Notes under the pieces: generated by a model
Seen by the model: only the letters and a program-made list of their open reading frames with translations
Database searches by the model: none
What the model was told of the DNA's origin: nothing
Shown: piece after piece, positions 1-64,000 of the stretch
How the letters are laid out: each line of letters starts with the position of its first letter
How positions within the stretch are numbered: position 1 is the stretch's first letter
Program-made: the position numbers and the translations under genes
Assembly (NCBI GenBank): GCA_016219965.1
Contig: JACRJM010000015.1
Coordinates: 31,857-95,856, forward strand
Direction: 5' to 3'
Origin: Candidatus Schekmanbacteria bacterium
GTDB lineage: Bacteria; Schekmanbacteria; GWA2-38-11; J061
DNA length: 64,000 nt

Positions 1-271
1 GATGCTATGATGGATAGCGATAGTGTAACAAAAATTGAGATTATATAACTGGACGTTTCCTTCGATTTTGAATACCCGGATAAGGTTGTTATGCTAATTA
101 TTCCTATATTTTTTGCATTATTAATATCATTTCCAGTAGAAGGGATTATTTTTATAAAAAGGACAGACAAAAAAGCTGAAACTAAAAATAATATAATACA
201 CGTTGAAAGTAAGTTCCATTTTTTTTGATTAAATGTCATCCAGATTGATGTTGCTCTCCACGTTTATTTAG

Positions 272-2116
272 CTATAAACTGGGGAAAATTAATGGTTCTT
301 TATCTTCTATTGGTAAAATATTATTTTTGTGGCCTTCTGTAAATAATTTGGTTTGTGACTTTAAAAATTCAGTCATCTTTATTTCCTTTAATGAGAGATT
401 GAAGCTTTCACTTTGATCTTTCCTGAGATCATACAATTCATCACTTCCCGGTGAATTAAGGATATATTTCCATCTATCAACTCGTAATGCGATCGAACTT
501 ATATAGTAACGATAATCGTATTTTGTTAACAGATCATTTTTGGTAACCTGACTTAAAGTAAATTCCTTAGCGCTGTTTGGATCTGTATTATAGATTAAAG
601 ATAATAGAGATTCACCGCTAAAAAGTTTGTCGCTTTTAACATCAAGTAGTTCTAGAACAGTTGGCATTACATCAATGCTTTCCACACATTGATTTATGAT
701 TGCTGGTTTTTTTATCGTATCAGGGTTCCAAATTATAAGAGGTGTACGAATAACTTCTTCATACACTGTTCTTTCATGTCCCAGGAATCCATGCTCTCCA
801 AACGCCTCACCGTAAGGTGAAGTAATTACTACTATAGTGTTGTTTTTTATTCCTAGCAGTTCAAGCTTTTCAAATAATTCTTCTATCTGGCTGCTGACAT
901 AACTGATCTCACCATCATAAAGATTTACCAAACTCTGAATATCTTCTTTGCTTAGGTCCTTGGTTTCTTTTTTATCAGTATATCCTGTAATATTACTTTT
1001 GTTGCTGCTGACAAATTTACGAGTATAGGGTTCAGGTGCATCATATGGATAACTAGGGTCTACATAATTTATAAACAGAAAGAAATTGTATTCACCATAA
1101 CTATGTAGCCAATTGAAAACAACAGCATTTATTTCTGCTGCTTTTTTTCCTCCAGGAATTTCAATACTTGGAGGCAGCCCAAAAGATTCACTATAAAGTT
1201 TGTTTACGAGAGGGATGAGTATTTTATTAATTATTCTGATAGCGTTTTCCGTCCTTATAAAGCCAATGGAAGTGAAACAATTAAGAAAGCTAAGTTTGTT
1301 GATATAGGGGGTTATGAAAGGGGGAAAATTATCATTGTAAAAATCAAAACCTTTATTTAACTTGGAATTAGTATTTAGACAATTGTTACTAATGAAGGCT
1401 GCTGTCAAATATCCTTTTTCAGAAAGAGTATCTGCTAATGTTTTTTCTTCATCAGGAAGAGAATTAGCCCTAATATCAGGGCATTCAGGTGATCTTATAC
1501 CGTTTGGCGAGTTATTGACCTTATGTTCGAATGGATATTTTGAAGTGAATATTGATGCATAAGATGATAACGCATTTGAAGACTGAGAGACGCAGTTCTT
1601 AAACAAAATCCCGTTTTTTGCAACTGCATCAATGAAAGGAGCTGTTACTCTCGTATATCCATAACATTCCAGATTAGATGGTCTTAATGAGTCCACTGAT
1701 ATGATAATCAAATTTTTCTTTGTTTTCGTAACATTTTTTTGTGGAAAGAAGAATCGTTCACCAGGTATTGGTCCAGAAAAAACAAAAATTGATTCAGCTA
1801 CAACTATTGCAACCAGAGAAAGAAGGAGAAGTTTTGAAAAAAAATAATAAACATAAAATCTTTTTAAAGAAATAATTGGTTTTATGTTGAAAAATGGGAT
1901 AATTATGCTTGCAATAATTGAGACAATTGCACCACTTGCAAACCCAATAAGTATGTATAAAGCTGTAAGACTGGTTAAAAGCGGTTTGGAGTATTTTAAT
2001 ACTGATAAATTGCAATTCCAATCATAAAAAGCCATTATCATTGAAAAAATAATTATGGCCAATAAAATATTTAATGGTCTGGAAAATGTGAATCTGTCGT
2101 CTTTTTGACTAATCAT
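272..2116 (-). CDS. Membrane-anchored sulfatase-like protein (alkaline phosphatase superfamily, PF00884-like); 3-4 N-terminal TM helices
   Basis: Metal-ligand motif VDSLRPSNLECYGY and downstream ASIFTSKYP motif typical of the sulfatase fold. The canonical C/S-x-P-x-R nucleophile motif is replaced by SSNAL. Hydrophobic N-terminus. It is a paralog of the ORF at 27151-29055. Confidence 0.6.
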   Translation of the reverse strand: MISQKDDRFTFSRPLNILLAIIIFSMIMAFYDWNCNLSVLKYSKPLLTSLTALYILIGFASGAIVSIIASIIIPFFNIKPIISLKRFYVYYFFSKLLLLSLVAIVVAESIFVFSGPIPGERFFFPQKNVTKTKKNLIIISVDSLRPSNLECYGYTRVTAPFIDAVAKNGILFKNCVSQSSNALSSYASIFTSKYPFEHKVNNSPNGIRSPECPDIRANSLPDEEKTLADTLSEKGYLTAAFISNNCLNTNSKLNKGFDFYNDNFPPFITPYINKLSFLNCFTSIGFIRTENAIRIINKILIPLVNKLYSESFGLPPSIEIPGGKKAAEINAVVFNWLHSYGEYNFFLFINYVDPSYPYDAPEPYTRKFVSSNKSNITGYTDKKETKDLSKEDIQSLVNLYDGEISYVSSQIEELFEKLELLGIKNNTIVVITSPYGEAFGEHGFLGHERTVYEEVIRTPLIIWNPDTIKKPAIINQCVESIDVMPTVLELLDVKSDKLFSGESLLSLIYNTDPNSAKEFTLSQVTKNDLLTKYDYRYYISSIALRVDRWKYILNSPGSDELYDLRKDQSESFNLSLKEIKMTEFLKSQTKLFTEGHKNNILPIEDKEPLIFPSL

Positions 2117-2207
2117 GGGTTAAATAGTGTTTATTTTTTTATTAGTTTAATTTTCATTAAATTATAAATCAAAATGATTTCTTTTGAAAATAAATAAGGG
2201 GATATTT

Positions 2208-3923
2208 TTACCAAGAATCAATTTTATATATGTTCATCCTTAACCCTCTCTCGTCACCTGCTGTAGTTAACAGATGGACCTTAATATTTTCTATATCCAT
2301 TTTGCTTCTACGCCAAACTTGGTTCCTTATCAAAACTTCCTGTCCAACAATATATTCAATGCCTTCTCTCTTCATATATGTTACCATTATCCCGTTTTTA
2401 CATGCATCCAAAGCATCTTTATTTTGTACTCCGTCAAGATTTATGATTATATAGCCTTTACAGAAATAACCAATTATTCCTGATTCTAATACTCCTATTT
2501 TTGACCCTTGGGGGATATTTTTGTTAATCCATTCAGCTGTTTCGTAATAAAATAGAGGGAAGCTATGTGGTTTTGTGTATGTTTTTAACCCATAAAAATT
2601 ATCTAAGTTTTTTTCATATATAAAAAAATTCAAAAAGAAAATGTAGGTTAGAACAATGACTATTTTAACTATCTTTTTACTGACACCAATCAACGGTAGC
2701 AGTTTATCAAAGATAAGACTGAAAAAAAGTCCGGTATAAATGGCTGCTATTGCAGAAAAAGGGAAATAATATCTAGGATAGTGCCACATTCCAAAGACAT
2801 ACAAAGAATAATTTAGAATAAGAATAAAGGCGAAATAAAGTAGAAAATTCAGTTTCCCAGCTTTAACCAAAAACTCCGCAATCTCCTGTTTAATAGATGT
2901 CTTTTTCTTTAAATAGATAAGAACCGTTAAGATGATGAGAATTAAAAGTGAAATGACTTCAAGTAGTTCATAAGAATATCCGGATAATGTAGATAATTTC
3001 ATAACTAGTGTTCTTATGTAATTTATTGGATATATAAAAAATGCATACATTTTAAATATGGTCAATGAGCCAAGTATATGAATTAGATAGAATTGAACTG
3101 GAGGAGATTCTATAGGGAAAAAAACAGGTGGTGCAGTTGGAACGGAAAAATAAGGACGTATGCCGTTTAATAAGGATATTAGCCGTGCTGCCTGACTGCT
3201 TATTGGGACTATATCTCCCATTCTTATAAAATTAAATAACAACCAAGGAGTTATCATTAGTCCTGCAATAAAATATGGCAGTAAGTCGATTATTCTTTTC
3301 CTTTTTTTTAAAAAAATAAAATCTAGAAAAATTGCAATAGCAAGGAACATTCCATCGACTCTCGCAAGTCCCAAAATCCCAAGCAAAATTCCAAGAACAA
3401 GCAATTTCTTTGAACTTGTCTGCGGATTGTCTCTTATATTTTGTAAATAATAAAATGCACACAAAACAAAAAAGAAACAGGATATAGAAGTTTCAAGACC
3501 ATTCATTCCCATATTAATTACGGTCATTGAAAAACACCAAAGGAAAAGTGAGAAGATAGCAGGTCTGAATCCGACCACGCAATTCACTATTCTGTATATG
3601 AAATAACCGGCAAAAAGATTGAAGATACTGGTTATTGAAATTGCAATCGTAATTGGAGTGAACGGGTTATTACCAAAAAAATAAAATATTGGAGTTAAAA
3701 TCATTAAGTATAAAGGTTGTACACCATTTGTTGGATGTATTCCGTCGACACTTAGACCGATTCCATCAGCAACATTATTAGCGATTTTTAATGTATAAAA
3801 TGAGTCATCTATCATTATCCACCAGTTCATTAAAAACTCCGGACCCTTGCTTATGAGCCAGAATCTGAGAAAGAATCCTAATGCGATAATTAGGATGACT
3901 AATATTTGCTTTCGGTATTTCAC
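2208..3923 (-). CDS. Large polytopic membrane protein (10 or more TM helices) with a C-terminal soluble domain; putative GT-C-like glycosyltransferase or polymerase
   Basis: 571 aa, mostly hydrophobic helices, with a ~150-aa hydrophilic C-terminus. Sits 1 nt downstream of the next membrane-protein gene in the same operon. I see no recognisable catalytic motif. Confidence 0.35.
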   Translation of the reverse strand: MKYRKQILVILIIALGFFLRFWLISKGPEFLMNWWIMIDDSFYTLKIANNVADGIGLSVDGIHPTNGVQPLYLMILTPIFYFFGNNPFTPITIAISITSIFNLFAGYFIYRIVNCVVGFRPAIFSLFLWCFSMTVINMGMNGLETSISCFFFVLCAFYYLQNIRDNPQTSSKKLLVLGILLGILGLARVDGMFLAIAIFLDFIFLKKRKRIIDLLPYFIAGLMITPWLLFNFIRMGDIVPISSQAARLISLLNGIRPYFSVPTAPPVFFPIESPPVQFYLIHILGSLTIFKMYAFFIYPINYIRTLVMKLSTLSGYSYELLEVISLLILIILTVLIYLKKKTSIKQEIAEFLVKAGKLNFLLYFAFILILNYSLYVFGMWHYPRYYFPFSAIAAIYTGLFFSLIFDKLLPLIGVSKKIVKIVIVLTYIFFLNFFIYEKNLDNFYGLKTYTKPHSFPLFYYETAEWINKNIPQGSKIGVLESGIIGYFCKGYIIINLDGVQNKDALDACKNGIMVTYMKREGIEYIVGQEVLIRNQVWRRSKMDIENIKVHLLTTAGDERGLRMNIYKIDSW

Positions 3924-3924
3924 C

Positions 3925-5991
3925 TTATGATCTTCCCTTCAATTTTAATATTTTTGCTTTTCCAAAATCTTTTTCTATATTGTAATTTTTGTTAATAAAT
4001 TCAATCACATCTGGGACTCTTTTTTCAATAGGTATTGGTGCTTCCAAAGCATAATGATAGCTGTAAATAATAAACGCCGGTTTGTTTGCCTCAAGTTCAG
4101 AAAGTAGTTCTTTTCTCATATCAGAAGTTACTGCGTTAAATTCATTTATGAATCTAGTAGGATTAGACCTGTCGCAGAGGAAATAATAAACAGGTTCCCT
4201 TGGAAAAGCATATATATAATCAGTTTCTGAAGTATTGTCTCGAATATAATTTACTACGTTTCTTATATGCTCTGCCCATTCATCAGGTGCTTCTATCTTA
4301 TTAGCTCTTTCAATATTGATAGGTTCCATAATATTTGACTCTTTACTTAAATAATTTAGTGAAAACTTTTCTGATAGAGATGTAAAGAAAAACCTGGGTG
4401 CAACTCCTGGCCATATTATATAGCCAACAATTCCAGAGAGCAAAAAAAGTAAAAATAGGGAATATATAAAAAAAAGTGGAATTCTATTCCTGACTTTTTT
4501 TGAATTTATGATATTTTTAGCAAGCATTGTTGATTCTTTCATAGAAAGAGCCGCAAGAATCATTCCCGGAGGAAGACAAAAAAGATTCCTGTCGAGACCT
4601 GACATCCCAAAAGCTACTTTAAAGTATAAAATGCCAAAAAACAAAAGACCAAAAATTTTTATGTCTTTTTTTTCCCACATATGAAAAATAAATTTTTCTG
4701 ATAAAGTGATTAATAGAATTAAAAAGAAAATAATTGGCCAGTATACTGTTAAGGTTTTTAATAGTTCTTCACCTGTTTTGTAACTTGGAGAATTTAAGAA
4801 AACTGATACAGAGTTCTCGAAATTAGGGAATGGCCTTGAGAATAGTCCAATGCTGTAATATTTGGGGATATCTATCATATATCTGATGTAAAAGGACAAT
4901 GCACCAGTGACATAAAAAAAACTTAGGGAAGGTATTAGTGGAATCATAAGACCAAAAATGAATCGTGGGATTCTGATAAAGTTTTTACTTAGCATCAAAA
5001 CAAACATGCAAGATATAACAGCAATTATTCCTGCGTCATTGCTAAAAAGGAGAGAAATCCCCGCCATGACTCCTGCAAAAAGAATGTTTATCTTTTTCCC
5101 AGAATCGATATATTTGTAAATGAAAAGAAGCGAGGCTAGCCCTGATGCTGCTCTGAAAGTTGTATCGTGAATGGCTGGCAATACAGGGAAGTACATTATT
5201 ATAAAAATAGTCAAAGCTAAAATAGAATACCATTTGCTTTGGAAAATATTTCTAAAAAGGTAATATACAATTATAAAACCCAAAAAATAGAGGCAATAGC
5301 AGAATATTCTGAAAATAAGTATTGAAGGACCAAACAATTTTATGATTAACAAAAGGCTGTATGACATTAGCGGTCCATAAAAACTTAACGTGTCTTTGTA
5401 AAGAACCTTTCCCTTTGCAAGCTCATTTGCCCACGCATAATGCATACCCTCCTCACCGAAGAAGCCCCATGGTGCGAACCATGCTTTAAAAAAGAAATTT
5501 ATGTCGAAACTTAGAAAAAATATTACAACTGGTATAAGAAGATAATAAAAATAATCTTTTTGTATAATACTGGAACCCATTGGGGATAAGTTATCGTTTC
5601 TCATTGGTATATTTAACGTGATTATATCTGATGCATTTTTCTTTTTAGAAAGTAATAGAGCACAAATATAAGCAGATACTAATGCTATTGAGGCTGTTAT
5701 CAATAGCCCTGAAAAATAATAGAATGATTCCAAGTCCTTTGGATACGATGCGTTGACGGCACTGCTTATTATTCCCACCTTTTTGGCTTCTATCAATCCA
5801 GCACTTTCGATAGGGACAGTTTTAATTAGTAAATATGTTAATATAATCCCTACGGTAGCTCCGACAATTGTTGAGATTATTAGGTAGAATCTATTCTGTA
5901 TATTTCTTGCAGTATTACTAATTCTGTTGTGTCTCTCTGAAGCGTTTTTAAGCCAATCCCAAGTATTTAGGTTTTTAATGTTACATTTCAC
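3925..5991 (-). CDS. Large polytopic membrane protein with a C-terminal soluble domain; function unknown (GT-C-like?)
   Basis: 688 aa with many predicted TM segments and a ~170-aa hydrophilic C-terminal domain. Lies between the rSAM gene and the 571-aa membrane protein. Confidence 0.35.
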   Translation of the reverse strand: MKCNIKNLNTWDWLKNASERHNRISNTARNIQNRFYLIISTIVGATVGIILTYLLIKTVPIESAGLIEAKKVGIISSAVNASYPKDLESFYYFSGLLITASIALVSAYICALLLSKKKNASDIITLNIPMRNDNLSPMGSSIIQKDYFYYLLIPVVIFFLSFDINFFFKAWFAPWGFFGEEGMHYAWANELAKGKVLYKDTLSFYGPLMSYSLLLIIKLFGPSILIFRIFCYCLYFLGFIIVYYLFRNIFQSKWYSILALTIFIIMYFPVLPAIHDTTFRAASGLASLLFIYKYIDSGKKINILFAGVMAGISLLFSNDAGIIAVISCMFVLMLSKNFIRIPRFIFGLMIPLIPSLSFFYVTGALSFYIRYMIDIPKYYSIGLFSRPFPNFENSVSVFLNSPSYKTGEELLKTLTVYWPIIFFLILLITLSEKFIFHMWEKKDIKIFGLLFFGILYFKVAFGMSGLDRNLFCLPPGMILAALSMKESTMLAKNIINSKKVRNRIPLFFIYSLFLLFLLSGIVGYIIWPGVAPRFFFTSLSEKFSLNYLSKESNIMEPINIERANKIEAPDEWAEHIRNVVNYIRDNTSETDYIYAFPREPVYYFLCDRSNPTRFINEFNAVTSDMRKELLSELEANKPAFIIYSYHYALEAPIPIEKRVPDVIEFINKNYNIEKDFGKAKILKLKGRS

Positions 5992-6028
5992 TTTACTGCT
6001 ACCTTTTGATTTTCAGGTATGGGATATC

Positions 6029-7402
6029 TCAGTGTTTTATTTTAAAAATATTAAAATCGCTTATTCGTTGTAAAATAAATTTCAACTGTGAAAGCTTGAA
6101 AAATTTTAGCAACGTCAGCATTTGACGCGGTCTGAAGAAGAAACTTCTAAAGGCTTTTGAAGAAGCATTCTGAAGTGTTTTGCTGCTTAAACCTTCAGGG
6201 ATCCATGTCACATCCTGATAACTTCTATAGGATGAAGGAGAGAGATTAGTACTTGCTCCGAGCTTATGAAAAAGTTCTGATCCTGGGAGAAGATCTAAGA
6301 GAAGAAATTGAGCCCTATCGAGAGGAATCTTTTTTGCAAATCTTATAGTTTCGTTTATAGTTTCTTCAGTTTCTCCTGGAAGTCCAAAAATGAAGAACCC
6401 CTGAGTTATAATACCTGCTTTCTTGGATTCTCTTATAGCATATTCAATAATTTCCAAATTTGTTTTTTTATGAATATTATCCAGGATTCTCTGATTCCCG
6501 GATTCAATTCCGAATGCTAAATAATAGCATCCGCTTTCTTTCATAAGTGATAATAATTCAGGCGTAACTGTTTCAACACGAATACCATTAGGGGTAGCCC
6601 AAGATATTTTAAGATTGCGAGCAATAATTTCTTGGCATATTTGTTCTACGTGGCTTTTCTTAAGGGTCAGGTTGTCATCTTCAAAATGAATTTCCTTAAC
6701 TCCGAATTCTTTTACAAGTAACTCTATTTCATCAACTACATTTTTAGGAGATCTGAATCTTATCTTTTGCTTCCATATAAAAGGGCTCGCACAGAATGAA
6801 CATGCAAAAGGGCAACCACGTGATGAAATGATTGGTGCAACTGGAAAGTTTTTTATTAGTCCTCCATGCGGAGCCTTCTCATAAGACTTGGGGTTCATCT
6901 GTTCCCAATCAGGCAATGGGAGGGAATCAATATCTTTTATAAATTCTCGATCTTTTATATTCCCGTTATTAAGTTTGTAAACACCTTTAATATCTCTAGG
7001 AGCTTTAGTTCCTGATGATAGATGATTTGCAAGGTCGAGCATAGATTCTTCTCCCTCGCCGACTACTGCAAAATCAGCTCCGCTTTCTTCCAGAGATTTC
7101 TTTGGTACTGCTGTAACGTGTGGACCACCAATAACGGTAATTATATCTTTTTTTTTACAGCGCCCTATTAAATCACATACTTCAGGATAATAGTCGGTTA
7201 GCACACTGATTCCAACTAATTCACAACCGTATTCCTGGCATATATCTGCAATTTTCTCATTTGAAAGGGCATAGTTTAGTCCATCTAACAATTTTGTTTC
7301 ATTAAATCCATGTTTTTTCAGATATGCTGAAATGTACCCCAATCCCAATGGCGGAGTAATTAAATGAGTGTGATAAGATGGTCTCGCTAAAACTATTTTC
7401 AT
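6029..7402 (-). CDS. B12-binding (class B) radical SAM protein
   Basis: N-terminal cobalamin-binding-like Rossmann region (VIGGPHV, VVGEGEE), then radical SAM Cys triad GCPFACSFC. Shows IW-K-R-RS and ETEET motifs shared with the paralog at 39680-41191. Its start overlaps the upstream oxidoreductase by 4 nt (ATGA). Confidence 0.8.
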   Translation of the reverse strand: MKIVLARPSYHTHLITPPLGLGYISAYLKKHGFNETKLLDGLNYALSNEKIADICQEYGCELVGISVLTDYYPEVCDLIGRCKKKDIITVIGGPHVTAVPKKSLEESGADFAVVGEGEESMLDLANHLSSGTKAPRDIKGVYKLNNGNIKDREFIKDIDSLPLPDWEQMNPKSYEKAPHGGLIKNFPVAPIISSRGCPFACSFCASPFIWKQKIRFRSPKNVVDEIELLVKEFGVKEIHFEDDNLTLKKSHVEQICQEIIARNLKISWATPNGIRVETVTPELLSLMKESGCYYLAFGIESGNQRILDNIHKKTNLEIIEYAIRESKKAGIITQGFFIFGLPGETEETINETIRFAKKIPLDRAQFLLLDLLPGSELFHKLGASTNLSPSSYRSYQDVTWIPEGLSSKTLQNASSKAFRSFFFRPRQMLTLLKFFKLSQLKFILQRISDFNIFKIKH

Positions 7403-8847
7403 TCTAAGCTTTCTATTTTGGCCTGCCTTGCATCATGCTCAAAAATTTCCTCGTCACTTGCAATCCTTAAAATCTCAGTTTTGGGGAGACCAAATAGTAT
7501 ATGTTCTGCGGCAAGAAGACCCATCTCGATGGAATGATCCATATTATTATATCTAAAGAGCCCCTGTCTGCCGCAACAGATTAGGTTCTCGAATGAATTT
7601 ATAAATGGTATGGCTGCTCGAAGATGGTCCTTGTAATCAAGTCTATAAATAGGATAAGCGTGCTCTGTCTTAGTAATAAAATATTCTATGGTATTTTCTT
7701 TTATATCTTTGAATCCTATTTTTGAAAGATCATTTATACATCTTTCATAAATAGCTTTTTTATCTGCATTCCATATTTTATCTCCAATATTACATGCTAT
7801 CTCAAGTATTAGAGAAGTTTTATGAGCAGGTGAACTGTGTGGACTCCAGTTTTTAGGTTCCTGTATACGCATAAATAGATATTCCGATTCAGGTATATAT
7901 ATCCATGTATTGTCAGAAACAATTTCCTTATCAAGAAGTATATTGAGAAATATTAGCGCCCTGAAGGTCATCTTCTTTGAGACTTGAATGAGATGATCTG
8001 GGGCGGGGGGATCAAGCTTTTGTATAAATTCAGGTAGTGGGATTGTTGATATTATAAAGTCTGCTGAAATTTCTTTTTCCTCGTTATCTGAGAAAATAAT
8101 TACGCTAGTAATTTTGTTTCCATTTCGTTTTATTTTTTTTACATTATAAGAGAGAAAAAAATCTCCTTTATTTTCACTTACTATTTCTGCCATTCTTTCA
8201 GGAATTCTACCAATCCCTTTCTCAGGGTAGTAAAATTTTGTTGCATAAGTTTTAGGTGCATTCTTTTTCTTGCCTAAAAGTCTTTTAAATACATCCCAGA
8301 GATTTAGAAGGGAAATTCTTTGGGCTGCCCAATCAGAAGATATTAGAGTTGGTTTTACTCCCCATAGTTTCTCTGAATAAGGACCAAAGTATATGTTGTA
8401 GAGGGATCTTCCAAACCTGTTAACGACCCAATCTTCAAATGAAACATCTTTTTTGTTTAAAAGCTTTCTTGATATGGTTGCTACTATATAATCAAAAAAA
8501 CATTTTATTGAAACAGACAATTTAAGTTTTGTTACGAGATCTTTTGCTTCTAGAGGATAAGAAAAATATTTGCCTTGAAGTCTTATAGTGCTTTTTCTAT
8601 CACGCGTTATTACTTCATCAGACATCAAATTATAAATTTCTTTTGCAAGCTCTACATTTTGAGTTATAAATCTGTGTCCACCAAGATCAAAATGATATTC
8701 TCCATGCCTTATCGTTTGGCAAAGACCTCCGACCTGCGCTTCTTTTTCAACAAAAATTACATGATTGTTTGCTATGGACAGTTTCCACCCTGCGCTTAAT
8801 CCACAAGGCCCAGCTCCAAGTATCAATATTTTTCTTTTTTCGTCCAT
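7399..8847 (-). CDS. FAD/NAD(P)-binding oxidoreductase (amine-oxidase / UDP-galactopyranose-mutase-like Rossmann fold)
   Basis: N-terminal dinucleotide-binding motif ILILGAGPCGLSAG, then VEKE-GG and DLGGHRF, typical of the FAD-dependent amine oxidase/UGM superfamily. First gene of the minus-strand operon. Confidence 0.6.
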   Translation of the reverse strand: MDEKRKILILGAGPCGLSAGWKLSIANNHVIFVEKEAQVGGLCQTIRHGEYHFDLGGHRFITQNVELAKEIYNLMSDEVITRDRKSTIRLQGKYFSYPLEAKDLVTKLKLSVSIKCFFDYIVATISRKLLNKKDVSFEDWVVNRFGRSLYNIYFGPYSEKLWGVKPTLISSDWAAQRISLLNLWDVFKRLLGKKKNAPKTYATKFYYPEKGIGRIPERMAEIVSENKGDFFLSYNVKKIKRNGNKITSVIIFSDNEEKEISADFIISTIPLPEFIQKLDPPAPDHLIQVSKKMTFRALIFLNILLDKEIVSDNTWIYIPESEYLFMRIQEPKNWSPHSSPAHKTSLILEIACNIGDKIWNADKKAIYERCINDLSKIGFKDIKENTIEYFITKTEHAYPIYRLDYKDHLRAAIPFINSFENLICCGRQGLFRYNNMDHSIEMGLLAAEHILFGLPKTEILRIASDEEIFEHDARQAKIESLE

Positions 8848-8905
8848 TATCTTTGTTTGAAATTTTTATTCACTAATCGGGTATGATAACGTACTTTTTA
8901 AATAA

Positions 8906-8938
8906 TATGTGAAACATCTAAGTCATATGTTTGATATA
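8906..8938. promoter_or_regulatory. Inverted repeat TATGTGAAACAT-N7-ATGTTTGATATA (10/12 arms) in a divergent promoter region; candidate operator
   Basis: Read directly from the sequence. Lies 60-90 nt upstream of the minus-strand oxidoreductase start codon. Confidence 0.25.
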
Positions 8939-9181
8939 TTTTTTAATCCTTAAAAATGTTCTGTTATACGTACTATTCTCAATGTAATTTTTTAACTTAT
9001 ACAATAGTAGGTAAATCCTCAAGCTTAATTTACACTTAATATAGAACCTGATTTTAAGAAAACATTGTTTTGGATAAAGTGCTATTTGACAATTATAGGT
9101 AAGAACGTCGAACTTTTATACATTATAACTTGTTGATAATCTATAGTATTTTATAACTTGAACATATTTGTAGCAAAAAAG

Positions 9182-9198
9182 TGTCGGAATTTTAGACA
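9182..9198 (+). promoter_or_regulatory. Palindrome TGTC-N9-GACA followed by a long A/T tract (9200-9235); candidate enhancer (UAS) plus bend site for the sigma-54 promoter downstream
   Basis: TGTCGGAATTTTAGACA sits ~85-100 bp upstream of the -24 element. It is followed by T10-A8-T10, typical of intrinsically bent or IHF-type DNA between UAS and sigma-54 promoters. Confidence 0.3.
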
Positions 9199-9281
9199 GT
9201 TTTTTTTTAAAAAAAATTTTTTTTTGAAAACGCAATATTTTTCCTTTGATAAATCAATATGTTAATTATACTAATGGGAAT

Positions 9282-9296
9282 TGGCACAAATGTTGC
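9282..9296 (+). promoter_or_regulatory. Sigma-54 (RpoN) -24/-12 promoter, TGGCAC-N5-TTGC
   Basis: TGGCACAAATGTTGC gives exact GG-N10-GC spacing and 9/9 of the core consensus, 43 nt upstream of the ATG at 9339. Two sigma-54 activators (PrsR and an NtrC-like protein) are encoded in the window. Confidence 0.55.
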
Positions 9297-9338
9297 TTTA
9301 TTTTTATATACTGTGTGATTTAATATTAAAAAAAGTAT

Positions 9339-11324
9339 ATGAAATCAAATTATAAAACCTCTATCGAGTTTTGGAAAGATTTCTTAGAAAATTTATCTGA
9401 GATACATGGAATATTTTTGCAGTTAATTGGTAAGAATGGGGTTTCTTATTCTAAGTCATTTAATCAGCGGACAATATGTTCCTATCTGAAAAGATTCAAT
9501 AAAACTGTAGATGAATGTTCCAAATCCTGCCATGATCTTATACTAAAATGCATAGAAGAACGTGAAGTAAAGAGAATATCTTGCTACATGGGAGTAGAAT
9601 ACTTTGCAGTTCCAGTATTACTAGACAACGGTGAAATTGCCGCTGTTGCTGGAGGTAAAGTATTAACAACAATTCCCTATAGAGAGTCTTATGCTGAACT
9701 CTGTGAGAGATATGGCTTAGATTTAGATGAGGTATTAAATTCGATAAATGAGCTTAAGTTTATGAAAGATTCTGCAATAGATTCATATATTAAGATGATT
9801 GAAAAGTTCGGTAATAGTTCTGCTTCTGCTTTTTCAGATTTGAGAGAGCTTAAACGTAGTGAATATATTTTTAAGAAAAGTTTTGATGCTATGGAGGAAA
9901 TTTGTTCTTCTATTGGCTCATTAGAAAAATTTTATTTTGCCATCCTGAACTTTATTACAACTAATTTTAATATAAAAGATGCATCGCTATTAGTGATTAA
10001 TGAAAATCGATATGAAACAGTAGCGGACATAAGAGATTTTAAAAGCAAAGGCATATTTTCCCAGGTTAGTATATCTTCTACCTCTCATCTTATTGATCAA
10101 TTAAAGAACAGAGAAACTGGATATCTGGTAGTAACTGATCCCAGTAAGCTTGAGGAATTTGGTATTAAGTGGGGTACTCAATCACTTTCTATTTTCCCGG
10201 TTATAACTGGAAGCGGTATGTGGGGAATGATTCTTGTTTTTGATTTTATTTCGAATAATGAGCAAATGGATGATATTTCAAAGTTCTGTGTTAATTTGAA
10301 ACAAGGAATTGAAAACTTTTTAATTAAGGAAAAAATAGAAAGTATAGGACAGCAAAAAGTTGTATTTAAAAAAATTGTTGAAGATTTAAAAAAATATAAT
10401 GATGTTAATGAACTGTTAATAACAGTTGCTAACAAAATTGGCTGGTATTTTAATGCTCAAAGAGTTTCAATTGCGATTGTTGATGAAGAAGCTGGCAGGC
10501 TTGAGTTAAAGGCTGTGCGTGGAATAGATAAAAATATCATCAATAATGTTAAATACCTTGCTGAAAACAGCATCAGTAATCATGTTTTTAAATCTGGCAC
10601 TCCCATTTTTGTTAGAGATATAATGAATGATGAGAAATTTTCTAAAATGGCTCATCTTGGCTGTAATGGACGTGCTTTTGCAAGTGTTCCGTTAAGAAAT
10701 AATGGGACATCGCTTGGTGTTGTAAATTTGAGTGATATCACAGATCAGTCGAATTTGGATGAAGAGTATTTTGAGGCACTAGAGGATTTAATAAAGGTGG
10801 CGGCACTGATAATAGAGAAAGCTATTTGCAAGAAAGAATTAGGAAGTATAAACCTTAAATATGTCGATGAAACCACCGGTATTTATAACAAAAAATATTT
10901 TACTGAGTATGCAAAAAATACCATAGAAAATTCAAAAAGATATAACCGTAATACTTCTATTGTGCTATTAGATTTTGGCGAAGGGAATGGTATAAATGAA
11001 ATTAATGTAGAGGATAAGATGAGAACCACTGTAAATGATGCCAGAAAACTTATAAGACGCTCAGATATAATGGCTGCTTATGATAAAAACAAATTTGCTT
11101 TTTTATTGCCAGATACTGAAAAGGATGGAGCTCTTATTTTTGCAAGAAAGATTCAGGCGAAAGTTCATGATTTGATATTGCTTTCAGATAAAATTGGCGA
11201 AATAAAAGTTAAGGTTGGTGTAAGTACATTCCCAGATGATGGTGATACGTTGGGTGAATTGACATTTATTGCAAAGAATGCCCTTGGTGGTTCAGATAAT
11301 CCTTCATCTAGTTTCATAGAATAA
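9339..11324 (+). CDS. Multidomain regulator: Cys-containing N-terminal sensory region, two GAF domains, degenerate GGDEF (diguanylate-cyclase-like) domain
   Basis: GAF-like blocks at ~aa 190-500. C-terminal GGDEF fold carries DFGEG in place of GGDEF/GGEEF, so it is probably catalytically inactive. First gene after the sigma-54 promoter. Confidence 0.5.
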   Translation: MKSNYKTSIEFWKDFLENLSEIHGIFLQLIGKNGVSYSKSFNQRTICSYLKRFNKTVDECSKSCHDLILKCIEEREVKRISCYMGVEYFAVPVLLDNGEIAAVAGGKVLTTIPYRESYAELCERYGLDLDEVLNSINELKFMKDSAIDSYIKMIEKFGNSSASAFSDLRELKRSEYIFKKSFDAMEEICSSIGSLEKFYFAILNFITTNFNIKDASLLVINENRYETVADIRDFKSKGIFSQVSISSTSHLIDQLKNRETGYLVVTDPSKLEEFGIKWGTQSLSIFPVITGSGMWGMILVFDFISNNEQMDDISKFCVNLKQGIENFLIKEKIESIGQQKVVFKKIVEDLKKYNDVNELLITVANKIGWYFNAQRVSIAIVDEEAGRLELKAVRGIDKNIINNVKYLAENSISNHVFKSGTPIFVRDIMNDEKFSKMAHLGCNGRAFASVPLRNNGTSLGVVNLSDITDQSNLDEEYFEALEDLIKVAALIIEKAICKKELGSINLKYVDETTGIYNKKYFTEYAKNTIENSKRYNRNTSIVLLDFGEGNGINEINVEDKMRTTVNDARKLIRRSDIMAAYDKNKFAFLLPDTEKDGALIFARKIQAKVHDLILLSDKIGEIKVKVGVSTFPDDGDTLGELTFIAKNALGGSDNPSSSFIE

Positions 11325-11518
11325 CCTGTAAAAACGGTTTTGTAGAATTTTATTTCCAAATTATTCCATATTCAATCTTTTAACCTTCTGCTTTAAAATT
11401 CAACTAATTAGCTTGACTACATTCTTTTATATATTAAGATTCAATCATTGAAAATGTACATATTAATGAGCTGATATTTTTTCACGATATGAGTTACACC
11501 TCTAATTGGAGGAATTAG

Positions 11519-12337
11519 ATGAATTATTATAAAAAAGTTATGTTTATTTTATTATTTTTTTGTTTGTCTATAGTAGGTGTTTTGCGTGCATCAGACGAAT
11601 ATATAATTGGAGAAGAAGATATTATTGAAATATCAGTTTGGAAGAATCCCGAATTAAGTAAAGTTGTTGTTGTGAGACCTGATGGAATGATTTCATTGCC
11701 ACTTATAGATGATATCCAGGCTAAAGGCATGACAGCGCTTCAATTGAGAGATAAGCTAATTGAAAAACTAACAAAATTTATTGAAGTCCCTGATATTACA
11801 GTCACTCTTAGAGAAATCAACTCATATAAAGTCTATGTTATATATAACGGTCAAGGTCAATCTGGGGAATTTACTCTTAAACGAAATGTAAATCTTCTTC
11901 AGTTTTTCGCGAAAATCGGTGGTATTAAAGATATTGATTTGAAACAGTCTTATATTCTTCGTGATAATAAAAAAATTGATGTGGATATGAACAAACTTAT
12001 TGATGATAATGATTTGGCACAAAACATAGAATTAAAGCCAAATGATACATTTTTTTTTCAGGATAAATTTTCTTCTCGAATCACTGTAATAGGGCAGGTA
12101 CAGAAACCTGGTATTGTTAGCTACAGGAAAGGACTTACTTTGGTTGATGTTATATTGGAAAGTGGAGGAGTTACTGATTTTGCACGCTCTTCTGGTACAA
12201 AAGTAATTAGGAAGGCTGATGGGGAAGAAAAAATAATTAAAGTCGATATGGCTGATATATTGGAAGATGGAGAAATAGATAAAAATATTCCTGTAGAGCC
12301 TGGTGATACTGTGATTGTGCCAAAAGGATTCCTGTGA
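11519..12337 (+). CDS. Polysaccharide export protein, Wza/EpsA-like (Poly_export + SLBB), periplasmic/outer membrane
   Basis: Signal peptide, then ISVWKNPELS...VRPDGMISLPLIDDIQAKGMTALQL, typical of the polysaccharide biosynthesis/export family. Strong RBS GGAGG precedes the ATG. Confidence 0.75.
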   Translation: MNYYKKVMFILLFFCLSIVGVLRASDEYIIGEEDIIEISVWKNPELSKVVVVRPDGMISLPLIDDIQAKGMTALQLRDKLIEKLTKFIEVPDITVTLREINSYKVYVIYNGQGQSGEFTLKRNVNLLQFFAKIGGIKDIDLKQSYILRDNKKIDVDMNKLIDDNDLAQNIELKPNDTFFFQDKFSSRITVIGQVQKPGIVSYRKGLTLVDVILESGGVTDFARSSGTKVIRKADGEEKIIKVDMADILEDGEIDKNIPVEPGDTVIVPKGFL

Positions 12338-13614
12338 CCTGTATAAGAAAAACAATTTTACTTTTTTTGTTGGCTATTATTTTATCACTCTGTTTAATGG
12401 TGAATGCTAACTATTGTTGTGCCGGAGGTTTTGATTTACGTGGTTCTATTGGAGTTGATGAAGAATATAATGACAATGTTTTTCTGCTTCGTTCAAAAAA
12501 AATAGATGATTTCATGACTAGAGTGAGACCTATTGTTGATCTAACATACAGAATTAATGAAAAAAATTATTTAGAAACTAGCTATTCAGGTGAGGCAATA
12601 TTTCATAGGAAAAGCACACCCTATGTTAATGACGAAATGAGGCATACCCTAGATTCTCGATTACAAATAGCTCCACTGAATAATGTAGTGTTATTTTTGA
12701 AAGATGATTACAGCGAAATCCCAATAGATACGCGTGAACCAGATCGCTTTAAAGGTAGAAATCGTAACCTTACTGGAAAAAATGATTTCAATATTTCTTT
12801 GTCATATCTAAGGGATTATACTGCAACAATTAACACAGAATTTAAAGCCTATTATGATGATATAAGGATTAATTCTAATTCAATCAATAATAAAGAAACA
12901 GTGGGTTGTTCACTTCAATTGAATAAAATAATTTCAAATAATACTTCTATTTTTGGAAAAGTTATTGCTGAATCAGTAAACCAGAGTATAGCATCTGATT
13001 ATGATTTAATGTCATACCAGGGTGGTTTCACATATGAGCAACTTAAAAAACTTAAATTGTTTTTTACAGGTGGAGTAGTGAATAAAGATTATAAAACTGC
13101 AAAAAACCTCGATGAGTTTTTTTTAGAAGCAAATGGCGAATATGCAATACTTCAAAATTTATATTTAACTGGAAGTTTCAAAAAAGGTTTTGAAGATAAT
13201 GAAGAAAGAAGAAATGCGAAAAAAAATGCATATGAACTTAAGAATTATACTGTGGGGTTTGAATATAGGCTTATAGGAAATGGAGTGATAAAAGTTTCAG
13301 GTTTTTCGAATAAGAAAGATTTCAAACAAGCTAATAGAATGGATAAGTCAAAAGGGTTAGGATTAGATGGGACTATTTTTTTTACAAAATTAATGTCATT
13401 CATGTTTAATGTAAATTACAGTAAAAGTAAATTTCTGTCAGAAGAACAGAATAGAAATGATAAAACTTTGCTGTTAGGATGTGGAATATTTATTCATCCT
13501 TTTAGTTGGCTGCAGACAGGAGTTCGCTATCTTAGGACAGATAGGAATTCGAATATTAATATAAGAGATTATATTGTGAACCGCTATACTTATAATATAA
13601 CTTTATTGTTTTAA
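12334..13614 (+). CDS. Putative outer-membrane beta-barrel protein of the EPS export apparatus
   Basis: Signal peptide, alternating amphipathic strands, and C-terminal ...YNITLLF with a terminal Phe typical of OMP barrels. Its start overlaps the Wza-like gene by 4 nt. Confidence 0.4.
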   Translation: MTCIRKTILLFLLAIILSLCLMVNANYCCAGGFDLRGSIGVDEEYNDNVFLLRSKKIDDFMTRVRPIVDLTYRINEKNYLETSYSGEAIFHRKSTPYVNDEMRHTLDSRLQIAPLNNVVLFLKDDYSEIPIDTREPDRFKGRNRNLTGKNDFNISLSYLRDYTATINTEFKAYYDDIRINSNSINNKETVGCSLQLNKIISNNTSIFGKVIAESVNQSIASDYDLMSYQGGFTYEQLKKLKLFFTGGVVNKDYKTAKNLDEFFLEANGEYAILQNLYLTGSFKKGFEDNEERRNAKKNAYELKNYTVGFEYRLIGNGVIKVSGFSNKKDFKQANRMDKSKGLGLDGTIFFTKLMSFMFNVNYSKSKFLSEEQNRNDKTLLLGCGIFIHPFSWLQTGVRYLRTDRNSNINIRDYIVNRYTYNITLLF

Positions 13615-13623
13615 TAATGTGTT

Positions 13624-15138
13624 ATGGCTGAGACCTCTAAAATACATTTAAGAGATTATGTGGAAATTCTTTATAAGAGAAGGTTCTATTTTTTATCTAT
13701 ATTCTTTTTGATGACTACGATAGTTACGATCATAAGCTATTTTCTACCAAAGGTTTATGTTTCGACTGCATTAATACTTATAGAAAAACAACAAGTTATC
13801 AAGAATATGGTTGGTGGTGAAGGTGTTTTGAGAGAGGATATGAAAAGTAAAATAATGACTTATAATGAAAGAATAATAAGTACAAATAATTTATTGAGTG
13901 TAATTAAAAAACTAGATCTGGATGTTAATTTAAAAACTCCAAGAGCAATGGAAAACATGATTAACAAGATCAGATCCAATATAGATGTAACAGTTAAAGG
14001 AATTAATTTATTTGAGATAACATATGAAGATGAAGATCCAAAACTTGCTATGTTGATTACCAGGACTCTTACTGATAATTTTATCGAATCAACATTGAAT
14101 GAATCTAGAACTCAAAGTCACTCAGTATTTGATTTTATTAAAGGCATGGCAGAACAATATAAGAAAAACTTGGAAGATTCAGAAAACACTCTTGAAAATT
14201 TTAAGAAACAGCACATAGGTGAACTTCCGGGAGAAGTAAATTCTAATCTGACAAAACTTTCACAATTCGACTCAATGTATACCGAAACAAAACTAGCGCT
14301 TGATGTAGCATTTCTGAAAAAGAAGAAAATTGAAGAACAGATTGAAAAAGAAAAACCCTTTATCAATCCTCAAGGAGATACACGAGAAAGATTAAAATCT
14401 CTCGAAGCAAAACTCGCTCAACTAATGTCTATGTATACAGAAAATTATCCTGAGGTTAAGATGCTTAAAAAAATAATAGAAAACACTAAGAAACAGATAA
14501 GTGGAGAGATTCCTGATGGAACACCGGACAATCCTGAAATGGCTTTACCAAACCCCGTATATCAAAAATTAAAAGAATCATTAAGTGATGTAGAAATTGA
14601 AATAACTTCTTTGAATGGTAAACTTCAAAGCTATCAAAATAAGCTTAATGAATATTCTGATAAAGCTAAGTCAGTACCGGAACAGGAACAGGAACTTACA
14701 AAAATAACAAGAGACTATAAAGTAAATGAAGAGATTTATCAAATGCTTTTGAGAAGACTTGAAGAAGCAAGAATAACAAAAGAACTTCAGGCTGATGAAG
14801 AAGGTGAAAAATACAGAATAGTAGATCCTCCTTTAACGCCTATTAATCCTATCAAACCCAATAGAGCAAGAATAATGCTTATTGGATTATTATTAGGAGT
14901 TGGAGCTGGTATAGGTATAGTTGTATTGCTTGAATATTTTGACCATTCAATAAGAGAACTTAATGATGCCAAATCTTTTTTCCAAATTCCAATTTTAGGA
15001 ACAATTCCCGAAATATTACTTGATGATGATGTTAAGAGGATAAAAAAATATAATATAAGAGCAGCCCTACTGGGATTTGTCTATCTGCTAATGTTATTTG
15101 CTCTTATTATAAGAGAGTTTTTAAAATATAATTCATAA
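13624..15138 (+). CDS. Polysaccharide chain-length determinant protein (Wzz/GumC/EpsF family, PCP-2a transmembrane part)
   Basis: N-terminal TM, long coiled-coil periplasmic region, and C-terminal TM with the G-rich helix LIGLLLGVGAGIGIV. Confidence 0.7.
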   Translation: MAETSKIHLRDYVEILYKRRFYFLSIFFLMTTIVTIISYFLPKVYVSTALILIEKQQVIKNMVGGEGVLREDMKSKIMTYNERIISTNNLLSVIKKLDLDVNLKTPRAMENMINKIRSNIDVTVKGINLFEITYEDEDPKLAMLITRTLTDNFIESTLNESRTQSHSVFDFIKGMAEQYKKNLEDSENTLENFKKQHIGELPGEVNSNLTKLSQFDSMYTETKLALDVAFLKKKKIEEQIEKEKPFINPQGDTRERLKSLEAKLAQLMSMYTENYPEVKMLKKIIENTKKQISGEIPDGTPDNPEMALPNPVYQKLKESLSDVEIEITSLNGKLQSYQNKLNEYSDKAKSVPEQEQELTKITRDYKVNEEIYQMLLRRLEEARITKELQADEEGEKYRIVDPPLTPINPIKPNRARIMLIGLLLGVGAGIGIVVLLEYFDHSIRELNDAKSFFQIPILGTIPEILLDDDVKRIKKYNIRAALLGFVYLLMLFALIIREFLKYNS

Positions 15139-15160
15139 GTTATTTTAAGGATATAGATAC

Positions 15161-15985
15161 ATGAGCATAAAAAATGTTTTTCTAAATCTATTTCGAATGT
15201 CTTCATTTAAAAGAAAAAAGCCTGAGATTAATAATGATGTTGGGAATGTTGAATTAGAAGGAGATGCAGTAAATAGTTCAAAACAACTTAACTCAATTTT
15301 AGTATGCAACATGGATCAACGTTCTCCTATAGCAGAACAATACCGAAATTTAAGAAATCAAGTGTTATCAGAATCTAAAATAAATAATTACAAAATATTA
15401 AGCATAACGAGCTCAGTTAGAGATGAAGGTAAAACAACTACATGTGCAAATTTAGCCATCATGTTAGCAGCGAAACCAGAATTAAATATTCTAATTATAG
15501 ATGGTGATATGAGAATGCCGTCATTGCACAAATTATTTGGGATCCAAAATGATAATGGACTTAGCGATTTGCTTCAGTATAAAGCGGAATTCGAGTCGTG
15601 TGTTAGAAATACTTTTATAGATAATTTAAAAATGTTACCCGCTGGTGAACTTCCAAGTAGTCCCTCTGAGCTTATTTCCTCAATGAAAATGCGTGAGTTG
15701 TTAAGCTATCTTAAAACGAGAAAAGATATAGACTATGTTCTGATAGATACACCTCCACTAATACCAACTACAGATCCACGCGTTCTTGCTGTTTTGGTTG
15801 ATGCGTCTATTTTGGTAGTTAAAGCAAATAAAACATTTAGGGAAGCTATTTCGCATAGTCTTTCACTTTTTGGAGGAGGGAAAGTGCTTGGTGTTGTGCT
15901 AAATAATCTTAGCGGGTTATCATCATATTATCCTTATTATTATTCATATGCATATGGATATGATGATTATGAAAAAGGAGAGTAG
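15161..15985 (+). CDS. Protein-tyrosine kinase (BY-kinase, ParA/MinD-like ATPase; EpsG-type) with C-terminal tyrosine cluster
   Basis: Walker A SVRDEGKTTTCANLA and a C-terminal YYPYYYSYAYGYDDY autophosphorylation cluster. Encoded immediately after the chain-length determinant. Confidence 0.7.
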   Translation: MSIKNVFLNLFRMSSFKRKKPEINNDVGNVELEGDAVNSSKQLNSILVCNMDQRSPIAEQYRNLRNQVLSESKINNYKILSITSSVRDEGKTTTCANLAIMLAAKPELNILIIDGDMRMPSLHKLFGIQNDNGLSDLLQYKAEFESCVRNTFIDNLKMLPAGELPSSPSELISSMKMRELLSYLKTRKDIDYVLIDTPPLIPTTDPRVLAVLVDASILVVKANKTFREAISHSLSLFGGGKVLGVVLNNLSGLSSYYPYYYSYAYGYDDYEKGE

Positions 15986-15988
15986 GTT

Positions 15989-16003
15989 GGAAACAGGGTT
16001 TCC
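15989..16003 (+). promoter_or_regulatory. Perfect hairpin GGAAAC-AGG-GTTTCC just before the RBS of the REC gene
   Basis: Read directly from the sequence. Lies between the stop codon of the kinase gene (15985) and the TAAGGAG RBS (16006-16012). Confidence 0.2.
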
Positions 16004-16018
16004 CCTAAGGAGAAAATA

Positions 16019-16486
16019 TTGAGCAAAATTCTGTTTATTGATGATGACGAAACCATGAGAGAAGCGGTTTCTAGAGCTATTGGAACTATGGGACATATCT
16101 GTGAGACTGCTGCAGATGGGTTTGAAGGATTAAAAAAAATTAAAGAGGAAAATTATGATCTTGTTATAACAGATATGCGTATGCCAAAACTGGATGGAAA
16201 GGAGTTTACAAAAAGAGCTATTCAATTTGACAAAGGAATATTAGTAATAGTTCTGACTGGTTATGGCTCAGTTGAATCGGCAGTTGAACTACTGAAACTT
16301 GGGGCATATGATTATTTAGAAAAACCCTTGAATTTCGAAGATCTCGAATTTGTAATTAATAGAGCCCTTGAAAAGAAAAAGATGGAAGGACAATTGAGTT
16401 TTTTTAAGGGAATGATATATACACTGATAATATCAATTCCTATCTGGCTTATACTTGGCATAATACTTGCTGCTTTTTTATCTTAA
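16019..16486 (+). CDS. Single-domain response regulator (CheY-like receiver) with a C-terminal transmembrane helix
   Basis: Receiver motifs DDDETMRE, DLVITDMRMP and VLTGYG. Last ~25 aa are hydrophobic (LIISIPIWLILGIILAAFL). TTG start preceded by an AAGGAG RBS. Confidence 0.6.
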   Translation: MSKILFIDDDETMREAVSRAIGTMGHICETAADGFEGLKKIKEENYDLVITDMRMPKLDGKEFTKRAIQFDKGILVIVLTGYGSVESAVELLKLGAYDYLEKPLNFEDLEFVINRALEKKKMEGQLSFFKGMIYTLIISIPIWLILGIILAAFLS

Positions 16487-16500
16487 CTTGAAGTATCAAA

Positions 16501-17889
16501 ATGTACACTATACTGAATATCCCGATTAGAAAAACGCGATTATTGGGATTTTTGTTGTTTCTAAGTGAGACAATTCACATAATAATTTTTTTTTGTGTTG
16601 CGGCTTACATTCGCTATAATAGTTTTCATGATATTTCAAAACAGTTGTATTTAATCCCAATTTTCTGCCTCGTATATACTTCCTTCCTCTATTTCTTTGA
16701 TTTTTATAATTTAGAGTTTAGGATCACAAAGATCGGACTTATGATCCGCATAGCAATGGTTGATATACTGGGAACGTGTCTGATTATAATGGGGTCATAT
16801 TCATTTAATCTACTGATTGACAAAAAATTATTGTTCTATTGGTTTCTAATATTTCTTTTTTTATACCCTGTTTGGCGACAAATCTTTATTTTTATTACCA
16901 GGAAACCAATGAGACCAGAAAATATCTTGATAGTTGGTAACGACTGGTCTGTGGAAGAGCTTATTAAAGAGATAAATTACTCTCGATTTTCTTCTTATGA
17001 TATAAAAAGTATTTTGAGTGAGAATAACAATGATCCCGCGGAAATAGAGGGAGTTAAAGTTATTAATGGATCTTACAATTTAAAGGCACTCGTTAAAGAT
17101 CTTTCTATAGATAAAGTAGTTGTATCAACTTACAAGGAAATGCACAAAGACCTAATAACAGAACTTTTAGATTGTAGATTAATGGGAATTGAAATTATTG
17201 AGCTCCCTAACTTTTACAGAAAAATTACAGGGAAGATACCAGTAAGGCATTTTCAGAATTCTTGGTTTATTTTTTCAAATGGTTTTGAAAGAATAAGAAA
17301 GCCTTTTGTATTTAAGGTTAAGAGAATAATAGATATTTTTCTCACAATAGTAGGATTAATAATTGCGGCACCATTGATGGTAATAATAGCAATACTTATA
17401 AAGCTTGATTCAGACGGTTCAGTTTTTTATGTTCAAGAACGTCTAGGGCTTAATGAGAAACCATTTAAACTAATAAAATTTCGTTCAATGACAAAAGATG
17501 CTGAAAAAGAATCAGGTCCTGTTTGGTCAATGAAAAATGATTCACGTGTTTCCCGTGTTGGAAGGTTATTGAGACCGACAAGGCTGGACGAAATTCCTCA
17601 GCTTCTAAATGTTTTAAAAGGTGAAATGACCTTTGTGGGGCCGAGGCCGGAAAGGCCTTTTTTTATTGAAAGATTAAAAAAACAAATACCATATTATTCT
17701 CTAAGATTTGCTGTTAAACCAGGTATCACAGGATGGGCTCAGGTTAAATATCATTATGGAGATTCAGTTGAGGATGCTCTAGAAAAACTTCAATACGATT
17801 TATATTATATCCAAAACATATCTCTTATATTAGATATATATATACTGCTTAGAACGATTATGGTTGTTCTGAGTGGAAAAGAAAGATAA
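16501..17889 (+). CDS. Undecaprenyl-phosphate sugar phosphotransferase (exopolysaccharide priming transferase, WbaP/EpsB family)
   Basis: N-terminal TM bundle and a C-terminal bacterial sugar transferase domain (KFRSM..., VGPRPE, GITGWAQV). Confidence 0.8.
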   Translation: MYTILNIPIRKTRLLGFLLFLSETIHIIIFFCVAAYIRYNSFHDISKQLYLIPIFCLVYTSFLYFFDFYNLEFRITKIGLMIRIAMVDILGTCLIIMGSYSFNLLIDKKLLFYWFLIFLFLYPVWRQIFIFITRKPMRPENILIVGNDWSVEELIKEINYSRFSSYDIKSILSENNNDPAEIEGVKVINGSYNLKALVKDLSIDKVVVSTYKEMHKDLITELLDCRLMGIEIIELPNFYRKITGKIPVRHFQNSWFIFSNGFERIRKPFVFKVKRIIDIFLTIVGLIIAAPLMVIIAILIKLDSDGSVFYVQERLGLNEKPFKLIKFRSMTKDAEKESGPVWSMKNDSRVSRVGRLLRPTRLDEIPQLLNVLKGEMTFVGPRPERPFFIERLKKQIPYYSLRFAVKPGITGWAQVKYHYGDSVEDALEKLQYDLYYIQNISLILDIYILLRTIMVVLSGKER

Positions 17890-17899
17890 ATAATACAAG

Positions 17900-18817
17900 G
17901 TGCTTCCTATATCTACCCATAATGCCCTTACTATTGATGTTGAAGATTATTATCAGGTAAGTGCTTTTGAACATGTGGTTTCATACAGCGAATGGGGAAA
18001 TTATCAATCTCGCGTTACAACAAATACCTTAAAGATCCTTAATCTTCTTGATGAATCAGGAACAAAAGCAACTTTTTTCATACTTGGGTGGATAGCTGAA
18101 AAGTTTCCTGAGATAGTAAGACAAATTAAGGAAAAAGGTCATGAAATCGCAAGTCACGGTTATAAGCATTCAATAATTTATAATTTTACTCCTGAGGAAT
18201 TCAGAAATGATTTAAGAAAATCAAAATCTATATTAGAAAATTTGGTTGGAGTAAAAATAAAAGGATATAGAGCCCCGAGTTTTTCCATTACACATAACTC
18301 GATTTGGGCTTTAGAGATATTGTCTGAAGAAGGATTTGAATATGACTCAAGTGTATTTCCTATTTATCATGATCGCTATGGGATTCCATCAGCACGTTTT
18401 CACCCTTATAAAATTTATCTAAATAATGGGAAAACAATATTTGAATTTCCTCCACTTACGTATAGGTTTTTTGGAAAAAACTTACCGCTTGGAGGAGGAG
18501 GTTATATGAGACTTCTACCAGTACGCCTAATGATATGGCAACTGAAGAGAATTAATTTATGTAATATTCCAGGAGTTATTTATTTTCATCCGTGGGAGCT
18601 TGATCCAAACCAACCATTTATAGATTCTGGAAGTAAGCTAACTAATTTAAGACACAAAATTGGTCTAAAGAAAATGGAGGAGAAAATAATAAAGCTTTTA
18701 AAACATATAAACTTTAGTTCTATTGATTTCATCATTAATAACTATTCTTTCAATGATAAGGTTAATATTGCTGGCTTGCTAAGTAATAATTCTCATAAAA
18801 AATTAATAAATCTATAG
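17900..18817 (+). CDS. Polysaccharide deacetylase family protein (XrtA/PEP-CTERM-associated type)
   Basis: LTIDVEDYYQ, TFFILGW and EIASHGYKH motifs of the NodB/polysaccharide deacetylase fold. GTG start. Confidence 0.7.
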   Translation: MLPISTHNALTIDVEDYYQVSAFEHVVSYSEWGNYQSRVTTNTLKILNLLDESGTKATFFILGWIAEKFPEIVRQIKEKGHEIASHGYKHSIIYNFTPEEFRNDLRKSKSILENLVGVKIKGYRAPSFSITHNSIWALEILSEEGFEYDSSVFPIYHDRYGIPSARFHPYKIYLNNGKTIFEFPPLTYRFFGKNLPLGGGGYMRLLPVRLMIWQLKRINLCNIPGVIYFHPWELDPNQPFIDSGSKLTNLRHKIGLKKMEEKIIKLLKHINFSSIDFIINNYSFNDKVNIAGLLSNNSHKKLINL

Positions 18818-18832
18818 TTAGATAATTAATTT

Positions 18833-20311
18833 ATGTTAGAAATATTAAAAAAACTTGGAAAACATTCAGCGATATACGCGTGTAGTGATATCTTAGAAAA
18901 ATCAATAGGATTTCTTCTTATCCCTCTATATACAAAGTATCTTAGTCCCGCCGATTATGGAATTATTGAACTTCTGTCAATAAATTTAAACATGATGATT
19001 CTTATTTCGGTTCAAGGGATGACATCATCTTTTTTTAGAGCTTATTCATTTGACTGGGATAATGATATAGAAAGAAAGGAGGTAGTAACTACAGCGTATT
19101 TTTATACGGTTTTTTCTGCATTCGTTATTTTCAGTTTGTTGTATCTACTATCAGAAAAAATAAGCATAATAGTATTTTCAGATTCTAAATATAATTTTCT
19201 TTTATCATTAACTTTCATATCTGGATTTTTTAGAGTTTCTACTTATATCCCATTTCAAGTACTTAGAGCTAATTCAAAATCTATTACTTTTTCAATTATT
19301 AATTTCACACAATTTCTTATAGGGGTTAGTTTGAATATCTTTTTCGTAGTCTATCAAAGATTAGGAGCTAATGGAGTATTTTACGCGAATGTCATTGTTT
19401 CAATAACAACATCATTAATAACATTTATCGTAATTAAAAAACATATAATATTTTCATTTTCATTTGATAAACTTAAACGAATGTTGTCTTTTGGTCTACC
19501 CTATGTTCCTTCAGGAATATTTCTCTGGATTATAACGGTCTCAGATCGATTTTTTATTCAATATTATTCTTCACAAACAGAGCTTGGTCTGTATTCGCTA
19601 TCATATAAATTTTCAAAAATAGCTGATCTTTTATTTGTCAATCCATTTATGCTTGTATGGCCATCAATTTATTTTCCTTTGGCAAAGGAGAAAAATGCAA
19701 GGGAATCGTTTTCCAAATTTATGAATATTTATTCGCTATTTATTGCATTTGGAGGATTGGGGCTAATTTTATTTACAGGGCCTGTAATTCATTTAATAAC
19801 ACCAAAAGCTTTTTGGAGGGCTAATGACGCTGTTTTCTTAATTGTATCTTCGTCTATTTTATACGGAGTACTTTTTGTTTTAAATGTGGGGATTGAGGTT
19901 ACAAGAAAAACCAAATTAAATGTTATAACAATTGGCAGTTCAGCGTTTTTTAACCTTTTATTAAATTATCTTTTAATACCTTCTTATGGTATGATGGGGG
20001 CTGCAGTTGCTACATTTGCGTCCTATGTATTTATGATAATAGTCGCACAAAAAATAAATGAAAAATATTATCCTATAAAATATGACTGGAATAAAGTTTT
20101 TAAAGTAGTTTTTGCGTTTACAGTAAGTATTTCTCTTTCATTTATTATAAAATCTGAAAATATATTAAATGATTTTTTATGTAAGTTACTGCTTTTATCT
20201 ATATATCCAATTATACTATATTTTTTAAAATACTTCAGCATTGCAGAAATAAAATCAATTAGGGAACTGTCCTTTCAGTTTATAGAAAAATTTAAATTGA
20301 AAGTGACGTGA
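18833..20311 (+). CDS. Oligosaccharide flippase (Wzx-like, MOP superfamily)
   Basis: 492 aa with ~12-14 TM helices, and the position typical for a polysaccharide biosynthesis protein. Confidence 0.6.
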   Translation: MLEILKKLGKHSAIYACSDILEKSIGFLLIPLYTKYLSPADYGIIELLSINLNMMILISVQGMTSSFFRAYSFDWDNDIERKEVVTTAYFYTVFSAFVIFSLLYLLSEKISIIVFSDSKYNFLLSLTFISGFFRVSTYIPFQVLRANSKSITFSIINFTQFLIGVSLNIFFVVYQRLGANGVFYANVIVSITTSLITFIVIKKHIIFSFSFDKLKRMLSFGLPYVPSGIFLWIITVSDRFFIQYYSSQTELGLYSLSYKFSKIADLLFVNPFMLVWPSIYFPLAKEKNARESFSKFMNIYSLFIAFGGLGLILFTGPVIHLITPKAFWRANDAVFLIVSSSILYGVLFVLNVGIEVTRKTKLNVITIGSSAFFNLLLNYLLIPSYGMMGAAVATFASYVFMIIVAQKINEKYYPIKYDWNKVFKVVFAFTVSISLSFIIKSENILNDFLCKLLLLSIYPIILYFLKYFSIAEIKSIRELSFQFIEKFKLKVT

Positions 20312-20323
20312 GAAGATTTACCT

Positions 20324-22018
20324 ATGTATCGATTAAAAAAAATTAGAGAAATAATGAGTAACAGAAAAAAAGAAATTATTCTTCTTTGTTTGATAATGGT
20401 TGTTGGATTTATTTTAAGGGTATGGAATATCTATCATAATTTGCCTTTTCTTCCAGATCCAGATGAACAGATGAATGTAAACAGAGCAGTTGCTTTTGGT
20501 AGTGGTGATTTAAATCCTCATAATTTTAAACATCCAGCAACCCATCAATATATTCTCTTTATACTCTTTGGGATATATTATTGCATTTCTTATGCAGTTG
20601 GAGCTATTTCATCAGTACATGACTTTGAATTAGAGTTTATTTCAGATCCAACAAATTTTTATTTAATTGCAAGACTTTTTATTGTTTTATTAGGAACTAC
20701 AACTCTTTTTTTGATTTATGTTATAGGGAAGGAAAACTATGGAAGTTCAACTGGTTTAATATCATCAATTCTTCTATCAGTTTCTGTTGCGCATGCAACA
20801 TATTTCATTCCCAAAGGAGAAATTCCAACTACTTTTTTTATATGTTTTTCATTTATATATATATTAAGAGTTTGCAAAGAAGGAAAAATAGAAAACTATA
20901 TTAAAGCCGGCATGTTATCCGGATTAGCTCTAGGTACAAAATATTATAGTGGTTTGTTAATAATTCCATTAATTGCAAGTCATTATTTTTATGTCTCTAA
21001 TACTAAATCTCGCATTTTAGATAAAAAAATATTCATAAGCACGTCTGTTATGGGTTTAACTTTCGTTATAACTAATCCATACGTTATTATAGATTATCAT
21101 ACATTTTACGAACATTTTATTTATCAGCTTAAATGGCCATCAATATATAGTGATACTCTTATTGGTTTTGGTGCTGGCCATATATTTTATTTAAAAAATA
21201 TATTTTCTTTTAGCTTAGGTTTGATATTAGGAATTATTTGCTTTATAGGAGTTATATTTGCTTCTTATATACATTCCAAGACTGATATTATTATTTTGTT
21301 ATTTATAATACCATTTTATTTTTTGTTGGGATTAACAAATTTACCATATTATAGATATTTAATTCCTATCATTCCTCTTGTTGTTTTGTTGGGTGCAAGG
21401 ACTGTAAATGTGTGTTTTCAGTCTTATCTGCAGGGTTTAAATTACAATATTAAATGTATTTGTGTTGTTGCAGTTTTAATCATTTCACCTTCATATAACT
21501 TGATAGAGTACAAAATTAAAACGAGCAAAAAAGATGTTAGAATTGCTGCAAAGGAGTGGATTGAAACAAATATCCCTGAAAATTCGAGAATATTGCTTTC
21601 AGGAAATAATGTTTCTATGACTAAGGCTGCACCTTTAGAAGATAGTCTAAACAGTTTAGAAGAAAAGAAAATAGAAAACAGAAATAGCGGAATTTGGGGA
21701 ATAAGCCTGAAAGGGTTGGAAAAATATTATAAACTTAAAATTGAGGCTAATAAATTGGGCTTAATTAAAAGTAAAAAGTATTATTTAACTTCTACTAAAA
21801 GTGGATTTAATGTTGAACCTATTGAGTACTATAAATTAAAAAAATATGATTATTTTGTATTGTCTGATGAAATAGAAGTCCCTTCATGGAGTCTGAAAAA
21901 AAAGAAAATGTATCCGAACGTAGTTAGCTTTTATAATTCACTTACATCAACATCTGTTTTACTGAAAGCTTTTGAGGACCAGGGAAGAATTATAAAAATA
22001 TATAAGTTAAAACAATAA
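20324..22018 (+). CDS. Glycosyltransferase family 39 / ArnT-like (PMT_2) polytopic membrane glycosyltransferase
   Basis: N-terminal region LRVWNIYHNLPFLPDPDEQMNVNRAV...FKHPATHQY fits the dolichyl-phosphate-mannose-protein mannosyltransferase-like family. Many TM helices. Confidence 0.5.
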   Translation: MYRLKKIREIMSNRKKEIILLCLIMVVGFILRVWNIYHNLPFLPDPDEQMNVNRAVAFGSGDLNPHNFKHPATHQYILFILFGIYYCISYAVGAISSVHDFELEFISDPTNFYLIARLFIVLLGTTTLFLIYVIGKENYGSSTGLISSILLSVSVAHATYFIPKGEIPTTFFICFSFIYILRVCKEGKIENYIKAGMLSGLALGTKYYSGLLIIPLIASHYFYVSNTKSRILDKKIFISTSVMGLTFVITNPYVIIDYHTFYEHFIYQLKWPSIYSDTLIGFGAGHIFYLKNIFSFSLGLILGIICFIGVIFASYIHSKTDIIILLFIIPFYFLLGLTNLPYYRYLIPIIPLVVLLGARTVNVCFQSYLQGLNYNIKCICVVAVLIISPSYNLIEYKIKTSKKDVRIAAKEWIETNIPENSRILLSGNNVSMTKAAPLEDSLNSLEEKKIENRNSGIWGISLKGLEKYYKLKIEANKLGLIKSKKYYLTSTKSGFNVEPIEYYKLKKYDYFVLSDEIEVPSWSLKKKKMYPNVVSFYNSLTSTSVLLKAFEDQGRIIKIYKLKQ

Positions 22019-22026
22019 CAGGCTAT

Positions 22027-23355
22027 ATGAAAAAAATATTGATGATAACGTTCTATTTTCCGCCAGCTAGTACAGCTGCAATTTTTAGGATACTTAGGTT
22101 TACAAAATATTTACCTGCTCTCGGTTTTGAGCCTGACATACTAACAGTAAAAAAGAAATATTATGATAAAAAAATAAGTTTTGATTATACAATTAAAGTT
22201 CCAAATAATATAAATGTTTATCGCAGCAATATGATAGGGTGGATAATCAATTGTTTTAGAATAAAGAGTTGCAAAAATAAAATATCTGATCAACAAACTA
22301 TTAAATCTAAAAATAAAAAGAAAAACTCATTTAAAACCTTTCAACAATTAGTTAAAGCAATATTCTTTCTTCCTGATAGCCAAGTTTGGTGGGTTCCAAT
22401 AGCAATATTAAAAGCTTTACGTATAAATTGTAAAAAAAAATATGATGTTATCTATACTACTGGTGCTCCATTTTCAACTCACTTAATAGGTATGTGTTTA
22501 AAAGGAATACTAAAAAAACCATGGATAGCAGATTTTAGAGATCCATGGGTTAGCAACCCAATAATAAAATGGAAGTTTAAAAGTATTAAAAATATAATTA
22601 AAAAAATGGAACAAAAGGTTTTGGAGAATGCAGATGCAATAGTAACAACAACCGAAGCTCTAGTAGATGATTTTAAGAAAAGATACCCAGATATTTCACC
22701 TGAAAAATATCATGTTATAACGAACGGATATGATTCTGAAGATTTTAAAAACATAGATATTGTAAATTATGAGAAATTTACAATAGTTTATACAGGTGTC
22801 CTTTATAGTTTTCATTCACTAACTCCTTTTTTAATAGCCCTAAATAAGCTTTTTGAACTGAGAAAAGAAATAAGAAATCATATTCAGGTAGTGATAATAG
22901 GACCTTTTAATTCTGAACATGTTAATGAAGTGGGGAAAAATAATTTAAATGATGTGGTGTTTTTGAAGGGTCTAATGCCTCATAATGAAACAATTAAGTA
23001 CATCATAGCTGCGCATCTTCTTCTTGTCACTCTTACAACTGATGAAGATAAATCTTTATTTATTCCAGGTAAAATATTTGAATACTTAGGGTCTGGAAGA
23101 CCTATTTTATCTATATCACCGGAAGGAGAATTAGCTGATATAGTTAGACGTAATTCCGCAGGAATAGTAATTGCACCAAAAAATATTAGAGGTATCTCTG
23201 AAGCCATTTCACTTTTTTATGATGAATATTTAATAGGCAACTATAAGGGTCGCGATAAAGGGTCTATAGAGATTTATGATGCGAAAAACCTTACTAATAT
23301 GTTATCAAAAGTTATAAATGATATTATTCAAAAAAAGGATGAAATCAGAGTTTGA
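22027..23355 (+). CDS. Glycosyltransferase (GT-B fold, family 1/4-like)
   Basis: No TM helices. Size and the C-terminal nucleotide-sugar binding-like region (GKIFEYLGSGRPIL) fit a GT-B fold; divergent. Confidence 0.45.
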   Translation: MKKILMITFYFPPASTAAIFRILRFTKYLPALGFEPDILTVKKKYYDKKISFDYTIKVPNNINVYRSNMIGWIINCFRIKSCKNKISDQQTIKSKNKKKNSFKTFQQLVKAIFFLPDSQVWWVPIAILKALRINCKKKYDVIYTTGAPFSTHLIGMCLKGILKKPWIADFRDPWVSNPIIKWKFKSIKNIIKKMEQKVLENADAIVTTTEALVDDFKKRYPDISPEKYHVITNGYDSEDFKNIDIVNYEKFTIVYTGVLYSFHSLTPFLIALNKLFELRKEIRNHIQVVIIGPFNSEHVNEVGKNNLNDVVFLKGLMPHNETIKYIIAAHLLLVTLTTDEDKSLFIPGKIFEYLGSGRPILSISPEGELADIVRRNSAGIVIAPKNIRGISEAISLFYDEYLIGNYKGRDKGSIEIYDAKNLTNMLSKVINDIIQKKDEIRV

Positions 23356-24587
23356 ATAGTCAATTTATGTTTCTTGTCTTATTCCTTGTTTTTATATTCT
23401 TTGACCCCCAAAATATTTTTACTTTCTTAAAGCCGCTAAGACTTGCATTTTTCTCTGGCTTATTTGTTTTTTTAAGCTCTGCTACTGCAATTATTAAAAA
23501 CTTTTTTAAAACCTCGCAAAGTTGTCTGTTTGTAATGTTTTATCTATTGGCATTATTCTCGGCTTTTAATTCCATTGAGTGGGATATGAGCAAGGGGATT
23601 ATATTTTTTCTATTAAAATGTATTTTACTCTACTTCGCAATTATTTCTATAGTAAATTCCTCGGATTTGCTTAAAAAATTTATTTGGATTCTTATTGTAT
23701 TTATTTCGTTAAATATTATTTTAACTATGTTATTTGCGAAGTTAGGCATTCATGGCTCCCGCGGTGAAGGTTGGAGGCTGAGATCTTTTTTTGCTGGTGA
23801 AGGCGATAGTTCAAATGGTTTTGCAATGATGATGCTCTCCTTTGTCCCTTTTCAATTTTATTCTCTAAACAGACAACAATCAAATGCAAAGAACTTTTTT
23901 TTAATTGTTGCCATCTTTGCAACAATGTTAGGGATACTTAGAACAAGGTCCCGTATGGGGTTTGTAGGTCTTGCTCTAATAATTATAATGATCTTATGGG
24001 ATAAGAAAAAACAAACAAAAATTGTATTTTGTGTACTTGCAGCAATTCTTATTGCAATACCATTTACGCATAAAAGAACGTGGGAAAGGTTTGACACAAT
24101 ATCTTCACAGGTTGAATCAACAGAAGACAAGGCTCTTGGTGGACGGATGATTCACTGGAAGGCTGCATTCCAGATTATAGAAGAATATCCATTTTTTGGT
24201 ACAGGAATTAATACTTTTTTAAAGGCACAAGAGGATGTTTTTATGTATGATAGTGATGCAGACACACAGCATGTTGCTCACAATGCTTACCTTCAAGTAT
24301 GGTCGGAGATGGGAATATTTGCTGTAGGTAGTTTTGCGTTGTTAATTTTGCTTTCAATAAAAGATTCCTGGTTGATTGAAAGAAAACTAAAAGACTATCC
24401 GCAATATTATTCAATCCATATTATTGCAAAATCCGTTCGAATGGGATTAATAGCCTTTCTGCTTTGTTTGATTATGCTGTCAGAACAATATAGCAGAATT
24501 TTATATTTGCTAATTGCCATAGCTGTGTCAGTTAAGAATGTCTATCAATCTGAAATAGCATCAAATATAGTTAAGAAGGAAAGCTAA
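23352..24587 (+). CDS. O-antigen ligase/polymerase-like membrane protein (Wzy/WaaL family; exosortase-system-associated)
   Basis: Ten or more TM helices with a periplasmic loop carrying an H-x-AHNAYLQ motif typical of the O-antigen ligase (Wzy_C) domain. Confidence 0.6.
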   Translation: MNSQFMFLVLFLVFIFFDPQNIFTFLKPLRLAFFSGLFVFLSSATAIIKNFFKTSQSCLFVMFYLLALFSAFNSIEWDMSKGIIFFLLKCILLYFAIISIVNSSDLLKKFIWILIVFISLNIILTMLFAKLGIHGSRGEGWRLRSFFAGEGDSSNGFAMMMLSFVPFQFYSLNRQQSNAKNFFLIVAIFATMLGILRTRSRMGFVGLALIIIMILWDKKKQTKIVFCVLAAILIAIPFTHKRTWERFDTISSQVESTEDKALGGRMIHWKAAFQIIEEYPFFGTGINTFLKAQEDVFMYDSDADTQHVAHNAYLQVWSEMGIFAVGSFALLILLSIKDSWLIERKLKDYPQYYSIHIIAKSVRMGLIAFLLCLIMLSEQYSRILYLLIAIAVSVKNVYQSEIASNIVKKES

Positions 24588-24596
24588 AACAATAAA

Positions 24597-25790
24597 TTGA
24601 TGCGACTATTTCTAAAAATTTTTTTGCAATTATTCTTTGCTGCGATTATTTTGTGTGAAACTGTTATTGGTAATGATAAGTGGAATGATTCATCGAACTC
24701 TAAAATGGCGTCTACACCTAAGTTTTTTGCAGTAGCTCTCGGTAAAGTAGATAATAAGAAACTATGCAATTCGGCGAATCTTTGTGATTTGATGATCTTG
24801 TCACCAACTTCATATCCTAAAATTCCATCTATATTAGAAGAAATAAACAAAAAAATTATCATTTTAGGATACTGCGAAACAATGAGCAGTGATGCAGGCA
24901 ATGAAGAGTTTATGGAACTGAATAAACATGAAGATTGGTTTCTACATGATGGAAATGGGAGAAGAATAAATGTCTATGTCAATAAAACGAATAAAAGATT
25001 TGGAATGGATAAGACAAAAGAAGGCTATCAGGAATGGTTAGCGAATAAGTGTAAAAAAATAATTGTAGCTGGATATGATGGTATTTTTCTCGATAATATT
25101 GGGGTTGTCTTTGGTTATAAAAATCCATTCAAATATTCTGGATTTCCAGTGGGGATTGATAATTCTAATTGGCAAAAGGGATCTATAAAATTGTTAGAAA
25201 AAGTGAAAGCAGCAGTTGGTAAAAAAAGTATTGTGGTTTTTAACCAAATATCAGGAGATGATAATAGTAAATTGTTTGGTTTAATAAAAAATAATAATGG
25301 TATGGATGCTATGACAGCGAGTATAAGTTTCGTTGATGCTTGTGATGGTGCGATGAAAGAAAATTTTTTTGATAACGGCAAGCAAATTAACGAAGAAGCT
25401 CCAAAATTTCTTGATCTTCTGAGAATACTGAATAAAAAAAATAAATATACGTTGTGTCTCAGCAGAGGTAACTCTGCAAGAGACGCAAAAACTCTCTATT
25501 GCCTCTATTTGTTGGCTTTGGATGGAGAGAATTCTTTTTTTTCTTATCAAATTGATTATAAAACGATTACGTGGTTTGATTTTTATGAAAAAGATTTAGG
25601 GGAGCCCTTAAATGAATATTCTAATTATAATGGGATAGGAATGAGAGAATATAAAAATGGGTTAGTTGTGGTTAATTTTAACAATATGGTAAAGCTGGTA
25701 AATTTACCGGGTGAATTTAGTAATGATAAAGGTCAGAAAATAAAAAGACTTACTCTTAATGGTAAAACAGGTGAATTGCTATTTAAGTAA
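24597..25790 (+). CDS. Secreted protein, possibly a GH114-like (TIM-barrel) polysaccharide hydrolase
   Basis: Signal peptide and a YDGIFLDNIG motif resembling GH114/PelA-type hydrolases. Weak. Confidence 0.3.
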   Translation: MMRLFLKIFLQLFFAAIILCETVIGNDKWNDSSNSKMASTPKFFAVALGKVDNKKLCNSANLCDLMILSPTSYPKIPSILEEINKKIIILGYCETMSSDAGNEEFMELNKHEDWFLHDGNGRRINVYVNKTNKRFGMDKTKEGYQEWLANKCKKIIVAGYDGIFLDNIGVVFGYKNPFKYSGFPVGIDNSNWQKGSIKLLEKVKAAVGKKSIVVFNQISGDDNSKLFGLIKNNNGMDAMTASISFVDACDGAMKENFFDNGKQINEEAPKFLDLLRILNKKNKYTLCLSRGNSARDAKTLYCLYLLALDGENSFFSYQIDYKTITWFDFYEKDLGEPLNEYSNYNGIGMREYKNGLVVVNFNNMVKLVNLPGEFSNDKGQKIKRLTLNGKTGELLFK

Positions 25791-26011
25791 AAATATTTGT
25801 AATAATATCAAGTATATAAGCTTTTTAAATTCCCATAAAAAGATACATTATTTATATATGCAAAATATTGCAAATTAAAAAACAAATTATGGATGTACCT
25901 TCCTTATATTATAGGCGAATGAAAGTTGCTTATAGCAATAAAATAGAAATTATTCATTACTTAGCTCTTATTGTACGACTAATTGCAGATAATTAAATCA
26001 ATCAATTTGTT

Positions 26012-27139
26012 ATGAAGAATAAAAAAAAAATATCAGTCATGAATATAATATCTTCACTTAGCGTAGGAGGAAGAGAAAAGGTTGTAATTGATATGCTTAA
26101 TGGTCTTAATGACGATATATTTACATTATCACTATGTTGTCTTAAGAAAGCAGGACCTATCTTAGATTATCTGAAAAATTCAAACATGGAATTATTTTTT
26201 TTAAATAAAAAAGATGGAATAGATTTTGGTATAATCTTTAAGTTAACTAAAATTTTGATGATGCAAAAGCCAGATATTGTTCATACACACAATCCAGGTG
26301 CTTTTATTTACGGGAGTATTGCTGCAAAGCTTGCAAATATACCCGTGATTGTTAACACAGAACATGGATATGGGAATGTTATTTCTTTAAAGAAAAAGAT
26401 GGTCGAGTATTATTTAATTAAACATACTTCAAAGACTATAGCTGTATCTGATGATTTGAAAAAAAAAATATCTGATGGTTCAGAATGGTGTCAAGACAAA
26501 ATAATAACTATCCATAATGGCATTGATTGCGAAAAATTCAAATCATATAAAGAAATAAGAAAAATACGAGAGTCTTTTAATTTTAAAGAGAATGATATAA
26601 TTGTTGGAAATGTGGCAAGGCTCTCGGAAGTTAAAGATCATAGGACTCTTATTGATGCCTTTTCAATTGTTTGCAGTAAATTTAACAATTCTAAACTTGT
26701 AATAGTTGGCGATGGTGAATTAAAGAAAGAGCTTGAGAATAAAGCTTCATGCAATGAACTTAAGGGAAGAGTCTATTTTCTCGGTGAAAGAAAAGATATA
26801 AATGACATTTTATCTATGCTCGATATATTTGTGCTTTCTTCTATAAGTGAAGGAATATCGATTTCTCTATTAGAAGCTATGGCATCAGGAAAGGCTATTA
26901 TAGCAACAAATGTTGGAGGTAATCCTGAAGTTGTAATTGATGGAAAGACGGGAATATTAGTGCCATCATCAAACCCAATTTTAATGGCAAATGCCATAGA
27001 AAGGCTAATAAGCGATAGAAATTTTAGTTTACAAATTTGTGAAGCAGCTAAAAAACATGTTAATGAAAAATTTAGCATAAAAGTAATGGTTAAACATATT
27101 GAAAATCTTTATGAAAATTTATTATTAAAAAATAATTAA
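26012..27139 (+). CDS. Glycosyltransferase family 4 (GT-B, RfaG-like)
   Basis: EGISISLLEAMASGKAIIATNVGGNPEVV is the canonical GT4 E-x7-E region. Confidence 0.8.
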   Translation: MKNKKKISVMNIISSLSVGGREKVVIDMLNGLNDDIFTLSLCCLKKAGPILDYLKNSNMELFFLNKKDGIDFGIIFKLTKILMMQKPDIVHTHNPGAFIYGSIAAKLANIPVIVNTEHGYGNVISLKKKMVEYYLIKHTSKTIAVSDDLKKKISDGSEWCQDKIITIHNGIDCEKFKSYKEIRKIRESFNFKENDIIVGNVARLSEVKDHRTLIDAFSIVCSKFNNSKLVIVGDGELKKELENKASCNELKGRVYFLGERKDINDILSMLDIFVLSSISEGISISLLEAMASGKAIIATNVGGNPEVVIDGKTGILVPSSNPILMANAIERLISDRNFSLQICEAAKKHVNEKFSIKVMVKHIENLYENLLLKNN

Positions 27140-27150
27140 TTATTCGCTAT

Positions 27151-29055
27151 ATGAAAATTATATTAAAAAATCATTATGTTATTGCTGTCAAAATTTTTTT
27201 TTATATTTCGATTTGTTTGAGTTTTATATTGGGGATTATTAGATCATTACTAATTATAGCATCAAATAATTATATTAATTTAAAATTTTATAAAAACATT
27301 TTATTTTCTTTTTTAAATGAAATAAACACATCCATTATTTATATATTTAAATTAACATCAATAGTAATAGTATTTTATTTGATTATTTATTATATCTTCA
27401 AAGATTTTAAAAAAACTATAAGTTTATTAATTGGAATCTTTATAAGTTTATATATTAATTTAACATTAATATATAACTTAAATAGATATACTTTTAAGGA
27501 TTATTGGAAAAGTGAGAAGAACTTTTTTGGATACAGCATACCAAATGCGATTTTCAGTCTAAAGATAATTTCTATCAATTTATTTTTTATTGTATCTATT
27601 ATAATAACTGCTTTTATTTTATTTAAACTACTATTGACTTTATTTAGTTCAAGCAAGTTATCAAATATAAAATCAATAAAATTAAGTAAAAAATATTTTG
27701 TAATATATTTTATTCTATTAATTCTAATATTTATAAATTTAGCGGGTTTTATAATTTGGAGAAACTCAACTAGTGGGATGAATATAGTTTTAATAACAGT
27801 AGATAGTCTTCGCGCGGATCATTTAGGTTGTTATGGTTATAATAAAAATACAAGTCCAAATATTGACAGATTGGCGGATAGCGGTGTTTTATTTTCAAGA
27901 TCAATATCACAAGCACCATGGACATTACCATCATACATGTCTATGTTAACATCAAAATATGTTTATGAACATGGTGTTGATGTAGCAAATAAGATCTTGA
28001 ATCCCCGTGTAATAACATTGGCAGAAATTTTAAGAGAAAACGGTTATTACACAGCAGGGTTTGTCAGTGCACCATTTCTGAAAAGGAGTTATGGTCTTGA
28101 CCAAGGATTTGATGTATACAACGAAGATGCAGCTGCATCCGTGAGTTCATGGTCACACAATGATATTACATCTCCAACTCTTACCAAACTTATTATTAGT
28201 TTTTTCAGACAAAACTCTTCTAAGAAATTTTTTCTATTTCTTCATTATTGGGATCCTCATTATGATTATATTCCTCCAAGTCCTTATGATAAATTGTTTG
28301 ATCCAGGGTATCAAGGTAATATGGATGGTCGTAAATTTAAGTTTAATAACAATTTCAAGGTTGGAATGGATGAAAGAGATTATAATCACATAGTTAGTCT
28401 TTATGATGGAGAAATCAGATGGACTGATATGCATATAGGCCTTTTATTAAAAGAGTTAAACAAATTAGGGTTAGAAAAGAAAACAATTATAATATTTACT
28501 TCAGATCATGGGGACGAGTTTTTAGAACATGGGTATAAAGGGCATGAACATAGTTTGTATGACGAATTAATACATGTACCATTAATCGTTAAATTGCCTG
28601 ATGTTAAGTTTAAAGCTAAAAAAATTGATACGACGGTTGAAACAATTGACATTAGTCCAACCATTCTAAATTTGGTTGGTATAGGTAGTTTAAATGATTT
28701 TAGGGGTGAATCGATATTACCTCTGATTTCAGGGGTTGGGGAATATACAAATTCTAAGGCAATTAGTGAAACATCTAAAGGTTTTTATGGTGAATATAAG
28801 TCTATAGAGATAGATAAGGTTAAATATATTGTTCGGTCAGATAAAAAAAATGAATTATACGATTTAAAAACTGACCCAACAGAGAAAAAAAACATCTATA
28901 AGGAACAATCAGAGTTAGGTAAACATTTCGAAAGTGAGATCTATAAACATTTATATCATAGAAATTCTGCTGATGATTCTAAAAAAGCTTTGATAAATAA
29001 TAAAATAAACAAGGAAACATCTGAGCAGTTAAAAACGCTTGGGTATATAAATTAA
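27151..29055 (+). CDS. Membrane-anchored sulfatase-like protein (alkaline phosphatase superfamily), paralog of 272-2116
   Basis: About 5 N-terminal TM helices, then VDSLRADHLGCYGY, SQAPWTLPSYMSMLTSKY and DHGDEFLEHGYKGH (sulfatase C-terminal His cluster). Confidence 0.65.
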   Translation: MKIILKNHYVIAVKIFFYISICLSFILGIIRSLLIIASNNYINLKFYKNILFSFLNEINTSIIYIFKLTSIVIVFYLIIYYIFKDFKKTISLLIGIFISLYINLTLIYNLNRYTFKDYWKSEKNFFGYSIPNAIFSLKIISINLFFIVSIIITAFILFKLLLTLFSSSKLSNIKSIKLSKKYFVIYFILLILIFINLAGFIIWRNSTSGMNIVLITVDSLRADHLGCYGYNKNTSPNIDRLADSGVLFSRSISQAPWTLPSYMSMLTSKYVYEHGVDVANKILNPRVITLAEILRENGYYTAGFVSAPFLKRSYGLDQGFDVYNEDAAASVSSWSHNDITSPTLTKLIISFFRQNSSKKFFLFLHYWDPHYDYIPPSPYDKLFDPGYQGNMDGRKFKFNNNFKVGMDERDYNHIVSLYDGEIRWTDMHIGLLLKELNKLGLEKKTIIIFTSDHGDEFLEHGYKGHEHSLYDELIHVPLIVKLPDVKFKAKKIDTTVETIDISPTILNLVGIGSLNDFRGESILPLISGVGEYTNSKAISETSKGFYGEYKSIEIDKVKYIVRSDKKNELYDLKTDPTEKKNIYKEQSELGKHFESEIYKHLYHRNSADDSKKALINNKINKETSEQLKTLGYIN

Positions 29056-29090
29056 ATTTCAGGAGATAATTATTAAATATTTTATCAGGC

Positions 29091-29109
29091 TACTATCAGC
29101 ATGATAGTA
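29091..29109. promoter_or_regulatory. Perfect 8-bp inverted repeat TACTATCA-gca-TGATAGTA in an intergenic region
   Basis: Read directly. Lies 36 nt after the sulfatase-like stop and 70 nt before the next GT4 start. No T-tract follows, so an operator is more likely than a terminator. Confidence 0.3.
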
Positions 29110-29179
29110 ATCTAAAATCATACTAATGAAAAATGCAAAATATTTAGAAACCCCACATAAAAAAAGTAAATAGTATTCA

Positions 29180-30295
29180 ATGTCAAAAATGAATGTATTA
29201 CATTTAATATATTCCCTACATACTGGTGGTGCAGAAAAAGTTATTGAAAATTACTCAAAATTTCATGATAGGAATTTTTTCAAGCCAATAGTTTGTTCTA
29301 TAACGGATGGGGGAATAATTGTAGATGAAATAAAAAAAACAGGAACAGACGTTTTTTTGCTCAACAAAAAAGGGATGTTTGATGTAAGCGCAGTTTTGCG
29401 ATTAGCAAGGATAATTAAATCACAAAATATTCATATCGTACATGTCCACAATTTCTCGGCAAATTTTTGGGGAACTATAACGGCGGTTTTATGTGGCGTA
29501 CGTTTTATAGTAAGAACTGAGCACAGTATCATTAATAAACGCAAGAGTTTATTCAGGATCAAATATTTCATTAATTCATTATTAGATATTTTTCAAAAAA
29601 AAATAATTTGCGTATCTGAAGAAGTTAGATCAGTGCATGTTAAGAGAAATACCTTGTCTCCTAAAAAATATATTACCATTTATAATGGTGTTGATTCACG
29701 TATTTTTAATGATAGTTATGAAACTTCAAAATATTTTAAAGAATTTAATATAGAAGCAGGTTGTAAAATAGTTGTTAAAATTGCGAGCTTAACTTCACAT
29801 AAAGGTCATGAATATTTTTTGAGGGCTGCCAAGAAAGTGCTAGATGAAGAGAAGAAAGTACTTTTTATTATTGTGGGAGATGGGCCAAGAAAAGATGAAT
29901 TGACAAAACTTGCTAAAGAGCTTGGGATTAAAAATAGTGTTGTATTTACTGGTGTTAGAAAAGATATTAATGGGATTTTAAAACTATCTGATATATTTGT
30001 ACTTTCATCTCTTAGGGAAGGATTTCCTATAACTATTCTTGAAGCAATGGCTGCTTCAAAGCCTGTTATTGTTACTAACGTTGGTGGCACTCCAGAAGCT
30101 GTAATTGAAGGAGCAACCGGATTAATTGTTCAACCAAAGGATGAAATGGCTATGGCAAAGGCAATTCTTCTCTTGTTAAGAGATGAGAAACTAAGACAAA
30201 TAATGGGAAAAAAGGGTAGGGAAAGGTTTGAGATAAATTTTAAAGCTGAATCTATGGTCCGGAAAACAGAAGATGTTTACAGAACATTTGTATAG
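29180..30295 (+). CDS. Glycosyltransferase family 4
   Basis: EGFPITILEAMAASKPVIVTNVGGTPEAV GT4 signature. Confidence 0.8.
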   Translation: MSKMNVLHLIYSLHTGGAEKVIENYSKFHDRNFFKPIVCSITDGGIIVDEIKKTGTDVFLLNKKGMFDVSAVLRLARIIKSQNIHIVHVHNFSANFWGTITAVLCGVRFIVRTEHSIINKRKSLFRIKYFINSLLDIFQKKIICVSEEVRSVHVKRNTLSPKKYITIYNGVDSRIFNDSYETSKYFKEFNIEAGCKIVVKIASLTSHKGHEYFLRAAKKVLDEEKKVLFIIVGDGPRKDELTKLAKELGIKNSVVFTGVRKDINGILKLSDIFVLSSLREGFPITILEAMAASKPVIVTNVGGTPEAVIEGATGLIVQPKDEMAMAKAILLLLRDEKLRQIMGKKGRERFEINFKAESMVRKTEDVYRTFV

Positions 30296-30302
30296 GAAAT
30301 TT

Positions 30303-31526
30303 ATGTTAAAAAAAAGAAATTATTTGAATTTATTTTTTTGTATTTTATTTTTATTAGCCAACCCACCTTCTTCAATTTCCAAAATATTTTATGTAAGTAA
30401 ATCTGGAAATGACCATAATCCAGGTACAAGTGAAAAACCTTTCTACTCTATTCAGAAATCAGTAGATTCTTTAAAACATGATGGAGATGAAATATTAATA
30501 TTCCCAGGAGATTATTATGAGTCGGTTTTAATTAATAATTCAAAAAAAATAATTGGCGTTAAAATAAAAAGCACAGATGAGATAGTTAATATTTTTCCAG
30601 ATGATACAAAGCCTGCATTGACTTTAAAATACGCTATTAATTGGAGAATTGAGGGAATAAACTTTTGCGGAAATAATGCAAAAGATATTGTATTAATATA
30701 TAGGTCACCCGGAAGCATTATAGAAAATTGTATGGTTAGTGGTGGCAGTAGCAGCAGCATTGCTTTCAGAGCTGTATATATTCTGAGTTCACCAAACTTT
30801 GTAATAAGTAACTCCACAATTGATGCATTTTCTGAGAATAACATAATGGCTTTTATGTCAGAGAACTTGTTAATTAAAGGAAATAATTTGAGCAATTCGA
30901 ATGCTATAACAATTGGTTTTGATGCAGGATGTAATTATACTGTTTGCGAAGAAAATTATATACACGATAGACTCTTGCCTGGAATAAAAGAAAGAGTAAT
31001 TATTCAGTGCAGAGAAAACATTGGTTCAACGATAAGACGCAATCTGATTGTTGAAAGACAAGATAACTCTTTCTTAGATGCGATTTTGATAAGAGGACCT
31101 GGAAATCCTTCAAAAAGCGTTTTGGTTGAAAATAATACATTGATTGGTCCTTCATCGCAGACGGCCATTGGGATTGCAGCGAACACATTGTCATCTGTAT
31201 GCAGAAATAATATTGTGGTTGGATTTAGAAATGCTATAAAAGTTAAATTTCCTTCTACACCATTAGCTAAACCTGAAGTTAAAGTGGATTGTAATGATTT
31301 CTATAATATCGCTGGTTCAGTTTATGATGATAATGTTGGTCTATGTAAGATAGGTAGCGCAAATATATCGAGTGACCCACTTTTTTCAGATACAGTGTAT
31401 TATAAGCTAAATCCAGGAAGCCCCTGTATTGACTCCGGGGATCCATCTTCAGCATTGCTCCCTGGAGGTGGAAAACGTATTGATATTGGCAGGCATGAAT
31501 ATTATCAGCAAGTGCAATTGCCATAG
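30303..31526 (+). CDS. Secreted right-handed parallel beta-helix protein (pectin-lyase-fold), paralog of the N-terminal ~400 aa of 48012-50849
   Basis: Signal peptide, then KIFYVSKSGNDHNPGTSEKPFYSIQKSVDS. Beta-helix repeat blocks align with the 945-aa paralog (ENCMVSGGSSS/ENCTVSGGSTS, EENYIHDR, IIQCR.N.GS). The ATG at 30303 is preferred over 30273, which would overlap the upstream gene. Confidence 0.55.
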   Translation: MLKKRNYLNLFFCILFLLANPPSSISKIFYVSKSGNDHNPGTSEKPFYSIQKSVDSLKHDGDEILIFPGDYYESVLINNSKKIIGVKIKSTDEIVNIFPDDTKPALTLKYAINWRIEGINFCGNNAKDIVLIYRSPGSIIENCMVSGGSSSSIAFRAVYILSSPNFVISNSTIDAFSENNIMAFMSENLLIKGNNLSNSNAITIGFDAGCNYTVCEENYIHDRLLPGIKERVIIQCRENIGSTIRRNLIVERQDNSFLDAILIRGPGNPSKSVLVENNTLIGPSSQTAIGIAANTLSSVCRNNIVVGFRNAIKVKFPSTPLAKPEVKVDCNDFYNIAGSVYDDNVGLCKIGSANISSDPLFSDTVYYKLNPGSPCIDSGDPSSALLPGGGKRIDIGRHEYYQQVQLP

Positions 31527-31527
31527 A

Positions 31528-31559
31528 GTTAGCGAGCGAATTCAATATAATGACAAAAT
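31528..31559 (+). repeat. Copy A of a 32-nt repeated element, GTTAGCGAGCGAAT-N8-ATGACAAAAT
   Basis: 28/32 identical to the element at 44256-44287. Copy A starts 2 nt after the beta-helix gene stop and opens a 25-codon ORF beginning MTK. Confidence 0.5.
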
Positions 31560-31627
31560 TCTTACATTATGAAGAATCCCTATCTCATGTTGTGGTAGTA
31601 TCAATTTATTTAAGTGATGAATAATTT

Positions 31628-32854
31628 ATGGCAATTAAAGTTGCTTATATTGTTGCAAGGTTCCCATCTGTGTCTCAGACATTCATACTTAGAGAGATTT
31701 TGGAATTATGTAATCAAGGTTTTGACATAACGATATTTCCTCTAAAATCTAAGCCAGACAAGCTTACTCACAATGATGCAAAAAAGGTCTTAAATAAAGT
31801 TTATAGTATTTCACCATTTTCAATAAAAGTACTAATGTCTCAAATTTATTTTTTTCTTACCTCACCTTTGAAGTATTTTTATTTGATATATTTTGTCGTA
31901 AAAAATAATTTAAGAAATCCTTATGCGTTAACTATATCACTTGGATTAATTCCAAAATCTGTGCATATTGCACTCATGATTAAACGTCAGAAAATATGCC
32001 ATATCCATGCGCATATGGCTACATTTCAAGCATCATGTGCATTGTTTATATCTGTTCTAACTGGTGTTCCTTTTTCTTTTACTGCACACGCCACTGACAT
32101 TAGAGGAGATCAAGCTGATAGGACTCATGATGGGACAAATATGCTACAGGAAAAATTAGAAAGAGCAAAATTTATTGTTACATGTACAGATGATAATGTG
32201 ATTTATTTGAGAAATAAACACAGAGATATTGCGCCAGAAAAAATTATACTAAACTATCATGGGATAGATACTGATAAATTTTCTCCAAAAAAATGTGAAG
32301 AACAGCCTCCTCTTATATTGGCTGTTGGAAGATTATTAGAATGTAAAGGTTTTGAGTATCTAATAGATGCTTGCAAAATTCTTAGAGAGAAGAATTTGAG
32401 TTTCAAGTGTATGATTGTAGGGGATGGGCCTGATAAAGGTATACTGAAGAAAAGAATTGATAATTCTGACTTGGGAAATATTGTTGAATTAGCTGGCGCA
32501 AAATCGCAGGAGGAATTGATAGAATTGTATAATAAAGCTTCTCTTTTTGTTTTGCCGTCCATTTCTGAAAGTCACTTTGGGATACCCAATACTCTTTTTG
32601 AGGCAATGTCAATGACAGTTCCGGTTATTGTTTCAAATCTTCCAGCTGTTAAAGAGCTTATAGTTTCACGGGATGAGGGTATCGTAATCCCTGAAAAAAA
32701 TGTTTATATTTTGGTTAAGGAAATTGAACAGCTTTTGAGAGATAGTCAGTTAAGGAAAATGATTGGGAAAAATGCTAGAAAAAAGATTATAGAAAACTTC
32801 AGCGTTAAAGAGAAAGTTAAAGAATTAAGATATATTTTTGAAAATAAAATATGA
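31628..32854 (+). CDS. Glycosyltransferase family 4
   Basis: C-terminal ESHFGIPNTLFEAMSMTVPVIVSNL GT4 motif; N-terminal GT-B domain. Confidence 0.75.
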   Translation: MAIKVAYIVARFPSVSQTFILREILELCNQGFDITIFPLKSKPDKLTHNDAKKVLNKVYSISPFSIKVLMSQIYFFLTSPLKYFYLIYFVVKNNLRNPYALTISLGLIPKSVHIALMIKRQKICHIHAHMATFQASCALFISVLTGVPFSFTAHATDIRGDQADRTHDGTNMLQEKLERAKFIVTCTDDNVIYLRNKHRDIAPEKIILNYHGIDTDKFSPKKCEEQPPLILAVGRLLECKGFEYLIDACKILREKNLSFKCMIVGDGPDKGILKKRIDNSDLGNIVELAGAKSQEELIELYNKASLFVLPSISESHFGIPNTLFEAMSMTVPVIVSNLPAVKELIVSRDEGIVIPEKNVYILVKEIEQLLRDSQLRKMIGKNARKKIIENFSVKEKVKELRYIFENKI

Positions 32855-33987
32855 CTTTTATTTTTTATTTACTGATTTTTATAGTTGTTTATGTGTATTT
32901 CGGATACTACTCGTTGCTCCGAATGCTGGAAATCTTTTCAAGGCAAAAAATAATTATTGGAGACTATGTTCCTACCGTTACTCTGTTTGTTCCTGTTTTT
33001 AATGAAGAAAAGATTATTAGAAAAAAAATTGAAAATTCAATTGGAATTGACTATCCAAAAGAAAAAATTGAGATTGTTTTTTATTCTGATAACTCGTCTG
33101 ATGAGACAGATCAGATAATAAATGAATATATAGGTACAGGAATAAAACTTTATAGGGCGGATACTAGAAGGGGAAAAAATTATCTAATAAATAATTCTTT
33201 TGAAAAAATGAATGGTGATATTATCGTATTTTCTGATGCAAATTCACTTTACAGAAAGGATGCTATAAAACTTTTAGTGAGAAACTTTAAAGACCAAACA
33301 GTAGGGTGTGTTTGCGGAAAACTGGTTTATATAAGTGATGCAAATTCTTTAGTCGGCAAAGGGGAGAGTTTATATTTTAAATATGAATCTACTTTAAAAA
33401 GGCTAGAGAGTGTTTTTGGAAGTGTCGTTACTGGAAACGGGGCAATTTATGCGATACGTAAAAATTTACTTTCGCAGTTACCTGAAGAAGTACCTAATGA
33501 TTTTGCTCATCCAATTGAAATAAAAGCAAAAGGATTTAAAGTGATTTATGAACCATTAGCTATTGCTGAAGAAAGGGCTACTGTCTCTACTGCCGAAGAA
33601 TTTAGACGACGAGTTAGAATCGTACTTAGAAGTTTCACAGCGTTTATTTTTTATCAAAAAAAATATAATATTTTAAAAAATTCATATTCCTTTTTCTTTA
33701 TTTCTCATAAGCTTTTAAGATGGTTCATTTTCCCTTTAATGGTTCTTATTTTTTTTATAAATCTTTCTTTGAATGGATATTATGCTAATATATTGTTATA
33801 TATTCAGTGTATCTTTTATATTAGTGCGTTAATTGGTTTTATTTGTCAAAAAATGGACTTTAAAATTAAGGTATTTTATATTCCTTTTTATTTTTGTTTA
33901 ATAAACTTAGCGGGAGCTTTGGGTATATTGAAATACTTTATAGGGAAAAAAGAAATTATGTGGGATATAGCGGAAACAACCCGATAA
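32851..33987 (+). CDS. Glycosyltransferase family 2 (membrane-associated, processive-like)
   Basis: N-terminal TM, GT-A fold with DNSSDET (DxD-like) and FSDANS motifs, and C-terminal TM helices. Its start overlaps the upstream gene by 4 nt. Confidence 0.7.
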   Translation: MTFIFYLLIFIVVYVYFGYYSLLRMLEIFSRQKIIIGDYVPTVTLFVPVFNEEKIIRKKIENSIGIDYPKEKIEIVFYSDNSSDETDQIINEYIGTGIKLYRADTRRGKNYLINNSFEKMNGDIIVFSDANSLYRKDAIKLLVRNFKDQTVGCVCGKLVYISDANSLVGKGESLYFKYESTLKRLESVFGSVVTGNGAIYAIRKNLLSQLPEEVPNDFAHPIEIKAKGFKVIYEPLAIAEERATVSTAEEFRRRVRIVLRSFTAFIFYQKKYNILKNSYSFFFISHKLLRWFIFPLMVLIFFINLSLNGYYANILLYIQCIFYISALIGFICQKMDFKIKVFYIPFYFCLINLAGALGILKYFIGKKEIMWDIAETTR

Positions 33988-34019
33988 TTTTATTAAAATT
34001 ATAATTATGCAAATATTAT

Positions 34020-34607
34020 ATGGAAAATAGAAAGAACTCAACTCCAAGAAACAATCCAAAAGTCACAGATTATTTTGAGGTGCTTAGGTTTATTTTCTCA
34101 TTTTCTCTTTATAAGGAGCTGATATTTAAATTCGCTTATTTTATTCATGATCATGTGGCTCCTTTAAAAGAAATGCATATAGCAGGTAATCCTCGTATTC
34201 ATCCGTCTGCATCATTGCGGTGCGGTAAAAATATCTATTTGGGAAATAATTCACATATTAACCAGTTTTGCTGTGTATGGGCAAGCCCGGAATCAAAAAT
34301 TGTTATAGGTGATAATTTATTAATGGGGCCTGGCGTAAAGATATTTTCTTCAAACCATGGGACAGATAAAAATACTCCGATGAATCTTCAAAAATTTTCT
34401 GAGAAAGATATAAAAATTGGCAATGATGTTTGGATAGGTGCAAATTCAGTAGTCCTTTCCGGTGTTGACATAGGAGATGGTGTAATTGTTGCTGCAGGTT
34501 CAGTTGTAACGAAAGATATTCCTTCATTTACTATAGCTGGAGGTGTACCTGCAAAAGTTATTAAGCAAAGAGAGAAAAAAATCCTTGATGAAATTATAGG
34601 TAAATAA
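34020..34607 (+). CDS. Hexapeptide-repeat acetyltransferase (left-handed beta-helix, WcaF/maltose O-acetyltransferase-like)
   Basis: Tandem hexapeptide repeats ([31 protein letters not shown]). Confidence 0.75.
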
Positions 34608-34609
34608 CT

Positions 34610-35449
34610 GTGAGTAATAAATCTAAAAGAGATACATTTTTTTTTATTGTAGTTCTAATTACGTTTCTTCTACTTTACAGTAAAACGATTATTTGGTTAG
34701 GAAGTCGATGGTACAATGATGAGGATTACTCTCACGGACCATTAATTCCACTTGTTTCAGGTTATCTTATATGGATAAAAAGGGACAAACTAAAGCAAAT
34801 AGAACTATCGACAAATATAGTAGGGCTCTATTTGCTGATCGTGTCTCTTTTAATCCATGTCTTCAGTATAAGGGCGGAGGTTAGTTTTACATCAGCGTAT
34901 TCATTAATTTTGTCAACTGCTGGTATAGTCCTTTATTTTTTTGGCCGCAATTTATTTAACGAAGTAATTTTCCCAATCGGTTATCTTGTTTTTATGGTTC
35001 CTTTTTTCCAGTTTATTATTGATCCATTGTCAAATAAACTGAAACTGTTTTCAGCTTACTTGTCAGCAGAAATAATCGATCTTGCAGGTATTCCAGTGTA
35101 TAGGGATGGTGTTATGTTGCATCTTGCTACAGGCTCTCTTGAAGTTGCAAATCCTTGTAGCGGAATAAGATCAATAATATCGCTTTTAGCTCTCGGAACT
35201 ATATTCTCATATTTTTCGACTACTACAATGACGAATAGAATTTTGCTAGTTTGTTCTACAATTCCTCTTGCCGTTGTTGGCAATTTGGCAAGAATAGTTT
35301 TTTCAGGAGTAATGACAAATGCAGGTATAGATGTTACTACTGGATTCATACATACTCTCACTGGTTTAATCGTTTTTGCAGTTGCATTTGCAGGCCTTAT
35401 TGGTGTCAGGAAACTTCTTATATGGAAAAGCGAAATAAAAAATATTTAA
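34610..35449 (+). CDS. xrtA: Exosortase (EpsH; XrtA-type transpeptidase of the PEP-CTERM system)
   Basis: Eight-TM protein with exosortase active-site motifs ANPCSGIRS (Cys), GNLARIVFSG (Arg) and the downstream His region. Followed by EpsI and PrsK/PrsR, opposite PrsT. Confidence 0.8.
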   Translation: MSNKSKRDTFFFIVVLITFLLLYSKTIIWLGSRWYNDEDYSHGPLIPLVSGYLIWIKRDKLKQIELSTNIVGLYLLIVSLLIHVFSIRAEVSFTSAYSLILSTAGIVLYFFGRNLFNEVIFPIGYLVFMVPFFQFIIDPLSNKLKLFSAYLSAEIIDLAGIPVYRDGVMLHLATGSLEVANPCSGIRSIISLLALGTIFSYFSTTTMTNRILLVCSTIPLAVVGNLARIVFSGVMTNAGIDVTTGFIHTLTGLIVFAVAFAGLIGVRKLLIWKSEIKNI

Positions 35450-36075
35450 TAGTTATTGCATGTCTTTCTATTGTGACATGTTATTCATTATTAATATTTA
35501 AACCAAGTGACCGCTCTTTTGTCGCTCAACGCTTAAAAGAATTTCCACGAAACTTTGGCAAATGGGAATTTATAAGAGATGTGGAGATGCAAGAACAAAT
35601 AATAAGCGCACTGGACCCCAGTTCAATAGTTTTTAGAGAATATAGAAATCCTGAAGGCAAAAAAATGTGGCTTTGTATAGTGTACCACCAAAATGATAGA
35701 TGGGGTGCTCATGATCCACAAGTATGTTATAAATCGCAGGGTTGGGATATAGCAAATTATGGTGGCAAGTATGAAACCACTCAGATTCATATAAAAGAAA
35801 CAGATGTTGATATAAACAGATTCTATGTAAGCAAGGGAGGGTTTAAAGAGGTTGTTTACTACTGGTGGTTTGGTTCAAAGAAAAAACAGATGACAACAAG
35901 GTTTCAACAAATGCTTGATCTTGCCATTAATGGAGTTCTTTACGGTTATAACGACAGCGGTTTTATTCGAGTATCGATAAATCTTGAAGAAGGACACGAA
36001 GACGAATGTAAAAAGGCTGGGTATGAATTTGCAAAAGCAGTATCCTCTCTTATAGTAGCCTATCTTCCGGACTAG
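35422..36075 (+). CDS. epsI: EpsI-family exosortase-associated protein
   Basis: Starts at the internal ATG (MEKRNKKY) with an N-terminal TM. The 35251 start in the ORF track would run out of frame through the exosortase. Position immediately 3' of exosortase is typical. Confidence 0.6.
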   Translation: MEKRNKKYLIVIACLSIVTCYSLLIFKPSDRSFVAQRLKEFPRNFGKWEFIRDVEMQEQIISALDPSSIVFREYRNPEGKKMWLCIVYHQNDRWGAHDPQVCYKSQGWDIANYGGKYETTQIHIKETDVDINRFYVSKGGFKEVVYYWWFGSKKKQMTTRFQQMLDLAINGVLYGYNDSGFIRVSINLEEGHEDECKKAGYEFAKAVSSLIVAYLPD

Positions 36076-36077
36076 AA

Positions 36078-38201
36078 ATGGTAGGACTTATTTTAGCACC
36101 ATCAGCGCTGTGTTTCATTCTTCTGATTCCTCTTAGCTTCTATGTTTTAAGCAAGAATCCCAAGGAACTTCCTAACATCTCTTTTGCAATTGCCACCGGG
36201 ACTTTGGCATTAGTTGAGTTAGGGAAGTTTATGTTTCTCCTTAATCCAGTGTCTTGGACAGCAGATATATGGCTTAAATGTTTTTGGGGTGGATTAGTAT
36301 CAATGCCGGTATCGTGGCTTTTCTTCAGCCTCATATTTGCAAGAGAAGGCTATAATCCAATAATTACGAAATGGCGTTGGGGCCTGACAGGGGTTTCACT
36401 CGCATCAGCGGCAGCAATTCTCGTTGTTACTAAAGATGATAAAGCTATTTATCCTGCTGTTGTCGGCAAAACTCCGGGAGTAGTTCTTGGGGCTGACAGC
36501 TATTTTATGTGTATATATCTTATGCTCGCATTTGTCCTCGTAATAGTTAATTTTGAAAACACATTAAGAAACGCATCGGGCCCAATTAAAAGACAGATAA
36601 AATATGCAATAGTTGGAATAATTGGAGTCTTCTCATTCTTTATATATATTTTGACTGAAGCACTTTTATATTCTTTTATCGCAGTTAAACTTTTATTTGC
36701 CGGTTCATGCATCACTATAATTTTAACACTGGTCCTATATTTTTCTATTATAAGATACCGTATGCTCGATGTTCACGTCTTCATTTCCAGATATGTTATT
36801 TACAGGTCAGTTTCAATCCTTGCAGTTGGCATCTATTTATTATTAACTGGAACATTGTTACAGCTTACTGAGGTTCTTGGAGGTAGTTTTTACCAATATT
36901 TTAAACCGGTAATGGTTTTTGTCGCAGTAGCTTTGTTCGCAATATTGTTACTATCAGACAGAGTGAGGCGAAAACTTCAAATATTTATTAGTAAGAATTT
37001 TTTTGCCAATAAATATGATTACCGTTACGTCTGGTCTCAATTTACAGAAAAACTTGGCTACACGGTAAAGATTAATGAAATGTTGCCGGAAATTGCCGAG
37101 ATGATTGCCGGAATTATGTGGGTTGAATCAGTTTCAATCTGGTTGTATGATGAGGAAGTTAAGGGATACAAGGTGGCAGAATATTTTAATCTCATGGAGA
37201 TGAAAGATGTAATAATAAAAAGTGACGATTTTATTGTTAAAGCACTTGAAGAACAGGAAATATTAGATCTTACAAAGCTTACGGAAAGTTCGGATGTTCA
37301 AGATTTAGACAAGGCTATATTTATGTCTAACACCTTAAATGCACGTGTAGTGGTCTCAATGAAAAATCAAGAGGGGTTAATGGGTTTTATTGCAGTTGGT
37401 AGCGAAATAACTGGAGAACATTTTAATTATGAAGATTATGAACTGCTTCAGACATTAGCAAGGCAATCGGCAAACCTAATTCAAAATGCTATGCTTTCTG
37501 AAAGATTAATGATTTCACAGCAAATGGAATCTGTTACCAGAGTTGCATCATTTATAATTCATGATCTCAAGAATCTTATATCAACACTGGATATGCTTTT
37601 AGATAATAGCAGGGAATATATTGATAATCCTGAATTTCAGAAAGACTTGATAATCACACTCGAAAATACTGTAAAAAAGATGCGCAGGATGATGGAGAGA
37701 GTTTCTACAAAACCGCAGGAGACAAATTTTATCTTTGAACCTGTCAACTTAATTAATATAATTAGAAATAGCATCGAGGAGGTCCGTCTGGAGAATAATC
37801 CTAAAGTTAAATTGATGAAATCCTTTGACGAAAATGACTCAGTTGTAACTATGGGAGATGAAAAATCATTGAATAAAGTTTTTACAAATATCTTGATAAA
37901 TGCAATGCAGGCTTTGCCTTCAATTGGAGGAGTTATAGATATTAGCGTAAACAAAAATAACGATAGAATTAATGTTTCTATTTCAGATAATGGGAAAGGA
38001 ATAACACAAGACTTCATAAAAAAAAGTCTTTTTAAACCATTTCAGACTACTAAAGAGGGAGGTTTAGGTATAGGATTGTACCAATGCAAAACTATTATTG
38101 GAGCACATGAAAAGGCAACATTAGATGTCGAAAGCGAAAAGGGGAAGGGAGCAAAATTTATAATAAGCTTTCCTATCAGTGAAAGAGGTGCAGTAAATTG
38201 A
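36078..38201 (+). CDS. prsK: PEP-CTERM system sensor histidine kinase PrsK (polytopic N-terminus, GAF, HisKA, HATPase)
   Basis: About 700 aa with ~8 N-terminal TM helices, a GAF-like middle, a His box (FIIHDLKNL) and a HATPase_c G-box (DNGKGI...GGLGIGL). Adjacent to exosortase and PrsR. Confidence 0.75.
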   Translation: MVGLILAPSALCFILLIPLSFYVLSKNPKELPNISFAIATGTLALVELGKFMFLLNPVSWTADIWLKCFWGGLVSMPVSWLFFSLIFAREGYNPIITKWRWGLTGVSLASAAAILVVTKDDKAIYPAVVGKTPGVVLGADSYFMCIYLMLAFVLVIVNFENTLRNASGPIKRQIKYAIVGIIGVFSFFIYILTEALLYSFIAVKLLFAGSCITIILTLVLYFSIIRYRMLDVHVFISRYVIYRSVSILAVGIYLLLTGTLLQLTEVLGGSFYQYFKPVMVFVAVALFAILLLSDRVRRKLQIFISKNFFANKYDYRYVWSQFTEKLGYTVKINEMLPEIAEMIAGIMWVESVSIWLYDEEVKGYKVAEYFNLMEMKDVIIKSDDFIVKALEEQEILDLTKLTESSDVQDLDKAIFMSNTLNARVVVSMKNQEGLMGFIAVGSEITGEHFNYEDYELLQTLARQSANLIQNAMLSERLMISQQMESVTRVASFIIHDLKNLISTLDMLLDNSREYIDNPEFQKDLIITLENTVKKMRRMMERVSTKPQETNFIFEPVNLINIIRNSIEEVRLENNPKVKLMKSFDENDSVVTMGDEKSLNKVFTNILINAMQALPSIGGVIDISVNKNNDRINVSISDNGKGITQDFIKKSLFKPFQTTKEGGLGIGLYQCKTIIGAHEKATLDVESEKGKGAKFIISFPISERGAVN

Positions 38202-39559
38202 CAAAAAAACAAAAACTCTTAATTGTTGAAGATGACCGTGAAGCATTAAGGCAGTTAGATTGGGCATTTTCTAGGTTTTATAAAGTTATAAAGACTGATA
38301 CTGAGGAACAGGCCATTGAATTATTTATTGAACAACAGCCGCGTGTAGTATTGCTCGATCTTTCTCTTAGCGATGACCAGGAAGAACAGGAAGGGTTTAG
38401 AATATTGGAAAAAGTGTTAAGCCTTGATCCTCTTACTAAGGTTATTGTTGTTACAGGACATGATGAGGACAAAGCAGCTATCAAAGCAATAAGACTTGGT
38501 GCATGGGATTATTATATTAAACCTGTAAAGCCGTCAGAATTAAGAGCTATGGTAGATAGGGCTTACCATATAAGTGACATTGAGGAGAAAAGCTTAACCA
38601 ATGCAAGAAAAGAGTTTGACGAGAACAAATATGGTGAGATTGTAGGAGGATGTCCTGAAATTAAAGAAGTAATGCAGTTTATTGATAATGTCGCTGGAAC
38701 TGAGACAACAGTATTAATCCTTGGTGAAAGTGGCACCGGGAAAGAACTAGTGGCTCGTGCTATCCATAATTCCAGCAAGAGAAAAGAAAAGCCTTTCATT
38801 GTAATAAACTGTGGTGCAATCCCTGAAAACCTGCTGGAAAGTGAGCTTTTTGGACACGAGAAAGGTTCTTTTACAGGAGCTTACGCACAAAAAAAAGGAA
38901 AATTGGAGTTGGCGGAAGAAGGAACTATATTCCTTGATGAAATAGGTGAAATTCCACCAATACTTCAAGTAAAATTGCTCAGGTTCCTTCAGGAGAAAGA
39001 GTTTGAACGTGTTGGCGGCACAAAGCAGATTAAAGTTAATGCGAGGATAATAGTTGCAACTAACAGAGATTTGAAGACTGATATGAATGAAGGTAAATTC
39101 AGAGAAGACCTTTATTATCGTTTGAATGTTGTTTCAGTAACATTGCCGCCTTTAAGAGAGAGGGGAAATGATGTAATACTGATTGCAAGATTTTTGGTAG
39201 ACAAATATTGTGCTGAAAACAATATTCCTCCAAAATCTCTGAGTAGAGAAGCAGAGCTGGCAATTAGAAAATATCAGTGGCCAGGGAATATAAGGGAATT
39301 GGAAAATCTCACAAAAAGAGCAATAATCATGTCTCCAGGGAGTTTGCTTTTCCCCTCTGACCTGGGATTAAAAGAAACGGCAGAGTCAAAATGCCTCTTA
39401 ACACTAAAAGAAGCAAAAGAAGAAATAGAGAGGAAATGTCTGCTTGATGCTCTTGAAAAAAATAATGGATTTGTAAGCAGAGCTGCTAAAGATTTAGGTG
39501 TAAGTAGAGGAACATTTTACGATTTATTGAAAAAACATGGGATTGAAATTGAAGAATAA
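38198..39559 (+). CDS. prsR: PEP-CTERM-box sigma-54-dependent response regulator PrsR
   Basis: REC domain, AAA+ sigma-54 activator domain (GESGTGKE, GSFTGA, Walker B FLDEIG) and a C-terminal HTH. Its start overlaps prsK by 4 nt. Confidence 0.8.
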   Translation: MTKKQKLLIVEDDREALRQLDWAFSRFYKVIKTDTEEQAIELFIEQQPRVVLLDLSLSDDQEEQEGFRILEKVLSLDPLTKVIVVTGHDEDKAAIKAIRLGAWDYYIKPVKPSELRAMVDRAYHISDIEEKSLTNARKEFDENKYGEIVGGCPEIKEVMQFIDNVAGTETTVLILGESGTGKELVARAIHNSSKRKEKPFIVINCGAIPENLLESELFGHEKGSFTGAYAQKKGKLELAEEGTIFLDEIGEIPPILQVKLLRFLQEKEFERVGGTKQIKVNARIIVATNRDLKTDMNEGKFREDLYYRLNVVSVTLPPLRERGNDVILIARFLVDKYCAENNIPPKSLSREAELAIRKYQWPGNIRELENLTKRAIIMSPGSLLFPSDLGLKETAESKCLLTLKEAKEEIERKCLLDALEKNNGFVSRAAKDLGVSRGTFYDLLKKHGIEIEE

Positions 39560-39679
39560 ATTCTTGGAATTTAGATTCTTCATATAAAACATACTGAGTA
39601 CTAATTGTGTTTATAGTTCATATCCCAGTCAATAGTTTTAGTTTAATTTGTCACCTGTAGCTAATAATAAAAAAAGTCG

Positions 39680-41191
39680 ATGGGAAAAAACAATAAAAAA
39701 ATTTTACTTATTACTCCCCCTTATTACAGATTATATAACAGTAGATATTCGCTCAATCGTTATCCCCTGTCATTAGGTTATTTGTCAGGAGCAATATTGG
39801 ATAATACTTCATGGGAAGTTATGACTTACAATGCTGATTTCTGTCAAGATAATGAGCAGCTGCAAGTTAGTTATTTAGCAGGAGAAGGATTTAATAATTA
39901 TCTAAAAAACATCAATGATCTGACAAGCAGCATATGGGATGAAGTTAAAGAAACGATAAGGGATTTTAATCCTTCTGTAATAGGATTATCCTGTATGACT
40001 CAGAATTTTAAGGGAGCATACAACATTGCCAAAATTGCTAAAGAACTAAATGAGGATATTCTTGTTATAGTTGGCGGTCCACATGCAAACATGTTTTTAT
40101 CGGAAGTCTTAGACTATCCTTACATTGATATATGTGCTGTCGGAGAGGGAGAGGAAACTATTGTCGAATTGTTAAATACTATTGACGGTAACAATGATTT
40201 TAATACTGTTACGGGAATTATATATAGAATAGATGGGAAGGTTGTCGTGAATCAACCGAGAGAACTTCTTAAAGATTTAGATTCTCTTTCTTTCCCTCAT
40301 AAATATGCTCATAAGGTTTTAAAAAATTATGATAGATATCCAGTCGAAGCTTTCCACAACATTTTTGCTATAAGAGGGTGTCCTTTTAACTGTATTTTTT
40401 GTGGTTCTATTTATATTTGGGGCAGAAAACCAAGATATCGTTCTATAGACAATGTAATTGAAGAGATAAGAAACCTGAGCAGAATGGGGGTTAAAAGAAT
40501 AAGCTTTGAAGATGATTCGTTCGGGATTAAAAAGTCTTATATCTTGGAGTTAGCTGAAAAAATTAATGTAAATTGCCCCAGTGTAAAATGGTCCTGCGAA
40601 ATGCACGTAAAAACCGTTACTGAAGAGATTGTGTCTGCTATGAGCGATTCTGGTTGTTGCAAAATTACATTGGGTGTTGAATCCGGGAACAACGATATTT
40701 TAAAGAAGATACGTAAAAAAAATACAATAGAAGATTGCATCCATGCGGGCAAAATTATATCGAAGTTCAATATTGAATTAGGTGCATTCTTTATGGTTGG
40801 GTTTCCATGGGAGACAGAAGAAACCCTGAAAGATACAATTAGGGCAATGAAGAAACTTAATGCTGATTATTCAGTGTATAGTATTTTTACACCATATAAA
40901 GGGTCTGAAGCTTTCAGTATCTGCAAAGATATGGGGTTGATAAGCGATGATTATGATTTTTCCATATATAATCACCAGAGTCCATTAAACTGTTTCTGTA
41001 AAAATATTTCCAAAGAAAGATTTAGAAAAATATGTTCTAAAATGGAAAGGATAAGCGATAAAAGAGGTATCTATTATCAATTAATCAAACCGTTAACATC
41101 TTTAAAAACCATCAGAAAAATTAAAAATAAAGGGCTGAAAGGAGTCATTAAAAAAGTCAGAAACTTAGCTTTAGCATCAACTAAAAAGTAA
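39680..41191 (+). CDS. B12-binding (class B) radical SAM protein, paralog of 6029-7402
   Basis: B12-binding-like N-domain (VGGPHAN, VGEGEE) and the rSAM triad GCPFNCIFC. IW-RK-RYRS, FEDD and ETEET blocks align with the paralog. Confidence 0.8.
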   Translation: MGKNNKKILLITPPYYRLYNSRYSLNRYPLSLGYLSGAILDNTSWEVMTYNADFCQDNEQLQVSYLAGEGFNNYLKNINDLTSSIWDEVKETIRDFNPSVIGLSCMTQNFKGAYNIAKIAKELNEDILVIVGGPHANMFLSEVLDYPYIDICAVGEGEETIVELLNTIDGNNDFNTVTGIIYRIDGKVVVNQPRELLKDLDSLSFPHKYAHKVLKNYDRYPVEAFHNIFAIRGCPFNCIFCGSIYIWGRKPRYRSIDNVIEEIRNLSRMGVKRISFEDDSFGIKKSYILELAEKINVNCPSVKWSCEMHVKTVTEEIVSAMSDSGCCKITLGVESGNNDILKKIRKKNTIEDCIHAGKIISKFNIELGAFFMVGFPWETEETLKDTIRAMKKLNADYSVYSIFTPYKGSEAFSICKDMGLISDDYDFSIYNHQSPLNCFCKNISKERFRKICSKMERISDKRGIYYQLIKPLTSLKTIRKIKNKGLKGVIKKVRNLALASTKK

Positions 41192-41255
41192 ACCCCTCTC
41201 GAAAACAAAATTGTTTTTTATCTCGTATTTTCTTCTATTTTAGAAATAAAGCCTT

Positions 41256-44075
41256 TTACATTCCGTTGAGCAGTTTTCTTACTTCATCTAATTCAGGAAA
41301 ATTTGTTGACAGACTAAGGGCTTTTTGAAATTCAGATTTCGCCCTGCTTTTATCTCCTTCACGCATATAAGCTAAGCCCATATGATAATGAATTGTTGGG
41401 TCATCGGGAACAAGTTTTAAGGCTTCCTGGAACTTTTCTTTGGATTCTTTAATCATTCCTTTTTTAAAGTATACCCAGCCTAATGTATCAATGACCCCTC
41501 CGTTATTTGGAGCCAGTTTTACGGCTTTTTGAGCCATACTTACTGCTTCATTCATATTCTTTCCAGTTTCTGCATATACCCATGCAAGGTTATTTTGAGC
41601 AAGGGGAATATCCGGAGATATTTTTATTGCTTCGTTGTAGTTTAAAATGGACTTGTCAAAATTTTTCTGGGTTTGATAAATTGATCCAAGCTTAGTATAT
41701 ATATCAGCTCGTATTAATTGCAGTTCCTTATCACTGTTTTTAGGAATTAACTCTAACGCTTTATTGTAATGATTAATAGCTTCATCTCTGTTGCTGCGTT
41801 TCATAGATAGTTCTGCAAGATTGATTGCAGGGAGTGGTGATTTCGGAAATTGAGCTGAAGCTTTTTCTAGGATTCCCATGGCATTAGCATAATCCCCTTT
41901 TTCCGAGTAAATTTTGCTTTGAAGTGTATAAGGTAACAAAGAATTTATTTTAGGACCTTGAACTGCTTTTGCAATCTGAAGGGCTTCGTCGAAACGTTTG
42001 AGCGATGTCAATAATGATATTTTCTGAACTTTTATTTCTACTGAATCCGGGGATTTTGTAAGGGCTTTATCTATCTGCTCAAGCGCCTGATTAAAGTCCT
42101 TCTTAACAGCATAAAGAGAAGCCAGTCTAAGATAACCAAGGGGTTTATCTGGCTGTAAGGATATTATCTTTTGATATGTTTGTTCTGCTTCATCCATTTT
42201 TTTATTTTTTACATAGAATGATGCTAAATAGTCATAACCAGCAATAGCCTTCTCATCACTTTTTATCATTCTTTCAGCAGTTTCTTTAAGCTTATCATCC
42301 TGATTTGACTTTGCATATATACTTGCCAGATCAGCAAGCAATACATTATTGGCGGCAGTCTGCTTGATTCCGTTTTCAAGTATATCTATTGCCTGCTTGG
42401 TGTTCTCCTTCTGGAGGCTCAGTGCTGCAAGTCTCTTTATTAAACCTATATTAGCAGGTGATTTAGCAAGTGCTTTACTAAGAATGTTTTCAGCTTTTCC
42501 TATGTCCTGTTGTTTTATATAGATTGTAGACAAGTTAATGTAAGATGAAATAACATCAGGCGATTTCCCAATAGCTGTCTGATAAATATCTATTGCTTTA
42601 GCAGGCTCGTTTTTTCCAAAATAGGCAGAACCCAATAGATTCAACAAAGTAGGATTATCTTTAGAGCGTTTTAATCCTTCTTGGCACTCTGATATTGCCT
42701 TATCATACTGTTGTGATTGTAAATAATAAGCAATAATTGTAATTCTTGCATCTAGAAAATTCGGATTTACCTCAAGTGCTTTTTCAAATTCACTAATAGC
42801 ATTATCATTTTTCCCGGTTGATGCATAAAACTTTCCAAGGTTCAAATAAGATGGAGCAAATTCCGGATTGATTTCTATGGCTTTAGATAATTCCTTCTCA
42901 GCTTTGTCAAATTGTTTTGTCTGGGCATATGCCTGGGCAAGAGTAGCGTAAGCCAGAGGATTATCAGGTGCAGACTGTGCTATTTTCTGGAATTCCTGGA
43001 GGGCTTCATCATTCCATCCCTGTTTCAGATAAAGCGTACCTAAATAAAGATTGGCCAAAGTAAAAGACGGTTTTATTCTCAATACTGTCTTTAATTCAGT
43101 TATTGCCTGCTGCATGTTGCCCTTTTCCGCTTGCGCCAAAGCGAAATAAAATCTTGCTTCAGCGAATCCGGGTCCTTTTTTTACAGATTGTTCTAATTCT
43201 GAAAACGCAGCATCAATTTTGCCCTGTCTAAGACGGGCAACTCCCTTAAGGTAATTTCCTCCTGCAAGCTTAAAGTCTATTTTGTTGAGGGTTTCCCCCT
43301 CCTCGATCGCTGCATCAAATTTTTTCTGGTCTAAATAAAGTGAACCTAGAAGAAAACGTGTGTCATAGTGATTAGGATTAATCTGTAAGGCCTTTTTAAA
43401 AGTTTGTTCGGCGTTTGTATAATCTTTTTTCTGAATATAGAAGTTTGCTAAGCTTAATATTCCCTCAAAGTCCTTTGGGGCTAATTCCAGAGATTTTTTG
43501 TAGAAGGCTTCTGCTTCATCAAATTTCTTTTCGCGCATATATAGATGCCCCCTGCTTATGTAAACCTTAGAAAAGGCAGGGTCCATTTGAATGACCTGCT
43601 TGAAATATGAATCTGCTTTATCGAAATCATTTTTTGCTGTCCAGGCCATTCCTATAGCATTTAAACACTGTTTGTTATTAGGATCTTTTTTTATTAAACT
43701 TTCCAGACTTTTCAGTGCATCGTCCGCTTTCCCTCTGCTCAAATTTATAAGTCCCATTTGCAACAGAAGATCATTGTTTTCAAACTTAAGTCCATTTGCT
43801 TTTTCAAACTGTTCGAGTGCTTTATCGTACTCCCGTCTCCCCATGTACGATTTTCCGAGATAATACAATGTCTCTCCAGACTGGGGGTCAATTTTTAATG
43901 CATTCTTAAGTTCAATTATGGCTCCGTTATATTCTTCTTTTTCAATTAAGCTCTTGGCTTTGATTATATGTTTTTCAATTTTTTCTTTTGGACTTTGGCA
44001 GGAAGTTAGTATAAATAGTGTTAGCAGTATATTCACAGAAAGAAATGAGAAACGGAATATGGCTGATTTTTTCAT
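41256..44075 (-). CDS. prsT: PEP-CTERM system TPR-repeat lipoprotein PrsT
   Basis: 939 aa with a lipoprotein signal (LTSC lipobox) and more than 20 TPR repeats. Size and neighbourhood match PrsT. Confidence 0.75.
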   Translation of the reverse strand: MKKSAIFRFSFLSVNILLTLFILTSCQSPKEKIEKHIIKAKSLIEKEEYNGAIIELKNALKIDPQSGETLYYLGKSYMGRREYDKALEQFEKANGLKFENNDLLLQMGLINLSRGKADDALKSLESLIKKDPNNKQCLNAIGMAWTAKNDFDKADSYFKQVIQMDPAFSKVYISRGHLYMREKKFDEAEAFYKKSLELAPKDFEGILSLANFYIQKKDYTNAEQTFKKALQINPNHYDTRFLLGSLYLDQKKFDAAIEEGETLNKIDFKLAGGNYLKGVARLRQGKIDAAFSELEQSVKKGPGFAEARFYFALAQAEKGNMQQAITELKTVLRIKPSFTLANLYLGTLYLKQGWNDEALQEFQKIAQSAPDNPLAYATLAQAYAQTKQFDKAEKELSKAIEINPEFAPSYLNLGKFYASTGKNDNAISEFEKALEVNPNFLDARITIIAYYLQSQQYDKAISECQEGLKRSKDNPTLLNLLGSAYFGKNEPAKAIDIYQTAIGKSPDVISSYINLSTIYIKQQDIGKAENILSKALAKSPANIGLIKRLAALSLQKENTKQAIDILENGIKQTAANNVLLADLASIYAKSNQDDKLKETAERMIKSDEKAIAGYDYLASFYVKNKKMDEAEQTYQKIISLQPDKPLGYLRLASLYAVKKDFNQALEQIDKALTKSPDSVEIKVQKISLLTSLKRFDEALQIAKAVQGPKINSLLPYTLQSKIYSEKGDYANAMGILEKASAQFPKSPLPAINLAELSMKRSNRDEAINHYNKALELIPKNSDKELQLIRADIYTKLGSIYQTQKNFDKSILNYNEAIKISPDIPLAQNNLAWVYAETGKNMNEAVSMAQKAVKLAPNNGGVIDTLGWVYFKKGMIKESKEKFQEALKLVPDDPTIHYHMGLAYMREGDKSRAKSEFQKALSLSTNFPELDEVRKLLNGM

Positions 44076-44255
44076 TTATTTCTCCGCAATAGGGTTAATT
44101 TAACTTAGTATTATGAAACCGAAAGTTATAGAGTTCAATTTTCTTTGTCAAGATTACTTTTTATATTTTTGTTCATATTATTTTACCACATAACTGGTTT
44201 ATAATTTACTTATTAATTATGAATAATGAGTGCATTTCACTTGGTCTGCTATCGG

Positions 44256-44287
44256 GTTAGCGAGCGAATATAATTAAATGACAAAAT
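44256..44287 (+). repeat. Copy B of the 32-nt repeated element, overlapping the start codon of the histidine kinase gene
   Basis: GTTAGCGAGCGAAT ataattaa ATGACAAAAT; the ATG at 44278 is the annotated start of the kinase. See copy A. Confidence 0.5.
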
Positions 44288-45522
44288 CCATAGATATGAA
44301 TAATCCCCCAACTTCCGCTACGAGCGTTTCAAATGGATCATCTGAAAAAAATAATCTATTTTATGAAAAAGAGTTTGTAAGAAGAATTTTCACCATTCTT
44401 TTCCTGCTCGTCGGAGTAACTACAATACATTATACTACTCCGTTAGCTTTTACACAGTATCATTATGTTTTTGCCAGAATGTACTATATCCCAATAATAC
44501 TTGGCTCCTTCTGGTATGGTCTGAAAGGAGGGTTCATAGTATCATTTTGTTCGGCAGTACTTTATGGCCCTCATATTTTCTTCCAATGGCGGACAGCCGG
44601 CATGGGCACATTAAACGAATACCTTGAGATAGCGATTTATATGGCTGTAGGTATTGTTACAGGTTTTATGGCTGATCAGGAGAAAGTTCTGAGATTTAAG
44701 TATCAGAAGGCTGCTGATGACCTTGAGAAATCCTATGAAAAACTTAAGGAGCAGGCAAGACAGCTCCTTGAAAAAGAACAGCAACTTATACGAGCAGACA
44801 GACTTGCCACTATGGGGGAGCTTGCTGCAAGTTTAACCCATGAGGTTAGAAATCCTCTCGGCTCAATATTGGGGAGTGCGGAGATACTTAAGGATGACTA
44901 TAAACCGGGTGACGTGAAATATGAGTTTCTTGAAATAATGATAAAAGAAGCCAACAGGTTAGACAGAGTAATTAATAACTTTTTGTCATTTGCACGGTCT
45001 AACAAACCTGATATCAAGGAATTTGATATTAATTCCTCGATCCTTGACATAAAGGAACTTGTGGAAATTGGAGCTGCTAAAAAAGGTATAACCATCAACA
45101 CAAACCTTGATGGCAAAATAGGGAAAATCAATGCCGACGAAGAGCAGATAAAACAAGCTATTTTAAATGTTCTTTTAAACTCCATCCAGGCCATGGATAA
45201 AAATGGGAGAATCACTATTTCCACGTTCCAAGAAAGCAGCGGGACCTCTGCAAGAGATTTATCTGAACAGGAAATTACAGTCGGGAAAATGCCTGCTGTG
45301 CAATGTGTCAATATATCGTTTACCGATAATGGCTCAGGTATAATTCCGGAAAACATGGAAAAAATCTTCAATCCTTTTTTTACTACAAGAGAGAACGGCA
45401 CTGGATTGGGACTTTCCATAACACGAAGAATAATAGAAAATCATAGAGGTTCTATTCATGTGCAGTCAAGAGTGAATGAGGGTACTACTTTTGTTATTAA
45501 ACTTCCTCTCAGGGAATTTTGA
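44278..45522 (+). CDS. Sensor histidine kinase (four-TM N-terminus, HisKA + HATPase; NtrB/AtoS-like)
   Basis: H-box LTHEVRNPLGSI and ATPase boxes (NLDGKIGK..., DNGSGI, GTGLGLSI). The true start may be the Met at 44296. Confidence 0.75.
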   Translation: MTKSIDMNNPPTSATSVSNGSSEKNNLFYEKEFVRRIFTILFLLVGVTTIHYTTPLAFTQYHYVFARMYYIPIILGSFWYGLKGGFIVSFCSAVLYGPHIFFQWRTAGMGTLNEYLEIAIYMAVGIVTGFMADQEKVLRFKYQKAADDLEKSYEKLKEQARQLLEKEQQLIRADRLATMGELAASLTHEVRNPLGSILGSAEILKDDYKPGDVKYEFLEIMIKEANRLDRVINNFLSFARSNKPDIKEFDINSSILDIKELVEIGAAKKGITINTNLDGKIGKINADEEQIKQAILNVLLNSIQAMDKNGRITISTFQESSGTSARDLSEQEITVGKMPAVQCVNISFTDNGSGIIPENMEKIFNPFFTTRENGTGLGLSITRRIIENHRGSIHVQSRVNEGTTFVIKLPLREF

Positions 45523-46889
45523 AAATGGATAATTCTGACATAAAGATATTGTTGATTGATGATGACGACAGTCTGAGGAGGGTTATAGAACATAATCTTT
45601 GCGAAGAAGGATATAAAGTTATTTCAGCTTCCGGAGGCAGTGCCGGAATAAAAATCCTGATGGAGAGCGAGTTTGACATAGTAATTACTGATTTGAAGAT
45701 GCCTGACATTGACGGCATGGAAGTTCTCGGGACTGTTAAATCCCATAATAAGGATATACCGGTTATTATGATAACTGCATTTGGCACCATAGAACAGGCA
45801 GTCGCTGCATTAAAATCCGGAGCTTTCGATTATCTTACTAAACCTTTTAACCGCGACGAACTTAAAATAACTGTAAAAAAGGCACTTGAACTTAGAAGCC
45901 TGCGCGGTGAGAATTTAAGGCTGAAGGCTGAGCTTTCAGGAAAATTCAGTTTTGATTCGCTTATCTATGGAAGCCCTGTTATGAACGATATAGTTGAACT
46001 GCTCCGTAAGGTGTCTTATTCAGATTCAACTGTAATGCTTCTCGGGGAGAGTGGGACAGGAAAAGAACTTATAGCAAAAGCCATTCACTACAACAGCCCG
46101 AGAAACAAGGGGCCATTTGTGATAGTAAACTGCGCTGCTATACCTGATGAACTTTTGGAAAGCGAGCTTTTCGGACATTCTAAAGGTGCCTTTACCGGAG
46201 CTTACAGCGAAAAAAAAGGAAAGTTTGAATATGCAGATTCAGGGACAATTTTTCTCGATGAAATTGGGGATCTGAAACCTTCCCTGCAGGCAAAGCTGCT
46301 TCGTGTATTGCAGGAAAAAAAAATAGACAAGGTCGGCAGCTCCGTACAGGTTGATGTTGATGTGAGGATAATTTCTGCGACTAACAGGGATTTAAAAAAA
46401 ATGATTTCAGATAGTTTGTTCCGGGAGGATCTGTTCTACCGTCTCAGCGTAATTCCGGTAAGGATTCCGCCTTTGCGTGAAAGAAGGGACGATATCCCTC
46501 TCTTGCTGGACTATTTTATTAAGAAAAACAGCAAACAAAGAAAGCTTGTGGTAACTTCGGAAGCCCTTGCAATACTAACTAATTACAGCTGGAGAGGGAA
46601 TGTAAGAGAGTTAGAAAATCTCATTGAAAGGCTTACTGTCATTAAAAGTGATTCCACTATAATACCAGCGGATCTGCCCGAAGAAATGACTTCATGTTCA
46701 TCTGTTGCAGGAGGTGTTATTTGTGCTTTACCTGAAGAAGGACTTTCTCTCGATGAACTGGAGCGGGATATTATTTTAAAAGCCCTTGAAAAAAATGAAT
46801 GGAATCAGTCAAAGGCAGCGAAATATTTGGATATGACCAGGCCTACGCTTATATACCGTATGGAAAAATATAATATTAAAAAACCTTAA
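45519..46889 (+). CDS. Sigma-54-dependent response regulator (NtrC family: REC-AAA+-HTH)
   Basis: REC (DLKMPDIDG), GESGTGKE, GAFTGA, ESELFGH and a C-terminal Fis-type HTH. Overlaps the kinase stop by 4 nt. Confidence 0.85.
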   Translation: MKMDNSDIKILLIDDDDSLRRVIEHNLCEEGYKVISASGGSAGIKILMESEFDIVITDLKMPDIDGMEVLGTVKSHNKDIPVIMITAFGTIEQAVAALKSGAFDYLTKPFNRDELKITVKKALELRSLRGENLRLKAELSGKFSFDSLIYGSPVMNDIVELLRKVSYSDSTVMLLGESGTGKELIAKAIHYNSPRNKGPFVIVNCAAIPDELLESELFGHSKGAFTGAYSEKKGKFEYADSGTIFLDEIGDLKPSLQAKLLRVLQEKKIDKVGSSVQVDVDVRIISATNRDLKKMISDSLFREDLFYRLSVIPVRIPPLRERRDDIPLLLDYFIKKNSKQRKLVVTSEALAILTNYSWRGNVRELENLIERLTVIKSDSTIIPADLPEEMTSCSSVAGGVICALPEEGLSLDELERDIILKALEKNEWNQSKAAKYLDMTRPTLIYRMEKYNIKKP

Positions 46890-47478
46890 AGTTTTTTACC
46901 TGTTTGAAAGTTTTTCTATGGATTTCGCAGGGACCAATCTCCATTATTTTCATGATATGTTCTTTTGTAGGATAGCCTTTATGCCTGTCAAAGCCATACT
47001 GCGGGTATAAGGTATGCATCTCCATCATGAACTTGTCCCTTGTCACTTTTGCAAGGATAGAAGCAGCCGCTATAGAATAGCTCTGTGCATCTCCCTTTAT
47101 TATAGTTTTCTGAGGTATTGAAGAATCTATTGCAACTATACCGTCTATTAAAAGGTAATCAGGTATCTGGTTTAAACCTTTAACCGCTTTTTCCATGGCA
47201 AGCTTTGAAGCCTGCAAAATATTTATTTCATCTATTATTTTTTCATCAACTTCTGAAATAGAATAGGAAAGAGCTGTTCCAATGATCTTGTTAAAAAGAT
47301 AATCTCTTTTTGAAGAAGAAAGTTTTTTTGAATCGTTAAGACCTTCTATGCGATGATCCGCAGGAAGTATAACGGCTGCTGCATGCACCGGACCGGCAAG
47401 CGGACCTCTACCGGCTTCATCTATTCCGGCAATAAATCTAAAGCCCTTGCAGAACCCTTCTTTTTCGAACAGGTCCAT
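46876..47478 (-). CDS. rnhB: Ribonuclease HII
   Basis: GIDEAGRGPLAGPV catalytic motif and ~200 aa length. Confidence 0.85.
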   Translation of the reverse strand: MDLFEKEGFCKGFRFIAGIDEAGRGPLAGPVHAAAVILPADHRIEGLNDSKKLSSSKRDYLFNKIIGTALSYSISEVDEKIIDEINILQASKLAMEKAVKGLNQIPDYLLIDGIVAIDSSIPQKTIIKGDAQSYSIAAASILAKVTRDKFMMEMHTLYPQYGFDRHKGYPTKEHIMKIMEIGPCEIHRKTFKQVKNFKVF

Positions 47479-47495
47479 TAAGGTATCAGGTTATA

Positions 47496-47840
47496 TTATT
47501 TCTGCTCTTGAACCTTGGCTGCTTTGCCAAATTTACTGCGAAGATAATAGAGTTTTGCCCGCTTTACGACACCTTTTTTGGAGATCGTGATTTTTTGCAG
47601 AAGCGGTGAAAAAACCGGGAATATTCTTTCTACACCGATACCGTTTGATATCTTTCTGACGGTAATAGTTGACCTGGGACCCTTGTTCTTTATGGCAATT
47701 ATAGTTCCTTCGAATACCTGTATCCTCTCCTTGTCACCTTCAAGGATTTTAAAGTGGACCTTTACTGTATCGCCAGGTGTATACTGCGGATAATCTTTAG
47801 AATATTTTTCACCTGTAAACTGATCAATCGTTTCAAACAT
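47496..47840 (-). CDS. rplS: 50S ribosomal protein L19
   Basis: 114 aa, conserved bL19 sequence (GDTVKVHFKI.EG.KERIQ.FEG..I, KRAKLYYLR). Confidence 0.9.
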   Translation of the reverse strand: MFETIDQFTGEKYSKDYPQYTPGDTVKVHFKILEGDKERIQVFEGTIIAIKNKGPRSTITVRKISNGIGVERIFPVFSPLLQKITISKKGVVKRAKLYYLRSKFGKAAKVQEQK

Positions 47841-48011
47841 GATTTAAGTCTCCTGAAAAACTGAAAAACATATGTAATCTAACGCCAGATGTTTGTCAAA
47901 TAAATTATTATTACTTTTTCAGTATTATTTAAAAAGTGACAACAAAAAAAAATTAATGTATTTTCTTACTTTATTCAATAAATTGTAGATGAATAGCAAA
48001 GCGAGGTACTC

Positions 48012-50849
48012 ATGAAATACAAAAAAATATTCTATATGTTTATTTTGATGCTGATTGCTATCAGTGCATGGACGTTCGAAGCCGGAGCAGAAATATTCTA
48101 TGTTTCCAAGACAGGAGATAACAGCAATGATGGGTCTGCCATTGCTCCTTTTCTTACAGTACAGAAAGCTATTGATTCGCTGACTGCGGATGGTGATGAG
48201 GTATGGATATCGCCTGGTGACTATAATGAAGCAGTTATATCGGGTAATACTTCAACTGATAGATTACGGAATATTAAGGTAAAAGGAACTGCTGATGGAG
48301 TAATTATAACTGCACCGGCGACTAAATCTGCATTCAAATTAAATTATGCTGATAACTGGGTTTTACAAAATATTAAGTTAGTTGGTAATGGGGAAACCAG
48401 TAATGTAATAGTGGATGTGATGCAATCTCCAGGTGCACGCATTGAAAATTGTACGGTAAGCGGTGGAAGCACCAGCAATATTTGTTATAGGGCTGTTTAT
48501 ATTCTCAGTTCGCCAAACTTCATAGTTAAAAACTGCACGATTGATGCATACTGCGAAAATAGTATTTTCAGTTCGGAATCCAATAATTTACTGATTAAAG
48601 GGAATGATGTTAGTAATGCAGACTCTATTACAATAGGTTTTGATAAAGGATGCGATTATACGACGTGTGAAGAGAATTATATTCATGACCGGATTACACC
48701 GGGGCAGAATGAGAAAGTTATCATTCAGTGCAGAGATAATGTCGGTTCAATACTAAGGAGGAATTTGATTGTAGAATTTAGCACTTCTTTCCTTAATGCA
48801 ATACTGGTAAGAGGACCTTCAATCCCGGCAGAGGATATCACAGTTGAAAATAATACATTGATAGGTCCAGGAGCACAGACAGGTATAGCATTTGCTGCTA
48901 ACTCTTTATCATCAATCTGCAGGAATAATATTGTCTCCGGTTTTTATTATGCGGTAAGGACTCTTTATCCGTCATCTGAATTACCTAGCCCGGAGGTTGA
49001 GCTCAATTTTAATGATTTTTATGACTGCACGACCTCTGTTAGCAATACCGTTAATTTATTTAATATAGGAAGTTCAAATATATCGAGTGATCCCTTATTT
49101 GCCGACACAGCGGAATACCGGCTAAGTGAAGGAAGTCCCTGTATTGATACTGGAGATCCGGCTTCATTGGTACCGACTGGTGGAGGGACAACTGTTGATA
49201 TGGGCCGATGGGAATACAGGGATTCTATTTATGAGAATAATCAATCCAGCATTTATCTTTCATCAATCTTGATTGATTTTGGAACAGTTGAAGATGGACA
49301 GACTAAATCCATTGATTTGACATTAAGCAATGAGGGGAATGCTGATCTCTCTGTATCATCAATTGGTATAAGCGGAAGTTCAGCCTTTACTTTGAATTCT
49401 TCACCTGCGGTGCCTTTTACCATTACTGCTGAAGCCTCAATTACTCTGCAGGTTGATTATAAGCCGATAGAAGCCCTATCTGATACAGCAACGATAATTA
49501 TTACCAGCAACGATCCTGATCAGGGGACAGCATCTGTTTTACTCACCGGAACCGGCACTCCAAGCGTTGTACCTCATATAAGTGCAGATAAAGAATCTTT
49601 AGACTTTAAAACAGTAATTGTAGGTTCATCAAGAACTTTATCCGTTACTATAAGTAATACGGGAATTGATGATCTCGTAGTCTCAAATTTACTGATTTCA
49701 GGAAGTTCTCTATTTGACCTTAACGAACTTGTCCCGGAAACACCATTTACGGTTTCAATCGGTTCATCGGTGATAATACCGGTTGATTTTGTCCCTTATA
49801 GTGCTGAACCAAGTGCAGGAACTCTCACTATTGAGAGTGATGACCCCGACCAGCCTGAGCTTGATGTATCGCTTAGCGCTGAGGGTTATGATTTAACAGT
49901 AAAGCCCAAGATCAATGTCAGCACTGAATCTTTGGACTTCGATAAAGTAGTTTATGGTTTGACAAGTACATTGACAGTAATTGCAAGCAACACCGGAAAT
50001 ACCGCATTGTCCATATCAAATATTTCGATTACAGGGAGTTCAGACTTTTCTTTGGCTGAACTAGATATGACATTTCCCTATTCAGTGCCTTTTGGTTCAT
50101 CCCTTAACATACCGGTAATTTATAATCCTTCAGGTATTACTCCAACCAGTGCTACCATTACTATTAACAGCGATGATGAAGACGAACCGCAGGTTTCTGT
50201 ACTGCTGAATGGAGGAGGATATGATGAAGAGAATTCTCCGATAGATCTTGGTATAGAATCGTTTACAGTAGACAAACGAATAGGTTTAACAAGCACAAAA
50301 CCAATAGAAATTGGAATAACAGTCAAAAATAATGGAGTTATAAAACGAGGAAGCAGTGCTAATGTTGTCGGATTCCAGAATGATTTACAAGTTTATGACG
50401 AGACTATAGATATTTCAGGTGATAACAGTGCTTCTTATTGGTTTCCATCTTATACCCCCGAGCTTAAAGGTCAAATTCTCTGGCTTGCCAGCATAAAAGA
50501 CAGCAGCGATGAATTTAAACAGGAAACAGCGATGACTTATGTTTTTTCCGGAGATGTGTCTCCGGTATGGGTGACCCCAAACAAGACAAGCATTGCAGCA
50601 GATGAAAAAATGACATTTAAAGCATTTATAACAGGAAAGAAGATAAAGAAAAAAAATCTTGCATGGTATGTGAATAATATTCCCGGTGGAAACAGCACTG
50701 TGGGAACGATAAAGCCTTCAAAGAACAGAAAGAGCGGTGTTTATACAGCACCTTCTGTACTGCCGTATCCATCTACAGTTGTAATAACATTTGTAAATAA
50801 GAAAAAAACATCGCAATACGGAAGTGCTGAGGTAACAATTGAAGAGTAG
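48012..50849 (+). CDS. Large secreted protein: N-terminal right-handed beta-helix (paralog of 30303-31526), three tandem ~105-aa choice-of-anchor-D-like Ig-type repeats, then a C-terminal Ig-like region
   Basis: Signal peptide. Residues ~30-400 align with the EPS-locus beta-helix protein. Three repeats share the pattern L/IDFG.V..G......T.SN.G...L.VS.I.I.GS..F.L.....PF...........V.Y.P......A..TI.SDDPDQ. No PEP-CTERM or other sorting tail at the C-terminus. Confidence 0.6.
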   Translation: MKYKKIFYMFILMLIAISAWTFEAGAEIFYVSKTGDNSNDGSAIAPFLTVQKAIDSLTADGDEVWISPGDYNEAVISGNTSTDRLRNIKVKGTADGVIITAPATKSAFKLNYADNWVLQNIKLVGNGETSNVIVDVMQSPGARIENCTVSGGSTSNICYRAVYILSSPNFIVKNCTIDAYCENSIFSSESNNLLIKGNDVSNADSITIGFDKGCDYTTCEENYIHDRITPGQNEKVIIQCRDNVGSILRRNLIVEFSTSFLNAILVRGPSIPAEDITVENNTLIGPGAQTGIAFAANSLSSICRNNIVSGFYYAVRTLYPSSELPSPEVELNFNDFYDCTTSVSNTVNLFNIGSSNISSDPLFADTAEYRLSEGSPCIDTGDPASLVPTGGGTTVDMGRWEYRDSIYENNQSSIYLSSILIDFGTVEDGQTKSIDLTLSNEGNADLSVSSIGISGSSAFTLNSSPAVPFTITAEASITLQVDYKPIEALSDTATIIITSNDPDQGTASVLLTGTGTPSVVPHISADKESLDFKTVIVGSSRTLSVTISNTGIDDLVVSNLLISGSSLFDLNELVPETPFTVSIGSSVIIPVDFVPYSAEPSAGTLTIESDDPDQPELDVSLSAEGYDLTVKPKINVSTESLDFDKVVYGLTSTLTVIASNTGNTALSISNISITGSSDFSLAELDMTFPYSVPFGSSLNIPVIYNPSGITPTSATITINSDDEDEPQVSVLLNGGGYDEENSPIDLGIESFTVDKRIGLTSTKPIEIGITVKNNGVIKRGSSANVVGFQNDLQVYDETIDISGDNSASYWFPSYTPELKGQILWLASIKDSSDEFKQETAMTYVFSGDVSPVWVTPNKTSIAADEKMTFKAFITGKKIKKKNLAWYVNNIPGGNSTVGTIKPSKNRKSGVYTAPSVLPYPSTVVITFVNKKKTSQYGSAEVTIEE

Positions 50850-50919
50850 CGCATTAAAACTTCTCAAAAAAAGGGAAGGGTTGCATCTTCAGTCAGAGAC
50901 GATGTTAAAAAATAGTTAA

Positions 50920-51486
50920 TTAAGCTTTTCCCAATAGTCTGTCAATTATAATTGCAGAGGCAGCCCTGACTGATAAGTGGTTGTAATCCGTATTCCCTGT
51001 TATTGGTTCAAGAATTATGTCAGCTTTTGTTATTATTTCTTCAGTCATGCCCCATCCTGTCCCAAAAAGAATGAATACTGGCCTGGGTGTTTCTCTGATC
51101 ATTTCTCTTGCGGACTTGAAACTTATATTCCCTTCGATATTACGTGCAGCCGTTGCGATTGTCAGAGGCATTGAACCATCAGCAGATTGTATGTTTTCTA
51201 TAACTTCATCAATATTTTTTTTAACCTTCACGAGGCTCAGTGCTTTTGCTCTTAATGGGTTTTGTTTTGCACCTGTTCCAATTGTCCAGTGATTGATTAT
51301 TTTATTAAGGAGTTCCTCTTGCAGGTCAAAAGGGGTTATCATAAATACCTTCTCAATGCCGTAAGTCATTGCTGTCCTCGATAAGTCATGGATGTCAAGA
51401 TTTGTAATTGATGTTCCTATGATATTCCCGTCTTTGCCGAGAATAGGGTAATGGAGAAGACCTATATAAGCTCTGGTGTCAGTCAT
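50920..51486 (-). CDS. Putative SPOUT-class RNA methyltransferase-like protein
   Basis: C-terminal NHLSVRAASAIIIDRL resembles SPOUT motif III. Co-oriented with trmD and overlaps it by 8 nt. Family assignment uncertain. Confidence 0.35.
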   Translation of the reverse strand: MTDTRAYIGLLHYPILGKDGNIIGTSITNLDIHDLSRTAMTYGIEKVFMITPFDLQEELLNKIINHWTIGTGAKQNPLRAKALSLVKVKKNIDEVIENIQSADGSMPLTIATAARNIEGNISFKSAREMIRETPRPVFILFGTGWGMTEEIITKADIILEPITGNTDYNHLSVRAASAIIIDRLLGKA

Positions 51487-52228
51487 CTTTTTCTGTTTCT
51501 TTCATTAACTTTTCGAGCAATGCTTTGTCTTTATCAGAAAGTTTAACAGTTTCTAAAAGATCAGGACGTCTTTTCATGGTCCTCCTAAGCGATTCTTTAA
51601 TCTTCCACTCATTGATTTGCTTATGATTCCCTGAAAGCAGCACGTCTGGGACTTTCATTCCCTGGAACTCTGGCGGACGGGTATACACCGGAGAGCTTAA
51701 AAGTCCATTGAAGAATGAATCATTCTCCGCAGATTCAATATTCCCTAAGGTGCCCGGCAGCATTCTCATCACTGAATCGATGACGACCATAGCCGGCAGT
51801 TCTCCGCCGGTAAGCACATAGTTTCCTATGGATATTTCATGATCAACGATACTTTCCCTCACACGTTCATCAATACCCTTATACCTTCCGCAAAGGAGGA
51901 TCAGACTCTTTTCTGCTGCCAGTTCTATGGCTTTTTTTTGGCTGAAAAGCTCTCCATCAGGGGTGAGAAAAACTGTTTTGGCAGATTTAGAAACATCCCT
52001 TGTTTTTAGAGCCGTTATGCATCTGGTTATAGGTTCCGGTTTCATAACCATTCCGGCCTCTCCGCCGTACGGGTAATCATCCACTACTTTATGCCTTCCC
52101 TCTGCATAGTTTCTCAGATCAACTATGTCTATTCCTGCTATCCCCTTTTCGATTGCTTTACTGATTACGCTCTGTTCAAGGTATGATTTGAAGGCTTCGG
52201 GGAATATCGTAATAACGGTGAAAAACAT
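51479..52228 (-). CDS. trmD: tRNA (guanine37-N1)-methyltransferase
   Basis: ITIFPE, DDYPYGGEAGMVMKPEP and LLCGRYKGIDERV motifs; ~250 aa. Confidence 0.85.
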   Translation of the reverse strand: MFFTVITIFPEAFKSYLEQSVISKAIEKGIAGIDIVDLRNYAEGRHKVVDDYPYGGEAGMVMKPEPITRCITALKTRDVSKSAKTVFLTPDGELFSQKKAIELAAEKSLILLCGRYKGIDERVRESIVDHEISIGNYVLTGGELPAMVVIDSVMRMLPGTLGNIESAENDSFFNGLLSSPVYTRPPEFQGMKVPDVLLSGNHKQINEWKIKESLRRTMKRRPDLLETVKLSDKDKALLEKLMKETEKDD

Positions 52229-52231
52229 GGT

Positions 52232-52744
52232 TCACACATATTCAGGTTTTTTTATCGTGATTCTTTTGTCTTTGGTGCTTACCTCTAAGATGAAACTCTC
52301 AATTGCCGGAACTAAAATCTCACCACTTTCAGACTTTATGACAAATACATCATTTCCTGCGGTTTTGTATATTTCTTTTACGGTGCCAAGGGCCATCCCT
52401 TCTTCATCGAATACACTGCATCCTATAACGTCATCAAGATAATAATGGCCGTGAGGTAGCGGCATTGCATCGGATTCTGATATCGTAATTATCGAACCTT
52501 CAAACTCCCACGCGGCTACTGGTGTATCAATCCCTTTAAACTTGATAATCAGGATGTCTTTATGGAATCTTACAGACTGAATTTCTGTGATAATAACGGT
52601 GCCGTTTTTTTTTTCGATTATAACTGATGAAAGATTCAAGAAACGCTTAGGGTCGTCTGTAATAGGGTAGACAGTAAGTTCTCCCTTTTGGCCTCTGGGC
52701 TTTAAAACTTTTCCTATGACGATTGTGTCAGCATCGGCGCTCAT
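52232..52744 (-). CDS. rimM: 16S rRNA processing protein RimM
   Basis: IGKVLKPRGQKGEL.V...TD RimM N-domain plus a PRC barrel. The start is trimmed to the internal ATG that overlaps the KH gene by 4 nt; the longer 52804 ORF would overlap it by 64 nt. Confidence 0.75.
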   Translation of the reverse strand: MSADADTIVIGKVLKPRGQKGELTVYPITDDPKRFLNLSSVIIEKKNGTVIITEIQSVRFHKDILIIKFKGIDTPVAAWEFEGSIITISESDAMPLPHGHYYLDDVIGCSVFDEEGMALGTVKEIYKTAGNDVFVIKSESGEILVPAIESFILEVSTKDKRITIKKPEYV

Positions 52745-52971
52745 TCCACTATTTCCAGCGAAACCTTTTTTTTGCTGAGAGAAGAAGATGCATTGAGAAG
52801 ACATCTTATAGCTTTGATGGTTTTGCCATTCTTTCCTATTATACGACCTCTGTCGTCAGGAGAGACCTTTAATTCTATGACAGTAACGCCTTTAACTTCC
52901 TTGTCGTTAACTGTGACAGAATCCGGATTCTTTGTAATTGATTTTGCGAGAAAGGTTACTAAGTCTTTCAT
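52741..52971 (-). CDS. KH-domain RNA-binding protein (UPF0109/YlqC-like)
   Basis: GRIIGKNGKTIKAIR KH motif. Located between rpsP and rimM, as in many bacteria. Confidence 0.75.
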   Translation of the reverse strand: MKDLVTFLAKSITKNPDSVTVNDKEVKGVTVIELKVSPDDRGRIIGKNGKTIKAIRCLLNASSSLSKKKVSLEIVE

Positions 52972-53002
52972 TGGCTGATACGTGACTACTGCTTAAGTAC
53001 AG

Positions 53003-53266
53003 CTAATTTGAAACTGCAGGAGTTTTAAAAAATCCTGACTTCTTAAGCAGCGATTTTACCGTGTCTGACGGTGTGGCGCCTTTACTAAGCCACTCTCTTA
53101 TTTTATCTTCCTTAAGGGTGCATTGGTTATCGGTCTGCTGAGGTCTGTAGAAGCCTACTATCTCGATGAACCTTCCATCTCTTGGCATCCTTGAATCGGC
53201 TACTACTATTCTGTAGAATGGTTTCTTTTTAGTGCCCCCTCTTGTAAGCCTTAAAACAACTGCCAT
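53003..53266 (-). CDS. rpsP: 30S ribosomal protein S16
   Basis: [39 protein letters not shown] is near-universal bS16 sequence. Confidence 0.9.
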
Positions 53267-53342
53267 CTTCTTTTTCTCCTTTGTAAAAACAATCTATTCC
53301 ACCAGTAACAACAGGTGCGTAATATTTTTTGCTGAATGTAGC

Positions 53343-53372
53343 TATATATTAGATTCTCTTGTCATTTGTCAA
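53343..53372 (-). promoter_or_regulatory. Candidate sigma-70 promoter for the rpsP operon (TTGACA-N17-ATATAT on the minus strand)
   Basis: The minus strand reads TTGACAaatgacaagagaatctaATATAT, ~70 nt upstream of the rpsP ATG. A good RBS (AAAGGAGAAAAAGAAG ATG) follows. Confidence 0.3.
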
Positions 53373-53399
53373 GCGAAAGGGTTGAATGAACCTACTTAT

Positions 53400-54572
53400 T
53401 TAATTTGAAATGGTTATCTCAGCCTCATTTGAGCTAAGAGATGTTATCTCGTCCTTGACATAGGGTTTACCGATATAAGCTTCCACCTTGTAAGTGTAGG
53501 TTACCGGCGCGGAACTGACGCTGACTGTATCGGTGTAGGTTGTAATCGTGTTGGTAAGTATTATCTGATCGGGGGTGCTGACCGTATGTGAGATTTTTTC
53601 AAACCCCACTGAATCACTGCTTTTCCTGAATATTATGTATCCCTGCTCAATGTCGCTGTTATCTAACCATTGAAGGATTAATGAATTACTGCTCCCTGCA
53701 TCTGTAATGACTGAAATATCTGTAGGGATATCTAAATCAGAAGGTAATTGCTCTTCCCATGTTGCCCACACGCTTATTTTTCTATGATTCATGTCCTTTT
53801 TCTTAAGGCCGGTATTGATTTTGAACCTCTTTGTTTCTTTATATTTTAAGACATTATCCCTTGAATTGCCGTATATGACATCACTGCTTCCTTCCTTTTG
53901 TGAGCCAAAGAAAAGAATTTCACCATTACTTGTGTCTTTTATTTTTACATATATGGTGGTATTCCATATATCAAGGCCTGAGTTGTTGGTTATTTTTCCA
54001 TAAACTTTCTTGTTTCTTAATGTAAACTTACCGGACCCGACGGGTTCTATTTTTATATTTTTATTATTGACGCGCAGAGGAAGTGTCTGGTTTTTATTTG
54101 ATGTTGGTTGAATTTCTATTACACCCAGGGTATTTGTCATTGCGTCAAAATTAACCGAAAATGTCCCTTTCTCTCCCCTTTTAATTGTAGAAGTTACAAT
54201 GCTTTCTGTTGAATAAACAAGCCTCCTCGGTTCATCTCCGGTTACTGATACATTTTTTGAACTGATTGGCGACCCATTACTATCCTTTAAAATGACATTT
54301 ATTTTTACATCAGTAAGCCAGCTATATTTTTTTTCTTTTTTGCTTTGCACTTCTCCGTACACATGAAACTTATTCCCCTTTTGAATTACATTTAGACTGT
54401 CTTCAATGATTTCTATTTTTTTGTCATCATCAATAATCTTTATTTTTCTGCTGTCTATTGTGACTTGGCCAGGTGTTCCGACACAGCCGCTCTGTGCTCT
54501 GTCACTCCTCACTGTTCCAAGAAGCGGAAGCACCAAGGTGATTATCATTATAATTTTACTTATCTTTTTCAT
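53400..54572 (-). CDS. Secreted hypothetical protein with a C-terminal fibronectin-III-like domain
   Basis: Signal peptide and a C-terminal ~90 aa with an FN3-like pattern (LILQWLDNSD...GYIIFR...YTYKVEAY). Inserted between ffh and rpsP. Confidence 0.4.
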   Translation of the reverse strand: MKKISKIIMIITLVLPLLGTVRSDRAQSGCVGTPGQVTIDSRKIKIIDDDKKIEIIEDSLNVIQKGNKFHVYGEVQSKKEKKYSWLTDVKINVILKDSNGSPISSKNVSVTGDEPRRLVYSTESIVTSTIKRGEKGTFSVNFDAMTNTLGVIEIQPTSNKNQTLPLRVNNKNIKIEPVGSGKFTLRNKKVYGKITNNSGLDIWNTTIYVKIKDTSNGEILFFGSQKEGSSDVIYGNSRDNVLKYKETKRFKINTGLKKKDMNHRKISVWATWEEQLPSDLDIPTDISVITDAGSSNSLILQWLDNSDIEQGYIIFRKSSDSVGFEKISHTVSTPDQIILTNTITTYTDTVSVSSAPVTYTYKVEAYIGKPYVKDEITSLSSNEAEITISN

Positions 54573-54590
54573 TTGACCTTCCTTTAAATG

Positions 54591-55940
54591 CTACATCTTC
54601 ATAAAAGGGAATTTCATTCCTCTTCCCATCTTTTTTGGTGATGAGAATGTTTTAAGCATTTTTTTCATTTGTGCAAACTGTTTTATTAGTCTGTTTACGT
54701 CCTGAATGGTTGTGCCGCTCCCCTTTGATATTCTTTTCCTGCGGCTTCCGCTGATTATGGTGTAGTTTGCTCTTTCCCTGGCTGTCATCGAGCTTATGAT
54801 TGCCTCTATTTTTTTGAGATCCTTTTCGCCGACGTCCAGATCTCCGCCAAGCCCCATCTTCTTAAGGTTGCCCATCCCAGGGATCATTCCCATGATCTCT
54901 TCAATAGGTCCCATCTTTCTGATTTGGAGAAGCTGGTCCTTAAAGTCTTCAAGGGTGAAGGTCTCCTCCCTTATTTTCTGCTGGAGCGCGCGCGCCTTTT
55001 CCTCGTCAACCGATGACTGGGCTTTTTCAATCAGTGTCAGCACATCTCCCATCCCGAGTATCCGCGAAGCAATTCGCTCAGGATGAAAGGGCTCTATGGC
55101 ATCAGGTTTTTCGCCCGTAGTTATAAACTTTATTGGTTTTCCGGTAACAGCCCTCATAGATAGCGCGGCACCTCCTCTTGCATCGCCATCCATCTTTGTC
55201 ATTATTATTCCTGTTATGCCTATCTGTGCGTCGAATTCACGGGCAATGTTTACAGCGTCCTGGCCCGTCATACTGTCACTGACAAGCAGTTTTTCAGAAA
55301 CAGGCAAAGCCGATGTGATCCCTTTAAGTTCATCCATGAGGTCGTTATCTATATGGAGTCTTCCGGCTGTATCTATTATAAGTATGTCATGGGCTCCGTC
55401 TCTTGCTGATTTGTATGCACTTTCTGCTATAAAAAGAGGTTTGTCCTTCGGAGATGCGGGATAGATATCAATATCAGTTTTTTCTGCCACTGTTTTTAGC
55501 TGGTCCATCGCAGCAGGACGGTAAACATCAACTGAAACAAGCATTGGGTTATGTCCTGATGTTTTCAGCATCCTGGCGAGTTTACCTGCAGTAGTGGTTT
55601 TGCCTGAGCCCTGAAGTCCCAGAAGGAGAATTACCGCCGGAGGTTTGGTACTGGACAACTCAAGCTTCTTATACTCATGACCTAATAGTTCTATTATCTC
55701 TTCGTTCACGATTTTAATAATCTGCTGACCGGGACTAAGAGACTTTAACACTTCCTGTCCCAGAGCTTTTTCTTCAACCGATGCGATGAAATCCTTTACT
55801 ACCTTGTAGTTTACATCAGCCTCAAGGAGTGCCATTTTTACTTCCTTGAGGCCGTCTTTTACATCGTGCTCGTTGAGTTTTCCGCTTTTACGAAGCTTCG
55901 CAAAGGCGGTTTCTAATTTTTTTGAAAGGTTCTCAAACAT
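54591..55940 (-). CDS. ffh: Signal recognition particle protein Ffh
   Basis: N-domain, SRP54 GTPase (GLQGSGKTTTAGKLA, DTAGR, TKMDGD) and a Met-rich M domain. Confidence 0.9.
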   Translation of the reverse strand: MFENLSKKLETAFAKLRKSGKLNEHDVKDGLKEVKMALLEADVNYKVVKDFIASVEEKALGQEVLKSLSPGQQIIKIVNEEIIELLGHEYKKLELSSTKPPAVILLLGLQGSGKTTTAGKLARMLKTSGHNPMLVSVDVYRPAAMDQLKTVAEKTDIDIYPASPKDKPLFIAESAYKSARDGAHDILIIDTAGRLHIDNDLMDELKGITSALPVSEKLLVSDSMTGQDAVNIAREFDAQIGITGIIMTKMDGDARGGAALSMRAVTGKPIKFITTGEKPDAIEPFHPERIASRILGMGDVLTLIEKAQSSVDEEKARALQQKIREETFTLEDFKDQLLQIRKMGPIEEIMGMIPGMGNLKKMGLGGDLDVGEKDLKKIEAIISSMTARERANYTIISGSRRKRISKGSGTTIQDVNRLIKQFAQMKKMLKTFSSPKKMGRGMKFPFMKM

Positions 55941-55945
55941 TGATA

Positions 55946-58687
55946 TTACTCTGCCGGAGGACCGGGAACAGGAGTGGGCAGAATAGGCTCTTCCTTTTTT
56001 TGTACAACAGGTTCAGTTGGAGGAATCTCTGTCTTTTTTTCAGCCTCTGTTTTCTCCGGTCCTTGAGTTACTGCAAGGACTGGTTTATCCGCAGGTTTCA
56101 CTTTCATCTCTTCTGCAGTAACTGACTTGTTAGTAGGCTTTACTTCCATTTCTTCTGCAGCAGGTTTTTTTACTTCTGTTTTATGAGCGGGTGCTTTCTC
56201 TTCAGCTCCGGGTTCCTGTTCCTTCTGAGGTGTCTGTTCGAGAAGTTTTGATTGATCATCAAGCATAGGAATTGGAGCGTCATCCTTCCAGAACTTGTAT
56301 TTGCCGTCTATGATTGTCCTGTAGAATATATCTTTTTTGTTTTCATCATCTTCCCTGAACTTTTTAGCAACCTCTTTTTTATCCTTTGAAAGTTTTGCGA
56401 ACTCGACAGGTGTGTTTATTATTGTAGGTTTCAGAAAAATAAGAAGATTTGTCTTTTCTTTCGTGTTGCTTGTTTGTGAAAAGAACCAGCCTATCCATGG
56501 AAGGTCTCCGAGACATGGGATCTTGGTAATGCTCGGTGAATTGGTTTCCCTGATAAGTCCGCCTATTACGATTGTTTCCATATCTTTAACAACTACGGTT
56601 GTCTTTGCTTCCCTTTTTGATGTTTCCACCCCCTGATCTGATGTTGAACCGGGAATGACATTTTCAACTTTCTGTTCCACTGTCATTTTCACAAAGCCGT
56701 CTTTATTGATGTGCGGAGTAAGCTTCAAGTTTAATGCCACATCCCTGAACTCGAAGGTATTTACCGTGTTTGCAGTGTCCGACACAATTGTTGAACTGCG
56801 TATGAACCTCCGGTTCTCGCCAACAGTTATCTCTGCTTCTTCATTATCTGCAGTTATTATCTGCGGCTGGGCAAGGACATTCACGCCGCTTTGAGTTGCA
56901 AGGGCAGTTCCAAGAGCCGCAATGTTCAATACCTGTGTCCCGTCTGCCAGTGTGATAAGACCCTTGGTTATTGCAACAGAGGCTCCCGAAGGCAATGTCG
57001 GGATTTTACCTGCTGTTGTAGAAAGGAGTCCCTGGAGAGAACTGAAATTGGTCAGACCTATTGCCCTCACCTTGTTCAGAGGATTGCTTGCGTCTTCAAG
57101 GTCTTTAAGCAAATTAAGTTCAACTCCAAGTTGAACCATTTTGTTCTCACTGACTTCAACTATAAGGGATTCAACAAAGACCTGCGCTTTCATTATATCA
57201 AGCTTGGCAATAATGTCTTTAAGGAGCAGGTAGTCTTCGGCAGAAGCTGATATGATAAGGGCATTAGTTGATTTGTCAGCAGATATGATAACATCTCTTC
57301 CGAATAGCGGCGCTGACGGTTGTGCTTCTCCGGGTTTCGCTGCACCTGTGGTTCCTGCTTTTGGGGCTTTGCTTACTATCCCGTTTAAAACTCCGGCAAG
57401 ATCTTCAGCTACTGCATTATTAAGATAATAAACATTCACTTTGCTTGTTCCCTTTTCAACAGGAGAATCAAGCTTTTCAAGCAGCTCTTCTATCCGCTTG
57501 GTGGTCTGTAAGTCAGCTACTATTATAAGTGCATTTAGTCTTTCATCAGGTATTATTTTGGGTCCTTCAGCTTTGCCTCCGCCTGACGTGGTACCTGGTT
57601 TTGCCCCCTTTACGCTTTCTACGCCAAGTTTTAATGCCTGTTCCAATATGTCTTTAAGTTCACTTGAAAGCGATTTTGCAGAGGCATTTTTAAGAGGCAG
57701 TACAGTTATAACAGGTCTTTCCTCAAGCCCTGCCACATCGATTGCGTCTATTATTTTAAGAAGCCGTTTTATATTCTCTGCTGTGTCGCTTATGATAAGA
57801 GTGTTTGTAGGACTATATGATGAGATGGTTCCTGTCTTTGGGCTCACTAATTGCGCTACCGCACCTTTGATCTGTTCCGCACTTGCATATTGAAGGTGTG
57901 TAACATAGGTTATTAGCTGTGCCGAGTCAGGCAGTTCCTTCCCGTCTTTGCCTAGTATTGTATCTATTGCACCCTGCCTTGCATCCAGTGCTTTTACTAT
58001 CCTTATTGATTCTTTGCTTTCAATAACGTTATATCCCCGGTAATCGAGGACTGAAAGAAAAACATTCCAGGCTTCTTCCTTTGAAAGTTTTTTTGGTGCA
58101 ATTATTGTTATCTTGTCGCGAAATGTATCGTCATAGATCATGTTCTTTCCCATGAGGTCTGAGAACATGGTTATCAGATCTTTGACCTCACCTTTGAAAT
58201 CAAGAGTGATGAACTCTCCCTGCTGCGCGATGTTAGTCTTTGGAGGATTGCCTGGCTGAGGTGGTATAGGTGATGCCACCGGAGCAGGTCTTGGCGGCAT
58301 CGGCGGTCGTGTAGGAGCTGCGGGTTTTTGAGCTGCGGCATTATCTGCTTTTACGGCACGTTTTTCTGATGGAGTCATCTTTGTTTCTTGCTGCTCATCG
58401 GCCTCTGTCTCTTCCTCACTGTCAGCTTCTTCTTCGTCATCAGAGCTATCTTCTTCATCTTCAGCATCCATCTCATCATCATCTGCTTCTACTTCTTTTT
58501 TCATGCTGCCGGCTGGTTTTGCAGGTGCTGCCGGTTTTCTGAGAGTAGAAACTATAGGTTTTTTCTTTGGCTGGTCATTGTTATCTTTCCCGTATGTGGA
58601 ACCTTTTGAAAGGAGGAGAAGTAAAATAATACAAAGCAGGGACATTAAAACTCTTTTAATATCATTCACCTTATTTCCCTTTAGCAT
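55946..58687 (-). CDS. Secretin (GspD/PilQ family) with acidic/Pro-rich N-terminal and Lys/Glu/Pro-rich repetitive C-terminal extensions
   Basis: Signal peptide, N0/N1-type domains, and a secretin domain ending ...NLLIFLKPTIINT. About 150 aa of low-complexity sequence at each end, with tandem AEEM-VKP repeats in the C-terminal tail. Confidence 0.7.
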   Translation of the reverse strand: MLKGNKVNDIKRVLMSLLCIILLLLLSKGSTYGKDNNDQPKKKPIVSTLRKPAAPAKPAGSMKKEVEADDDEMDAEDEEDSSDDEEEADSEEETEADEQQETKMTPSEKRAVKADNAAAQKPAAPTRPPMPPRPAPVASPIPPQPGNPPKTNIAQQGEFITLDFKGEVKDLITMFSDLMGKNMIYDDTFRDKITIIAPKKLSKEEAWNVFLSVLDYRGYNVIESKESIRIVKALDARQGAIDTILGKDGKELPDSAQLITYVTHLQYASAEQIKGAVAQLVSPKTGTISSYSPTNTLIISDTAENIKRLLKIIDAIDVAGLEERPVITVLPLKNASAKSLSSELKDILEQALKLGVESVKGAKPGTTSGGGKAEGPKIIPDERLNALIIVADLQTTKRIEELLEKLDSPVEKGTSKVNVYYLNNAVAEDLAGVLNGIVSKAPKAGTTGAAKPGEAQPSAPLFGRDVIISADKSTNALIISASAEDYLLLKDIIAKLDIMKAQVFVESLIVEVSENKMVQLGVELNLLKDLEDASNPLNKVRAIGLTNFSSLQGLLSTTAGKIPTLPSGASVAITKGLITLADGTQVLNIAALGTALATQSGVNVLAQPQIITADNEEAEITVGENRRFIRSSTIVSDTANTVNTFEFRDVALNLKLTPHINKDGFVKMTVEQKVENVIPGSTSDQGVETSKREAKTTVVVKDMETIVIGGLIRETNSPSITKIPCLGDLPWIGWFFSQTSNTKEKTNLLIFLKPTIINTPVEFAKLSKDKKEVAKKFREDDENKKDIFYRTIIDGKYKFWKDDAPIPMLDDQSKLLEQTPQKEQEPGAEEKAPAHKTEVKKPAAEEMEVKPTNKSVTAEEMKVKPADKPVLAVTQGPEKTEAEKKTEIPPTEPVVQKKEEPILPTPVPGPPAE

Positions 58688-58692
58688 ATTTA

Positions 58693-59610
58693 TTAGTCCT
58701 TTAATTCATAATTCAGTGTAATATTTCTTCCGCCGCGCTCTACCTCTACAGTAATAGAGCTCTCTTTTGAGAGACTCTGGTAAGCCTGATAAGCATTTTC
58801 CGGCTTTTCAATTCTCATACCATTGATACTTTTTATAACATCACCATTTATGATTCCTATCTTTGACATTATGCCTCCGGGCTTTATCTGTGATACCCTG
58901 AACCCCTGAGCCTTGTCTCCCGCCATTACAGGCTCAAGGCGCATTTGCTTCATGAAATCTCCCATATTGTCAAGGTGGAGCGATGACCGTTCTATCACAC
59001 GTCCTTTCTCTGCAACCGGAGCCGGAGGATTGACTGGTTTGCCTGCTTTACCCGGAGCGGAAAATTTATTTATAACATTTACCGGTGCGATGTCCAGCAC
59101 AAGCTTTTCAATGTTTCCGTTAAGCTCAAGCACTACGGCACGTTTCAGAATGCTTAAAACCCTTCCTCCGTTGATTGGCGAATCCACATGGTAAGAATTA
59201 ACATCTTCTCCCTTTCTTATGACAGCTATGTTGGATTTTTTATCGTCTTTTTTGTCACCCTGTGTTGTGCCAACGAGCTGGAGTCCTGACTGAGAAAGCG
59301 GTATTGTATCAAGATTGATATTTTTCAAATCTATTTTTTTAAGATTTGCCTGCATGCTGCTTTCAGCCGGCGTATGGAATATGTCGCGATCGACAATAAT
59401 CTTATAGTCATTTATTGTGGAAGGTACCGACTGAATTTGAGTCTCTTCCTTTTTTTTTTTCTCTTCAACTGCGGCGGGCTTTGATATACCCGGAATTATA
59501 ACAATCTTAAGAAGAGCTGATGTTATGTCTGCAAGTTGGTAGCAGAAAATAGTTATCAGAATAAGGTAAACTGCCCCAAAATTTTTGCCAATCTGTCTTA
59601 TGTATTCCAT
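58693..59610 (-). CDS. GspC-like protein (N-terminal TM + C-terminal PDZ domain) associated with the secretin
   Basis: Single TM, Lys/Glu linker, and a PDZ motif (GFRVSQIKPGGIMSKIGIINGDVIKSINGMRI). Sits 5 nt upstream of the secretin gene. Confidence 0.5.
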   Translation of the reverse strand: MEYIRQIGKNFGAVYLILITIFCYQLADITSALLKIVIIPGISKPAAVEEKKKKEETQIQSVPSTINDYKIIVDRDIFHTPAESSMQANLKKIDLKNINLDTIPLSQSGLQLVGTTQGDKKDDKKSNIAVIRKGEDVNSYHVDSPINGGRVLSILKRAVVLELNGNIEKLVLDIAPVNVINKFSAPGKAGKPVNPPAPVAEKGRVIERSSLHLDNMGDFMKQMRLEPVMAGDKAQGFRVSQIKPGGIMSKIGIINGDVIKSINGMRIEKPENAYQAYQSLSKESSITVEVERGGRNITLNYELKD

Positions 59611-59741
59611 ATTGTAATAAGCGCTAAGAATTAAAATTTGATACTAATGGCTTAGGGTTTAGATTGTCAAGGGAAAAAACTTAATAGAAGCAATAAAACG
59701 CCTTGATATTATTGAATAAAATATATCAACAGACTAAGCTT

Positions 59742-60977
59742 TCATTCAATGTTGTTCTGTGAGCCGGGGACAAAGGGAGTTGAGATATATTGTTTAGCAT
59801 AGTTTTTAACATATACATTTTCTTCACCTATTTCGTTCAAATCTATTACCTTCCGGTAATATTCTTTTGCAAGCTCTCTGTTTTTAAGAGCATCATTTAT
59901 CATGCCGAGCTTCATGTTTGACCACTGGATTACCCAGTCGTTGCTATTGCCTTTTGCGGCAGTGATGGCATTTAAATAAAATGGCATTGCATCTGCATAT
60001 TTATTCTGTTCAAATAATATCTCACCCTGCAGGTATTTTGTCCTCGGCCCCCATTGGTCTATAATGCCCTGGCTTCTCTTGCTGATTTTGTCTTCTATGT
60101 CTGCTGCGATAACAAGCGCCTTCTTTTCATCTCTCATTTTGGAATAGGCAATTGCCAGAGTATACAGGAACCTTGGATTGTCCGGATATTTTTGAACCAG
60201 TACATTCAGATGTTCTATGGCTTTTTCAGGTTTTTTCTCAAAATACGTATATATGCTTGCAAGGACTATCCTCGCTTCAGGAGCAGCGTACGTTCCTTTA
60301 GCAGCGCATTGTTCAATTTGTTGGATGCCTAGATCGCTGTCACCTTTCAAAAATAAGAGGAATGACAAGACCTTGATTACCGAAGGTACGCGGGCAAGAA
60401 AATAATTATACATCCCGAGTCCCAGCATAATGTCATAATTTGCCGGAGCAAGATTTTCTGCATCAAGAAGCAGATTGTTCCCTTTTTTCCCATAATAATA
60501 AGTCTGGAGCCAGCTCCGTTCTATGAGAGCAATTCTCCCCTTGAAACCGTATGCCCCGCCCAGGTAGAAGACAGCATCACCATTTTCAGGTTCTGCATTA
60601 TGTTTTTTTTCAGCAACTTCTATAGTTTTATCCAGCCACAGATCGAGATCCTTAATGGCATTCCTGTCATAGTTGAAGAATAGTTTTCCCCAATAGATCA
60701 TTGCGGTGTAAAAATACGGAGCCGGATCATCCGGTCTTTTTTCACGGAGATTGCCAAGCACTTGCCCTGCTTTTTCAAATTCGAGGTTGTAAATGTAATC
60801 CACGCCTTTTTTCAGAGGATCTTCAGAACCGTTGTTTCCAACTGCATTTACAGTTTGCGGCAGGAAAAGAAATATGACTGAAAATAGCGCTAAGAAGTAT
60901 CTCTTAAGCAGTAAAGAAGAATTAGTTAAAGGTGATCTGACCTTCAAATATCTGAGCAGGCTTGTAAGTGTTTTCAT
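59742..60977 (-). CDS. TPR-repeat protein with a signal peptide
   Basis: Several TPR-like helical repeats. The first gene of the TPR-GspC-secretin string; the start codon is uncertain because it overlaps the upstream ORF by 56 nt. Confidence 0.4.
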   Translation of the reverse strand: MKTLTSLLRYLKVRSPLTNSSLLLKRYFLALFSVIFLFLPQTVNAVGNNGSEDPLKKGVDYIYNLEFEKAGQVLGNLREKRPDDPAPYFYTAMIYWGKLFFNYDRNAIKDLDLWLDKTIEVAEKKHNAEPENGDAVFYLGGAYGFKGRIALIERSWLQTYYYGKKGNNLLLDAENLAPANYDIMLGLGMYNYFLARVPSVIKVLSFLLFLKGDSDLGIQQIEQCAAKGTYAAPEARIVLASIYTYFEKKPEKAIEHLNVLVQKYPDNPRFLYTLAIAYSKMRDEKKALVIAADIEDKISKRSQGIIDQWGPRTKYLQGEILFEQNKYADAMPFYLNAITAAKGNSNDWVIQWSNMKLGMINDALKNRELAKEYYRKVIDLNEIGEENVYVKNYAKQYISTPFVPGSQNNIE

Positions 60978-61647
60978 CGACTTCTATTCCAAGGCTTGTT
61001 CCGGACAAACTGATTGTATAAGTATAGGTTCCTGAAAATGTTTTATCTTTAACTCCCCATGAGCTTAAGCTTTTTAATATTTTATCCTTAAACACACTGA
61101 TGTCAAATGTCAGTTCATCCGTCCCGCTTTTCAGCAAAGGCCCTGTAGAGTCATTTGTTATATGCCCGGTGATTTTTCGTATGGTTCCTGTCGGTGAACG
61201 GTAAATATATTTAACGCTCTCTTTGTTGCCAGTGTCAATAGGTACTGCCAGGTTTGGTGTGCCGTCTTTAATCCCTATTTTTACATTATTTATAATTCCC
61301 CGGAACTTCTTGTTAGTTGAAGAAGTAACAAGAAATGAGAAAGTCACAGCAGCTTTCTTGGCAGCGGTCTTAATCGGCTCCATTTTGATATGGATTTTAG
61401 GGAGAGCTTCCGAGCTGAAAGGTGTCAAAGGATCAGGGTTAATATCGCTTACCTTCTTGTTTTTCAGATTTCCTGGGTCTAAAGCCACGCTTTCTAAATC
61501 GGTTGTAGCTGATTCAAAACTTATTTCGTTGTCGGCAAGTGCCATAAAAGGTTTTGCACTATTTTTTGCATATACACCGGCAGTAAAAATTACGGCAAAT
61601 AGAACCACCACTGTAAGCGTGAAGTGTTTTTGTCTCCTGTATGTCAT
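60922..61647 (-). CDS. Secreted hypothetical protein
   Basis: Signal peptide (LTVVVLFAVIFTAGVYA); no recognisable domain. Confidence 0.3.
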   Translation of the reverse strand: MTYRRQKHFTLTVVVLFAVIFTAGVYAKNSAKPFMALADNEISFESATTDLESVALDPGNLKNKKVSDINPDPLTPFSSEALPKIHIKMEPIKTAAKKAAVTFSFLVTSSTNKKFRGIINNVKIGIKDGTPNLAVPIDTGNKESVKYIYRSPTGTIRKITGHITNDSTGPLLKSGTDELTFDISVFKDKILKSLSSWGVKDKTFSGTYTYTISLSGTSLGIEVDENTYKPAQIFEGQITFN

Positions 61648-61789
61648 ATAAAAAAAATAGCATCTTCAATAGAATTAAGCAAATACAAAATAGGCAAAAT
61701 GCTTTTTAAGATACAATTGTGTAGATTTTTTTTAGAAGCATATTATTATTAGTTACAAAATATGCTTTGACAGTGTGGAAAAATGTTTG

Positions 61790-61818
61790 TTGACATCAGA
61801 ATATGGTGGCTGTTATAT
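61790..61818 (+). promoter_or_regulatory. Candidate sigma-70 promoter TTGACA-N17-TTATAT
   Basis: Read directly. Lies ~65 nt upstream of the lipoprotein ATG, which has a GAAGGAGG RBS. Confidence 0.35.
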
Positions 61819-61882
61819 CTTAAATATGTTTGCGGTGTGTAAGAAATTAATATTTTTTGAACGTACGAAGGAGGTGTTGGAG

Positions 61883-62164
61883 ATGAAGAAATGTTTTTTT
61901 GTTCTAATGATGGTTTCTTTTATATTTGCAGGAATTATAGGTTGTGCAACTTCTGCAGCTCCTCAGATTTGTGAAGTAAGCAAAATATTAAATGAAGCCT
62001 GGGAAAACGGAGCAGATACAAAAGCTTCCATGGAGTATTACAGCGCTCAATCCTACCTTAAATCTGCAAAAGATGAAGAGGAGGAGTATGATTTTGATGC
62101 AGCGAAAGTTTTTGCAGCAAAGGCGCTTGAGCAGGCAAAGAAGGCTTTGGAAAAGTCAAAGTAA
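61883..62164 (+). CDS. Small lipoprotein (93 aa), Ala/Lys/Glu-rich
   Basis: Starts at the internal ATG preceded by a GGAGG RBS. Lipobox IIGC. The longer 61775 ORF lacks an RBS. Confidence 0.4.
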   Translation: MKKCFFVLMMVSFIFAGIIGCATSAAPQICEVSKILNEAWENGADTKASMEYYSAQSYLKSAKDEEEEYDFDAAKVFAAKALEQAKKALEKSK

Positions 62165-62203
62165 AATATTTAACTAACTGGGAAATTTGAGGAGGAAAAG
62201 ATA

Positions 62204-63154
62204 ATGCGTAAAATAAGAAGAGGGTTGTCTGTTGCTGCGTTAGCAGTGGCAGTAGCCCTGATTTTTTCCGGATGTGCTGCGCAATTGATGGGACAGCTCG
62301 ATGCAGACAAGGCAAAGCTTGCAGAGCTGGCAAAACAAAGAAATGATTATTGTCCTGAAGGTGATAGGCTGTTTGCCGAAGTTCAGGCTCTTATTGAGCA
62401 GGCAGGCCATGAGATAATTGACGAAGGAAACCAGAAAGCTCATGCCGCTGATTTGCTTGCCAAGGCTGAAGCAGGAATGGCGGCTTCCGCAAAGGCTTAT
62501 GCAGAATGCAAACCTCCTAAACGTTATCATGCTCCAAAGGCTGCTTTCTCGATGCCGTCTGAAGCGATAGAAGGTGAAGAGGTTATGATAGACGGAAGTG
62601 CATCATCTGATGAAGACAACGACCCACTTACATTTGCGTGGAATCTTGGCGACGGGAGTTCTGCTTCAGACAAGATGGTAAAACATGCGTTTGCTAAAGG
62701 AACATACAAGGTGACTCTCACTGTTTCCGACATACTCTATTCTTCTGAGCCTGTATCAAAGGAGATAGTTGTAAAAGAAAAGTCTCTGCCTGAAGTTATC
62801 AAACTGAAGGAAATCAACTATGAAAATGTCCACTTTGCATTTGATCGCGCTGATTTAAATCCTGATGCGAAAAAAATTCTCGATGAGAACCTAGTTGCAA
62901 TCAAATCCCATCCCGAATACAGCGTTGTAGTCATTGGGCACACTGATAGCGTTGGTACAGATGAATACAATAATAAGCTTTCAATGAAAAGGGCGGGAAG
63001 CGTTAAGAAGTATTATGAAAAAGGCGGGATTGCTGCAAGTTTAATTGAAGCTATAGGCAAGGGTGAGAAAGAGCCTGCCGCAGACAACTCCACCAAGGAA
63101 GGTCGTGCGAAAAACAGAAGGGTTGAGACAGAGCTTCACCTGATAAAGAAGTAA
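62204..63154 (+). CDS. OmpA-family peptidoglycan-binding lipoprotein with an internal PKD domain
   Basis: Lipobox FSGC; PKD motif DGSASSDEDNDPLTFAWNLGDGS; C-terminal OmpA_C (NVHFAFDRADL...VIGHTDSVGTDEYNNKLSMKRA). RBS GAGGAGG. Confidence 0.75.
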   Translation: MRKIRRGLSVAALAVAVALIFSGCAAQLMGQLDADKAKLAELAKQRNDYCPEGDRLFAEVQALIEQAGHEIIDEGNQKAHAADLLAKAEAGMAASAKAYAECKPPKRYHAPKAAFSMPSEAIEGEEVMIDGSASSDEDNDPLTFAWNLGDGSSASDKMVKHAFAKGTYKVTLTVSDILYSSEPVSKEIVVKEKSLPEVIKLKEINYENVHFAFDRADLNPDAKKILDENLVAIKSHPEYSVVVIGHTDSVGTDEYNNKLSMKRAGSVKKYYEKGGIAASLIEAIGKGEKEPAADNSTKEGRAKNRRVETELHLIKK

Positions 63155-63181
63155 AAAACAAATACAGATAATAAAGCTGAT

Positions 63182-63222
63182 AAACGAGCCTCCTCTGCAA
63201 AGAAGGGGGCTCGTTTTATTTA
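63182..63222 (+). terminator. Rho-independent terminator
   Basis: GC-rich hairpin AAACGAGCCTCCTCT-gcaa-AGAAGGGGGCTCGTTT followed by TTTTATTTAT, 28 nt after the OmpA-family stop. Confidence 0.7.
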
Positions 63223-63315
63223 TCTATTATATTTGACTTTCAATCCTTATTTATTTAATGTTTGCGTACTAACGTTCTAATAGATAGTTACTCAACCCTC
63301 GCGGAGGAGAAAAGA

Positions 63316-64000
63316 ATGAATTTTGATTTTTTCAGAGAAAAAAAATGGTTCCTTGTGCTTATGCTTGTTTTTCTTGCAAGCCCGGGATTAATATCATGTA
63401 ATCTTCTTAAGGATAAGGATGCCGCAATTAAGGTTAATGATCAGAAGATTACACAAAAAGAGTACAAAATGATCTTTGCTAAAGAGCTTGAGGATGCTTC
63501 AAACAGTTTCAAGAGATTCGGCAAAGAGCTTAAACTCGATACCCCTGAGGGAAAGTCTATTATTGAAAAGGTAAAAGAGAGTATCAAGGAAAGGATGATA
63601 GACAGACTGCTGGTGCTTGATGCTGCAATGAAGAAGAACTATCCAATCGATGAAAAAGAACTTGATCAGATGTTCTCCCAATTTAAATCAAAGATGGGGG
63701 ATGAGAACTTCAATAAGTTTTTGGCCCAGCTCGGAGTGGATGAGAGTTATGTAAAAAATGATTTTAAAAAACAGATGGTGGTGCAAAAATACCTGGCTGA
63801 AACATTCAAAGATTTGAACGTAAATCAGACTGAAATTGAAGCTTATTTTAAACAGAATAAGCAAAAATATGATCATCCGGAGATGATAAGGGCAAGCCAT
63901 ATTCTGGTGAAATCAGAACAGGAAGCCAAAGATGTACTCAAGGAGCTCAAGAAAGGTGCTGATTTCTCAAAACTTGCAGTTGATCGCTCCATAGATCCAT
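63316..64000 (+). CDS. PpiC-type peptidyl-prolyl cis-trans isomerase (SurA/PrsA-like lipoprotein), 5' partial; continues beyond the window
   Basis: RBS GGAGGAG, lipobox LISC, a SurA_N-like chaperone region, then the parvulin motif ASHILVKSEQEAKDVLKELKKGADFSKLA. No stop before the window end. Confidence 0.7.
   Translation, partial: MNFDFFREKKWFLVLMLVFLASPGLISCNLLKDKDAAIKVNDQKITQKEYKMIFAKELEDASNSFKRFGKELKLDTPEGKSIIEKVKESIKERMIDRLLVLDAAMKKNYPIDEKELDQMFSQFKSKMGDENFNKFLAQLGVDESYVKNDFKKQMVVQKYLAETFKDLNVNQTEIEAYFKQNKQKYDHPEMIRASHILVKSEQEAKDVLKELKKGADFSKLAVDRSIDP

Follow-up and report, generated by a model that had tools for sequence, protein, structure and literature searches.

BcsG, OpgB and GacH take a phospho-headgroup from a membrane lipid and place it on a glycan. 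Together with EptA/MCR-1/LptA and LtaS, they join an N-terminal polytopic membrane domain to an outward-facing domain of the alkaline phosphatase fold. In EptA/MCR-1 and LtaS, as in nucleotide pyrophosphatases, the catalytic solution is a Thr nucleophile at a metal site. Nucleophiles of the alkaline phosphatase superfamily start a helix and, as far as we know, every characterised member with a Ser or Thr nucleophile has a phosphorus centre as its physiological substrate. YejM/PbgA/LapC, a membrane-anchored periplasmic protein of this fold related to the transferases, is thought to work mainly in a non-transferase, regulatory role. To our knowledge, the polymer chemistry of PEP-CTERM systems is almost unknown. 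As for the sulfatases, the SulfAtlas authors point out that many members of PF00884 carry Thr and are not sulfatases; oxidation of Thr yields a ketone and not formylglycine, and such members cannot count as sulfatases (PMC5066984). We describe here two sulfatase-fold proteins, p1 and p2, from one bacterial contig, of which p1 most likely handles phosphate esters, not sulfate, and p2 is probably a pseudoenzyme.

Two membrane-anchored proteins and an exopolysaccharide locus

The window (the whole 64,000-nucleotide stretch of Candidatus Schekmanbacteria DNA that was analysed) contains both open reading frames delimited in the original prediction, at the coordinates of Table 1. NCBI starts p1 26 codons further downstream and labels it 'sulfatase'; a protein from a Candidatus Schekmanbacteria MAG (P0001) matches it at 100%. 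The translations of p1 and p2 both hold the D-S-L-R ... C-Y-G-Y block, T-S-K-Y and the E-H-G-x-x-G-H cluster, and the N-terminal hydrophobic helices that had been proposed are present in both, p1 having five and p2 three.

In the AF2 model the p1 anchor helices span residues 2-38, 44-83, 86-121, 130-166 and 180-206. The loops at 84-88 and 167-181 are lysine-rich and, from their charges, predicted to be cytoplasmic, which would put the catalytic domain outside; for both proteins the lysine/arginine distribution favours an N-in, catalytic-domain-out topology. Residues 1-206 of p1 gave no Pfam match at E <= 0.01, including none to EptA_B_N or a lipid-binding TM family, and in comparisons with other clade members they gave weak matches to three proteins only, their sequence being barely conserved. 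The catalytic domain matches PF00884 Sulfatase (E 1.5e-49) and SGSH_C (E 7e-16). Model confidence is high there (pLDDT > 90; 82 overall) and low in the TM part (50-73).

By its gene content, the locus around p1 is an XrtA/PEP-CTERM exopolysaccharide (EPS) system. Export and assembly are represented by Wza, an outer-membrane protein, Wzz/GNVR, a tyrosine-kinase ATPase, Wzx and Wzy_C, the enzymes by an EpsB_2 priming transferase, an XrtA-system deacetylase and GT4 and GT2 enzymes, and the PEP-CTERM side by an exosortase, EpsI, PrsK, PrsR and PrsT. NCBIfam scores exceed their cut-offs for PrsK (417.7/300), PrsR (544.9/502.6), PrsT (562.5/312.2), the TIGR03013 priming transferase (414.8/393.35) and the XrtA-system deacetylase TIGR03006 (362.2/276.2); the exosortase lies above the generic TIGR02602 cut-off (196/105.55) and just under the XrtA-specific one (188.7/208). 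A regular-expression search of the window ORFs for PEP-CTERM tails found none. Like bcsG and gacH, p1 lies within an envelope-glycan locus: it begins 11 nt past a GT4 gene and is tightly packed among GT4 genes in a single plus-strand run of EPS genes.

Table 1. Features of the window discussed in the text.
Feature	Coordinates	Strand	Description	Basis
Start of gene downstream of p2, leaves window	1..239	-		Ortholog comparison
p2	272..2116	-	614 aa; three N-terminal TM helices, degenerate active site	ORF, alignments
p2 P434-Y435	812..817	-	Stands for Asp-His metal pair (S-P434-Y435-G vs S-D-H-G)	Alignments
p2 A182-L-S-S-Y186	1559..1573	-	Ala at nucleophile position, on C/S-x-P-x-R signature	Alignments
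Pair of polytopic proteins immediately upstream of p2	2208..5991	-	688 aa, PMT_2 (GT-C); the other 571 aa	Pfam
XrtA/PEP-CTERM-type exopolysaccharide locus around p1	11519..44075			Pfam, NCBIfam
PMT_2 (GT-C) glycosyltransferase	20324..22018	+	Shares plus-strand gene run with p1	Pfam
p1	27151..29055	+	634 aa; membrane-anchored, sulfatase-fold catalytic domain, Thr at nucleophile position	ORF, Pfam
p1 N-terminal anchor, residues 1-206	27151..27768	+	Five long helices	Hydrophobicity, AF2
p1 catalytic domain, residues 207-634	27769..29052	+	Sulfatase-type alkaline-phosphatase fold and C-terminal SGSH_C subdomain	Pfam, AF2, Foldseek
p1 D218-S-L-R221	27802..27813	+	First metal-ligand Asp, end of strand 211-217	Homologue columns, 4upl alignment
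p1 W257-T258-L-P-S-Y262	27919..27936	+	Thr at formylglycine/nucleophile position	Alignments, AF2
p1 H365-Y-W-D368-P-H370-Y-D372	28243..28266	+	Family-specific His/Asp cluster	Alignment
p1 D452-H453	28504..28509	+	Second metal-ligand pair, just past strand 445-451	Alignment

Active site and relatives of p1

Alignment and structure prediction, both suggested in the original prediction, locate the nucleophile position of p1. In alignments to 4upl, 7oz8 and E. coli AslA, T258-L-P-S-Y262 coincides exactly with the sulfatase signature C/S-x-P-x-R (C-G-S-S-R, S-T-P-A-R and S-S-P-T-R, respectively), so that T258 occupies the formylglycine position, as Ala182 does in p2; the signature itself is absent from both proteins, as had been claimed. 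T258 forms the N-terminus of helix 258-267 in the AF2 model, and by hhalign it aligns with the EptA nucleophile, the second Thr of G-T-A-T-A, while p1 S-D-H-G aligns with S-D-H-G of EptA. D218-S-L-R221 aligns with F-D-Q-L-R of 4upl (homologue columns: D in 116 of 120, R in 120 of 120), and D452-H453, invariant in homologue alignment A1, aligns with 4upl D-H-G-D. By these alignments p1 has the Thr nucleophile and the Glu/Asp and Asp-His metal site of EptA/MCR/CptA.

Several lines of evidence (sequence, profile and predicted fold) place p1 closest to the S1 sulfatases and the group of arylsulfatases and phosphonate monoester hydrolases (PMH), represented by SpAS2 (4upl), SpAS1 (4upi), AtPMH (4uph), RlPMH (2vqr) and E. 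coli AslA. A phmmer comparison with 4upl gave E 3.7e-34, the p1 family profile matched AslA by hhalign at 99.5% probability (E 3e-23), and all 50 top Foldseek matches of the predicted structure were formylglycine (S1) sulfatases or PMH, with target-normalised TM-scores of 0.61-0.75. p1 shares with these relatives the two-subdomain build including SGSH_C, the metal-ligand positions D218, D452 and H453 and the conserved 'P-H' histidine (H370), and with the PMH/arylsulfatase group the D-x-L-R-x-D start motif. Unlike them, it has a Thr nucleophile in place of formylglycine derived from Cys or Ser, Tyr262 in place of the signature Arg (88% of the family has His there), a five-helix N-terminal membrane anchor and the extra invariant residues H224, H365, D368, D372, H460 and H465. 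The G-K-x-H lysine and histidine are also gone, AslA G-K-W-H being aligned with p1 V-S-gap and with a family consensus of F-V-S-G-P.

The proposed likeness to phosphoethanolamine and phosphoglycerol transferases held in one sense and failed in another. In layout, Thr nucleophile and D/E-Thr-Asp-His metal site, p1 would work like EptA, LtaS, OpgB and BcsG, and it shares that layout with MCR-1/LptA and GacH as well. By family it stands apart: its TM domain is unrelated to theirs and poorly conserved, its catalytic domain has the sulfatase C-terminal subdomain, and against the 99.5% for AslA, hhalign gave 38% for E. coli EptA (E 3e-4), 17% for OpgB (E 1.5e-3) and 0.6% for BcsG (E 0.1 over 59 columns). 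Profile comparison with these E. coli proteins rules out membership of the BcsG, OpgB or EptA family. The NCBIfam EptA/MCR/CptA models gave 18-23 bits for p1 (cut-offs 404-1250) and 16-41 bits for p2, scores over the lipid-dependent transferase models as a group were 16-41 bits (cut-offs 493-1250), the BcsG model matched neither protein, and the LtaS model was matched by p2 only, at 29 bits (cut-off 970). These comparisons indicate that a sulfatase scaffold arrived at this likeness in parallel. The NPP/PF01663 phosphodiesterases are matched in part: the first 70 residues of the catalytic domain hit the PF01663 profile (E 1.8e-11; 44.7 bits, cut-off 23) over positions 2-70 of its 342 only, and the remainder of the domain is sulfatase-like.

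The p1 motifs are not a matter of chance, since each of two separate homologue samples has them as invariant columns. Thr stands at the nucleophile position in 120/120 and 126/127 homologues (246/247 together), and D-S-L-R, W-T-L-P-x-H and D-H are invariant or nearly so; W-T-L-P-x-H resembles what we take to be the NPP nucleophile motif, T-F-P-N-H. p1 belongs to a large, uncharacterised Thr clade that adjoins the true S1 sulfatases, comes mostly from uncultured phyla and is labelled 'sulfatase' or 'arylsulfatase A-like enzyme' in public databases; scanning a single genome for each species gave at least 590 matching stretches. The literature searched contained no work on this clade, nor any on sulfatase-like genes in PEP-CTERM loci. 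About 38-39% of the homologues have at least four N-terminal TM helices, and over half of the clade has just a signal peptide or a single TM helix. A PMT_2 (GT-C) domain is fused in six of the 120 best homologues; the PMT_2 parts of these fusions showed no detectable closeness to the GT-C proteins of the window (sole match 17.6 bits).

Neighbourhoods vary across the clade. BLASTP of 31 window proteins against the ORFs of 84 homologue loci found no clade-wide link to EPS or exosortase genes, each window gene family recurring in 0-3 of 51 long loci, and no recurrent partner emerged when all neighbour ORFs were clustered (no family in more than 11 of the 84 loci). An exosortase-seeded metagenome scan returned three loci, none with a clade member, and no close p1 ortholog in another PEP-CTERM locus was found among the listed homologues or in these three loci. 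P0003 (46% identity, 75.8-kb contig), the best of the listed homologues that are non-identical, full-length and located on a long contig, is surrounded by GT2, PMT_2 and GT4 genes of a glycan-biosynthesis cluster; two other neighbourhoods (L001 and L087) hold no glycan genes. For unfused multi-TM members, a GT-C gene (PMT_2, PMT or GT87) is present in five of the seven distinct neighbourhoods examined and absent in two, and large PF01663 phosphodiesterase-family proteins often lie beside multi-TM members. A crude count of polytopic neighbours (9/17 for multi-TM against 26/76 for single-TM members) gave no clear separation.

The degenerate paralog p2

p2 also matches PF00884 Sulfatase (E 5.2e-40) and SGSH_C and is 32% identical to p1 across the catalytic domain. 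The original prediction had treated the two as equivalent, with the catalytic apparatus kept in both; this does not apply to p2, which has lost the nucleophile (Ala182), the Asp-His pair and counterparts of p1 H365, H370, D372, D223, H224, W257 and P260, all family-invariant or nearly so. (The A182 codon, 1571-1573, was placed by register, the stretch 1556-1570 on the minus strand being translated as L-S-S-Y-A, residues 183-187.) The catalytic residues are missing only in p2 and its 94% ortholog; a 50% relative (P0250) retains them. p2 is under purifying selection, with a dN/dS of 0.18 against the 94% ortholog (0.05-0.14 for neighbouring genes), and synteny of the region is conserved at the ortholog locus. 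As these residues have been lost and purifying selection nevertheless persists, p2 is probably a pseudoenzyme. Its likeness to YejM/PbgA/LapC is one of anchoring and fold; there is no specific homology (30 bits, cut-off 825), and in p2 the nucleophile and Asp-His pair are lost outright. At the ortholog locus, the counterpart of the 571-aa upstream protein has a weak PMT_2 match, and that of the downstream gene is a weakly PMT_2-like protein of 657 aa; beyond it lie a GT2 of 265 aa and a TPR protein.

Possible roles of p1 and p2

Because p1 has Thr where sulfatases need formylglycine, it most likely acts on phosphate esters. In the mechanism that we propose, p1 would reside in the inner membrane, its five N-terminal helices holding the sulfatase-fold domain on the periplasmic side, and a T258 alkoxide at the metal site of D218, T258, D452 and H453 would replace the formylglycine machinery. 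With such an alkoxide at this site, attack on a phosphate ester, not a sulfate ester, would be expected, giving a phospho-threonine intermediate. Our leading guess, made because p1 is apparently co-transcribed with XrtA/PEP-CTERM exopolysaccharide genes, is that p1 takes a phospho-headgroup from a membrane lipid and then passes it to the growing polysaccharide or to the glycan of a PEP-CTERM protein; by analogy, a BcsG-like role in decorating polysaccharide is plausible. p2 would probably be a non-catalytic partner in a module of GT-C glycosyltransferases. The best explanation, which we advance tentatively and with a little less than even confidence, is that p1 is a periplasmic Thr phosphoryl-transfer enzyme modifying the EPS or a PEP-CTERM glycan, with p2 as a non-catalytic partner in the GT-C module. 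Several observations sit uneasily with it: the signal peptide or single TM helix of more than half of the members better fits a soluble hydrolase ancestry, an EPS or exosortase link is not clade-wide, the TM domain of p1 shows hardly any conservation and is modelled with low confidence, p1 has Tyr262, and the polytopic neighbour count is not decisive.

Much of this would fit p1 acting as a periplasmic hydrolase (phosphodiesterase, pyrophosphatase or phosphatase), with water resolving the phospho-threonine, for instance in releasing polymer or repeat units from undecaprenyl-diphosphate, trimming phosphate-linked substituents or recycling lipid-linked by-products of the GT-C enzymes. The active-site evidence is identical for hydrolase and transferase, sequence alone being unable to tell them apart; all of the closest relatives with solved structures are hydrolases, among them the promiscuous phosphonate monoester/phosphodiester hydrolases 4upl, 4uph and 2vqr; most clade members lack the multi-TM domain, which in p1 is as unconserved as expected of a simple anchor; and PF01663 proteins often adjoin the multi-TM members. 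Against this, multi-TM anchors (about 39%) and GT-C fusions recur, suggesting a membrane-proximal or lipid substrate, and the precedents of the same layout, EptA, LtaS, OpgB and BcsG, are transferases, and we consider a hydrolase somewhat unlikely. Phosphoryl transfer by p1 might also serve a substrate outside the EPS. Candidates would be a membrane glycolipid, a periplasmic glucan or the lipid A/LPS core, for example, and p1 would then lie in this locus incidentally or as a peculiarity of the lineage. The varied homologue contexts, two of them without glycan genes, the lack of a family-wide EPS/exosortase association and of a close ortholog in the other PEP-CTERM loci covered would agree with this, but the tight packing of p1 among same-strand GT4 genes of the EPS run and the glycan-biosynthesis cluster of P0003 speak against it, and we consider it quite improbable.

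That p1 and p2 are genuine sulfatases removing sulfate from a sulfated polysaccharide is scarcely credible, even though their top Pfam, NCBIfam, PDB and fold matches are all sulfatases and public annotation follows suit. Neither has a Cys or Ser convertible to formylglycine, the Thr of p1 would give a ketone (PMC5066984), and the Arg (C-x-P-x-R), Lys and His (G-K-x-H) that sulfatases use are missing, which argues, as originally proposed, that they are not sulfate esterases. The NCBIfam equivalog scores fall far below cut-off (arylsulfatase 157/481, choline sulfatase 119/433 and PehA 126/900 bits), and no formylglycine-generating enzyme, SPASM-type maturase or sulfotransferase was found among the window proteins.

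A broader reading, which we regard as rather doubtful, is that the Thr clade is an independent sulfatase-scaffold lineage of periplasmic phospho-headgroup transferases working with GT-C enzymes on envelope glycans, p2 being a dead partner subunit. Equally conjectural are its further parts, that the clade occurs widely, in Acidobacteriota, Planctomycetota, Myxococcota and candidate phyla, that it is systematically mis-annotated as sulfatase, and that the glycans receiving phosphate-linked substituents here are the PEP-CTERM exopolysaccharide or its glycoproteins. Sulfatase counts serve to infer the use of sulfated polysaccharides; if the clade consists of phosphoryl-transfer enzymes, these counts would be inflated in Planctomycetota, Acidobacteriota and related groups. 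The clade would then mark a natural exchange of formylglycine for threonine, the S1 sulfatase scaffold being typical in other respects, and would link sulfatases directly to phosphotransferases within the alkaline phosphatase superfamily. For PEP-CTERM systems, p1 predicts a specific polymer modification. p2 would offer a clean case of a retained pseudoenzyme, for which the active ortholog at 50% identity allows comparison.

Catalytic domain of p1 and the Thr clade

The 634-aa protein p1 and its 614-aa paralog p2 are 32% identical across ~450 residues, and both match the Pfam family PF00884 Sulfatase (E 1.5e-49 for p1, 5.2e-40 for p2), the sulfatase C-terminal subdomain SGSH_C and, over a short stretch at the start of the catalytic domain, PF01663. 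A protein identical to p1 from a Candidatus Schekmanbacteria metagenome-assembled genome is named 'sulfatase'. The motifs read in the original prediction (D-S-L-R, C-Y-G-Y, T-S-K-Y and the E-H-G-x-x-G-H cluster) are all found in the translations.

The catalytic domain of p1 is built on a sulfatase-type scaffold. Among solved structures, formylglycine arylsulfatases and phosphonate monoester hydrolases (PMHs) match its sequence best (4upl, E 3.7e-34; 4upi), with choline and carbohydrate sulfatases next; LtaS and EptA are absent among the 60 structure matches listed. In NCBIfam the best-scoring models are arylsulfatase, PehA and choline sulfatase, all far under their cut-offs, and the EptA, CptA and MCR models reach only 16-41 bits across p1 and p2. 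An AlphaFold2 model built from 97 homologues has pLDDT >90 over the catalytic domain, and its best 50 Foldseek PDB matches are all S1 sulfatases or PMHs (target-normalised TM-scores 0.61-0.75). The family profile matches E. coli AslA at 99.5% (E 3e-23, 368 columns), versus 38% for EptA (E 3e-4), 17% for OpgB (E 1.5e-3) and 0.6% for BcsG. On these sequence, NCBIfam, fold and profile comparisons we rejected membership in the LtaS, EptA, OpgB or BcsG families, to which the original prediction had matched p1 by architecture.

In three separate alignments, T258-L-P-S-Y262 of p1 falls on the C/S-x-P-x-R signature, opposite C-G-S-S-R of SpAS2 (4upl), S-T-P-A-R of BT1918 (7oz8) and S-S-P-T-R of E. coli AslA; thus p1 has Thr in place of the formylglycine-forming Cys/Ser and Tyr in place of Arg. 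AslA uses the Lys and His of its G-K-W-H element to handle sulfate and the aldehyde hydrate; opposite this element p1 has V-S-gap. With sulfate- and formylglycine-specific residues lost, the earlier claim that these proteins are not sulfatases holds. No formylglycine-generating enzyme, SPASM-type maturase or sulfotransferase was found within the window. According to the SulfAtlas authors, oxidation of Thr yields a ketone, not formylglycine, and PF00884 members bearing Thr are not to be taken as sulfatases (PMC5066984). In a weak alignment with EptA, the nucleophile Thr of G-T-A-T-A corresponds to T258, and S-D-H-G falls on S-D-H-G. The predicted likeness of p1 to Thr-type phosphotransferases in its mode of action appears sound, with a putative Thr nucleophile and D/T/D-H site.

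The best 120 homologues are 31-48% identical to p1 across the catalytic domain and conserve D218-S/T-L-R221-A-D-H, W-T258-L-P-S/A-H, H365, D368, H370, D372, D452-H453-G, E456, H460 and H465. Thr occupies the nucleophile position in all 120, and in 126 of 127 representatives of 50%-identity clusters that served as a second sample. In the p1 model, helix 258-267 begins at T258, strand 211-217 ends at D218 and D452-H453 follows strand 445-451, the usual nucleophile and metal-ligand sites in the alkaline phosphatase superfamily. Scanning a single genome for each species matched at least 590 stretches to this Thr clade (p1 and homologues with Thr at the formylglycine position); the best 80 are all of uncultured origin: Acidobacteriota, Planctomycetota, Myxococcota, Binatia, Aminicenantes, Eisenbacteria, Omnitrophota and others. 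Our literature search for the clade found no paper. New here is a clade that pairs a Thr nucleophile with an S1 sulfatase scaffold; its main importance is for annotation and for understanding how the alkaline phosphatase superfamily evolved. An L-x-x-L-G-Y motif (p1 residues 627-632, window 29029-29046), two residues before the C-terminus, is near-invariant in the clade independent of N-terminal architecture; p2 lacks it.

The degenerate paralog p2

The two copies are not equivalent, as had been assumed: p2 lacks the catalytic residues. It has A182-L-S-S-Y186 at the signature positions, P434-Y435 where the family has D452-H453, and has lost the equivalents of D223, H224, W257, T258, P260, H365, H370, D372, H413, D426 and E456. 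P0249, the 94% ortholog, is alone in sharing this pattern with p2; at 50% identity, the next relative P0250 still has both W-T-L-P-S-H and D-H. Around both P0249 and P0250 the gene order is the same (PMT_2-like, sulfatase-like, ~660-aa protein, ~250-aa GT2, TPR), the ~660-aa protein beside P0249 having a weak PMT_2 match. Since dN/dS between the p2 and P0249 genes is 0.18 (0.05-0.14 for four neighbouring genes), p2 is a maintained protein and probably a pseudoenzyme.

Membrane anchor and gene neighbourhood

Hydrophobicity and the AlphaFold2 model give p1 five long N-terminal helices. Because Lys/Arg are concentrated in the N-terminus and loops 84-88 and 167-181 (10 per 31 residues, against 6 per 45 in the alternate loops), the sequence favours an N-in topology with the catalytic domain outside; p2, with three helices, is predicted to be oriented likewise. 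At least four N-terminal hydrophobic segments are present in 41/120 homologues (at least two in 45/120) and in 50/127 of the second sample, the remaining members mostly having one or none; six of the best 120 are fused to a PMT_2 domain, a membrane glycosyltransferase of the GT-C type. The p1 transmembrane region matched no Pfam family, is weakly similar to that of three other clade members, and may be little beyond an anchor.

The p1 gene lies 11 nt downstream of a GT4 gene, inside a long run of exopolysaccharide (EPS) genes. PrsK, PrsR, PrsT, TIGR03013 and TIGR03006 pass curated cut-offs; the exosortase falls just under the XrtA-specific one (188.7 vs 208).

Features of the window
Feature	Position	Strand
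p1 ORF, 634 aa	27151-29055	+
p2 ORF, 614 aa	272-2116	-
Gene run containing p1	11519-41191	+
Export/chain length: Wza, outer-membrane protein, Wzz/GNVR, tyrosine-kinase-type ATPase	in run	+
TIGR03013 priming transferase, XrtA-system deacetylase	in run	+
Wzx, PMT_2 protein, Wzy_C, several GT4s, GT2, acetyltransferase	in run	+
Exosortase, EpsI, PrsK, PrsR	in run	+
Exosortase ORF, mechanically listed	34610-35449	+
EpsI ORF, mechanically listed	35251-36075	+
PrsT		opposite to run
B12-binding radical SAM protein	6029-7402	-
B12-binding radical SAM protein	39680-41191	+
Amine-oxidase/NAD_binding_8 flavoprotein	7399-8847	-
PocR-GAF-GGDEF protein	9339-11324	+
945-aa protein, beta-helix and ASH/Ig-like domains	48012-50849	+
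Type II secretion secretin and GspC-like protein	55946-59610	-

Among unfused multi-TM clade members with Pfam-labelled neighbours, GT-C genes (PMT_2, PMT or GT87) occur in 5 of 7 distinct loci, a small sample, often accompanied by GT2/GT4 genes, large PF01663 proteins and additional paralogs; the other two have none, one more multi-TM locus carries the PMT_2 fusion itself, and a cruder neighbourhood count was not decisive. One locus, L002 (contig_47509), holds five Thr-family genes (608-666 aa) in 22 kb; at least two of them encode several N-terminal TM helices. Scattered among the five are PMT_2, GT87 and Mannosyl_trans4-like GT-C proteins as well as ~560-aa proteins lacking annotation, some polytopic. 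Large phosphodiesterase-family (PF01663) proteins of 507-704 aa adjoin multi-TM members in L001 (2259-6351), L085 (3293-5374), L086 (7562-9085) and L088 (6171-8153) and look like a second alkaline-phosphatase-superfamily partner; the window has no large PF01663 gene of that type.

Proposed role of p1 and other features of the EPS region

Sequence and model together give p1 a sulfatase scaffold, a Thr nucleophile, a D/T/D-H metal site and an outward-facing membrane-tethered domain, encoded within an EPS run. The characterised superfamily members with a Ser/Thr nucleophile (alkaline phosphatase, NPP, EptA/MCR-1, LtaS, BcsG and others) attack phosphorus centres and pass through a covalent phospho-enzyme, and by this analogy we expect, with good confidence, that p1 would carry out phosphoryl transfer, not sulfate hydrolysis. 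In the leading reading, p1 would be a transferase that takes the headgroup of a lipid and attaches it to the polysaccharide or to PEP-CTERM protein glycans; we propose such an EPS-decorating transferase only tentatively.

The same evidence would also fit p1 as a hydrolase whose substrate is a lipid-linked intermediate or the polymer, a reading we regard as somewhat less likely. Each of the window's EPS/exosortase genes recurs in at most 3 of 51 long homologue loci, no recurrent neighbour family exceeds 11 of 84 loci, and the Thr clade at large is not associated with EPS/exosortase genes, among which p1 itself sits. A third reading, an envelope target unrelated to the EPS, would fit as well but seems improbable. 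Phosphoryl transfer by p1 in EPS/PEP-CTERM decoration, with p2 as a non-catalytic partner, is as a whole the best explanation, if somewhat short of an even chance, and the clade yields a testable prediction on PEP-CTERM exopolysaccharide chemistry.

Of the two B12-binding radical SAM proteins, which lie on either side of the EPS region, one belongs to the p2/GT-C module and the other is located between PrsR and PrsT; as neither has a SPASM domain, we rejected them as sulfatase maturases. The flavoprotein beside the p2/GT-C module has a weak UDP-galactopyranose-mutase match, and a similar fragment at L002 5109-5555 lies in that locus's paralog-rich cluster of sulfatase-like and GT-C genes. The listed exosortase and EpsI ORFs overlap by ~200 nt, as they do in a metagenome fragment of 95% identity (L095); because the EpsI domain begins at about residue 62-96 of the second ORF, the true EpsI start is probably downstream. 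The PocR-GAF-GGDEF gene adjoins wza directly upstream, an arrangement kept in locus L089, which suggests c-di-GMP input into the EPS locus. A simple search found PEP-CTERM tails in no window ORF; downstream of the locus are the 945-aa beta-helix protein and the type II secretion genes.

Follow-up and report, generated by a model that had tools for sequence, protein, structure and literature searches.

A duplicated kinase-start sequence at an insertion junction in a Candidatus Schekmanbacteria exopolysaccharide locus is probably a rearrangement scar

A 62-nt sequence spanning the start codon of the histidine kinase gene HK2 (copy B) is present a second time ~12.7 kb upstream (copy A), at the point where a beta-helix gene, beta-helix A, has entered an exopolysaccharide (EPS) operon of Candidatus Schekmanbacteria. 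The two copies are truly homologous over sharp limits and are under unequal constraint, and it is probable, in our judgement, that copy B is the working initiation region of HK2 whereas copy A is a non-functional ectopic duplicate, which lies at the insertion junction and is drifting near-neutrally. All that copy A would then provide is the end of the beta-helix A reading frame, stop included, and some of the spacer leading to the next gene, which encodes an EpsE-like GT4 protein (hereafter GT).

A preliminary description of the window (the whole 64,000-nt stretch of DNA analysed here) had offered two readings of this repeat, one as a shared cis-regulatory box, possibly a PEP-CTERM box, coupled to a leaderless start, and the other as the scar of a duplication or recombination event that moved a beta-helix gene. 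The box was not borne out, as copy A is unconserved, the features of such a box are absent and the 24-aa peptide that copy A could encode is unconserved too. The scar stands in its general form, with copy A at an insertion junction and changing at about the neutral rate, but not in a version where it marks the duplication of beta-helix A from its downstream paralogue, given that the two beta-helix genes share only 43% of their third codon positions against an identity of 80% for the duplicated patch.

Gene context and extent of the repeat

The window holds a PEP-CTERM/XrtA exopolysaccharide locus from a Candidatus Schekmanbacteria MAG with a genome of ~34% GC. A plus-strand gene array extends from ~11.5 kb to 41.2 kb and includes genes for Wza-like and Wzz/GNVR proteins, a priming transferase, a flippase, Wzy and several GT proteins; the genes around the two copies are listed in Table 1, together with the features discussed below. 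The product of HK2 is identical to an annotated protein (P0001) in an NCBI Candidatus Schekmanbacteria MAG, and the response regulator gene RR2 is followed by the genes for RNase HII and L19 on the minus strand and then by beta-helix B.

Table 1. Positions in the window of the two copies, the inverted repeat and the neighbouring genes.
Feature	Position	Strand	Remarks
GT4	29180		
Beta-helix gene A, Pel9A-like/Beta_helix, 407 aa	30303..31526	+	Pfam and locus annotation
Inverted-repeat arm 1, 28 nt	31498..31525	+	End of beta-helix A, including its last codons
Copy A, probable ectopic decaying copy	31519..31580	+	50/62 identity to copy B
32-nt core (14-mer, N8, 10-mer), copy A	31528..31559	+	
Inverted-repeat arm 2, 28 nt	31627..31654	+	Native GT4 (EpsE-like) start codon and first 9 codons
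GT4 (EpsE-like; GT in the text)	31628-32854	+	
GT2	32851		
Acetyltransferase	34020		
Exosortase XrtA	34610		
EpsI	35251		
PrsK	36078		
PrsR	38198		
B12-binding radical-SAM gene	39680-41191		Between prsR and prsT
PrsT	41256-44075	-	
TTTGTCAAG block, probable -35 of HK2 promoter	44144..44152	+	~128-130 nt 5' of start
Copy B, native conserved copy	44247..44308	+	Last 31 nt of HK2 leader and first 10 codons
32-nt core, copy B	44256..44287	+	
Copy B start codons	ATG 44278; second in-frame ATG 44296	+	Copy B runs from -31 to +31 around the start
HK2, AtoS/NtrB-like histidine kinase, 414 aa	44278..45522	+	
Sigma-54-dependent response regulator (RR2)	45519-46889		3' of HK2
Beta-helix B, beta-helix and ASH/choice-of-anchor-D domains, 945 aa	48012..50849	+	Ancient paralogue of A

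Two places near the locus vary in gene content between lineages. The prsR-prsT interval, which here carries a B12-binding radical-SAM gene (a second such gene lies at 6029-7402), contains PEP-CTERM protein genes in loci L042 and L043 and no called gene in L044. Beta-helix B is found between rplS and the RNA-methyltransferase/trmD genes of an rpsP-rimM-trmD-rplS cluster (47841-50919), a position which is without beta-helix B in L044-L046 (L044 9551-9776) and where the 94% relative introduced below has an extra 552-aa gene with no Pfam match (L031 4726-6789); the rplS-trmD site resembles an insertion hot spot.

The repeat had been reported as GTTAGCGAGCGAAT-N8-ATGACAAAAT, and this pattern was recovered at both sites with 28 of 32 positions identical without gaps, as were the kinase start at the first ATG of copy B and the short ORF opened by the corresponding ATG of copy A (24 aa, 31550-31624). 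Homology extends beyond those 32 nt to 62 nt in a gapped alignment, in which 50 positions are identical and there is one 1-nt indel, and it takes in a third block (TATGAAgAATCCC versus TATGAAtAATCCCC) that in copy B contains the second in-frame ATG. In copy A the extra nucleotide shifts the frame between its two ATGs, and its first 8 nt form the last codons and TAG stop of beta-helix A. Outside the ends of the 62 nt, on either side, the alignment was no better than that of shuffled sequences, the left edge of copy A being uncertain between 31519 and 31528.

How significant the repeat appears varies with the scoring scheme. The ungapped score of 20 (+1/-2) was marginal, being matched by 3 of 100 shuffled windows, whereas the gapped score of 55.2 bits clearly exceeded the top-scoring pairs of 60 Markov-2 shuffles, one pair per shuffle (mean 35.4, sd 2.3, maximum 41), showing that the repeat is true homology and not chance. 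The 14-mer has only two sites on both strands of the window, even with up to 2 mismatches allowed, and ATGACAAAAT also occurs twice. No match to the rest of the spacer behind copy A (31581-31627) was found in the HK2/beta-helix B region, and a 20/22 match between 31625 and 47689, which falls inside rplS, was set aside as chance. The hexamer AGTGCA, which had been remarked upon upstream of both copies, carries no meaning, as there are 16 occurrences in the window and its distance to the core differs between the copies; the close relative has AATGTA at one site and AGAGCA at the other.

Divergence of the two copies in a close relative

The window was compared with a close relative (HK2 94% and GT 95% identical at the amino acid level) that is represented by short contigs from three sources (L031-L033 and L038-L039); the best kinase match in the genome collection, at 51% aa identity, is too far away for footprinting. 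Copy B differs from the relative (L031) at just 1 of 62 positions, compared with 17 of 83 positions in its immediate flanks (21 nt before and 62 nt after; P = 5.5e-4) and 10.5% of third codon positions in the neighbouring genes (P = 0.016). Copy B is thus conserved only over the patch, and this explains simply where detectable similarity between the copies begins and ends. The copy B RNA is less stable when folded than 198 of 200 shuffles, which fits an open translation-initiation region, and copy A alone has an unremarkable fold (z = -0.15). The flanks of copy B are hypervariable (18% for 44309-44370 and 29% for 44226-44246, against ~10% for third positions), and this stretch takes in residues 14-32 of the N-terminal tail of the kinase.

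Copy A differs from the relative (L038) in 13 of 67 alignment columns, made up of 7 substitutions, an insertion of 5 nt and a deletion of 1 nt, a divergence indistinguishable from that of third codon positions in the flanking genes (12.5%; P = 0.13). It had diverged more than copy B (P = 0.0012), a contrast of rates which, with a sole close lineage for comparison, is based on a few dozen sites. The copies are therefore under unequal constraint and copy A drifts at about the neutral rate. In the relative the 14-mer of copy A reads GTTAATGAGCGAAT, with two substitutions, the spacer behind it is 13 nt long instead of 8 (five bases inserted), one base has been deleted directly before the 14-mer and a CCC has become TTT. 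All five substitutions in the relative's copy A that could be polarised, using copy B as the outgroup, run from G/C to A/T, as would be expected of DNA free of constraint at a genomic GC content of 34%. Counting against a scar, ATGACAAAAT and GAGCGAAT are identical in all four copies.

The short ORF of copy A (MTKFLHYEESLSHVVVVSIYLSDE) remains open in the relative (MTKSLYYEEFLSPFVVASIYLSDE in L038), but 6 of its 24 residues differ, by way of 7 nucleotide changes, and no changed codon is synonymous-only, while the flanking proteins are 91-95% identical. The peptide is therefore not conserved and, judged by this pattern of substitution, the plus-strand ORF is probably not a gene. Beta-helix A of the relative stops 9 nt (three codons) sooner, ending in QQM, and so the tail of the protein that is encoded by the junction is dispensable.

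Anatomy and age of the junction

In locus L040 of a more distant relative, whose GT and GT4 proteins are 66% and 58% identical to those of the window, a gap of 23 nt, with no beta-helix gene in it, separates the orthologous GT4 and GT genes, and the downstream order of GT2, acetyltransferase, XrtA, EpsI, PrsK and PrsR is kept. Beta-helix A and its 101-nt tail are therefore a lineage-specific insertion of ~1.3 kb in the EPS operon. At the other copy, prsT and HK2-RR2 are adjacent and divergent in all of the other Schekmanbacteria loci examined (L002, L042, L043 and L044-L046); taken with the gene order in L040, this makes both flanking adjacencies ancestral, and the novelty is beta-helix A with its tail. 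The MTK-type start ATGACAAAA also begins the GT gene of L040, which was discounted as a coincidence, MTK starts being common in AT-rich genomes.

The 101-nt spacer that carries copy A is bracketed by an inverted repeat, whose arms are complementary at 22 of 28 positions. It is the sole such pair in the 64-kb window, and one occurrence was found in 20 shuffled windows; the arm-arm duplex has a predicted energy of -23.1 kcal/mol, whereas 1000 shuffles of arm 1 averaged -7.0 kcal/mol and reached -17.0 kcal/mol at best. Arm 2 is native GT coding sequence, its residues AIKVAYIVARFPS aligning with KIKLAYIVARFPS in L040. Arm 1 starts where the homology to beta-helix B stops, near 31501. It codes for the dispensable protein tail and shares the hexamer TGCCAT with the left edge of copy A, a hexamer similar both to the GT start read in reverse complement (TTGCCATA) and to the TGCTAT before the 14-mer in copy B. 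The junction consequently reads, in order, beta-helix domain, inverted GT-start patch, direct HK2-start patch, 47 unmatched nucleotides and GT gene.

The patch does not date from the duplication of the beta-helix genes. Residues 1-406 of beta-helix B match the full length of beta-helix A with 53% amino acid identity, but the identity of the third codon positions (43%) and fourfold sites (39%) of the two genes is near to the 31% expected by chance, so that the paralogy is close to saturation and the patch, at 80% identity, is much younger. On these silent-site identities the patch is not a relic of the copying of beta-helix B, and it would have been added when beta-helix A was inserted, or its 3' end remodelled, before the split from the 94-95% relative. 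A model of tandem duplication through a circular intermediate, in which the end of beta-helix B was joined to the start of HK2, was dropped for the same reason, the paralogues being far older than the patch. The nearest non-self homologue of beta-helix A (P0127, 49%) lies in an unrelated context with no kinase near.

The arrangement could be accounted for by a beta-helix gene being inserted, or having its end remodelled, inside the EPS operon, with short templated patches being copied from nearby gene starts during the repair, the GT start in inverted and the HK2 start in direct orientation. Repair of this type would be by template switching or illegitimate recombination, the patches overlapping at the TGCYAT microhomology. 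We infer this mechanism of patch copying from the mosaic anatomy of the junction and its microhomology, and the copying would have run from B to A, a direction made less certain by the N terminus of HK2 here, whose first ~13 residues lack an equivalent in the other Schekmanbacteria. The feature is of an ordinary kind. Templated filler DNA at rearrangement junctions likewise consists of short, abutting patches of nearby origin (here 28 nt inverted and 62 nt direct), and the likeness extends to the overlap of 5/6 nucleotides of microhomology (TGCYAT) at the end of the inserted gene and to the roughly neutral drift of the patch. What differs is that the event here is old (~20% diverged), predates the 94-95% split and is known from anatomy alone, with no intermediate or empty-site allele within the same species.

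In the mRNA, the two arms are predicted to form a long-range helix, whose opposite strands contain the beta-helix A stop codon and the GT AUG. Pair probabilities in its core (31516-31527 with 31625-31636) are 0.64-1.0, or 0.59-0.92 in a 400-nt context. The helix is also predicted, and is longer, in the relative (L038), where none of 200 shuffles gives as stable a fold for the region (z = -3.1) and where both substitutions in arm 1 fall at unpaired positions; the window version is no more stable than shuffles (z = -0.9). Copy A sits in the loop and adds nothing conserved to the helix, which is predicted from two sequences only. The helix could give translational coupling or occlusion of the GT start, but it could equally be a passive result of the inverted patch; the spacer may have some role at the RNA level.

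Regulatory and other alternative readings

As described by Haft et al. 2006 (PMC1569441), the PEP-CTERM box consists of a 17-nt motif with TTTACA at its end, a spacer of ~63 nt and then a sigma-54 -24/-12 element, which is ~71 nt 5' of PEP-CTERM genes. The -24(GG)/-12(GC) element lies 32-92 nt 3' of motif 1, within a large (>200 nt) non-coding region, and there are many copies per genome; the box was described only for Proteobacteria (PMC1569441). The window does contain XrtA, EpsI, PrsK, PrsR and PrsT, the setting in which such a box would be expected, but neither copy precedes a PEP-CTERM gene and there are two copies only, one of them decaying. Copy A sits in a spacer of just 101 nt before GT and copy B runs across the start codon of a histidine kinase gene, where the box expects more than 200 nt of non-coding DNA. 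No TTTACA or TGTAAA was found within 31300-31700 or 44000-44400, and no GG-N10-GC (TGGCAC-N5-TTGC register) on either strand of 31400-31640 or 44076-44300. The pattern search that the preliminary description had proposed turned up no added sites beside PEP-CTERM or beta-helix genes, either in the window or in JGI metagenomes that include the relative, where a scan for the 14-mer-N8-ATGAC pattern returned copy B of the relative, three matches on unrelated GC-rich contigs and nothing else. The three were judged to be chance, two being within sigma-54 activator genes (L034 and L037) and one in L035; more copies may lie in this genome beyond the window. Good sigma-54-like sites were seen elsewhere in the window, on the plus strand, at 16456-16471 (TGGCATAATACTTGCT, ~30 nt before the priming sugar transferase gene at 16501) and at 9282-9297 (TGGCACAAATGTTGCT, ~40 nt before a PocR-GAF-GGDEF gene at 9339), and these are likelier targets of the sigma-54 activators of the locus than the reported motif.

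A scan for sigma-70 consensus elements, which is weak in AT-rich DNA, found no -35/-10 pair common to both copies; a TATAAT is present in each, offset by 3 nt and with no credible -35. The 14-mer is missing 5' of the HK2 orthologues in five other Schekmanbacteria lineages (among them L002, L042, L043 and L044). The four named lineages do have a block reading TTTGTCAAGG (or TTTTTCAAGG in L042) 5' of HK2, which in L002 (4397-4426) is part of TTGTCA-17-TATAAT, and the similar block of the window (Table 1) places the HK2 promoter probably outside the duplicated patch. With the block ~130 nt 5' of HK2, transcripts of the kinase operon would begin with a 5' leader of ~100-120 nt.

These results bear directly on the idea of a shared DNA box, in which one regulator (PrsR, RR2 or another) would bind the GC-rich 14-mer, alone or together with the 10-mer, as an operator or promoter element and so control both HK2 and the GT-XrtA-PrsK/R block. 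In favour of it, two blocks match perfectly across a spacer that varies, and both sites are intergenic, just 5' of genes in one EPS/PEP-CTERM locus; copy B stands out as a conserved island, and both copies contain TATAAT. We nevertheless consider it unlikely: both the 14-mer and the spacing of copy A are changed in a relative only ~6% diverged, the motif is missing 5' of HK2 in the four lineages named above, neither a GG-N10-GC sigma-54 element nor TTTACA is near either copy, the weak sigma-70 scan turned up no -35/-10 pair common to the copies, no further exact copies came from the scans, and the limits of similarity follow simply from the conservation of copy B. A target at the RNA level, where a small RNA (sRNA) or RNA-binding protein would act on the HK2 initiation region and on copy A, or a structured intergenic RNA would gate GT translation, draws on the duplicated stretch being centred on a start codon, the usual zone for sRNA targeting, and on copy A being inside the strongly predicted helix that would occlude the GT start, with its z of -3.1 in the relative. 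Such a target is very unlikely in view of the near-neutral drift of copy A, indels included, of a window fold which is not above shuffles either for the region or for the patch alone, and of the patch taking no part in the helix, which the inverted-repeat arms make up; the covariance models of Rfam 15 also gave no match at E<=1 on either strand of 30000-48200. Long-range mRNA pairing of a cistron end with the next start is known to bring about translational coupling or occlusion, as in the RNA phage MS2 and in E. coli infC-rpmI-rplT, and the flanking inverted repeat, with stop and AUG in opposite arms and a predicted helix of 12-16 bp in both genomes, is similar to these; here, however, the pairing is a prediction from two sequences and its loop of 101-114 nt, copy A included, is unconserved. 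We accordingly give very little weight to the whole 157-nt unit (31498-31654) being a working switch, in which the helix would tie translation of GT-XrtA-EpsI-PrsK-PrsR to beta-helix A and a single factor in trans, whether an sRNA or a protein binding RNA or DNA, would be able to act through the captured HK2 region on the kinase and the exosortase block alike.

Between the direct repeats lie precisely the core XrtA/Prs genes (31581-44246), and the inverted repeat surrounds a short segment just 5' of GT in the manner of polysaccharide invertons, so that the copies might be seen as recombination sites, either att-like ends of an excisable 12.7-kb XrtA/PrsK/PrsR/PrsT module or parts of a phase-variable 101-nt inverton. 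Invertible promoters are found 5' of capsular and EPS loci, as at the Bacteroides fragilis polysaccharide loci and, in E. coli, at fimS, and the window resembles them in having a short segment, flanked by inverted repeats, directly 5' of a polysaccharide glycosyltransferase gene. Recombination sites are highly improbable here, though, as the GT4-GT and prsT-HK2 adjacencies are ancestral and the 12.7-kb block is hence not an insert, the longest perfect match between the copies is 14 nt, copy A is decaying, and the spacer has the same orientation in three independent assemblies. The arms also overlap coding sequence, arm 2 being native to GT, and are only 79% complementary, and no recombinase, invertase or transposase domain was found by Pfam in the ORFs scanned across the 64 kb, four of which have no Pfam match. 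A dispersed repeat or MITE was rejected, there being only two copies in the window and, in JGI metagenomes, none besides copy B of the relative, and the inverted repeat using the native start codons of GT as an arm. Chance similarity in AT-rich DNA, or a true micro-gene for the 24-aa peptide, could appeal to the ungapped score that 3 of 100 shuffles attain and to the ORF being open in the relative, but both are hardly credible beside a gapped score of 55.2 bits against a shuffle maximum of 41 and a peptide with a quarter of its residues (6/24) changed and none of its codon changes synonymous-only.

A rearrangement scar at copy A therefore remains our preferred reading, and the value of the finding is mainly as a negative result, in that the motif should not be treated as a PEP-CTERM/exosortase box or as a signal for leaderless starts. 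By hiding the GT start, the predicted helix could link how the exosortase block and the inserted gene are expressed, and it is the sole part which may merit experiment. The junction also documents how a Schekmanbacteria EPS operon took up an accessory gene for a polysaccharide-lyase-like beta-helix protein, which left behind a composite of short, probably templated patches.

Follow-up and report, generated by a model that had tools for sequence, protein, structure and literature searches.

In this work, a gene for a B12-binding/radical-SAM protein was followed up in a 64-kb stretch of DNA from a Candidatus Schekmanbacteria MAG (hereafter the window), where it lies at positions 39680-41191 of the plus strand between prsR and prsT of an XrtA-type EPS locus. 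We hypothesize, with a probability of roughly 60%, that its product is a functional class B radical-SAM enzyme of an uncharacterised family and that it serves as an accessory enzyme in the tailoring of EPS sugars, probably by C-methylation. The methylation is inferred from the enzyme class only, because no NCBIfam equivalog cutoff was reached and the family has no member with a tested function; by analogy, a C-methyltransferase activity on a sugar residue would be the most likely one. Judging from the genes that accompany the family elsewhere, it is not tied to the Prs/Xrt system, and the gene studied here does not count as an overlooked part of the regulatory core of XrtA systems. By the same comparison, its position beside prsR is idiosyncratic to one genome and no feature of the exosortase system.

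The open reading frame, ATG to stop, encodes 503 aa, and the Pfam domain architecture of the product is that of a class B (B12-binding) radical-SAM protein. A cobalamin-binding Rossmann-type domain (B12-binding, PF02310; 67.1 bits, cutoff 32.1) covers the N-terminal residues 80-164 (39917-40171, plus strand) and is predicted to bind cobalamin, and the radical-SAM core (Radical_SAM, PF04055; 79.4 bits, cutoff 29.5) covers residues 231-388 (40370-40843, plus strand). The CxxxCxxC motif for the [4Fe-4S] cluster is intact (C234/C238/C241, nucleotides 40379-40402, within RGCPFNCIFCGS), and the three cysteines are invariant in alignment A1 of 24 sequences. The VGEGEE block, residues 153-158, falls inside the B12-binding domain; G155 is nearly invariant in the same alignment and E156, G157 and E158 are invariant. 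The alignment has a mean column identity of 70% and more than 100 invariant positions, every one of which is kept by the target, itself one row of the alignment, and among them is a conserved C-terminal block specific to the family (YSIFTPY...HQSPxNCFC). The gene has a GC content of 32.9% and a GC3 of 0.288, against a GC3 of 0.283 for prsR and 0.301 for prsT, and the EPS genes of the window (GC 27-33%) lie below its housekeeping genes (40-45%). No direct or inverted repeats bracketing 39680-41191 were found. A recent horizontal insertion was therefore rejected, and the target is regarded as a resident gene because its GC3 equals that of prsR and prsT and flanking repeats are lacking, in line with the earlier remark that mobile-element scars are absent.

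Among the NCBIfam equivalog models compared (BchE, HpnJ, PhpK, ApyD, Sden_1168, MgmA, BzaD, HpnR, KedN5, AprD4, ArsL and others), none was matched above its cutoff. The highest score was that of BchE (TIGR02026; 176.4 bits, cutoff 481), followed by HpnJ (TIGR03471; 155.9, cutoff 577.6), PhpK (140.9, cutoff 600), MgmA (127.8, cutoff 360), the lipid-biosynthesis B12/radical-SAM family TIGR04072 (126.5, cutoff 360) and AprD4 (98.7, cutoff 500). In a phmmer search of the PDB sequences, AprD4 (6FD2) was best with E = 6e-25, before MgmA/QCMT (9CCB; 1e-22), TokK (3e-18) and CysS (2e-10); 9CCB is a protein glutamine C-methyltransferase (PMC12931638, PMC11796369). An AlphaFold2 model built from alignment A1 reached a mean pLDDT of 86.2 and a pTM of 0.86, and its top Foldseek matches were TsrM, MgmA, AprD4, CysS, TokK and OxsB with TM scores of 0.57-0.66. 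For TokK, CysS, MgmA/QCMT and TsrM the E-values ranged from 3e-21 to 4e-18, with about 440-490 columns superposed. The modelled fold is thus that of the class B architecture, and methyltransferases make up four of these six families (TsrM, MgmA/QCMT, CysS and TokK).

The locus contains another B12-binding radical-SAM protein of 457 aa, encoded at 6029-7402 on the minus strand, which also carries the Pfam B12-binding and Radical_SAM domains and likewise reached no NCBIfam cutoff. A BLASTP alignment of the two proteins spans 417 columns at 31% identity (E = 1e-59), and the five sequence blocks which had been described as common to both (VGEGEE, GCPF-C-FC, IW-K-R-RS-NV-EI, FEDD and ETEET) do all align; these blocks are motifs of the whole B12-radical-SAM class. 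The preliminary description called the two clear paralogs, and homology holds, but a recent or close paralogy does not, as the target has a best homolog of 68% identity (from a metagenome) and is 50-58% identical to proteins of other phyla and of archaea. The two proteins of the window are not each other's closest relatives, and because of these identities to proteins of other phyla and archaea they are better seen as homologs belonging to different old subfamilies. When a partner for the 6029-7402 product was sought among the additional copies in loci with several radical-SAM genes, none was closer to it than 34-37%.

An Ffh protein encoded in the window matches, with 100% identity, one recorded at NCBI for a Candidatus Schekmanbacteria MAG. 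Look-ups of the exact sequences of the target, PrsR, PrsT and the histidine kinase further downstream gave no match, yet window positions 44591-64000 are 100% identical to a Logan contig. Positions 1 to about 44000 of the window form a large XrtA-linked EPS locus of about 40 kb. An XrtA-system export protein (11519-12337), a chain-length determinant (13624-15138), an EpsB_2 priming transferase (16501-17889) and an XrtA-system deacetylase (17900-18817) all score above their NCBIfam cutoffs, and the locus further contains many glycosyltransferases (several of GT4 and GT2), one acetyltransferase, two sulfatase-superfamily proteins, PMT_2-like membrane proteins and a GHL15 hydrolase. An anSME-like maturation of the two sulfatase-family proteins by the target was considered and rejected, since the target carries a B12 domain but lacks a SPASM domain; sulfatase homologs in only 2 of 81 loci of the family also count against such a role. 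Upstream of the target, all on the plus strand, lie genes for an exosortase (34610-35449; TIGR02602, 196.4 against a cutoff of 105.55), EpsI (35251-36075; 73.5, cutoff 42.8), the histidine kinase PrsK (36078-38201; TIGR02916, 417.7 bits, cutoff 300) and the sigma-54 response regulator PrsR (38198-39559; TIGR02915, 544.9, cutoff 502.6). Downstream, the gene for the TPR lipoprotein PrsT (41256-44075, minus strand; TIGR02917, 562.5 bits, cutoff 312.2) is convergent with the target. The exosortase scored 188.7 with the XrtA-specific NCBIfam model, below the cutoff of 208. The start of the EpsI open reading frame as listed is probably too early. The open reading frame and the gene content given in the preliminary description, with a B12-radical-SAM gene between prsR and prsT and neighbours of the EpsH-EpsI-PrsK-PrsR and PrsT types, were thus confirmed, and so were the gap of 120 nt after prsR and the weak A/T hairpin in front of prsT.

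The spacer between prsR and the target (39560-39679, plus strand, 120 nt) holds no recognisable signal: no terminator, sigma-70-like sites at chance level, no match to a sigma-54 -24/-12 promoter, no Rfam family and no B12 or SAM riboswitch, and its folding is no better than that of shuffled sequences (z = +1.38). In the 64-nt convergent spacer between the two stop codons (41192-41255), the 7-bp A/T hairpin at 41201-41218 has an MFE of -5.7 kcal/mol with z = -0.62, and 49 of 200 shuffles fold equally well; it was not called as a terminator, and terminators around the gene are at chance level. Read-through from prsK-prsR into the radical-SAM gene is plausible, and expression would probably occur either in this way or from an unrecognised promoter within the 120-nt spacer.

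More than 1200 homologs of the target were found at E <= 1e-20. Below the metagenomic best match, identity levels off at 50-58% through a long series of proteins some 499 aa in length, distributed over Omnitrophota, Brocadiaceae, Pelotomaculum, Nitrospirota, Chloroflexota, Planctomycetota, Woesearchaeota, Heimdallarchaeota and Methanomicrobiales. Relatives were searched in one genome per GTDB species, which gave 136 stretches, and the best 78 of these 136 loci were used; 54 of the 78 have a length of 10 kb or more, and many of the sampled loci are short. Their bacterial sources were Lentisphaeria, Omnitrophota, Brocadiaceae, Pelotomaculum, Nitrospirota, Planctomycetota, Chloroflexota, Bacteroidota and Desulfobacterota, and their archaeal sources Woesearchaeota, Heimdallarchaeota, Sifarchaeum and Methanomicrobiales. 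To our knowledge, exosortase systems are not expected in these archaeal groups or in Pelotomaculum. The database names on family members (BchE, MiaB, YgiQ, "anaerobic Mg-protoporphyrin IX monomethyl ester cyclase") are misleading. From this comparison of sequences, the family is large, uncharacterised and widespread across phyla of mostly anaerobic bacteria and archaea.

The association with exosortase and Prs genes was examined in both directions. When the family loci were searched by tblastn with 33 window proteins, a single locus among the 78 (L076) contained an exosortase homolog, and neither a PrsR homolog nor a full-length PrsK homolog was found in any of them. L076 belongs to an acidobacterial genome (Korobacteraceae); its family member is divergent from the exosortase gene, and a PrsT-like TPR protein is present too. 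In the reverse direction, 80 PrsT loci were collected from metagenomes (29 with prsR, 17 with prsK and 8 with an exosortase), and none carried a homolog of either window radical-SAM protein at E <= 1e-8; the PrsT search itself returned no relative above 28% identity. A recurrent neighbourhood with exosortase, prsK, prsR or prsT, by which a component of the XrtA/PEP-CTERM system would be recognised, was thus not observed elsewhere. The earlier placement of the target within the XrtA regulatory core is not borne out by these counts. The preliminary description had itself named a complete absence of homologs from exosortase loci elsewhere as grounds against its view, and with L076 as the only exception this is almost what was found.

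The gene order around the target is also looser than the conserved neighbourhood that had been assumed, although the genes themselves are present. In about 20 of the 29 PrsT loci with prsR, the genes prsK, prsR and prsT follow each other on one strand, and in such same-strand loci the gap between prsR and prsT reaches up to about 250 nt. The window departs from this tandem twice, by the inversion of prsT and by the radical-SAM gene in the junction between prsR and prsT. It was reported that prsK and prsR stand in tandem in 12 of 13 genomes, together with prsT in 4 of 13, and that the prsK/prsR/prsT regulators lie near glycosyltransferases in 12 of 13; radical SAM is not mentioned there (Haft et al., 2006, PMC1569441).

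What the family does neighbour are glycan loci. De novo clustering of the neighbouring open reading frames in 79 loci and annotation of the clusters with Pfam gave GT4 glycosyltransferases in 28, NDP-sugar epimerases/dehydratases in 14 and GT2 glycosyltransferases in 13 loci. DegT aminotransferases, Wzy_C, SAM-dependent methyltransferases, GHMP kinase, SDRs and heparinase II/III-like proteins recurred as well, and the recurrent neighbours are mostly co-directional with the radical-SAM gene. By tblastn with window proteins, GT4 homologs were detected in 21-31 family loci. The three closest relatives with genomic context lie in a Wzx/GT2/CapK/acetyltransferase/GT4/AsnB locus, in a GT4/GT4/epimerase locus and in a Wzm-Wzt/Wzy/GT8/GT2/GT4 locus which holds three B12-radical-SAM genes and one SPASM radical-SAM gene. 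Taken operationally, glycan-locus tailoring genes are those with a recurrent co-directional neighbourhood of glycosyltransferase, NDP-sugar, Wzx/Wzy or ABC-exporter genes, and the family shows this neighbourhood; a single conserved partner gene or a small-peptide neighbour across the family loci was not found. The presence of two B12-radical-SAM genes in one EPS locus had been taken as notable, but two to four copies recur in other glycan loci (four in L006, three in L162, two each in L016, L036, L052, L072 and L080). We found no literature linking B12-radical-SAM proteins to exosortase, EPS, capsule, O-antigen or polysaccharide loci.

We therefore favour a role in which family members are accessory tailoring genes of EPS, CPS, O-antigen and S-layer glycan loci, the target belonging to the variable tailoring set of an XrtA-linked EPS locus, at whose edge it happens to stand. 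In the proposed mechanism, the [4Fe-4S] cluster would reductively cleave SAM to a 5'-deoxyadenosyl radical, which would remove a hydrogen at an unactivated carbon of a sugar linked to a nucleotide, a lipid or a polymer. A methyl group would then pass from methylcobalamin to this sugar, so that the repeat unit of the EPS would contain a C-methylated residue. More tentatively, the family of about 499 aa as a whole, which keeps about 50% identity between bacteria and archaea and often has several copies in a surface-glycan locus, may represent an undescribed radical, cobalamin-dependent polysaccharide modification, such as sugar C-methylation at the lipid-linked or polymer stage, with the target here as the last gene of a prsK-prsR operon.

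The main rival to methylation is another kind of sugar chemistry, for example the dehydration or deoxygenation of a 1,2-diol as in AprD4, an epimerisation, or a ring rearrangement as in OxsB, by which a deoxy or rearranged sugar would enter the EPS. Class B enzymes also include some with non-methylating chemistry, with OxsB and BchE as examples. In favour of this rival, the best PDB sequence match is AprD4, an enzyme whose target is the sugar part of paromamine, the top fold matches include AprD4 as well as OxsB, the highest NCBIfam score belongs to the oxidative cyclase BchE, and SAM-dependent methyltransferases already adjoin family members in several loci. On the other hand, the NCBIfam match to AprD4 is confined to the radical-SAM core (residues 223-426), whereas those to the true B12 enzymes BchE, HpnJ, PhpK and MgmA extend over the N-terminal domain as well; this domain exceeds the Pfam B12-binding cutoff in the target, and AprD4 does not bind cobalamin (PMC12931638). 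Considering also the methyltransferases among the closest structural families, we regard such chemistry as unlikely, though deserving more weight than the other alternatives. A lipid substrate, such as the polyprenyl carrier or a membrane lipid, comparable to those of HpnJ, HpnR and the ladderane-associated B12-radical-SAM proteins, is suggested by HpnJ and TIGR04072 among the top NCBIfam matches and by family members in the ladderane-making Brocadiaceae. Since both scores lie far under their cutoffs and the family is surrounded by genes for glycosyltransferases and NDP-sugar enzymes instead of hopanoid or fatty-acid genes, it is the least probable reading.

Nearly as improbable is a dedicated PEP-CTERM/exosortase component, as had been proposed, which would methylate PEP-CTERM proteins and be controlled by PrsK/PrsR. 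Proteins and peptides are known substrates of the class, MgmA methylating MCR and PoyC-type enzymes RiPPs. The target follows directly after prsR and stands beside prsT, L076 combines an exosortase with a divergent family member, and MgmA is among the closest solved structures (PMC11796369). However, this reading is largely refuted by the neighbourhood counts given above in both directions, and the family occurs in archaea and in Pelotomaculum. A simple motif scan of the open reading frames of the 64-kb window detected no PEP-CTERM tail, a conserved small-peptide neighbour is missing, and the upstream spacer has no sigma-54 promoter. Of the two substrates suggested before, the polymer thus stays the most reasonable, and a PEP-CTERM protein is unlikely because of the taxonomic range, the neighbourhood counts and the lack of both a PEP-CTERM tail and a conserved peptide neighbour.

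For exosortase biology these results are of little consequence, and the description of the XrtA system needs no change because the target would be no hidden component of its regulatory core. Of wider relevance is the embedding of a very large, conserved B12 radical-SAM family in the glycan loci of many uncultured anaerobic phyla and archaea. The target adds one protein to a known enzyme class, within a subfamily that is very common and uncharacterised, and we found no experimental work on its members of about 499 aa in the literature. Should the chemistry be worked out, this would account for one recurrent component of surface-polysaccharide diversity among anaerobes and would add a carbohydrate-polymer substrate class to B12-radical-SAM enzymology. 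If the polysaccharide-modification reading is true, anaerobes would have a new and characteristic class of glycan tailoring, and a target expressed at the end of the prsK-prsR operon would couple EPS decoration directly to the PEP-CTERM regulatory signal.

Compared with known systems, the target lies inside a locus of the XrtA/PEP-CTERM type and adjoins its prsK, prsR and prsT genes, but that system was described with no radical-SAM component (PMC1569441), and the family does not co-occur with it elsewhere. BchE and HpnJ give the highest NCBIfam models and are the source of the names that homologs carry in databases, but the scores are about one third of the cutoffs and no bacteriochlorophyll or hopanoid genes are nearby. 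AprD4, the radical-SAM 1,2-diol dehydratase of apramycin biosynthesis, has a comparable fold score and a carbohydrate substrate, as proposed for the target, and differs in the N-terminal domain as discussed above. With TokK (7KDX/7KDY), CysS (9N1B), MgmA/QCMT (9CCB) and TsrM (6WTE/6WTF) the target shares its layout, in which a Rossmann-type B12-binding domain at the N-terminus precedes a radical-SAM core with CxxxCxxC that forms a partial TIM barrel. It is only 16-21% identical to these enzymes, the family has its own C-terminal region, and their substrates are a carbapenem, a cystobactamid, a protein glutamine and tryptophan, respectively. The B12-radical-SAM C-methyltransferases of the GenK/GenD1/Fom3 type act on sugars or small alcohols and are the precedent for methylating unactivated sugar carbons; they come from natural-product clusters for aminoglycosides and fosfomycin, and their parallel to the target lies in the proposed chemistry. 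The family of the target is found in glycan loci and not in antibiotic or RiPP clusters.

Among the 78 genome loci with members of the rSAM family (homologs of the target B12-binding radical-SAM protein, 39680-41191, +), linkage of a family member to an exosortase was observed only in L076, a Korobacteraceae (Acidobacteriota) contig. In this locus (1021-9861), the family member shares 45% identity and is divergent from the exosortase gene, and a PrsT-like TPR gene lies close to the pair. Three or four distinct B12-rSAM genes per glycan locus were found in L006, from another genome (10001-20130), and in L162, the locus of a close relative of the target (2733-18855), which additionally carries a SPASM rSAM gene. 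Because these multiple B12-rSAM genes sit amid GT, Wzy and ABC-exporter genes, the two loci suggest that anaerobes tailor glycans by radical chemistry in several steps.

The other B12-rSAM of the window (6029-7402) is part of the minus-strand operon 272-8847, which looks like a separate tailoring module. In addition to the rSAM, this operon encodes an oxidoreductase resembling FAD amine oxidases (7399-8847), a polytopic membrane protein of PMT_2-like type (3925-5991) and an uncharacterised protein of 571 aa, together with a member of the sulfatase superfamily (272-2116), all on the minus strand. The latter and a further sulfatase-superfamily protein at 27151-29055 each have an N-terminal extension of ~330 aa, and in two archaeal loci (L016 and L048) homologs with 28-35% identity are encoded close to members of the rSAM family.

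Two matches to the sigma-54 -24/-12 element are well placed as candidate PrsR- or RpoN-dependent promoters of the EPS operons. The perfect match (TGGCACAAATGTTGCT; 9282-9297, +) lies 42 nt upstream of the PocR-GAF-GGDEF gene 9339-11324, and the second, with one mismatch (16456-16471, +), lies 30 nt ahead of the EpsB_2 priming-transferase gene (16501-17889). The whole window contains 26 such matches versus 22.6 expected by chance, which is not above chance.

The exosortase (34610-35449) scored 188.7 on the XrtA-specific model, below the cutoff of 208, and reached higher scores against the fused XrtW/XrtD models over their N-terminal halves; the remaining XrtA-system markers of the window were all above their cutoffs. 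The EpsI ORF as listed (35251-36075) overlaps the exosortase by ~200 nt, and its true start is probably near 35430. A simple motif scan of window 1-64000 found no PEP-CTERM-like tail at the end of any ORF of at least 50 aa, including the 945-aa choice-of-anchor-D/beta-helix protein (48012-50849), and because of this the putative exosortase substrates are placed elsewhere in the genome, outside the window. Exact-sequence look-up returned no record for four proteins of the target region (34000-46000), and the right-hand part of the same contig (44591-64000) is present in the searched collection at 100% identity. It is possible that differing gene calls or missing data account for the four absent records.

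Directly past prsT lies a second pair of histidine kinase and sigma-54 response regulator (44278-46889). Against the PrsR model this regulator reaches 408 bits, short of the cutoff (502.6), and so is a PrsR-like paralog. In the metagenomic PrsT loci used for comparison (L084-L161), prsK, prsR and prsT usually follow one another on the same strand, and the gap between prsR and prsT is short, whereas in the window (36078-44075) prsT is inverted and convergent.

What the first reader, a model, noticed from the sequence alone, without database searches (positions are those of the whole stretch)
48012..50849. 945-aa secreted beta-helix / triple choice-of-anchor-D-like repeat protein inserted, on the opposite strand, into the conserved trmD-rplS ribosomal cluster
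The N-terminal ~400 aa are paralogous to the beta-helix protein inside the EPS locus (30303-31526), with the same FYVSK-G-N-DGS...P-.-.-QKAIDS start and the same beta-helix rungs. Three tandem ~105-aa repeats follow at nt ~49240-50225, sharing a DFG.V..G... / SN.G...L.VS.I...GS..F.L / DDPDQ pattern reminiscent of choice-of-anchor-D / ASH-type Ig domains. These usually precede PEP-CTERM or other sorting tails, but this protein ends without one (…SAEVTIEE). After the repeats comes a distinct ~200-aa C-terminal Ig-like region.

The gene separates rplS from trmD/SPOUT, which are normally contiguous, and points the opposite way. Its beta-helix fold suggests a polysaccharide lyase, hydrolase or depolymerase, or an adhesin, that could act on the EPS made by the neighbouring locus.
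Basis: partly seen in the sequence, partly recalled or inferred. Interest (0 to 1): 0.65.

Follow-up and report, generated by a model that had tools for sequence, protein, structure and literature searches.

The report
Secreted beta-helix protein splitting trmD–rplS
A 945-residue secreted protein, made of a sugar-cutting-type beta-helix followed by five Ig-like domains, has been inserted backwards between two normally adjacent ribosome-related genes of an uncultured Schekmanbacteria-like bacterium; the insertion is real, the protein is an ordinary kind, and it probably trims or loosens the cell's own slime polysaccharide.

Summary
ORF 48012-50849 (+) encodes a signal peptide, a right-handed beta-helix (AF2 pLDDT 88.7), three choice-of-anchor-D Ig domains (NF012200, 148.5 bits against a cutoff of 45), and two further beta-sandwich domains. 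There is no sorting tail. The beta-helix is 53% identical (E=8e-145) to a 407/417-aa paralog inside the XrtA/PEP-CTERM exopolysaccharide locus of the same window.

The gene is a clean, lineage-specific, single-gene insertion. In 56 other loci carrying both trmD and rplS, rplS follows trmD or the SPOUT gene directly on the same strand in 55, and a glutamate dehydrogenase intervenes in one. Schekmanbacteria-like relatives share the whole surrounding gene order without this gene. A ~94%-identical relative does carry it.

The fold matches polysaccharide lyases and hydrolases (Pel9A, the VPS lyase RbmB, PL6/PL31, GH136) and phage depolymerases. The likeliest role is a secreted glycan-active enzyme working on the organism's own EPS. 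Catalysis and substrate are inferred, not shown.

This is a new member of a known kind. The beta-helix subfamily is very rare: five cluster representatives among 5.8 billion, plus one partial ortholog. Interest is modest.

The parts
48012..50849 (+). Whole gene: 945-aa secreted multidomain protein (mature ~98 kDa, pI 4.3)
   Evidence: ORF list. RBS GAGG upstream. Identical protein P0001 is called on Logan contig SRR12113407_288383. dN/dS is 0.16 against the ortholog in L085.
48012..48089 (+). Sec-type signal peptide, MKYKKIFYMFILMLIAISAWTFEAGA|EIFYV (basic n-region, hydrophobic core, A-x-A cleavage motif, no lipobox Cys)
   Evidence: Read directly from the sequence. No signal-peptide predictor was available, so this is an inference.
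48090..49226 (+). Right-handed parallel beta-helix domain (aa 27-405) with a C-terminal cap resembling choice-of-anchor Q (below that model's cutoff). Family-invariant ionisable residues are D178, E220, E221, H225, D226, E234, R241, R249, R250, E255, R267, E279, R304 and D335.
   Evidence: Pfam Beta_helix 37.1 bits (cutoff 25.9), with weak NosD and DUF1565 hits. AF2 pLDDT 88.7, pTM 0.89. Foldseek PDB hits include Pel9A, RbmB, PL6/PL31, GH136, GH120 and AlgE4. Profile against PDB sequences. Invariant residues.
49239..49562 (+). Choice-of-anchor-D / ASH Ig-like domain 1 (aa 410-517)
   Evidence: NF012200 and ASH/HYDIN-type Pfam hits. Repeat alignment. AF2 pLDDT about 90.
49563..49898 (+). Choice-of-anchor-D domain 2 (aa 518-629)
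   Evidence: Best NF012200 stretch, 508-613. 46% identical to domain 3.
49899..50222 (+). Choice-of-anchor-D domain 3 (aa 630-737). This copy is absent from the 872-aa ortholog P0002, which has only two.
50232..50561 (+). Module A (aa ~741-850): a beta-sandwich domain of a widespread family not covered by Pfam. It also occurs as stand-alone secreted proteins and in tandem.
   Evidence: No Pfam hit at E<=10. Exhaustive HMMER finds 1791 proteins at E<=1e-3 for modules A and B together, many matching only profile positions ~10-118. Examples P0296, P0311, P0230. AF2 pLDDT 68-86.
50577..50846 (+). Module B (aa ~856-945): terminal Ig-like domain (Big_2 / I-set-like repeat family)
   Evidence: Relatives carry up to 17 tandem copies and are themselves recognised by I-set, Ig_3, Big_2 and PKD_3. 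AF2 predicts all-beta at lower confidence, pLDDT 50-76.
30303..31526 (+). Short paralog (beta-helix only, own signal peptide) inside the XrtA/PEP-CTERM EPS operon, between GT4 glycosyltransferases
   Evidence: 53% identity, E=8e-145. Context. The syntenic ortholog P0042 is 91% identical. dN/dS 0.19.
47841..48011 (.). Divergent 171-bp AT-rich intergenic region (24.6% GC) between rplS and the inserted gene. It must now carry the promoters for both. Weak sigma-70-like matches lie at 47936-47964 (+) and 47933-47904 (-).
   Evidence: The promoter matches are no more frequent than in shuffles, so they are only candidates.
50850..50919 (.). Convergent 70-bp intergenic region between the inserted gene and the SPOUT gene, with no convincing intrinsic terminator on either strand
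   Evidence: Terminator scan. Folding z-scores of -1.3 and -0.5.
47496..47840 (-). rplS (L19), cut off from its usual upstream partners by the insertion
   Evidence: Pfam Ribosomal_L19, 150 bits.
50920..52228 (-). SPOUT RNA methyltransferase (PF09936) and trmD, the other side of the insertion point
   Evidence: Pfam, 242 and 209.5 bits.
55946..59610 (-). T2SS secretin GspD and GspC, a possible outer-membrane export route for the folded protein (inferred only)
   Evidence: Precomputed Pfam hits on the source contig. The same genes keep the same position in relatives.

Best explanation
The gene encodes a Sec-exported, probably extracellular, modular protein. An N-terminal pectin-lyase-fold beta-helix is the working part. 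It is most likely a polysaccharide lyase or hydrolase. It is carried on a stalk of three choice-of-anchor-D Ig domains plus two more beta-sandwich domains, which act as spacers and/or matrix- or cell-surface-binding modules. There is no covalent sorting signal.

The most likely substrate is the exopolysaccharide made by the XrtA/PEP-CTERM locus that ends 4 kb away. The stalk-less paralog sits inside that locus and would be the periplasmic processing enzyme. On this view the long form is the released or matrix-resident version, used for remodelling or dispersal, analogous to RbmB for Vibrio VPS.

The gene reached its present place by a single-gene insertion on the opposite strand into the SPOUT|rplS junction of an otherwise conserved block (T2SS, ffh, rpsP, KH, rimM, trmD, SPOUT, rplS, rnhB, RR, HK, PrsT). 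This happened after the lineage split from relatives that are ~60% identical at the protein level and before the split of two ~94%-identical strains.

Shown: architecture, fold, paralogy, insertion, purifying selection. Inferred: secretion route, catalysis, substrate.
For: Architecture and domains.

Fold: the AF2 model has pLDDT 88.7. Foldseek matches are almost exclusively carbohydrate-active beta-helix enzymes. These include Pel9A (TM 0.63/0.61), the RbmB VPS lyase (TM 0.60/0.63, rmsd 4.0), PL31 and PL6 alginate lyases, GH136, GH120, GH87 and AlgE4, plus phage tailspike/depolymerase-type proteins. A family profile also finds PL6, PL9 (5olq, 1ru4) and PL31 enzymes by sequence.

Likely functional groove: fourteen family-invariant ionisable residues are concentrated in the central rungs, aa 178-335.

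Link to polysaccharide metabolism:
- The paralog lies between glycosyltransferases in the XrtA locus, and this placement is conserved in a relative.
- The only other long-form ortholog, P0002, is followed by three PIG-L deacetylase-family genes, a GT2 and a GDSL-like gene.

Insertion:
- 55 of 56 loci have rplS directly after trmD or SPOUT on the same strand.
- L087, L089 and L090 keep the whole surrounding synteny without the gene.
- L085, at 94% nt identity, has it.

Functional gene: dN/dS is 0.16.
Against: - No catalytic residues could be assigned, and sequence alignment to Pel9A in the catalytic rungs is unreliable.
- RbmB is matched by fold only, not by sequence.
- The beta-helix domain is acidic (pI 4.4), whereas RbmB binds its substrate in a basic groove (PMC12993940). 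The composition of this organism's EPS is unknown.
- No sigma-54 promoter or other sign of co-regulation with the EPS locus lies upstream of the gene.
- The short-form relative P0043 sits in a non-EPS context, among nuo and cyt bd genes.
- The beta-helix fold also occurs in non-enzymatic adhesins.
- That L001 (P0002) and L087 come from one genome is assumed only because they are from the same sample.
Confidence: 0.55

Rival explanations
1. It is a non-catalytic surface or matrix protein, meaning an adhesin, lectin or scaffold. The beta-helix only binds a glycan or a surface, and the Ig-like domains form a stalk, as in beta-helix adhesins and Ig-repeat surface proteins.
For: The five-domain Ig-like half resembles beads-on-a-string adhesion and S-layer proteins such as cadherins, SbsB and HYDIN-type ASH arrays. 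No catalytic residues were identified. Choice-of-anchor-D domains are typical of surface proteins (the names of hits).
Against: The closest folds and the sequence-profile hits are enzymes, not adhesins. The stalk-less paralog sits inside a biosynthetic operon, which fits an enzyme better. A dense invariant cluster of acidic, basic and His residues lies in the central rungs.
Confidence: 0.2
2. It is a nutritional CAZyme that degrades foreign polysaccharides (pectin-, alginate- or rhamnogalacturonan-like) for carbon acquisition, and is unrelated to the cell's own EPS.
For: Profile hits to PL9, PL6 and PL31 enzymes, which are mostly catabolic. The weak N-terminal match to PelN. The gene lies outside the EPS operon and has no sigma-54 promoter.
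Against: No sugar transporters, uronate catabolism genes or PUL-like neighbours are present. The paralog is embedded among glycosyltransferases. The ortholog sits next to polysaccharide-modification genes. The PelN score is 29 bits against a cutoff of 740 and covers only the N-terminal cap.
Confidence: 0.12
3. It is an EPS-modifying epimerase of the AlgG/AlgE type rather than a depolymerase. It would change sugar configuration in the polymer after export.
For: Foldseek hits to the AlgE4 A-module. A weak profile hit to AlgG, E about 4e-4. An invariant Y-I-H-D motif (aa 223-226) loosely recalls the DPHD motif of these epimerases; the motif is recalled from my own knowledge of AlgG/AlgE4.
Against: The matches to AlgG and AlgE4 are weaker than those to lyases and hydrolases. 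The motif is not DPHD. Nothing indicates a uronate polymer.
Confidence: 0.08
4. The arrangement is ancestral rather than an insertion, and relatives lost the gene.
For: Only a few genomes of this candidate phylum are available. The junction is variable, since a gdh gene sits there in L088.
Against: This would require independent precise losses in L087, in L089/L090/L091 and in all 50 or so other lineages examined. The ortholog P0002 lies at a different locus, without rplS or SPOUT beside it.
Confidence: 0.03

Closest known systems
RbmB, the Vibrio cholerae VPS lyase (PDB 9ozd/9ozl; PMC11637428, PMC12993940)
   Same: A single right-handed beta-helix of similar size, matching with TM 0.60/0.63 and rmsd 4.0. 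It is a signal-peptide-bearing enzyme encoded with the biofilm-matrix genes and cleaves the cell's own exopolysaccharide. This is the role proposed here for the long and short pair.
   Different: No sequence similarity is detectable. RbmB has no Ig-like stalk. Its catalytic K227 and basic groove (PMC12993940) could not be mapped onto the target. The target's helix is acidic overall.
Pel9A / polysaccharide lyase family 9 (PDB 1ru4; also 5olq)
   Same: Best full-length structural match among characterised enzymes, TM 0.63/0.61. The family profile aligns end to end with 1ru4, E=1.2e-13. It shares the N-terminal cap motif (YV...G.D.N.G...PF.T...A......GD.I....G.Y). The precomputed Pfam annotation is Pel9A-like_beta_helix.
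   Different: Identity is about 15%. The PelN equivalog model scores 29 bits against a cutoff of 740 and covers only the first 80 residues. My own Pfam scan did not return PF22842. The Ca2+-binding Asp cluster and catalytic Lys are not identifiable from the alignment.
Choice-of-anchor-D domain proteins (NCBIfam NF012200; ASH / HYDIN-type Ig domains)
   Same: Three bona fide copies well above the cutoff. Other proteins in the database also combine Beta_helix with these domains, for example P0006, P0018 and P0029.
   Different: Such proteins typically end in one of several sorting tails (PEP-CTERM, T9SS CTD, LPXTG). This one ends in two further beta-sandwich domains and has no tail, even though an exosortase system is encoded 12 kb away.
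Phage tailspike / EPS-depolymerase beta-helices
   Same: Same fold class, with many BFVD hits at TM 0.6-0.7, including pectate-lyase-superfamily tail proteins.
   Different: No phage genes, no trimerisation or particle-binding domains, and a Sec signal peptide. The context is chromosomal housekeeping genes.
AlgG / AlgE4 mannuronan C5-epimerases
   Same: A beta-helix enzyme dedicated to the cell's own EPS and encoded in the EPS operon (this applies to the short paralog). Weak fold and profile matches.
   Different: Weaker matches than to the lyases. The motif is YIHD, not DPHD.

Membership tests
Choice-of-anchor D domain (NF012200) | HMM score above the curated cutoff (45 bits) | tested here: met
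   148.5 bits, E=8.5e-44, in 3 stretches. Supported by ASH, HYDIN_VesB_CFA65-like_Ig and Cep192_D4 hits above their cutoffs.
Choice-of-anchor D domain (NF012200) | Ig-like beta-sandwich fold | tested here: met
   AF2 predicts three beta-sandwiches with pLDDT about 90. Foldseek matches ASH-domain arrays of ciliary central-pair proteins.
Sorting-signal-bearing surface proteins (PEP-CTERM, T9SS CTD, LPXTG) | C-terminal sorting tail (motif, then hydrophobic helix, then basic cluster, or a Por_Secre_tail domain) | tested here: not met
   The protein ends ...KKKTSQYGSAEVTIEE with no hydrophobic segment. No NCBIfam or Pfam sorting-domain hit was found. The orthologs end at the same point.
Right-handed parallel beta-helix (Pfam Beta_helix PF13229 / pectin-lyase fold) | HMM above the gathering score, and a beta-helix fold | tested here: met
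   37.1 bits against 25.9. The AF2 model has pTM 0.89 and consists of stacked short strands. Foldseek probability is 1.00 to many beta-helix enzymes.
Polysaccharide lyase family 9 (Pel9A, PelN) | Family-level sequence similarity over the catalytic domain | tested here: not met
   The PelN equivalog scores 29.3 bits against a cutoff of 740 and covers residues 6-85 only. The single sequence finds no PL9 chain in the PDB at E<=1. Only a profile that includes distant relatives reaches 1ru4.
Polysaccharide lyase family 9 (Pel9A, PelN) | Ca2+-binding Asp cluster and catalytic Lys in the central rungs | tested here: inconclusive
RbmB-type EPS lyases | Sequence homology to RbmB, with catalytic K227 and a basic substrate groove (PMC12993940) | tested here: not met
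   There is fold similarity only. RbmB is absent from the sequence and profile hits at E<=10. The domain pI is 4.4.
AlgG/AlgE mannuronan C5-epimerases | DPHD catalytic motif | tested here: not met
   The invariant motif is E-E-N-Y-I-H-D, aa 220-226. The profile match to AlgG is only E about 4e-4.
XrtA/PEP-CTERM EPS system (genomic context, not the protein itself) | Marker genes PrsT, PrsK, PrsR, exosortase/EpsI, TIGR03013, TIGR03007, TIGR03006 and TIGR03027 present | tested here: met
   All score above their curated cutoffs within 11519-44075. The target lies 4 kb beyond PrsT, and its paralog lies inside the locus.
trmD operon (rpsP-rimM-trmD-rplS) | Co-directional gene within the operon that is conserved across lineages | tested here: not met
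   The gene is on the opposite strand. It is absent from this position in all 56 comparison loci.

The most novel reading that the evidence does not exclude
The five-member beta-helix subfamily would be the founder of a new CAZy-type family of lyases or hydrolases specific to XrtA/PEP-CTERM-type exopolysaccharide. The short form would be a periplasmic processing enzyme and the long form a secreted dispersal enzyme. The long form's convergent, terminator-less placement against the growth-rate-driven trmD operon would couple its expression inversely to growth through transcriptional interference. The same placement would force rplS onto a new promoter.
Probability: 0.1. Interest if true: 0.5.

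Novelty: new member of a known kind. Interest (0 to 1): 0.3.

Why it matters
If the functional inference holds, the long and short pair would be the first candidate self-EPS-cleaving enzymes tied to an XrtA/PEP-CTERM (floc- or biofilm-type) polysaccharide system, in a barely studied candidate phylum. That would be useful for biofilm-dispersal enzymology and for annotating exosortase loci.

The insertion is a clear, datable example of a normally tight ribosomal and tRNA-modification operon being split by an opposite-strand accessory gene. The same junction has been hit independently by a gdh gene in a relative. This is a small point about operon plasticity, not a new principle.

Module A is a widespread domain family without a Pfam model and would merit curation.

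Tried and rejected
- A single-sequence search of the PDB gave only noise.
- A Pfam scan of the last 214 residues at E<=10 gave nothing.
- Tandem Repeats Finder saw no DNA-level repeat for the three CAD domains.
- No direct or inverted repeats flank the gene that would indicate a transposon or a target-site duplication.
- No sigma-54 promoter lies upstream of the gene, although good matches exist elsewhere in the EPS locus.
- Sigma-70 promoter and terminator scans were no better than shuffles, and folding of the convergent spacer was not significant.
- A regex scan of all six frames found no PEP-CTERM-like tails in the window. The pattern may be too strict.
- Recent foreign origin was rejected. 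The gene's GC3 of 0.30 lies between that of the EPS-locus genes (0.22-0.23) and the flanking housekeeping genes (0.33-0.45). Its closest relative is the in-genome paralog.
- Assigning catalytic residues from the HMM alignment to Pel9A was rejected as unreliable.
Full report
**Observation**

The 945-codon ORF at 48012-50849 (+) exists as described. A GAGG ribosome-binding site lies 7 nt before the ATG. The only ORF of 60 aa or more on the opposite strand inside it is a 68-aa one.

Its N-terminus, MKYKKIFYMFILMLIAISAWTFEAGA|EIFYV, has the features of a Sec signal peptide with an A-x-A cleavage motif and no lipobox. This is read from the sequence, as no predictor was available.

BLASTP against the ORF at 30273-31526 gives 53% identity over 406 residues, E=8e-145.

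The three repeats are aa 410-517, 518-629 and 630-737. They are 36-46% identical pairwise, with z-scores of 12-20 against shuffles, and carry the quoted motifs. They are too diverged to appear as DNA tandem repeats.

**Domains**

- NCBIfam choice_anch_D (NF012200) scores 148.5 bits against a cutoff of 45, in three stretches.
- Pfam gives ASH, HYDIN_VesB_CFA65-like_Ig, Cep192_D4 and DUF1573 for the same region. It gives Beta_helix (37.1 against 25.9) for aa 161-316, with weak NosD and DUF1565 hits.
- The last ~210 residues hit nothing in Pfam even at E<=10.
- An exhaustive HMMER search with a two-sequence profile of that region found 1791 proteins at E<=1e-3 and showed that it is two independent modules.
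- Module A (aa ~741-850) recurs as a stand-alone secreted protein (P0296, 134 aa; P0311, 107 aa), in tandem (P0230, P0247, P0238), or after ASH domains (P0240). It has no Pfam model.
- Module B (aa ~856-945) belongs to a family of tandem Ig-like repeats that Pfam recognises as I-set, Ig_3, Big_2 or PKD_3 in other proteins.
- The protein ends without any sorting tail. Its orthologs end at the same position.

**Structure**

AlphaFold2 on aa 26-410, with a 14-sequence alignment, gave a confident right-handed beta-helix with mean pLDDT 88.7 and pTM 0.89.

Foldseek against the PDB returned almost only carbohydrate-active beta-helix enzymes:
- GH136 lacto-N-biosidases
- pectate lyase Pel9A (TM 0.63/0.61)
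- the Vibrio cholerae VPS lyase RbmB (TM 0.60/0.63, rmsd 4.0)
- a PL31 alginate lyase and PL6 lyases
- the GH120 xylosidase XylC and GH87 glucanases
- pectin methylesterases
- the AlgE4 epimerase

Against viral models the hits are tailspike/depolymerase-type proteins.

A profile of the family plus distant relatives reaches PL6, PL9 (5olq, and 1ru4 end to end at E=1.2e-13) and PL31 enzymes by sequence. It reaches AlgG weakly. The alignment across the catalytic rungs is too gapped to transfer residues.

The C-terminal half (aa 405-945) is predicted as five beta-sandwiches. pLDDT is about 90 for the three CAD domains, 68-86 for module A and 50-76 for module B. It matches ASH-domain arrays, cadherins and an S-layer protein, which makes it a beads-on-a-string stalk.

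**Family**

Among 5.8 billion cluster representatives, this beta-helix subfamily has only five members:
- the target (P0001)
- one other long form, P0002 (872 aa, 47% identical, same domain order but two CAD domains)
- the window's short paralog
- its 91% ortholog P0042
- a short form, P0043

After these, scores fall to E about 1e-10 over only ~12% of the length, which corresponds to the cap motif.

An NJ tree of the beta-helix domains groups them by lineage, not by architecture. The clades are (target, (paralog, P0042)) with bootstrap 91.5 and (P0002 long, P0043 short) with bootstrap 100. So short forms arose more than once by loss of the stalk, or paralogs have been homogenised.

Of 381 aligned positions, 125 are invariant in all five. 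These include a run of ionisable residues in the central rungs: D178, E220, E221, H225, D226, E234, R241, R249, R250, E255, R267, E279, R304 and D335.

**Context**

The window is Logan contig SRR12113407_288383.

Positions 11519-44075 hold a complete XrtA/PEP-CTERM exopolysaccharide system. Its genes include:
- an export protein, an outer-membrane protein, a chain-length determinant and a tyrosine kinase
- the priming transferase TIGR03013 and the deacetylase TIGR03006
- a flippase-like protein, PMT_2, Wzy_C, GHL15 and a sulfatase-family protein
- several GT4 and GT2 glycosyltransferases and an acetyltransferase
- exosortase with EpsI, PrsK, PrsR, a B12 radical-SAM protein and PrsT

The short paralog lies between two GT4 genes in this operon. 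That placement is conserved in contig L004, which is 93.9% identical at nt level.

The long-form ortholog P0002 is followed by three PIG-L-family genes, a GT2 and a GDSL-like gene. P0043 lies in an unrelated context.

T2SS genes gspC and gspD lie 5 kb from the target.

**Insertion**

I fetched 80 trmD loci from GTDB species representatives and further contigs of the nearest relatives.
- Of 56 loci carrying both trmD and rplS, rplS is on the same strand in all.
- In 55 of them it follows trmD or the PF09936 SPOUT gene after 9-286 bp.
- About 30 loci, mostly Chloroflexota, have trmD without rplS nearby. The linkage is therefore common but not universal.

The nearest named TrmD proteins are from Candidatus Schekmanbacteria, at 59-63% identity.

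The Schekmanbacteria contigs L089, L090 (GCA_001790645.1) and L091, together with contig L087, share the window's whole gene order: T2SS gspC-gspD, (ffh), a secreted fn3 protein, rpsP, KH, rimM, trmD, (SPOUT), rplS, rnhB, sigma-54 RR, HK, PrsT-like. None of them has a gene between trmD/SPOUT and rplS.

Relative to these, the window differs by exactly one opposite-strand gene.

L087 comes from the same sample as the contig that carries P0002 at a different locus. There is no rplS within the 362 bp upstream of P0002 and no SPOUT gene downstream.

In L088 a glutamate dehydrogenase gene occupies the same SPOUT|rplS junction, and L086 has a 475-aa gene after SPOUT. This junction is therefore a recurrent insertion point.

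Contig L085 is 94% identical to the window. It shows trmD, SPOUT and then the 3' 364 codons of the target ortholog on the opposite strand, at 93.7% aa identity.

The insertion is thus derived. It is younger than the split from relatives that are ~60% identical and older than the split of the two ~94% strains.

No flanking repeats or mobile-element traces remain. GC3 is 0.30, intermediate between the EPS genes and the flanking housekeeping genes. dN/dS against L085 is 0.16, and it is 0.19 for the paralog against L004, so both genes are under purifying selection.

**Consequences for the operon (inferred)**

rplS-rnhB can no longer be co-transcribed with trmD without reading antisense through 2.8 kb. 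The 171-bp, 25% GC divergent spacer must supply promoters for both rplS and the new gene, and only weak consensus matches are present. The 70-bp convergent spacer has no convincing terminator. Collision between trmD-operon transcription and transcription of the target is therefore possible but untested.

**Mechanism proposed**

Sec export is inferred from the signal peptide. Passage across the outer membrane by the adjacent T2SS is speculative.

The beta-helix then binds and probably cleaves a polysaccharide. The organism's own XrtA-locus EPS is the most economical candidate, for two reasons. The paralog is embedded in that operon, and the ortholog is associated with polysaccharide-modification genes.

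The five Ig-like domains would hold the catalytic head away from, or attach it non-covalently to, the cell or matrix.

My estimates are:
- about 0.95 that the architecture and the insertion are as described
- about 0.6 that the helix is a glycan-active enzyme
- about 0.4 that the substrate is the cell's own EPS

The rivals are a non-catalytic adhesin or scaffold, a catabolic CAZyme for foreign polymers, an AlgG-like epimerase, and an ancestral arrangement. The last is essentially excluded.

**Comparison and verdict**

Functionally the nearest analogue is RbmB, a beta-helix lyase for the cell's own matrix polysaccharide encoded with the matrix genes (PMC11637428, PMC12993940). There is no sequence relationship to it. 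Membership in PL9, the RbmB family or the AlgG family is not supported.

The CAD domains are true members of NF012200. Beta-helix plus CAD architectures exist elsewhere.

This is a new, very rare subfamily member of a known kind of secreted modular beta-helix protein, sitting in an unusual but explicable place. Interest is modest.

Noticed in passing
window 53400-54572 (-); L087 6879-8705; L089 6701-8518; L090 1-1336: A 390-aa secreted protein with no Pfam family lies between ffh and rpsP. A 30%-identical, longer (605-608 aa, fn3-containing) homolog occupies the same position upstream of rpsP in Schekmanbacteria-like relatives. It is therefore a conserved 'guest' in this cluster and is not specific to the window.
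   Followed up: partly
L088 9139-10566; L086 9549-10976: In two relatives a 475-aa gene sits right after the SPOUT gene. In L088 it is a glutamate dehydrogenase on the same strand, lying between SPOUT and rplS. The junction hit by the target gene has been used independently.
   Followed up: partly
window 50232-50561 (aa ~741-850 of the target); P0296, P0311, P0230, P0247, P0238: Module A is a ~105-aa domain with the pattern VDLxI..F.V.KRI.L...KPI.I...VKNNG...QN..EVY....VS....Y.FPSYTP..G.I.W.A.I.D. Together with module B its two-module profile matches 1791 proteins at E<=1e-3, and many of these match module A alone. It often occurs stand-alone with a signal peptide or as the last domain, and it has no Pfam model. 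It is a candidate for a new domain family.
   Followed up: partly
window 9282-9297 (+) and 16456-16471 (+): An exact sigma-54 consensus, TGGCAC-N5-TTGCT, lies 42 nt before the GAF-GGDEF gene (9339). A one-mismatch copy lies before the priming glycosyltransferase gene (16501). This fits PrsK/PrsR (sigma-54) control of the EPS locus. No such site precedes the target gene.
   Followed up: no
window 44278-46889 (+); L087, L088, L089, L090: A second histidine-kinase / sigma-54 response-regulator pair is wedged between PrsT and rnhB. It scores below the PrsR cutoff and resembles AtoS/AtoC. It keeps that position in all Schekmanbacteria-like relatives examined.
   Followed up: no
beta-helix domains of the target, window 30303-31526, P0002, P0042 and P0043: The long (with stalk) and short (helix only) forms group by lineage rather than by architecture (bootstrap 91.5 and 100). 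This implies repeated loss of the Ig stalk after duplication, or gene conversion between paralogs.
   Followed up: partly
window 24597-25790 (+) and 27151-29055 (+): The EPS operon also encodes a GHL15-family putative glycosyl hydrolase and a sulfatase / alkaline-phosphatase-superfamily protein. These are further candidate polymer-modifying enzymes besides the beta-helix paralog.
   Followed up: no
L090 (GCA_001790645.1) 2819-4083: The named Candidatus Schekmanbacteria genome lacks the PF09936 SPOUT gene between trmD and rplS (gap 144 bp). The window, L085, L087 and L088 all have it. The presence of SPOUT is itself variable in this group.
   Followed up: no
window 34610-36075 (+): The longest ORFs for exosortase (34610-35449) and EpsI (35251-36075) overlap by about 200 nt in different frames. 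In the 94%-identical contig L004 the EpsI gene is called with a later start (217 aa), so the overlap is probably an artefact of taking the longest ORF and not a real feature.
   Followed up: partly
window 39680-41191 (+): A B12-binding radical-SAM gene sits between PrsR and PrsT inside the PEP-CTERM regulatory block. Its role is unknown.
   Followed up: no
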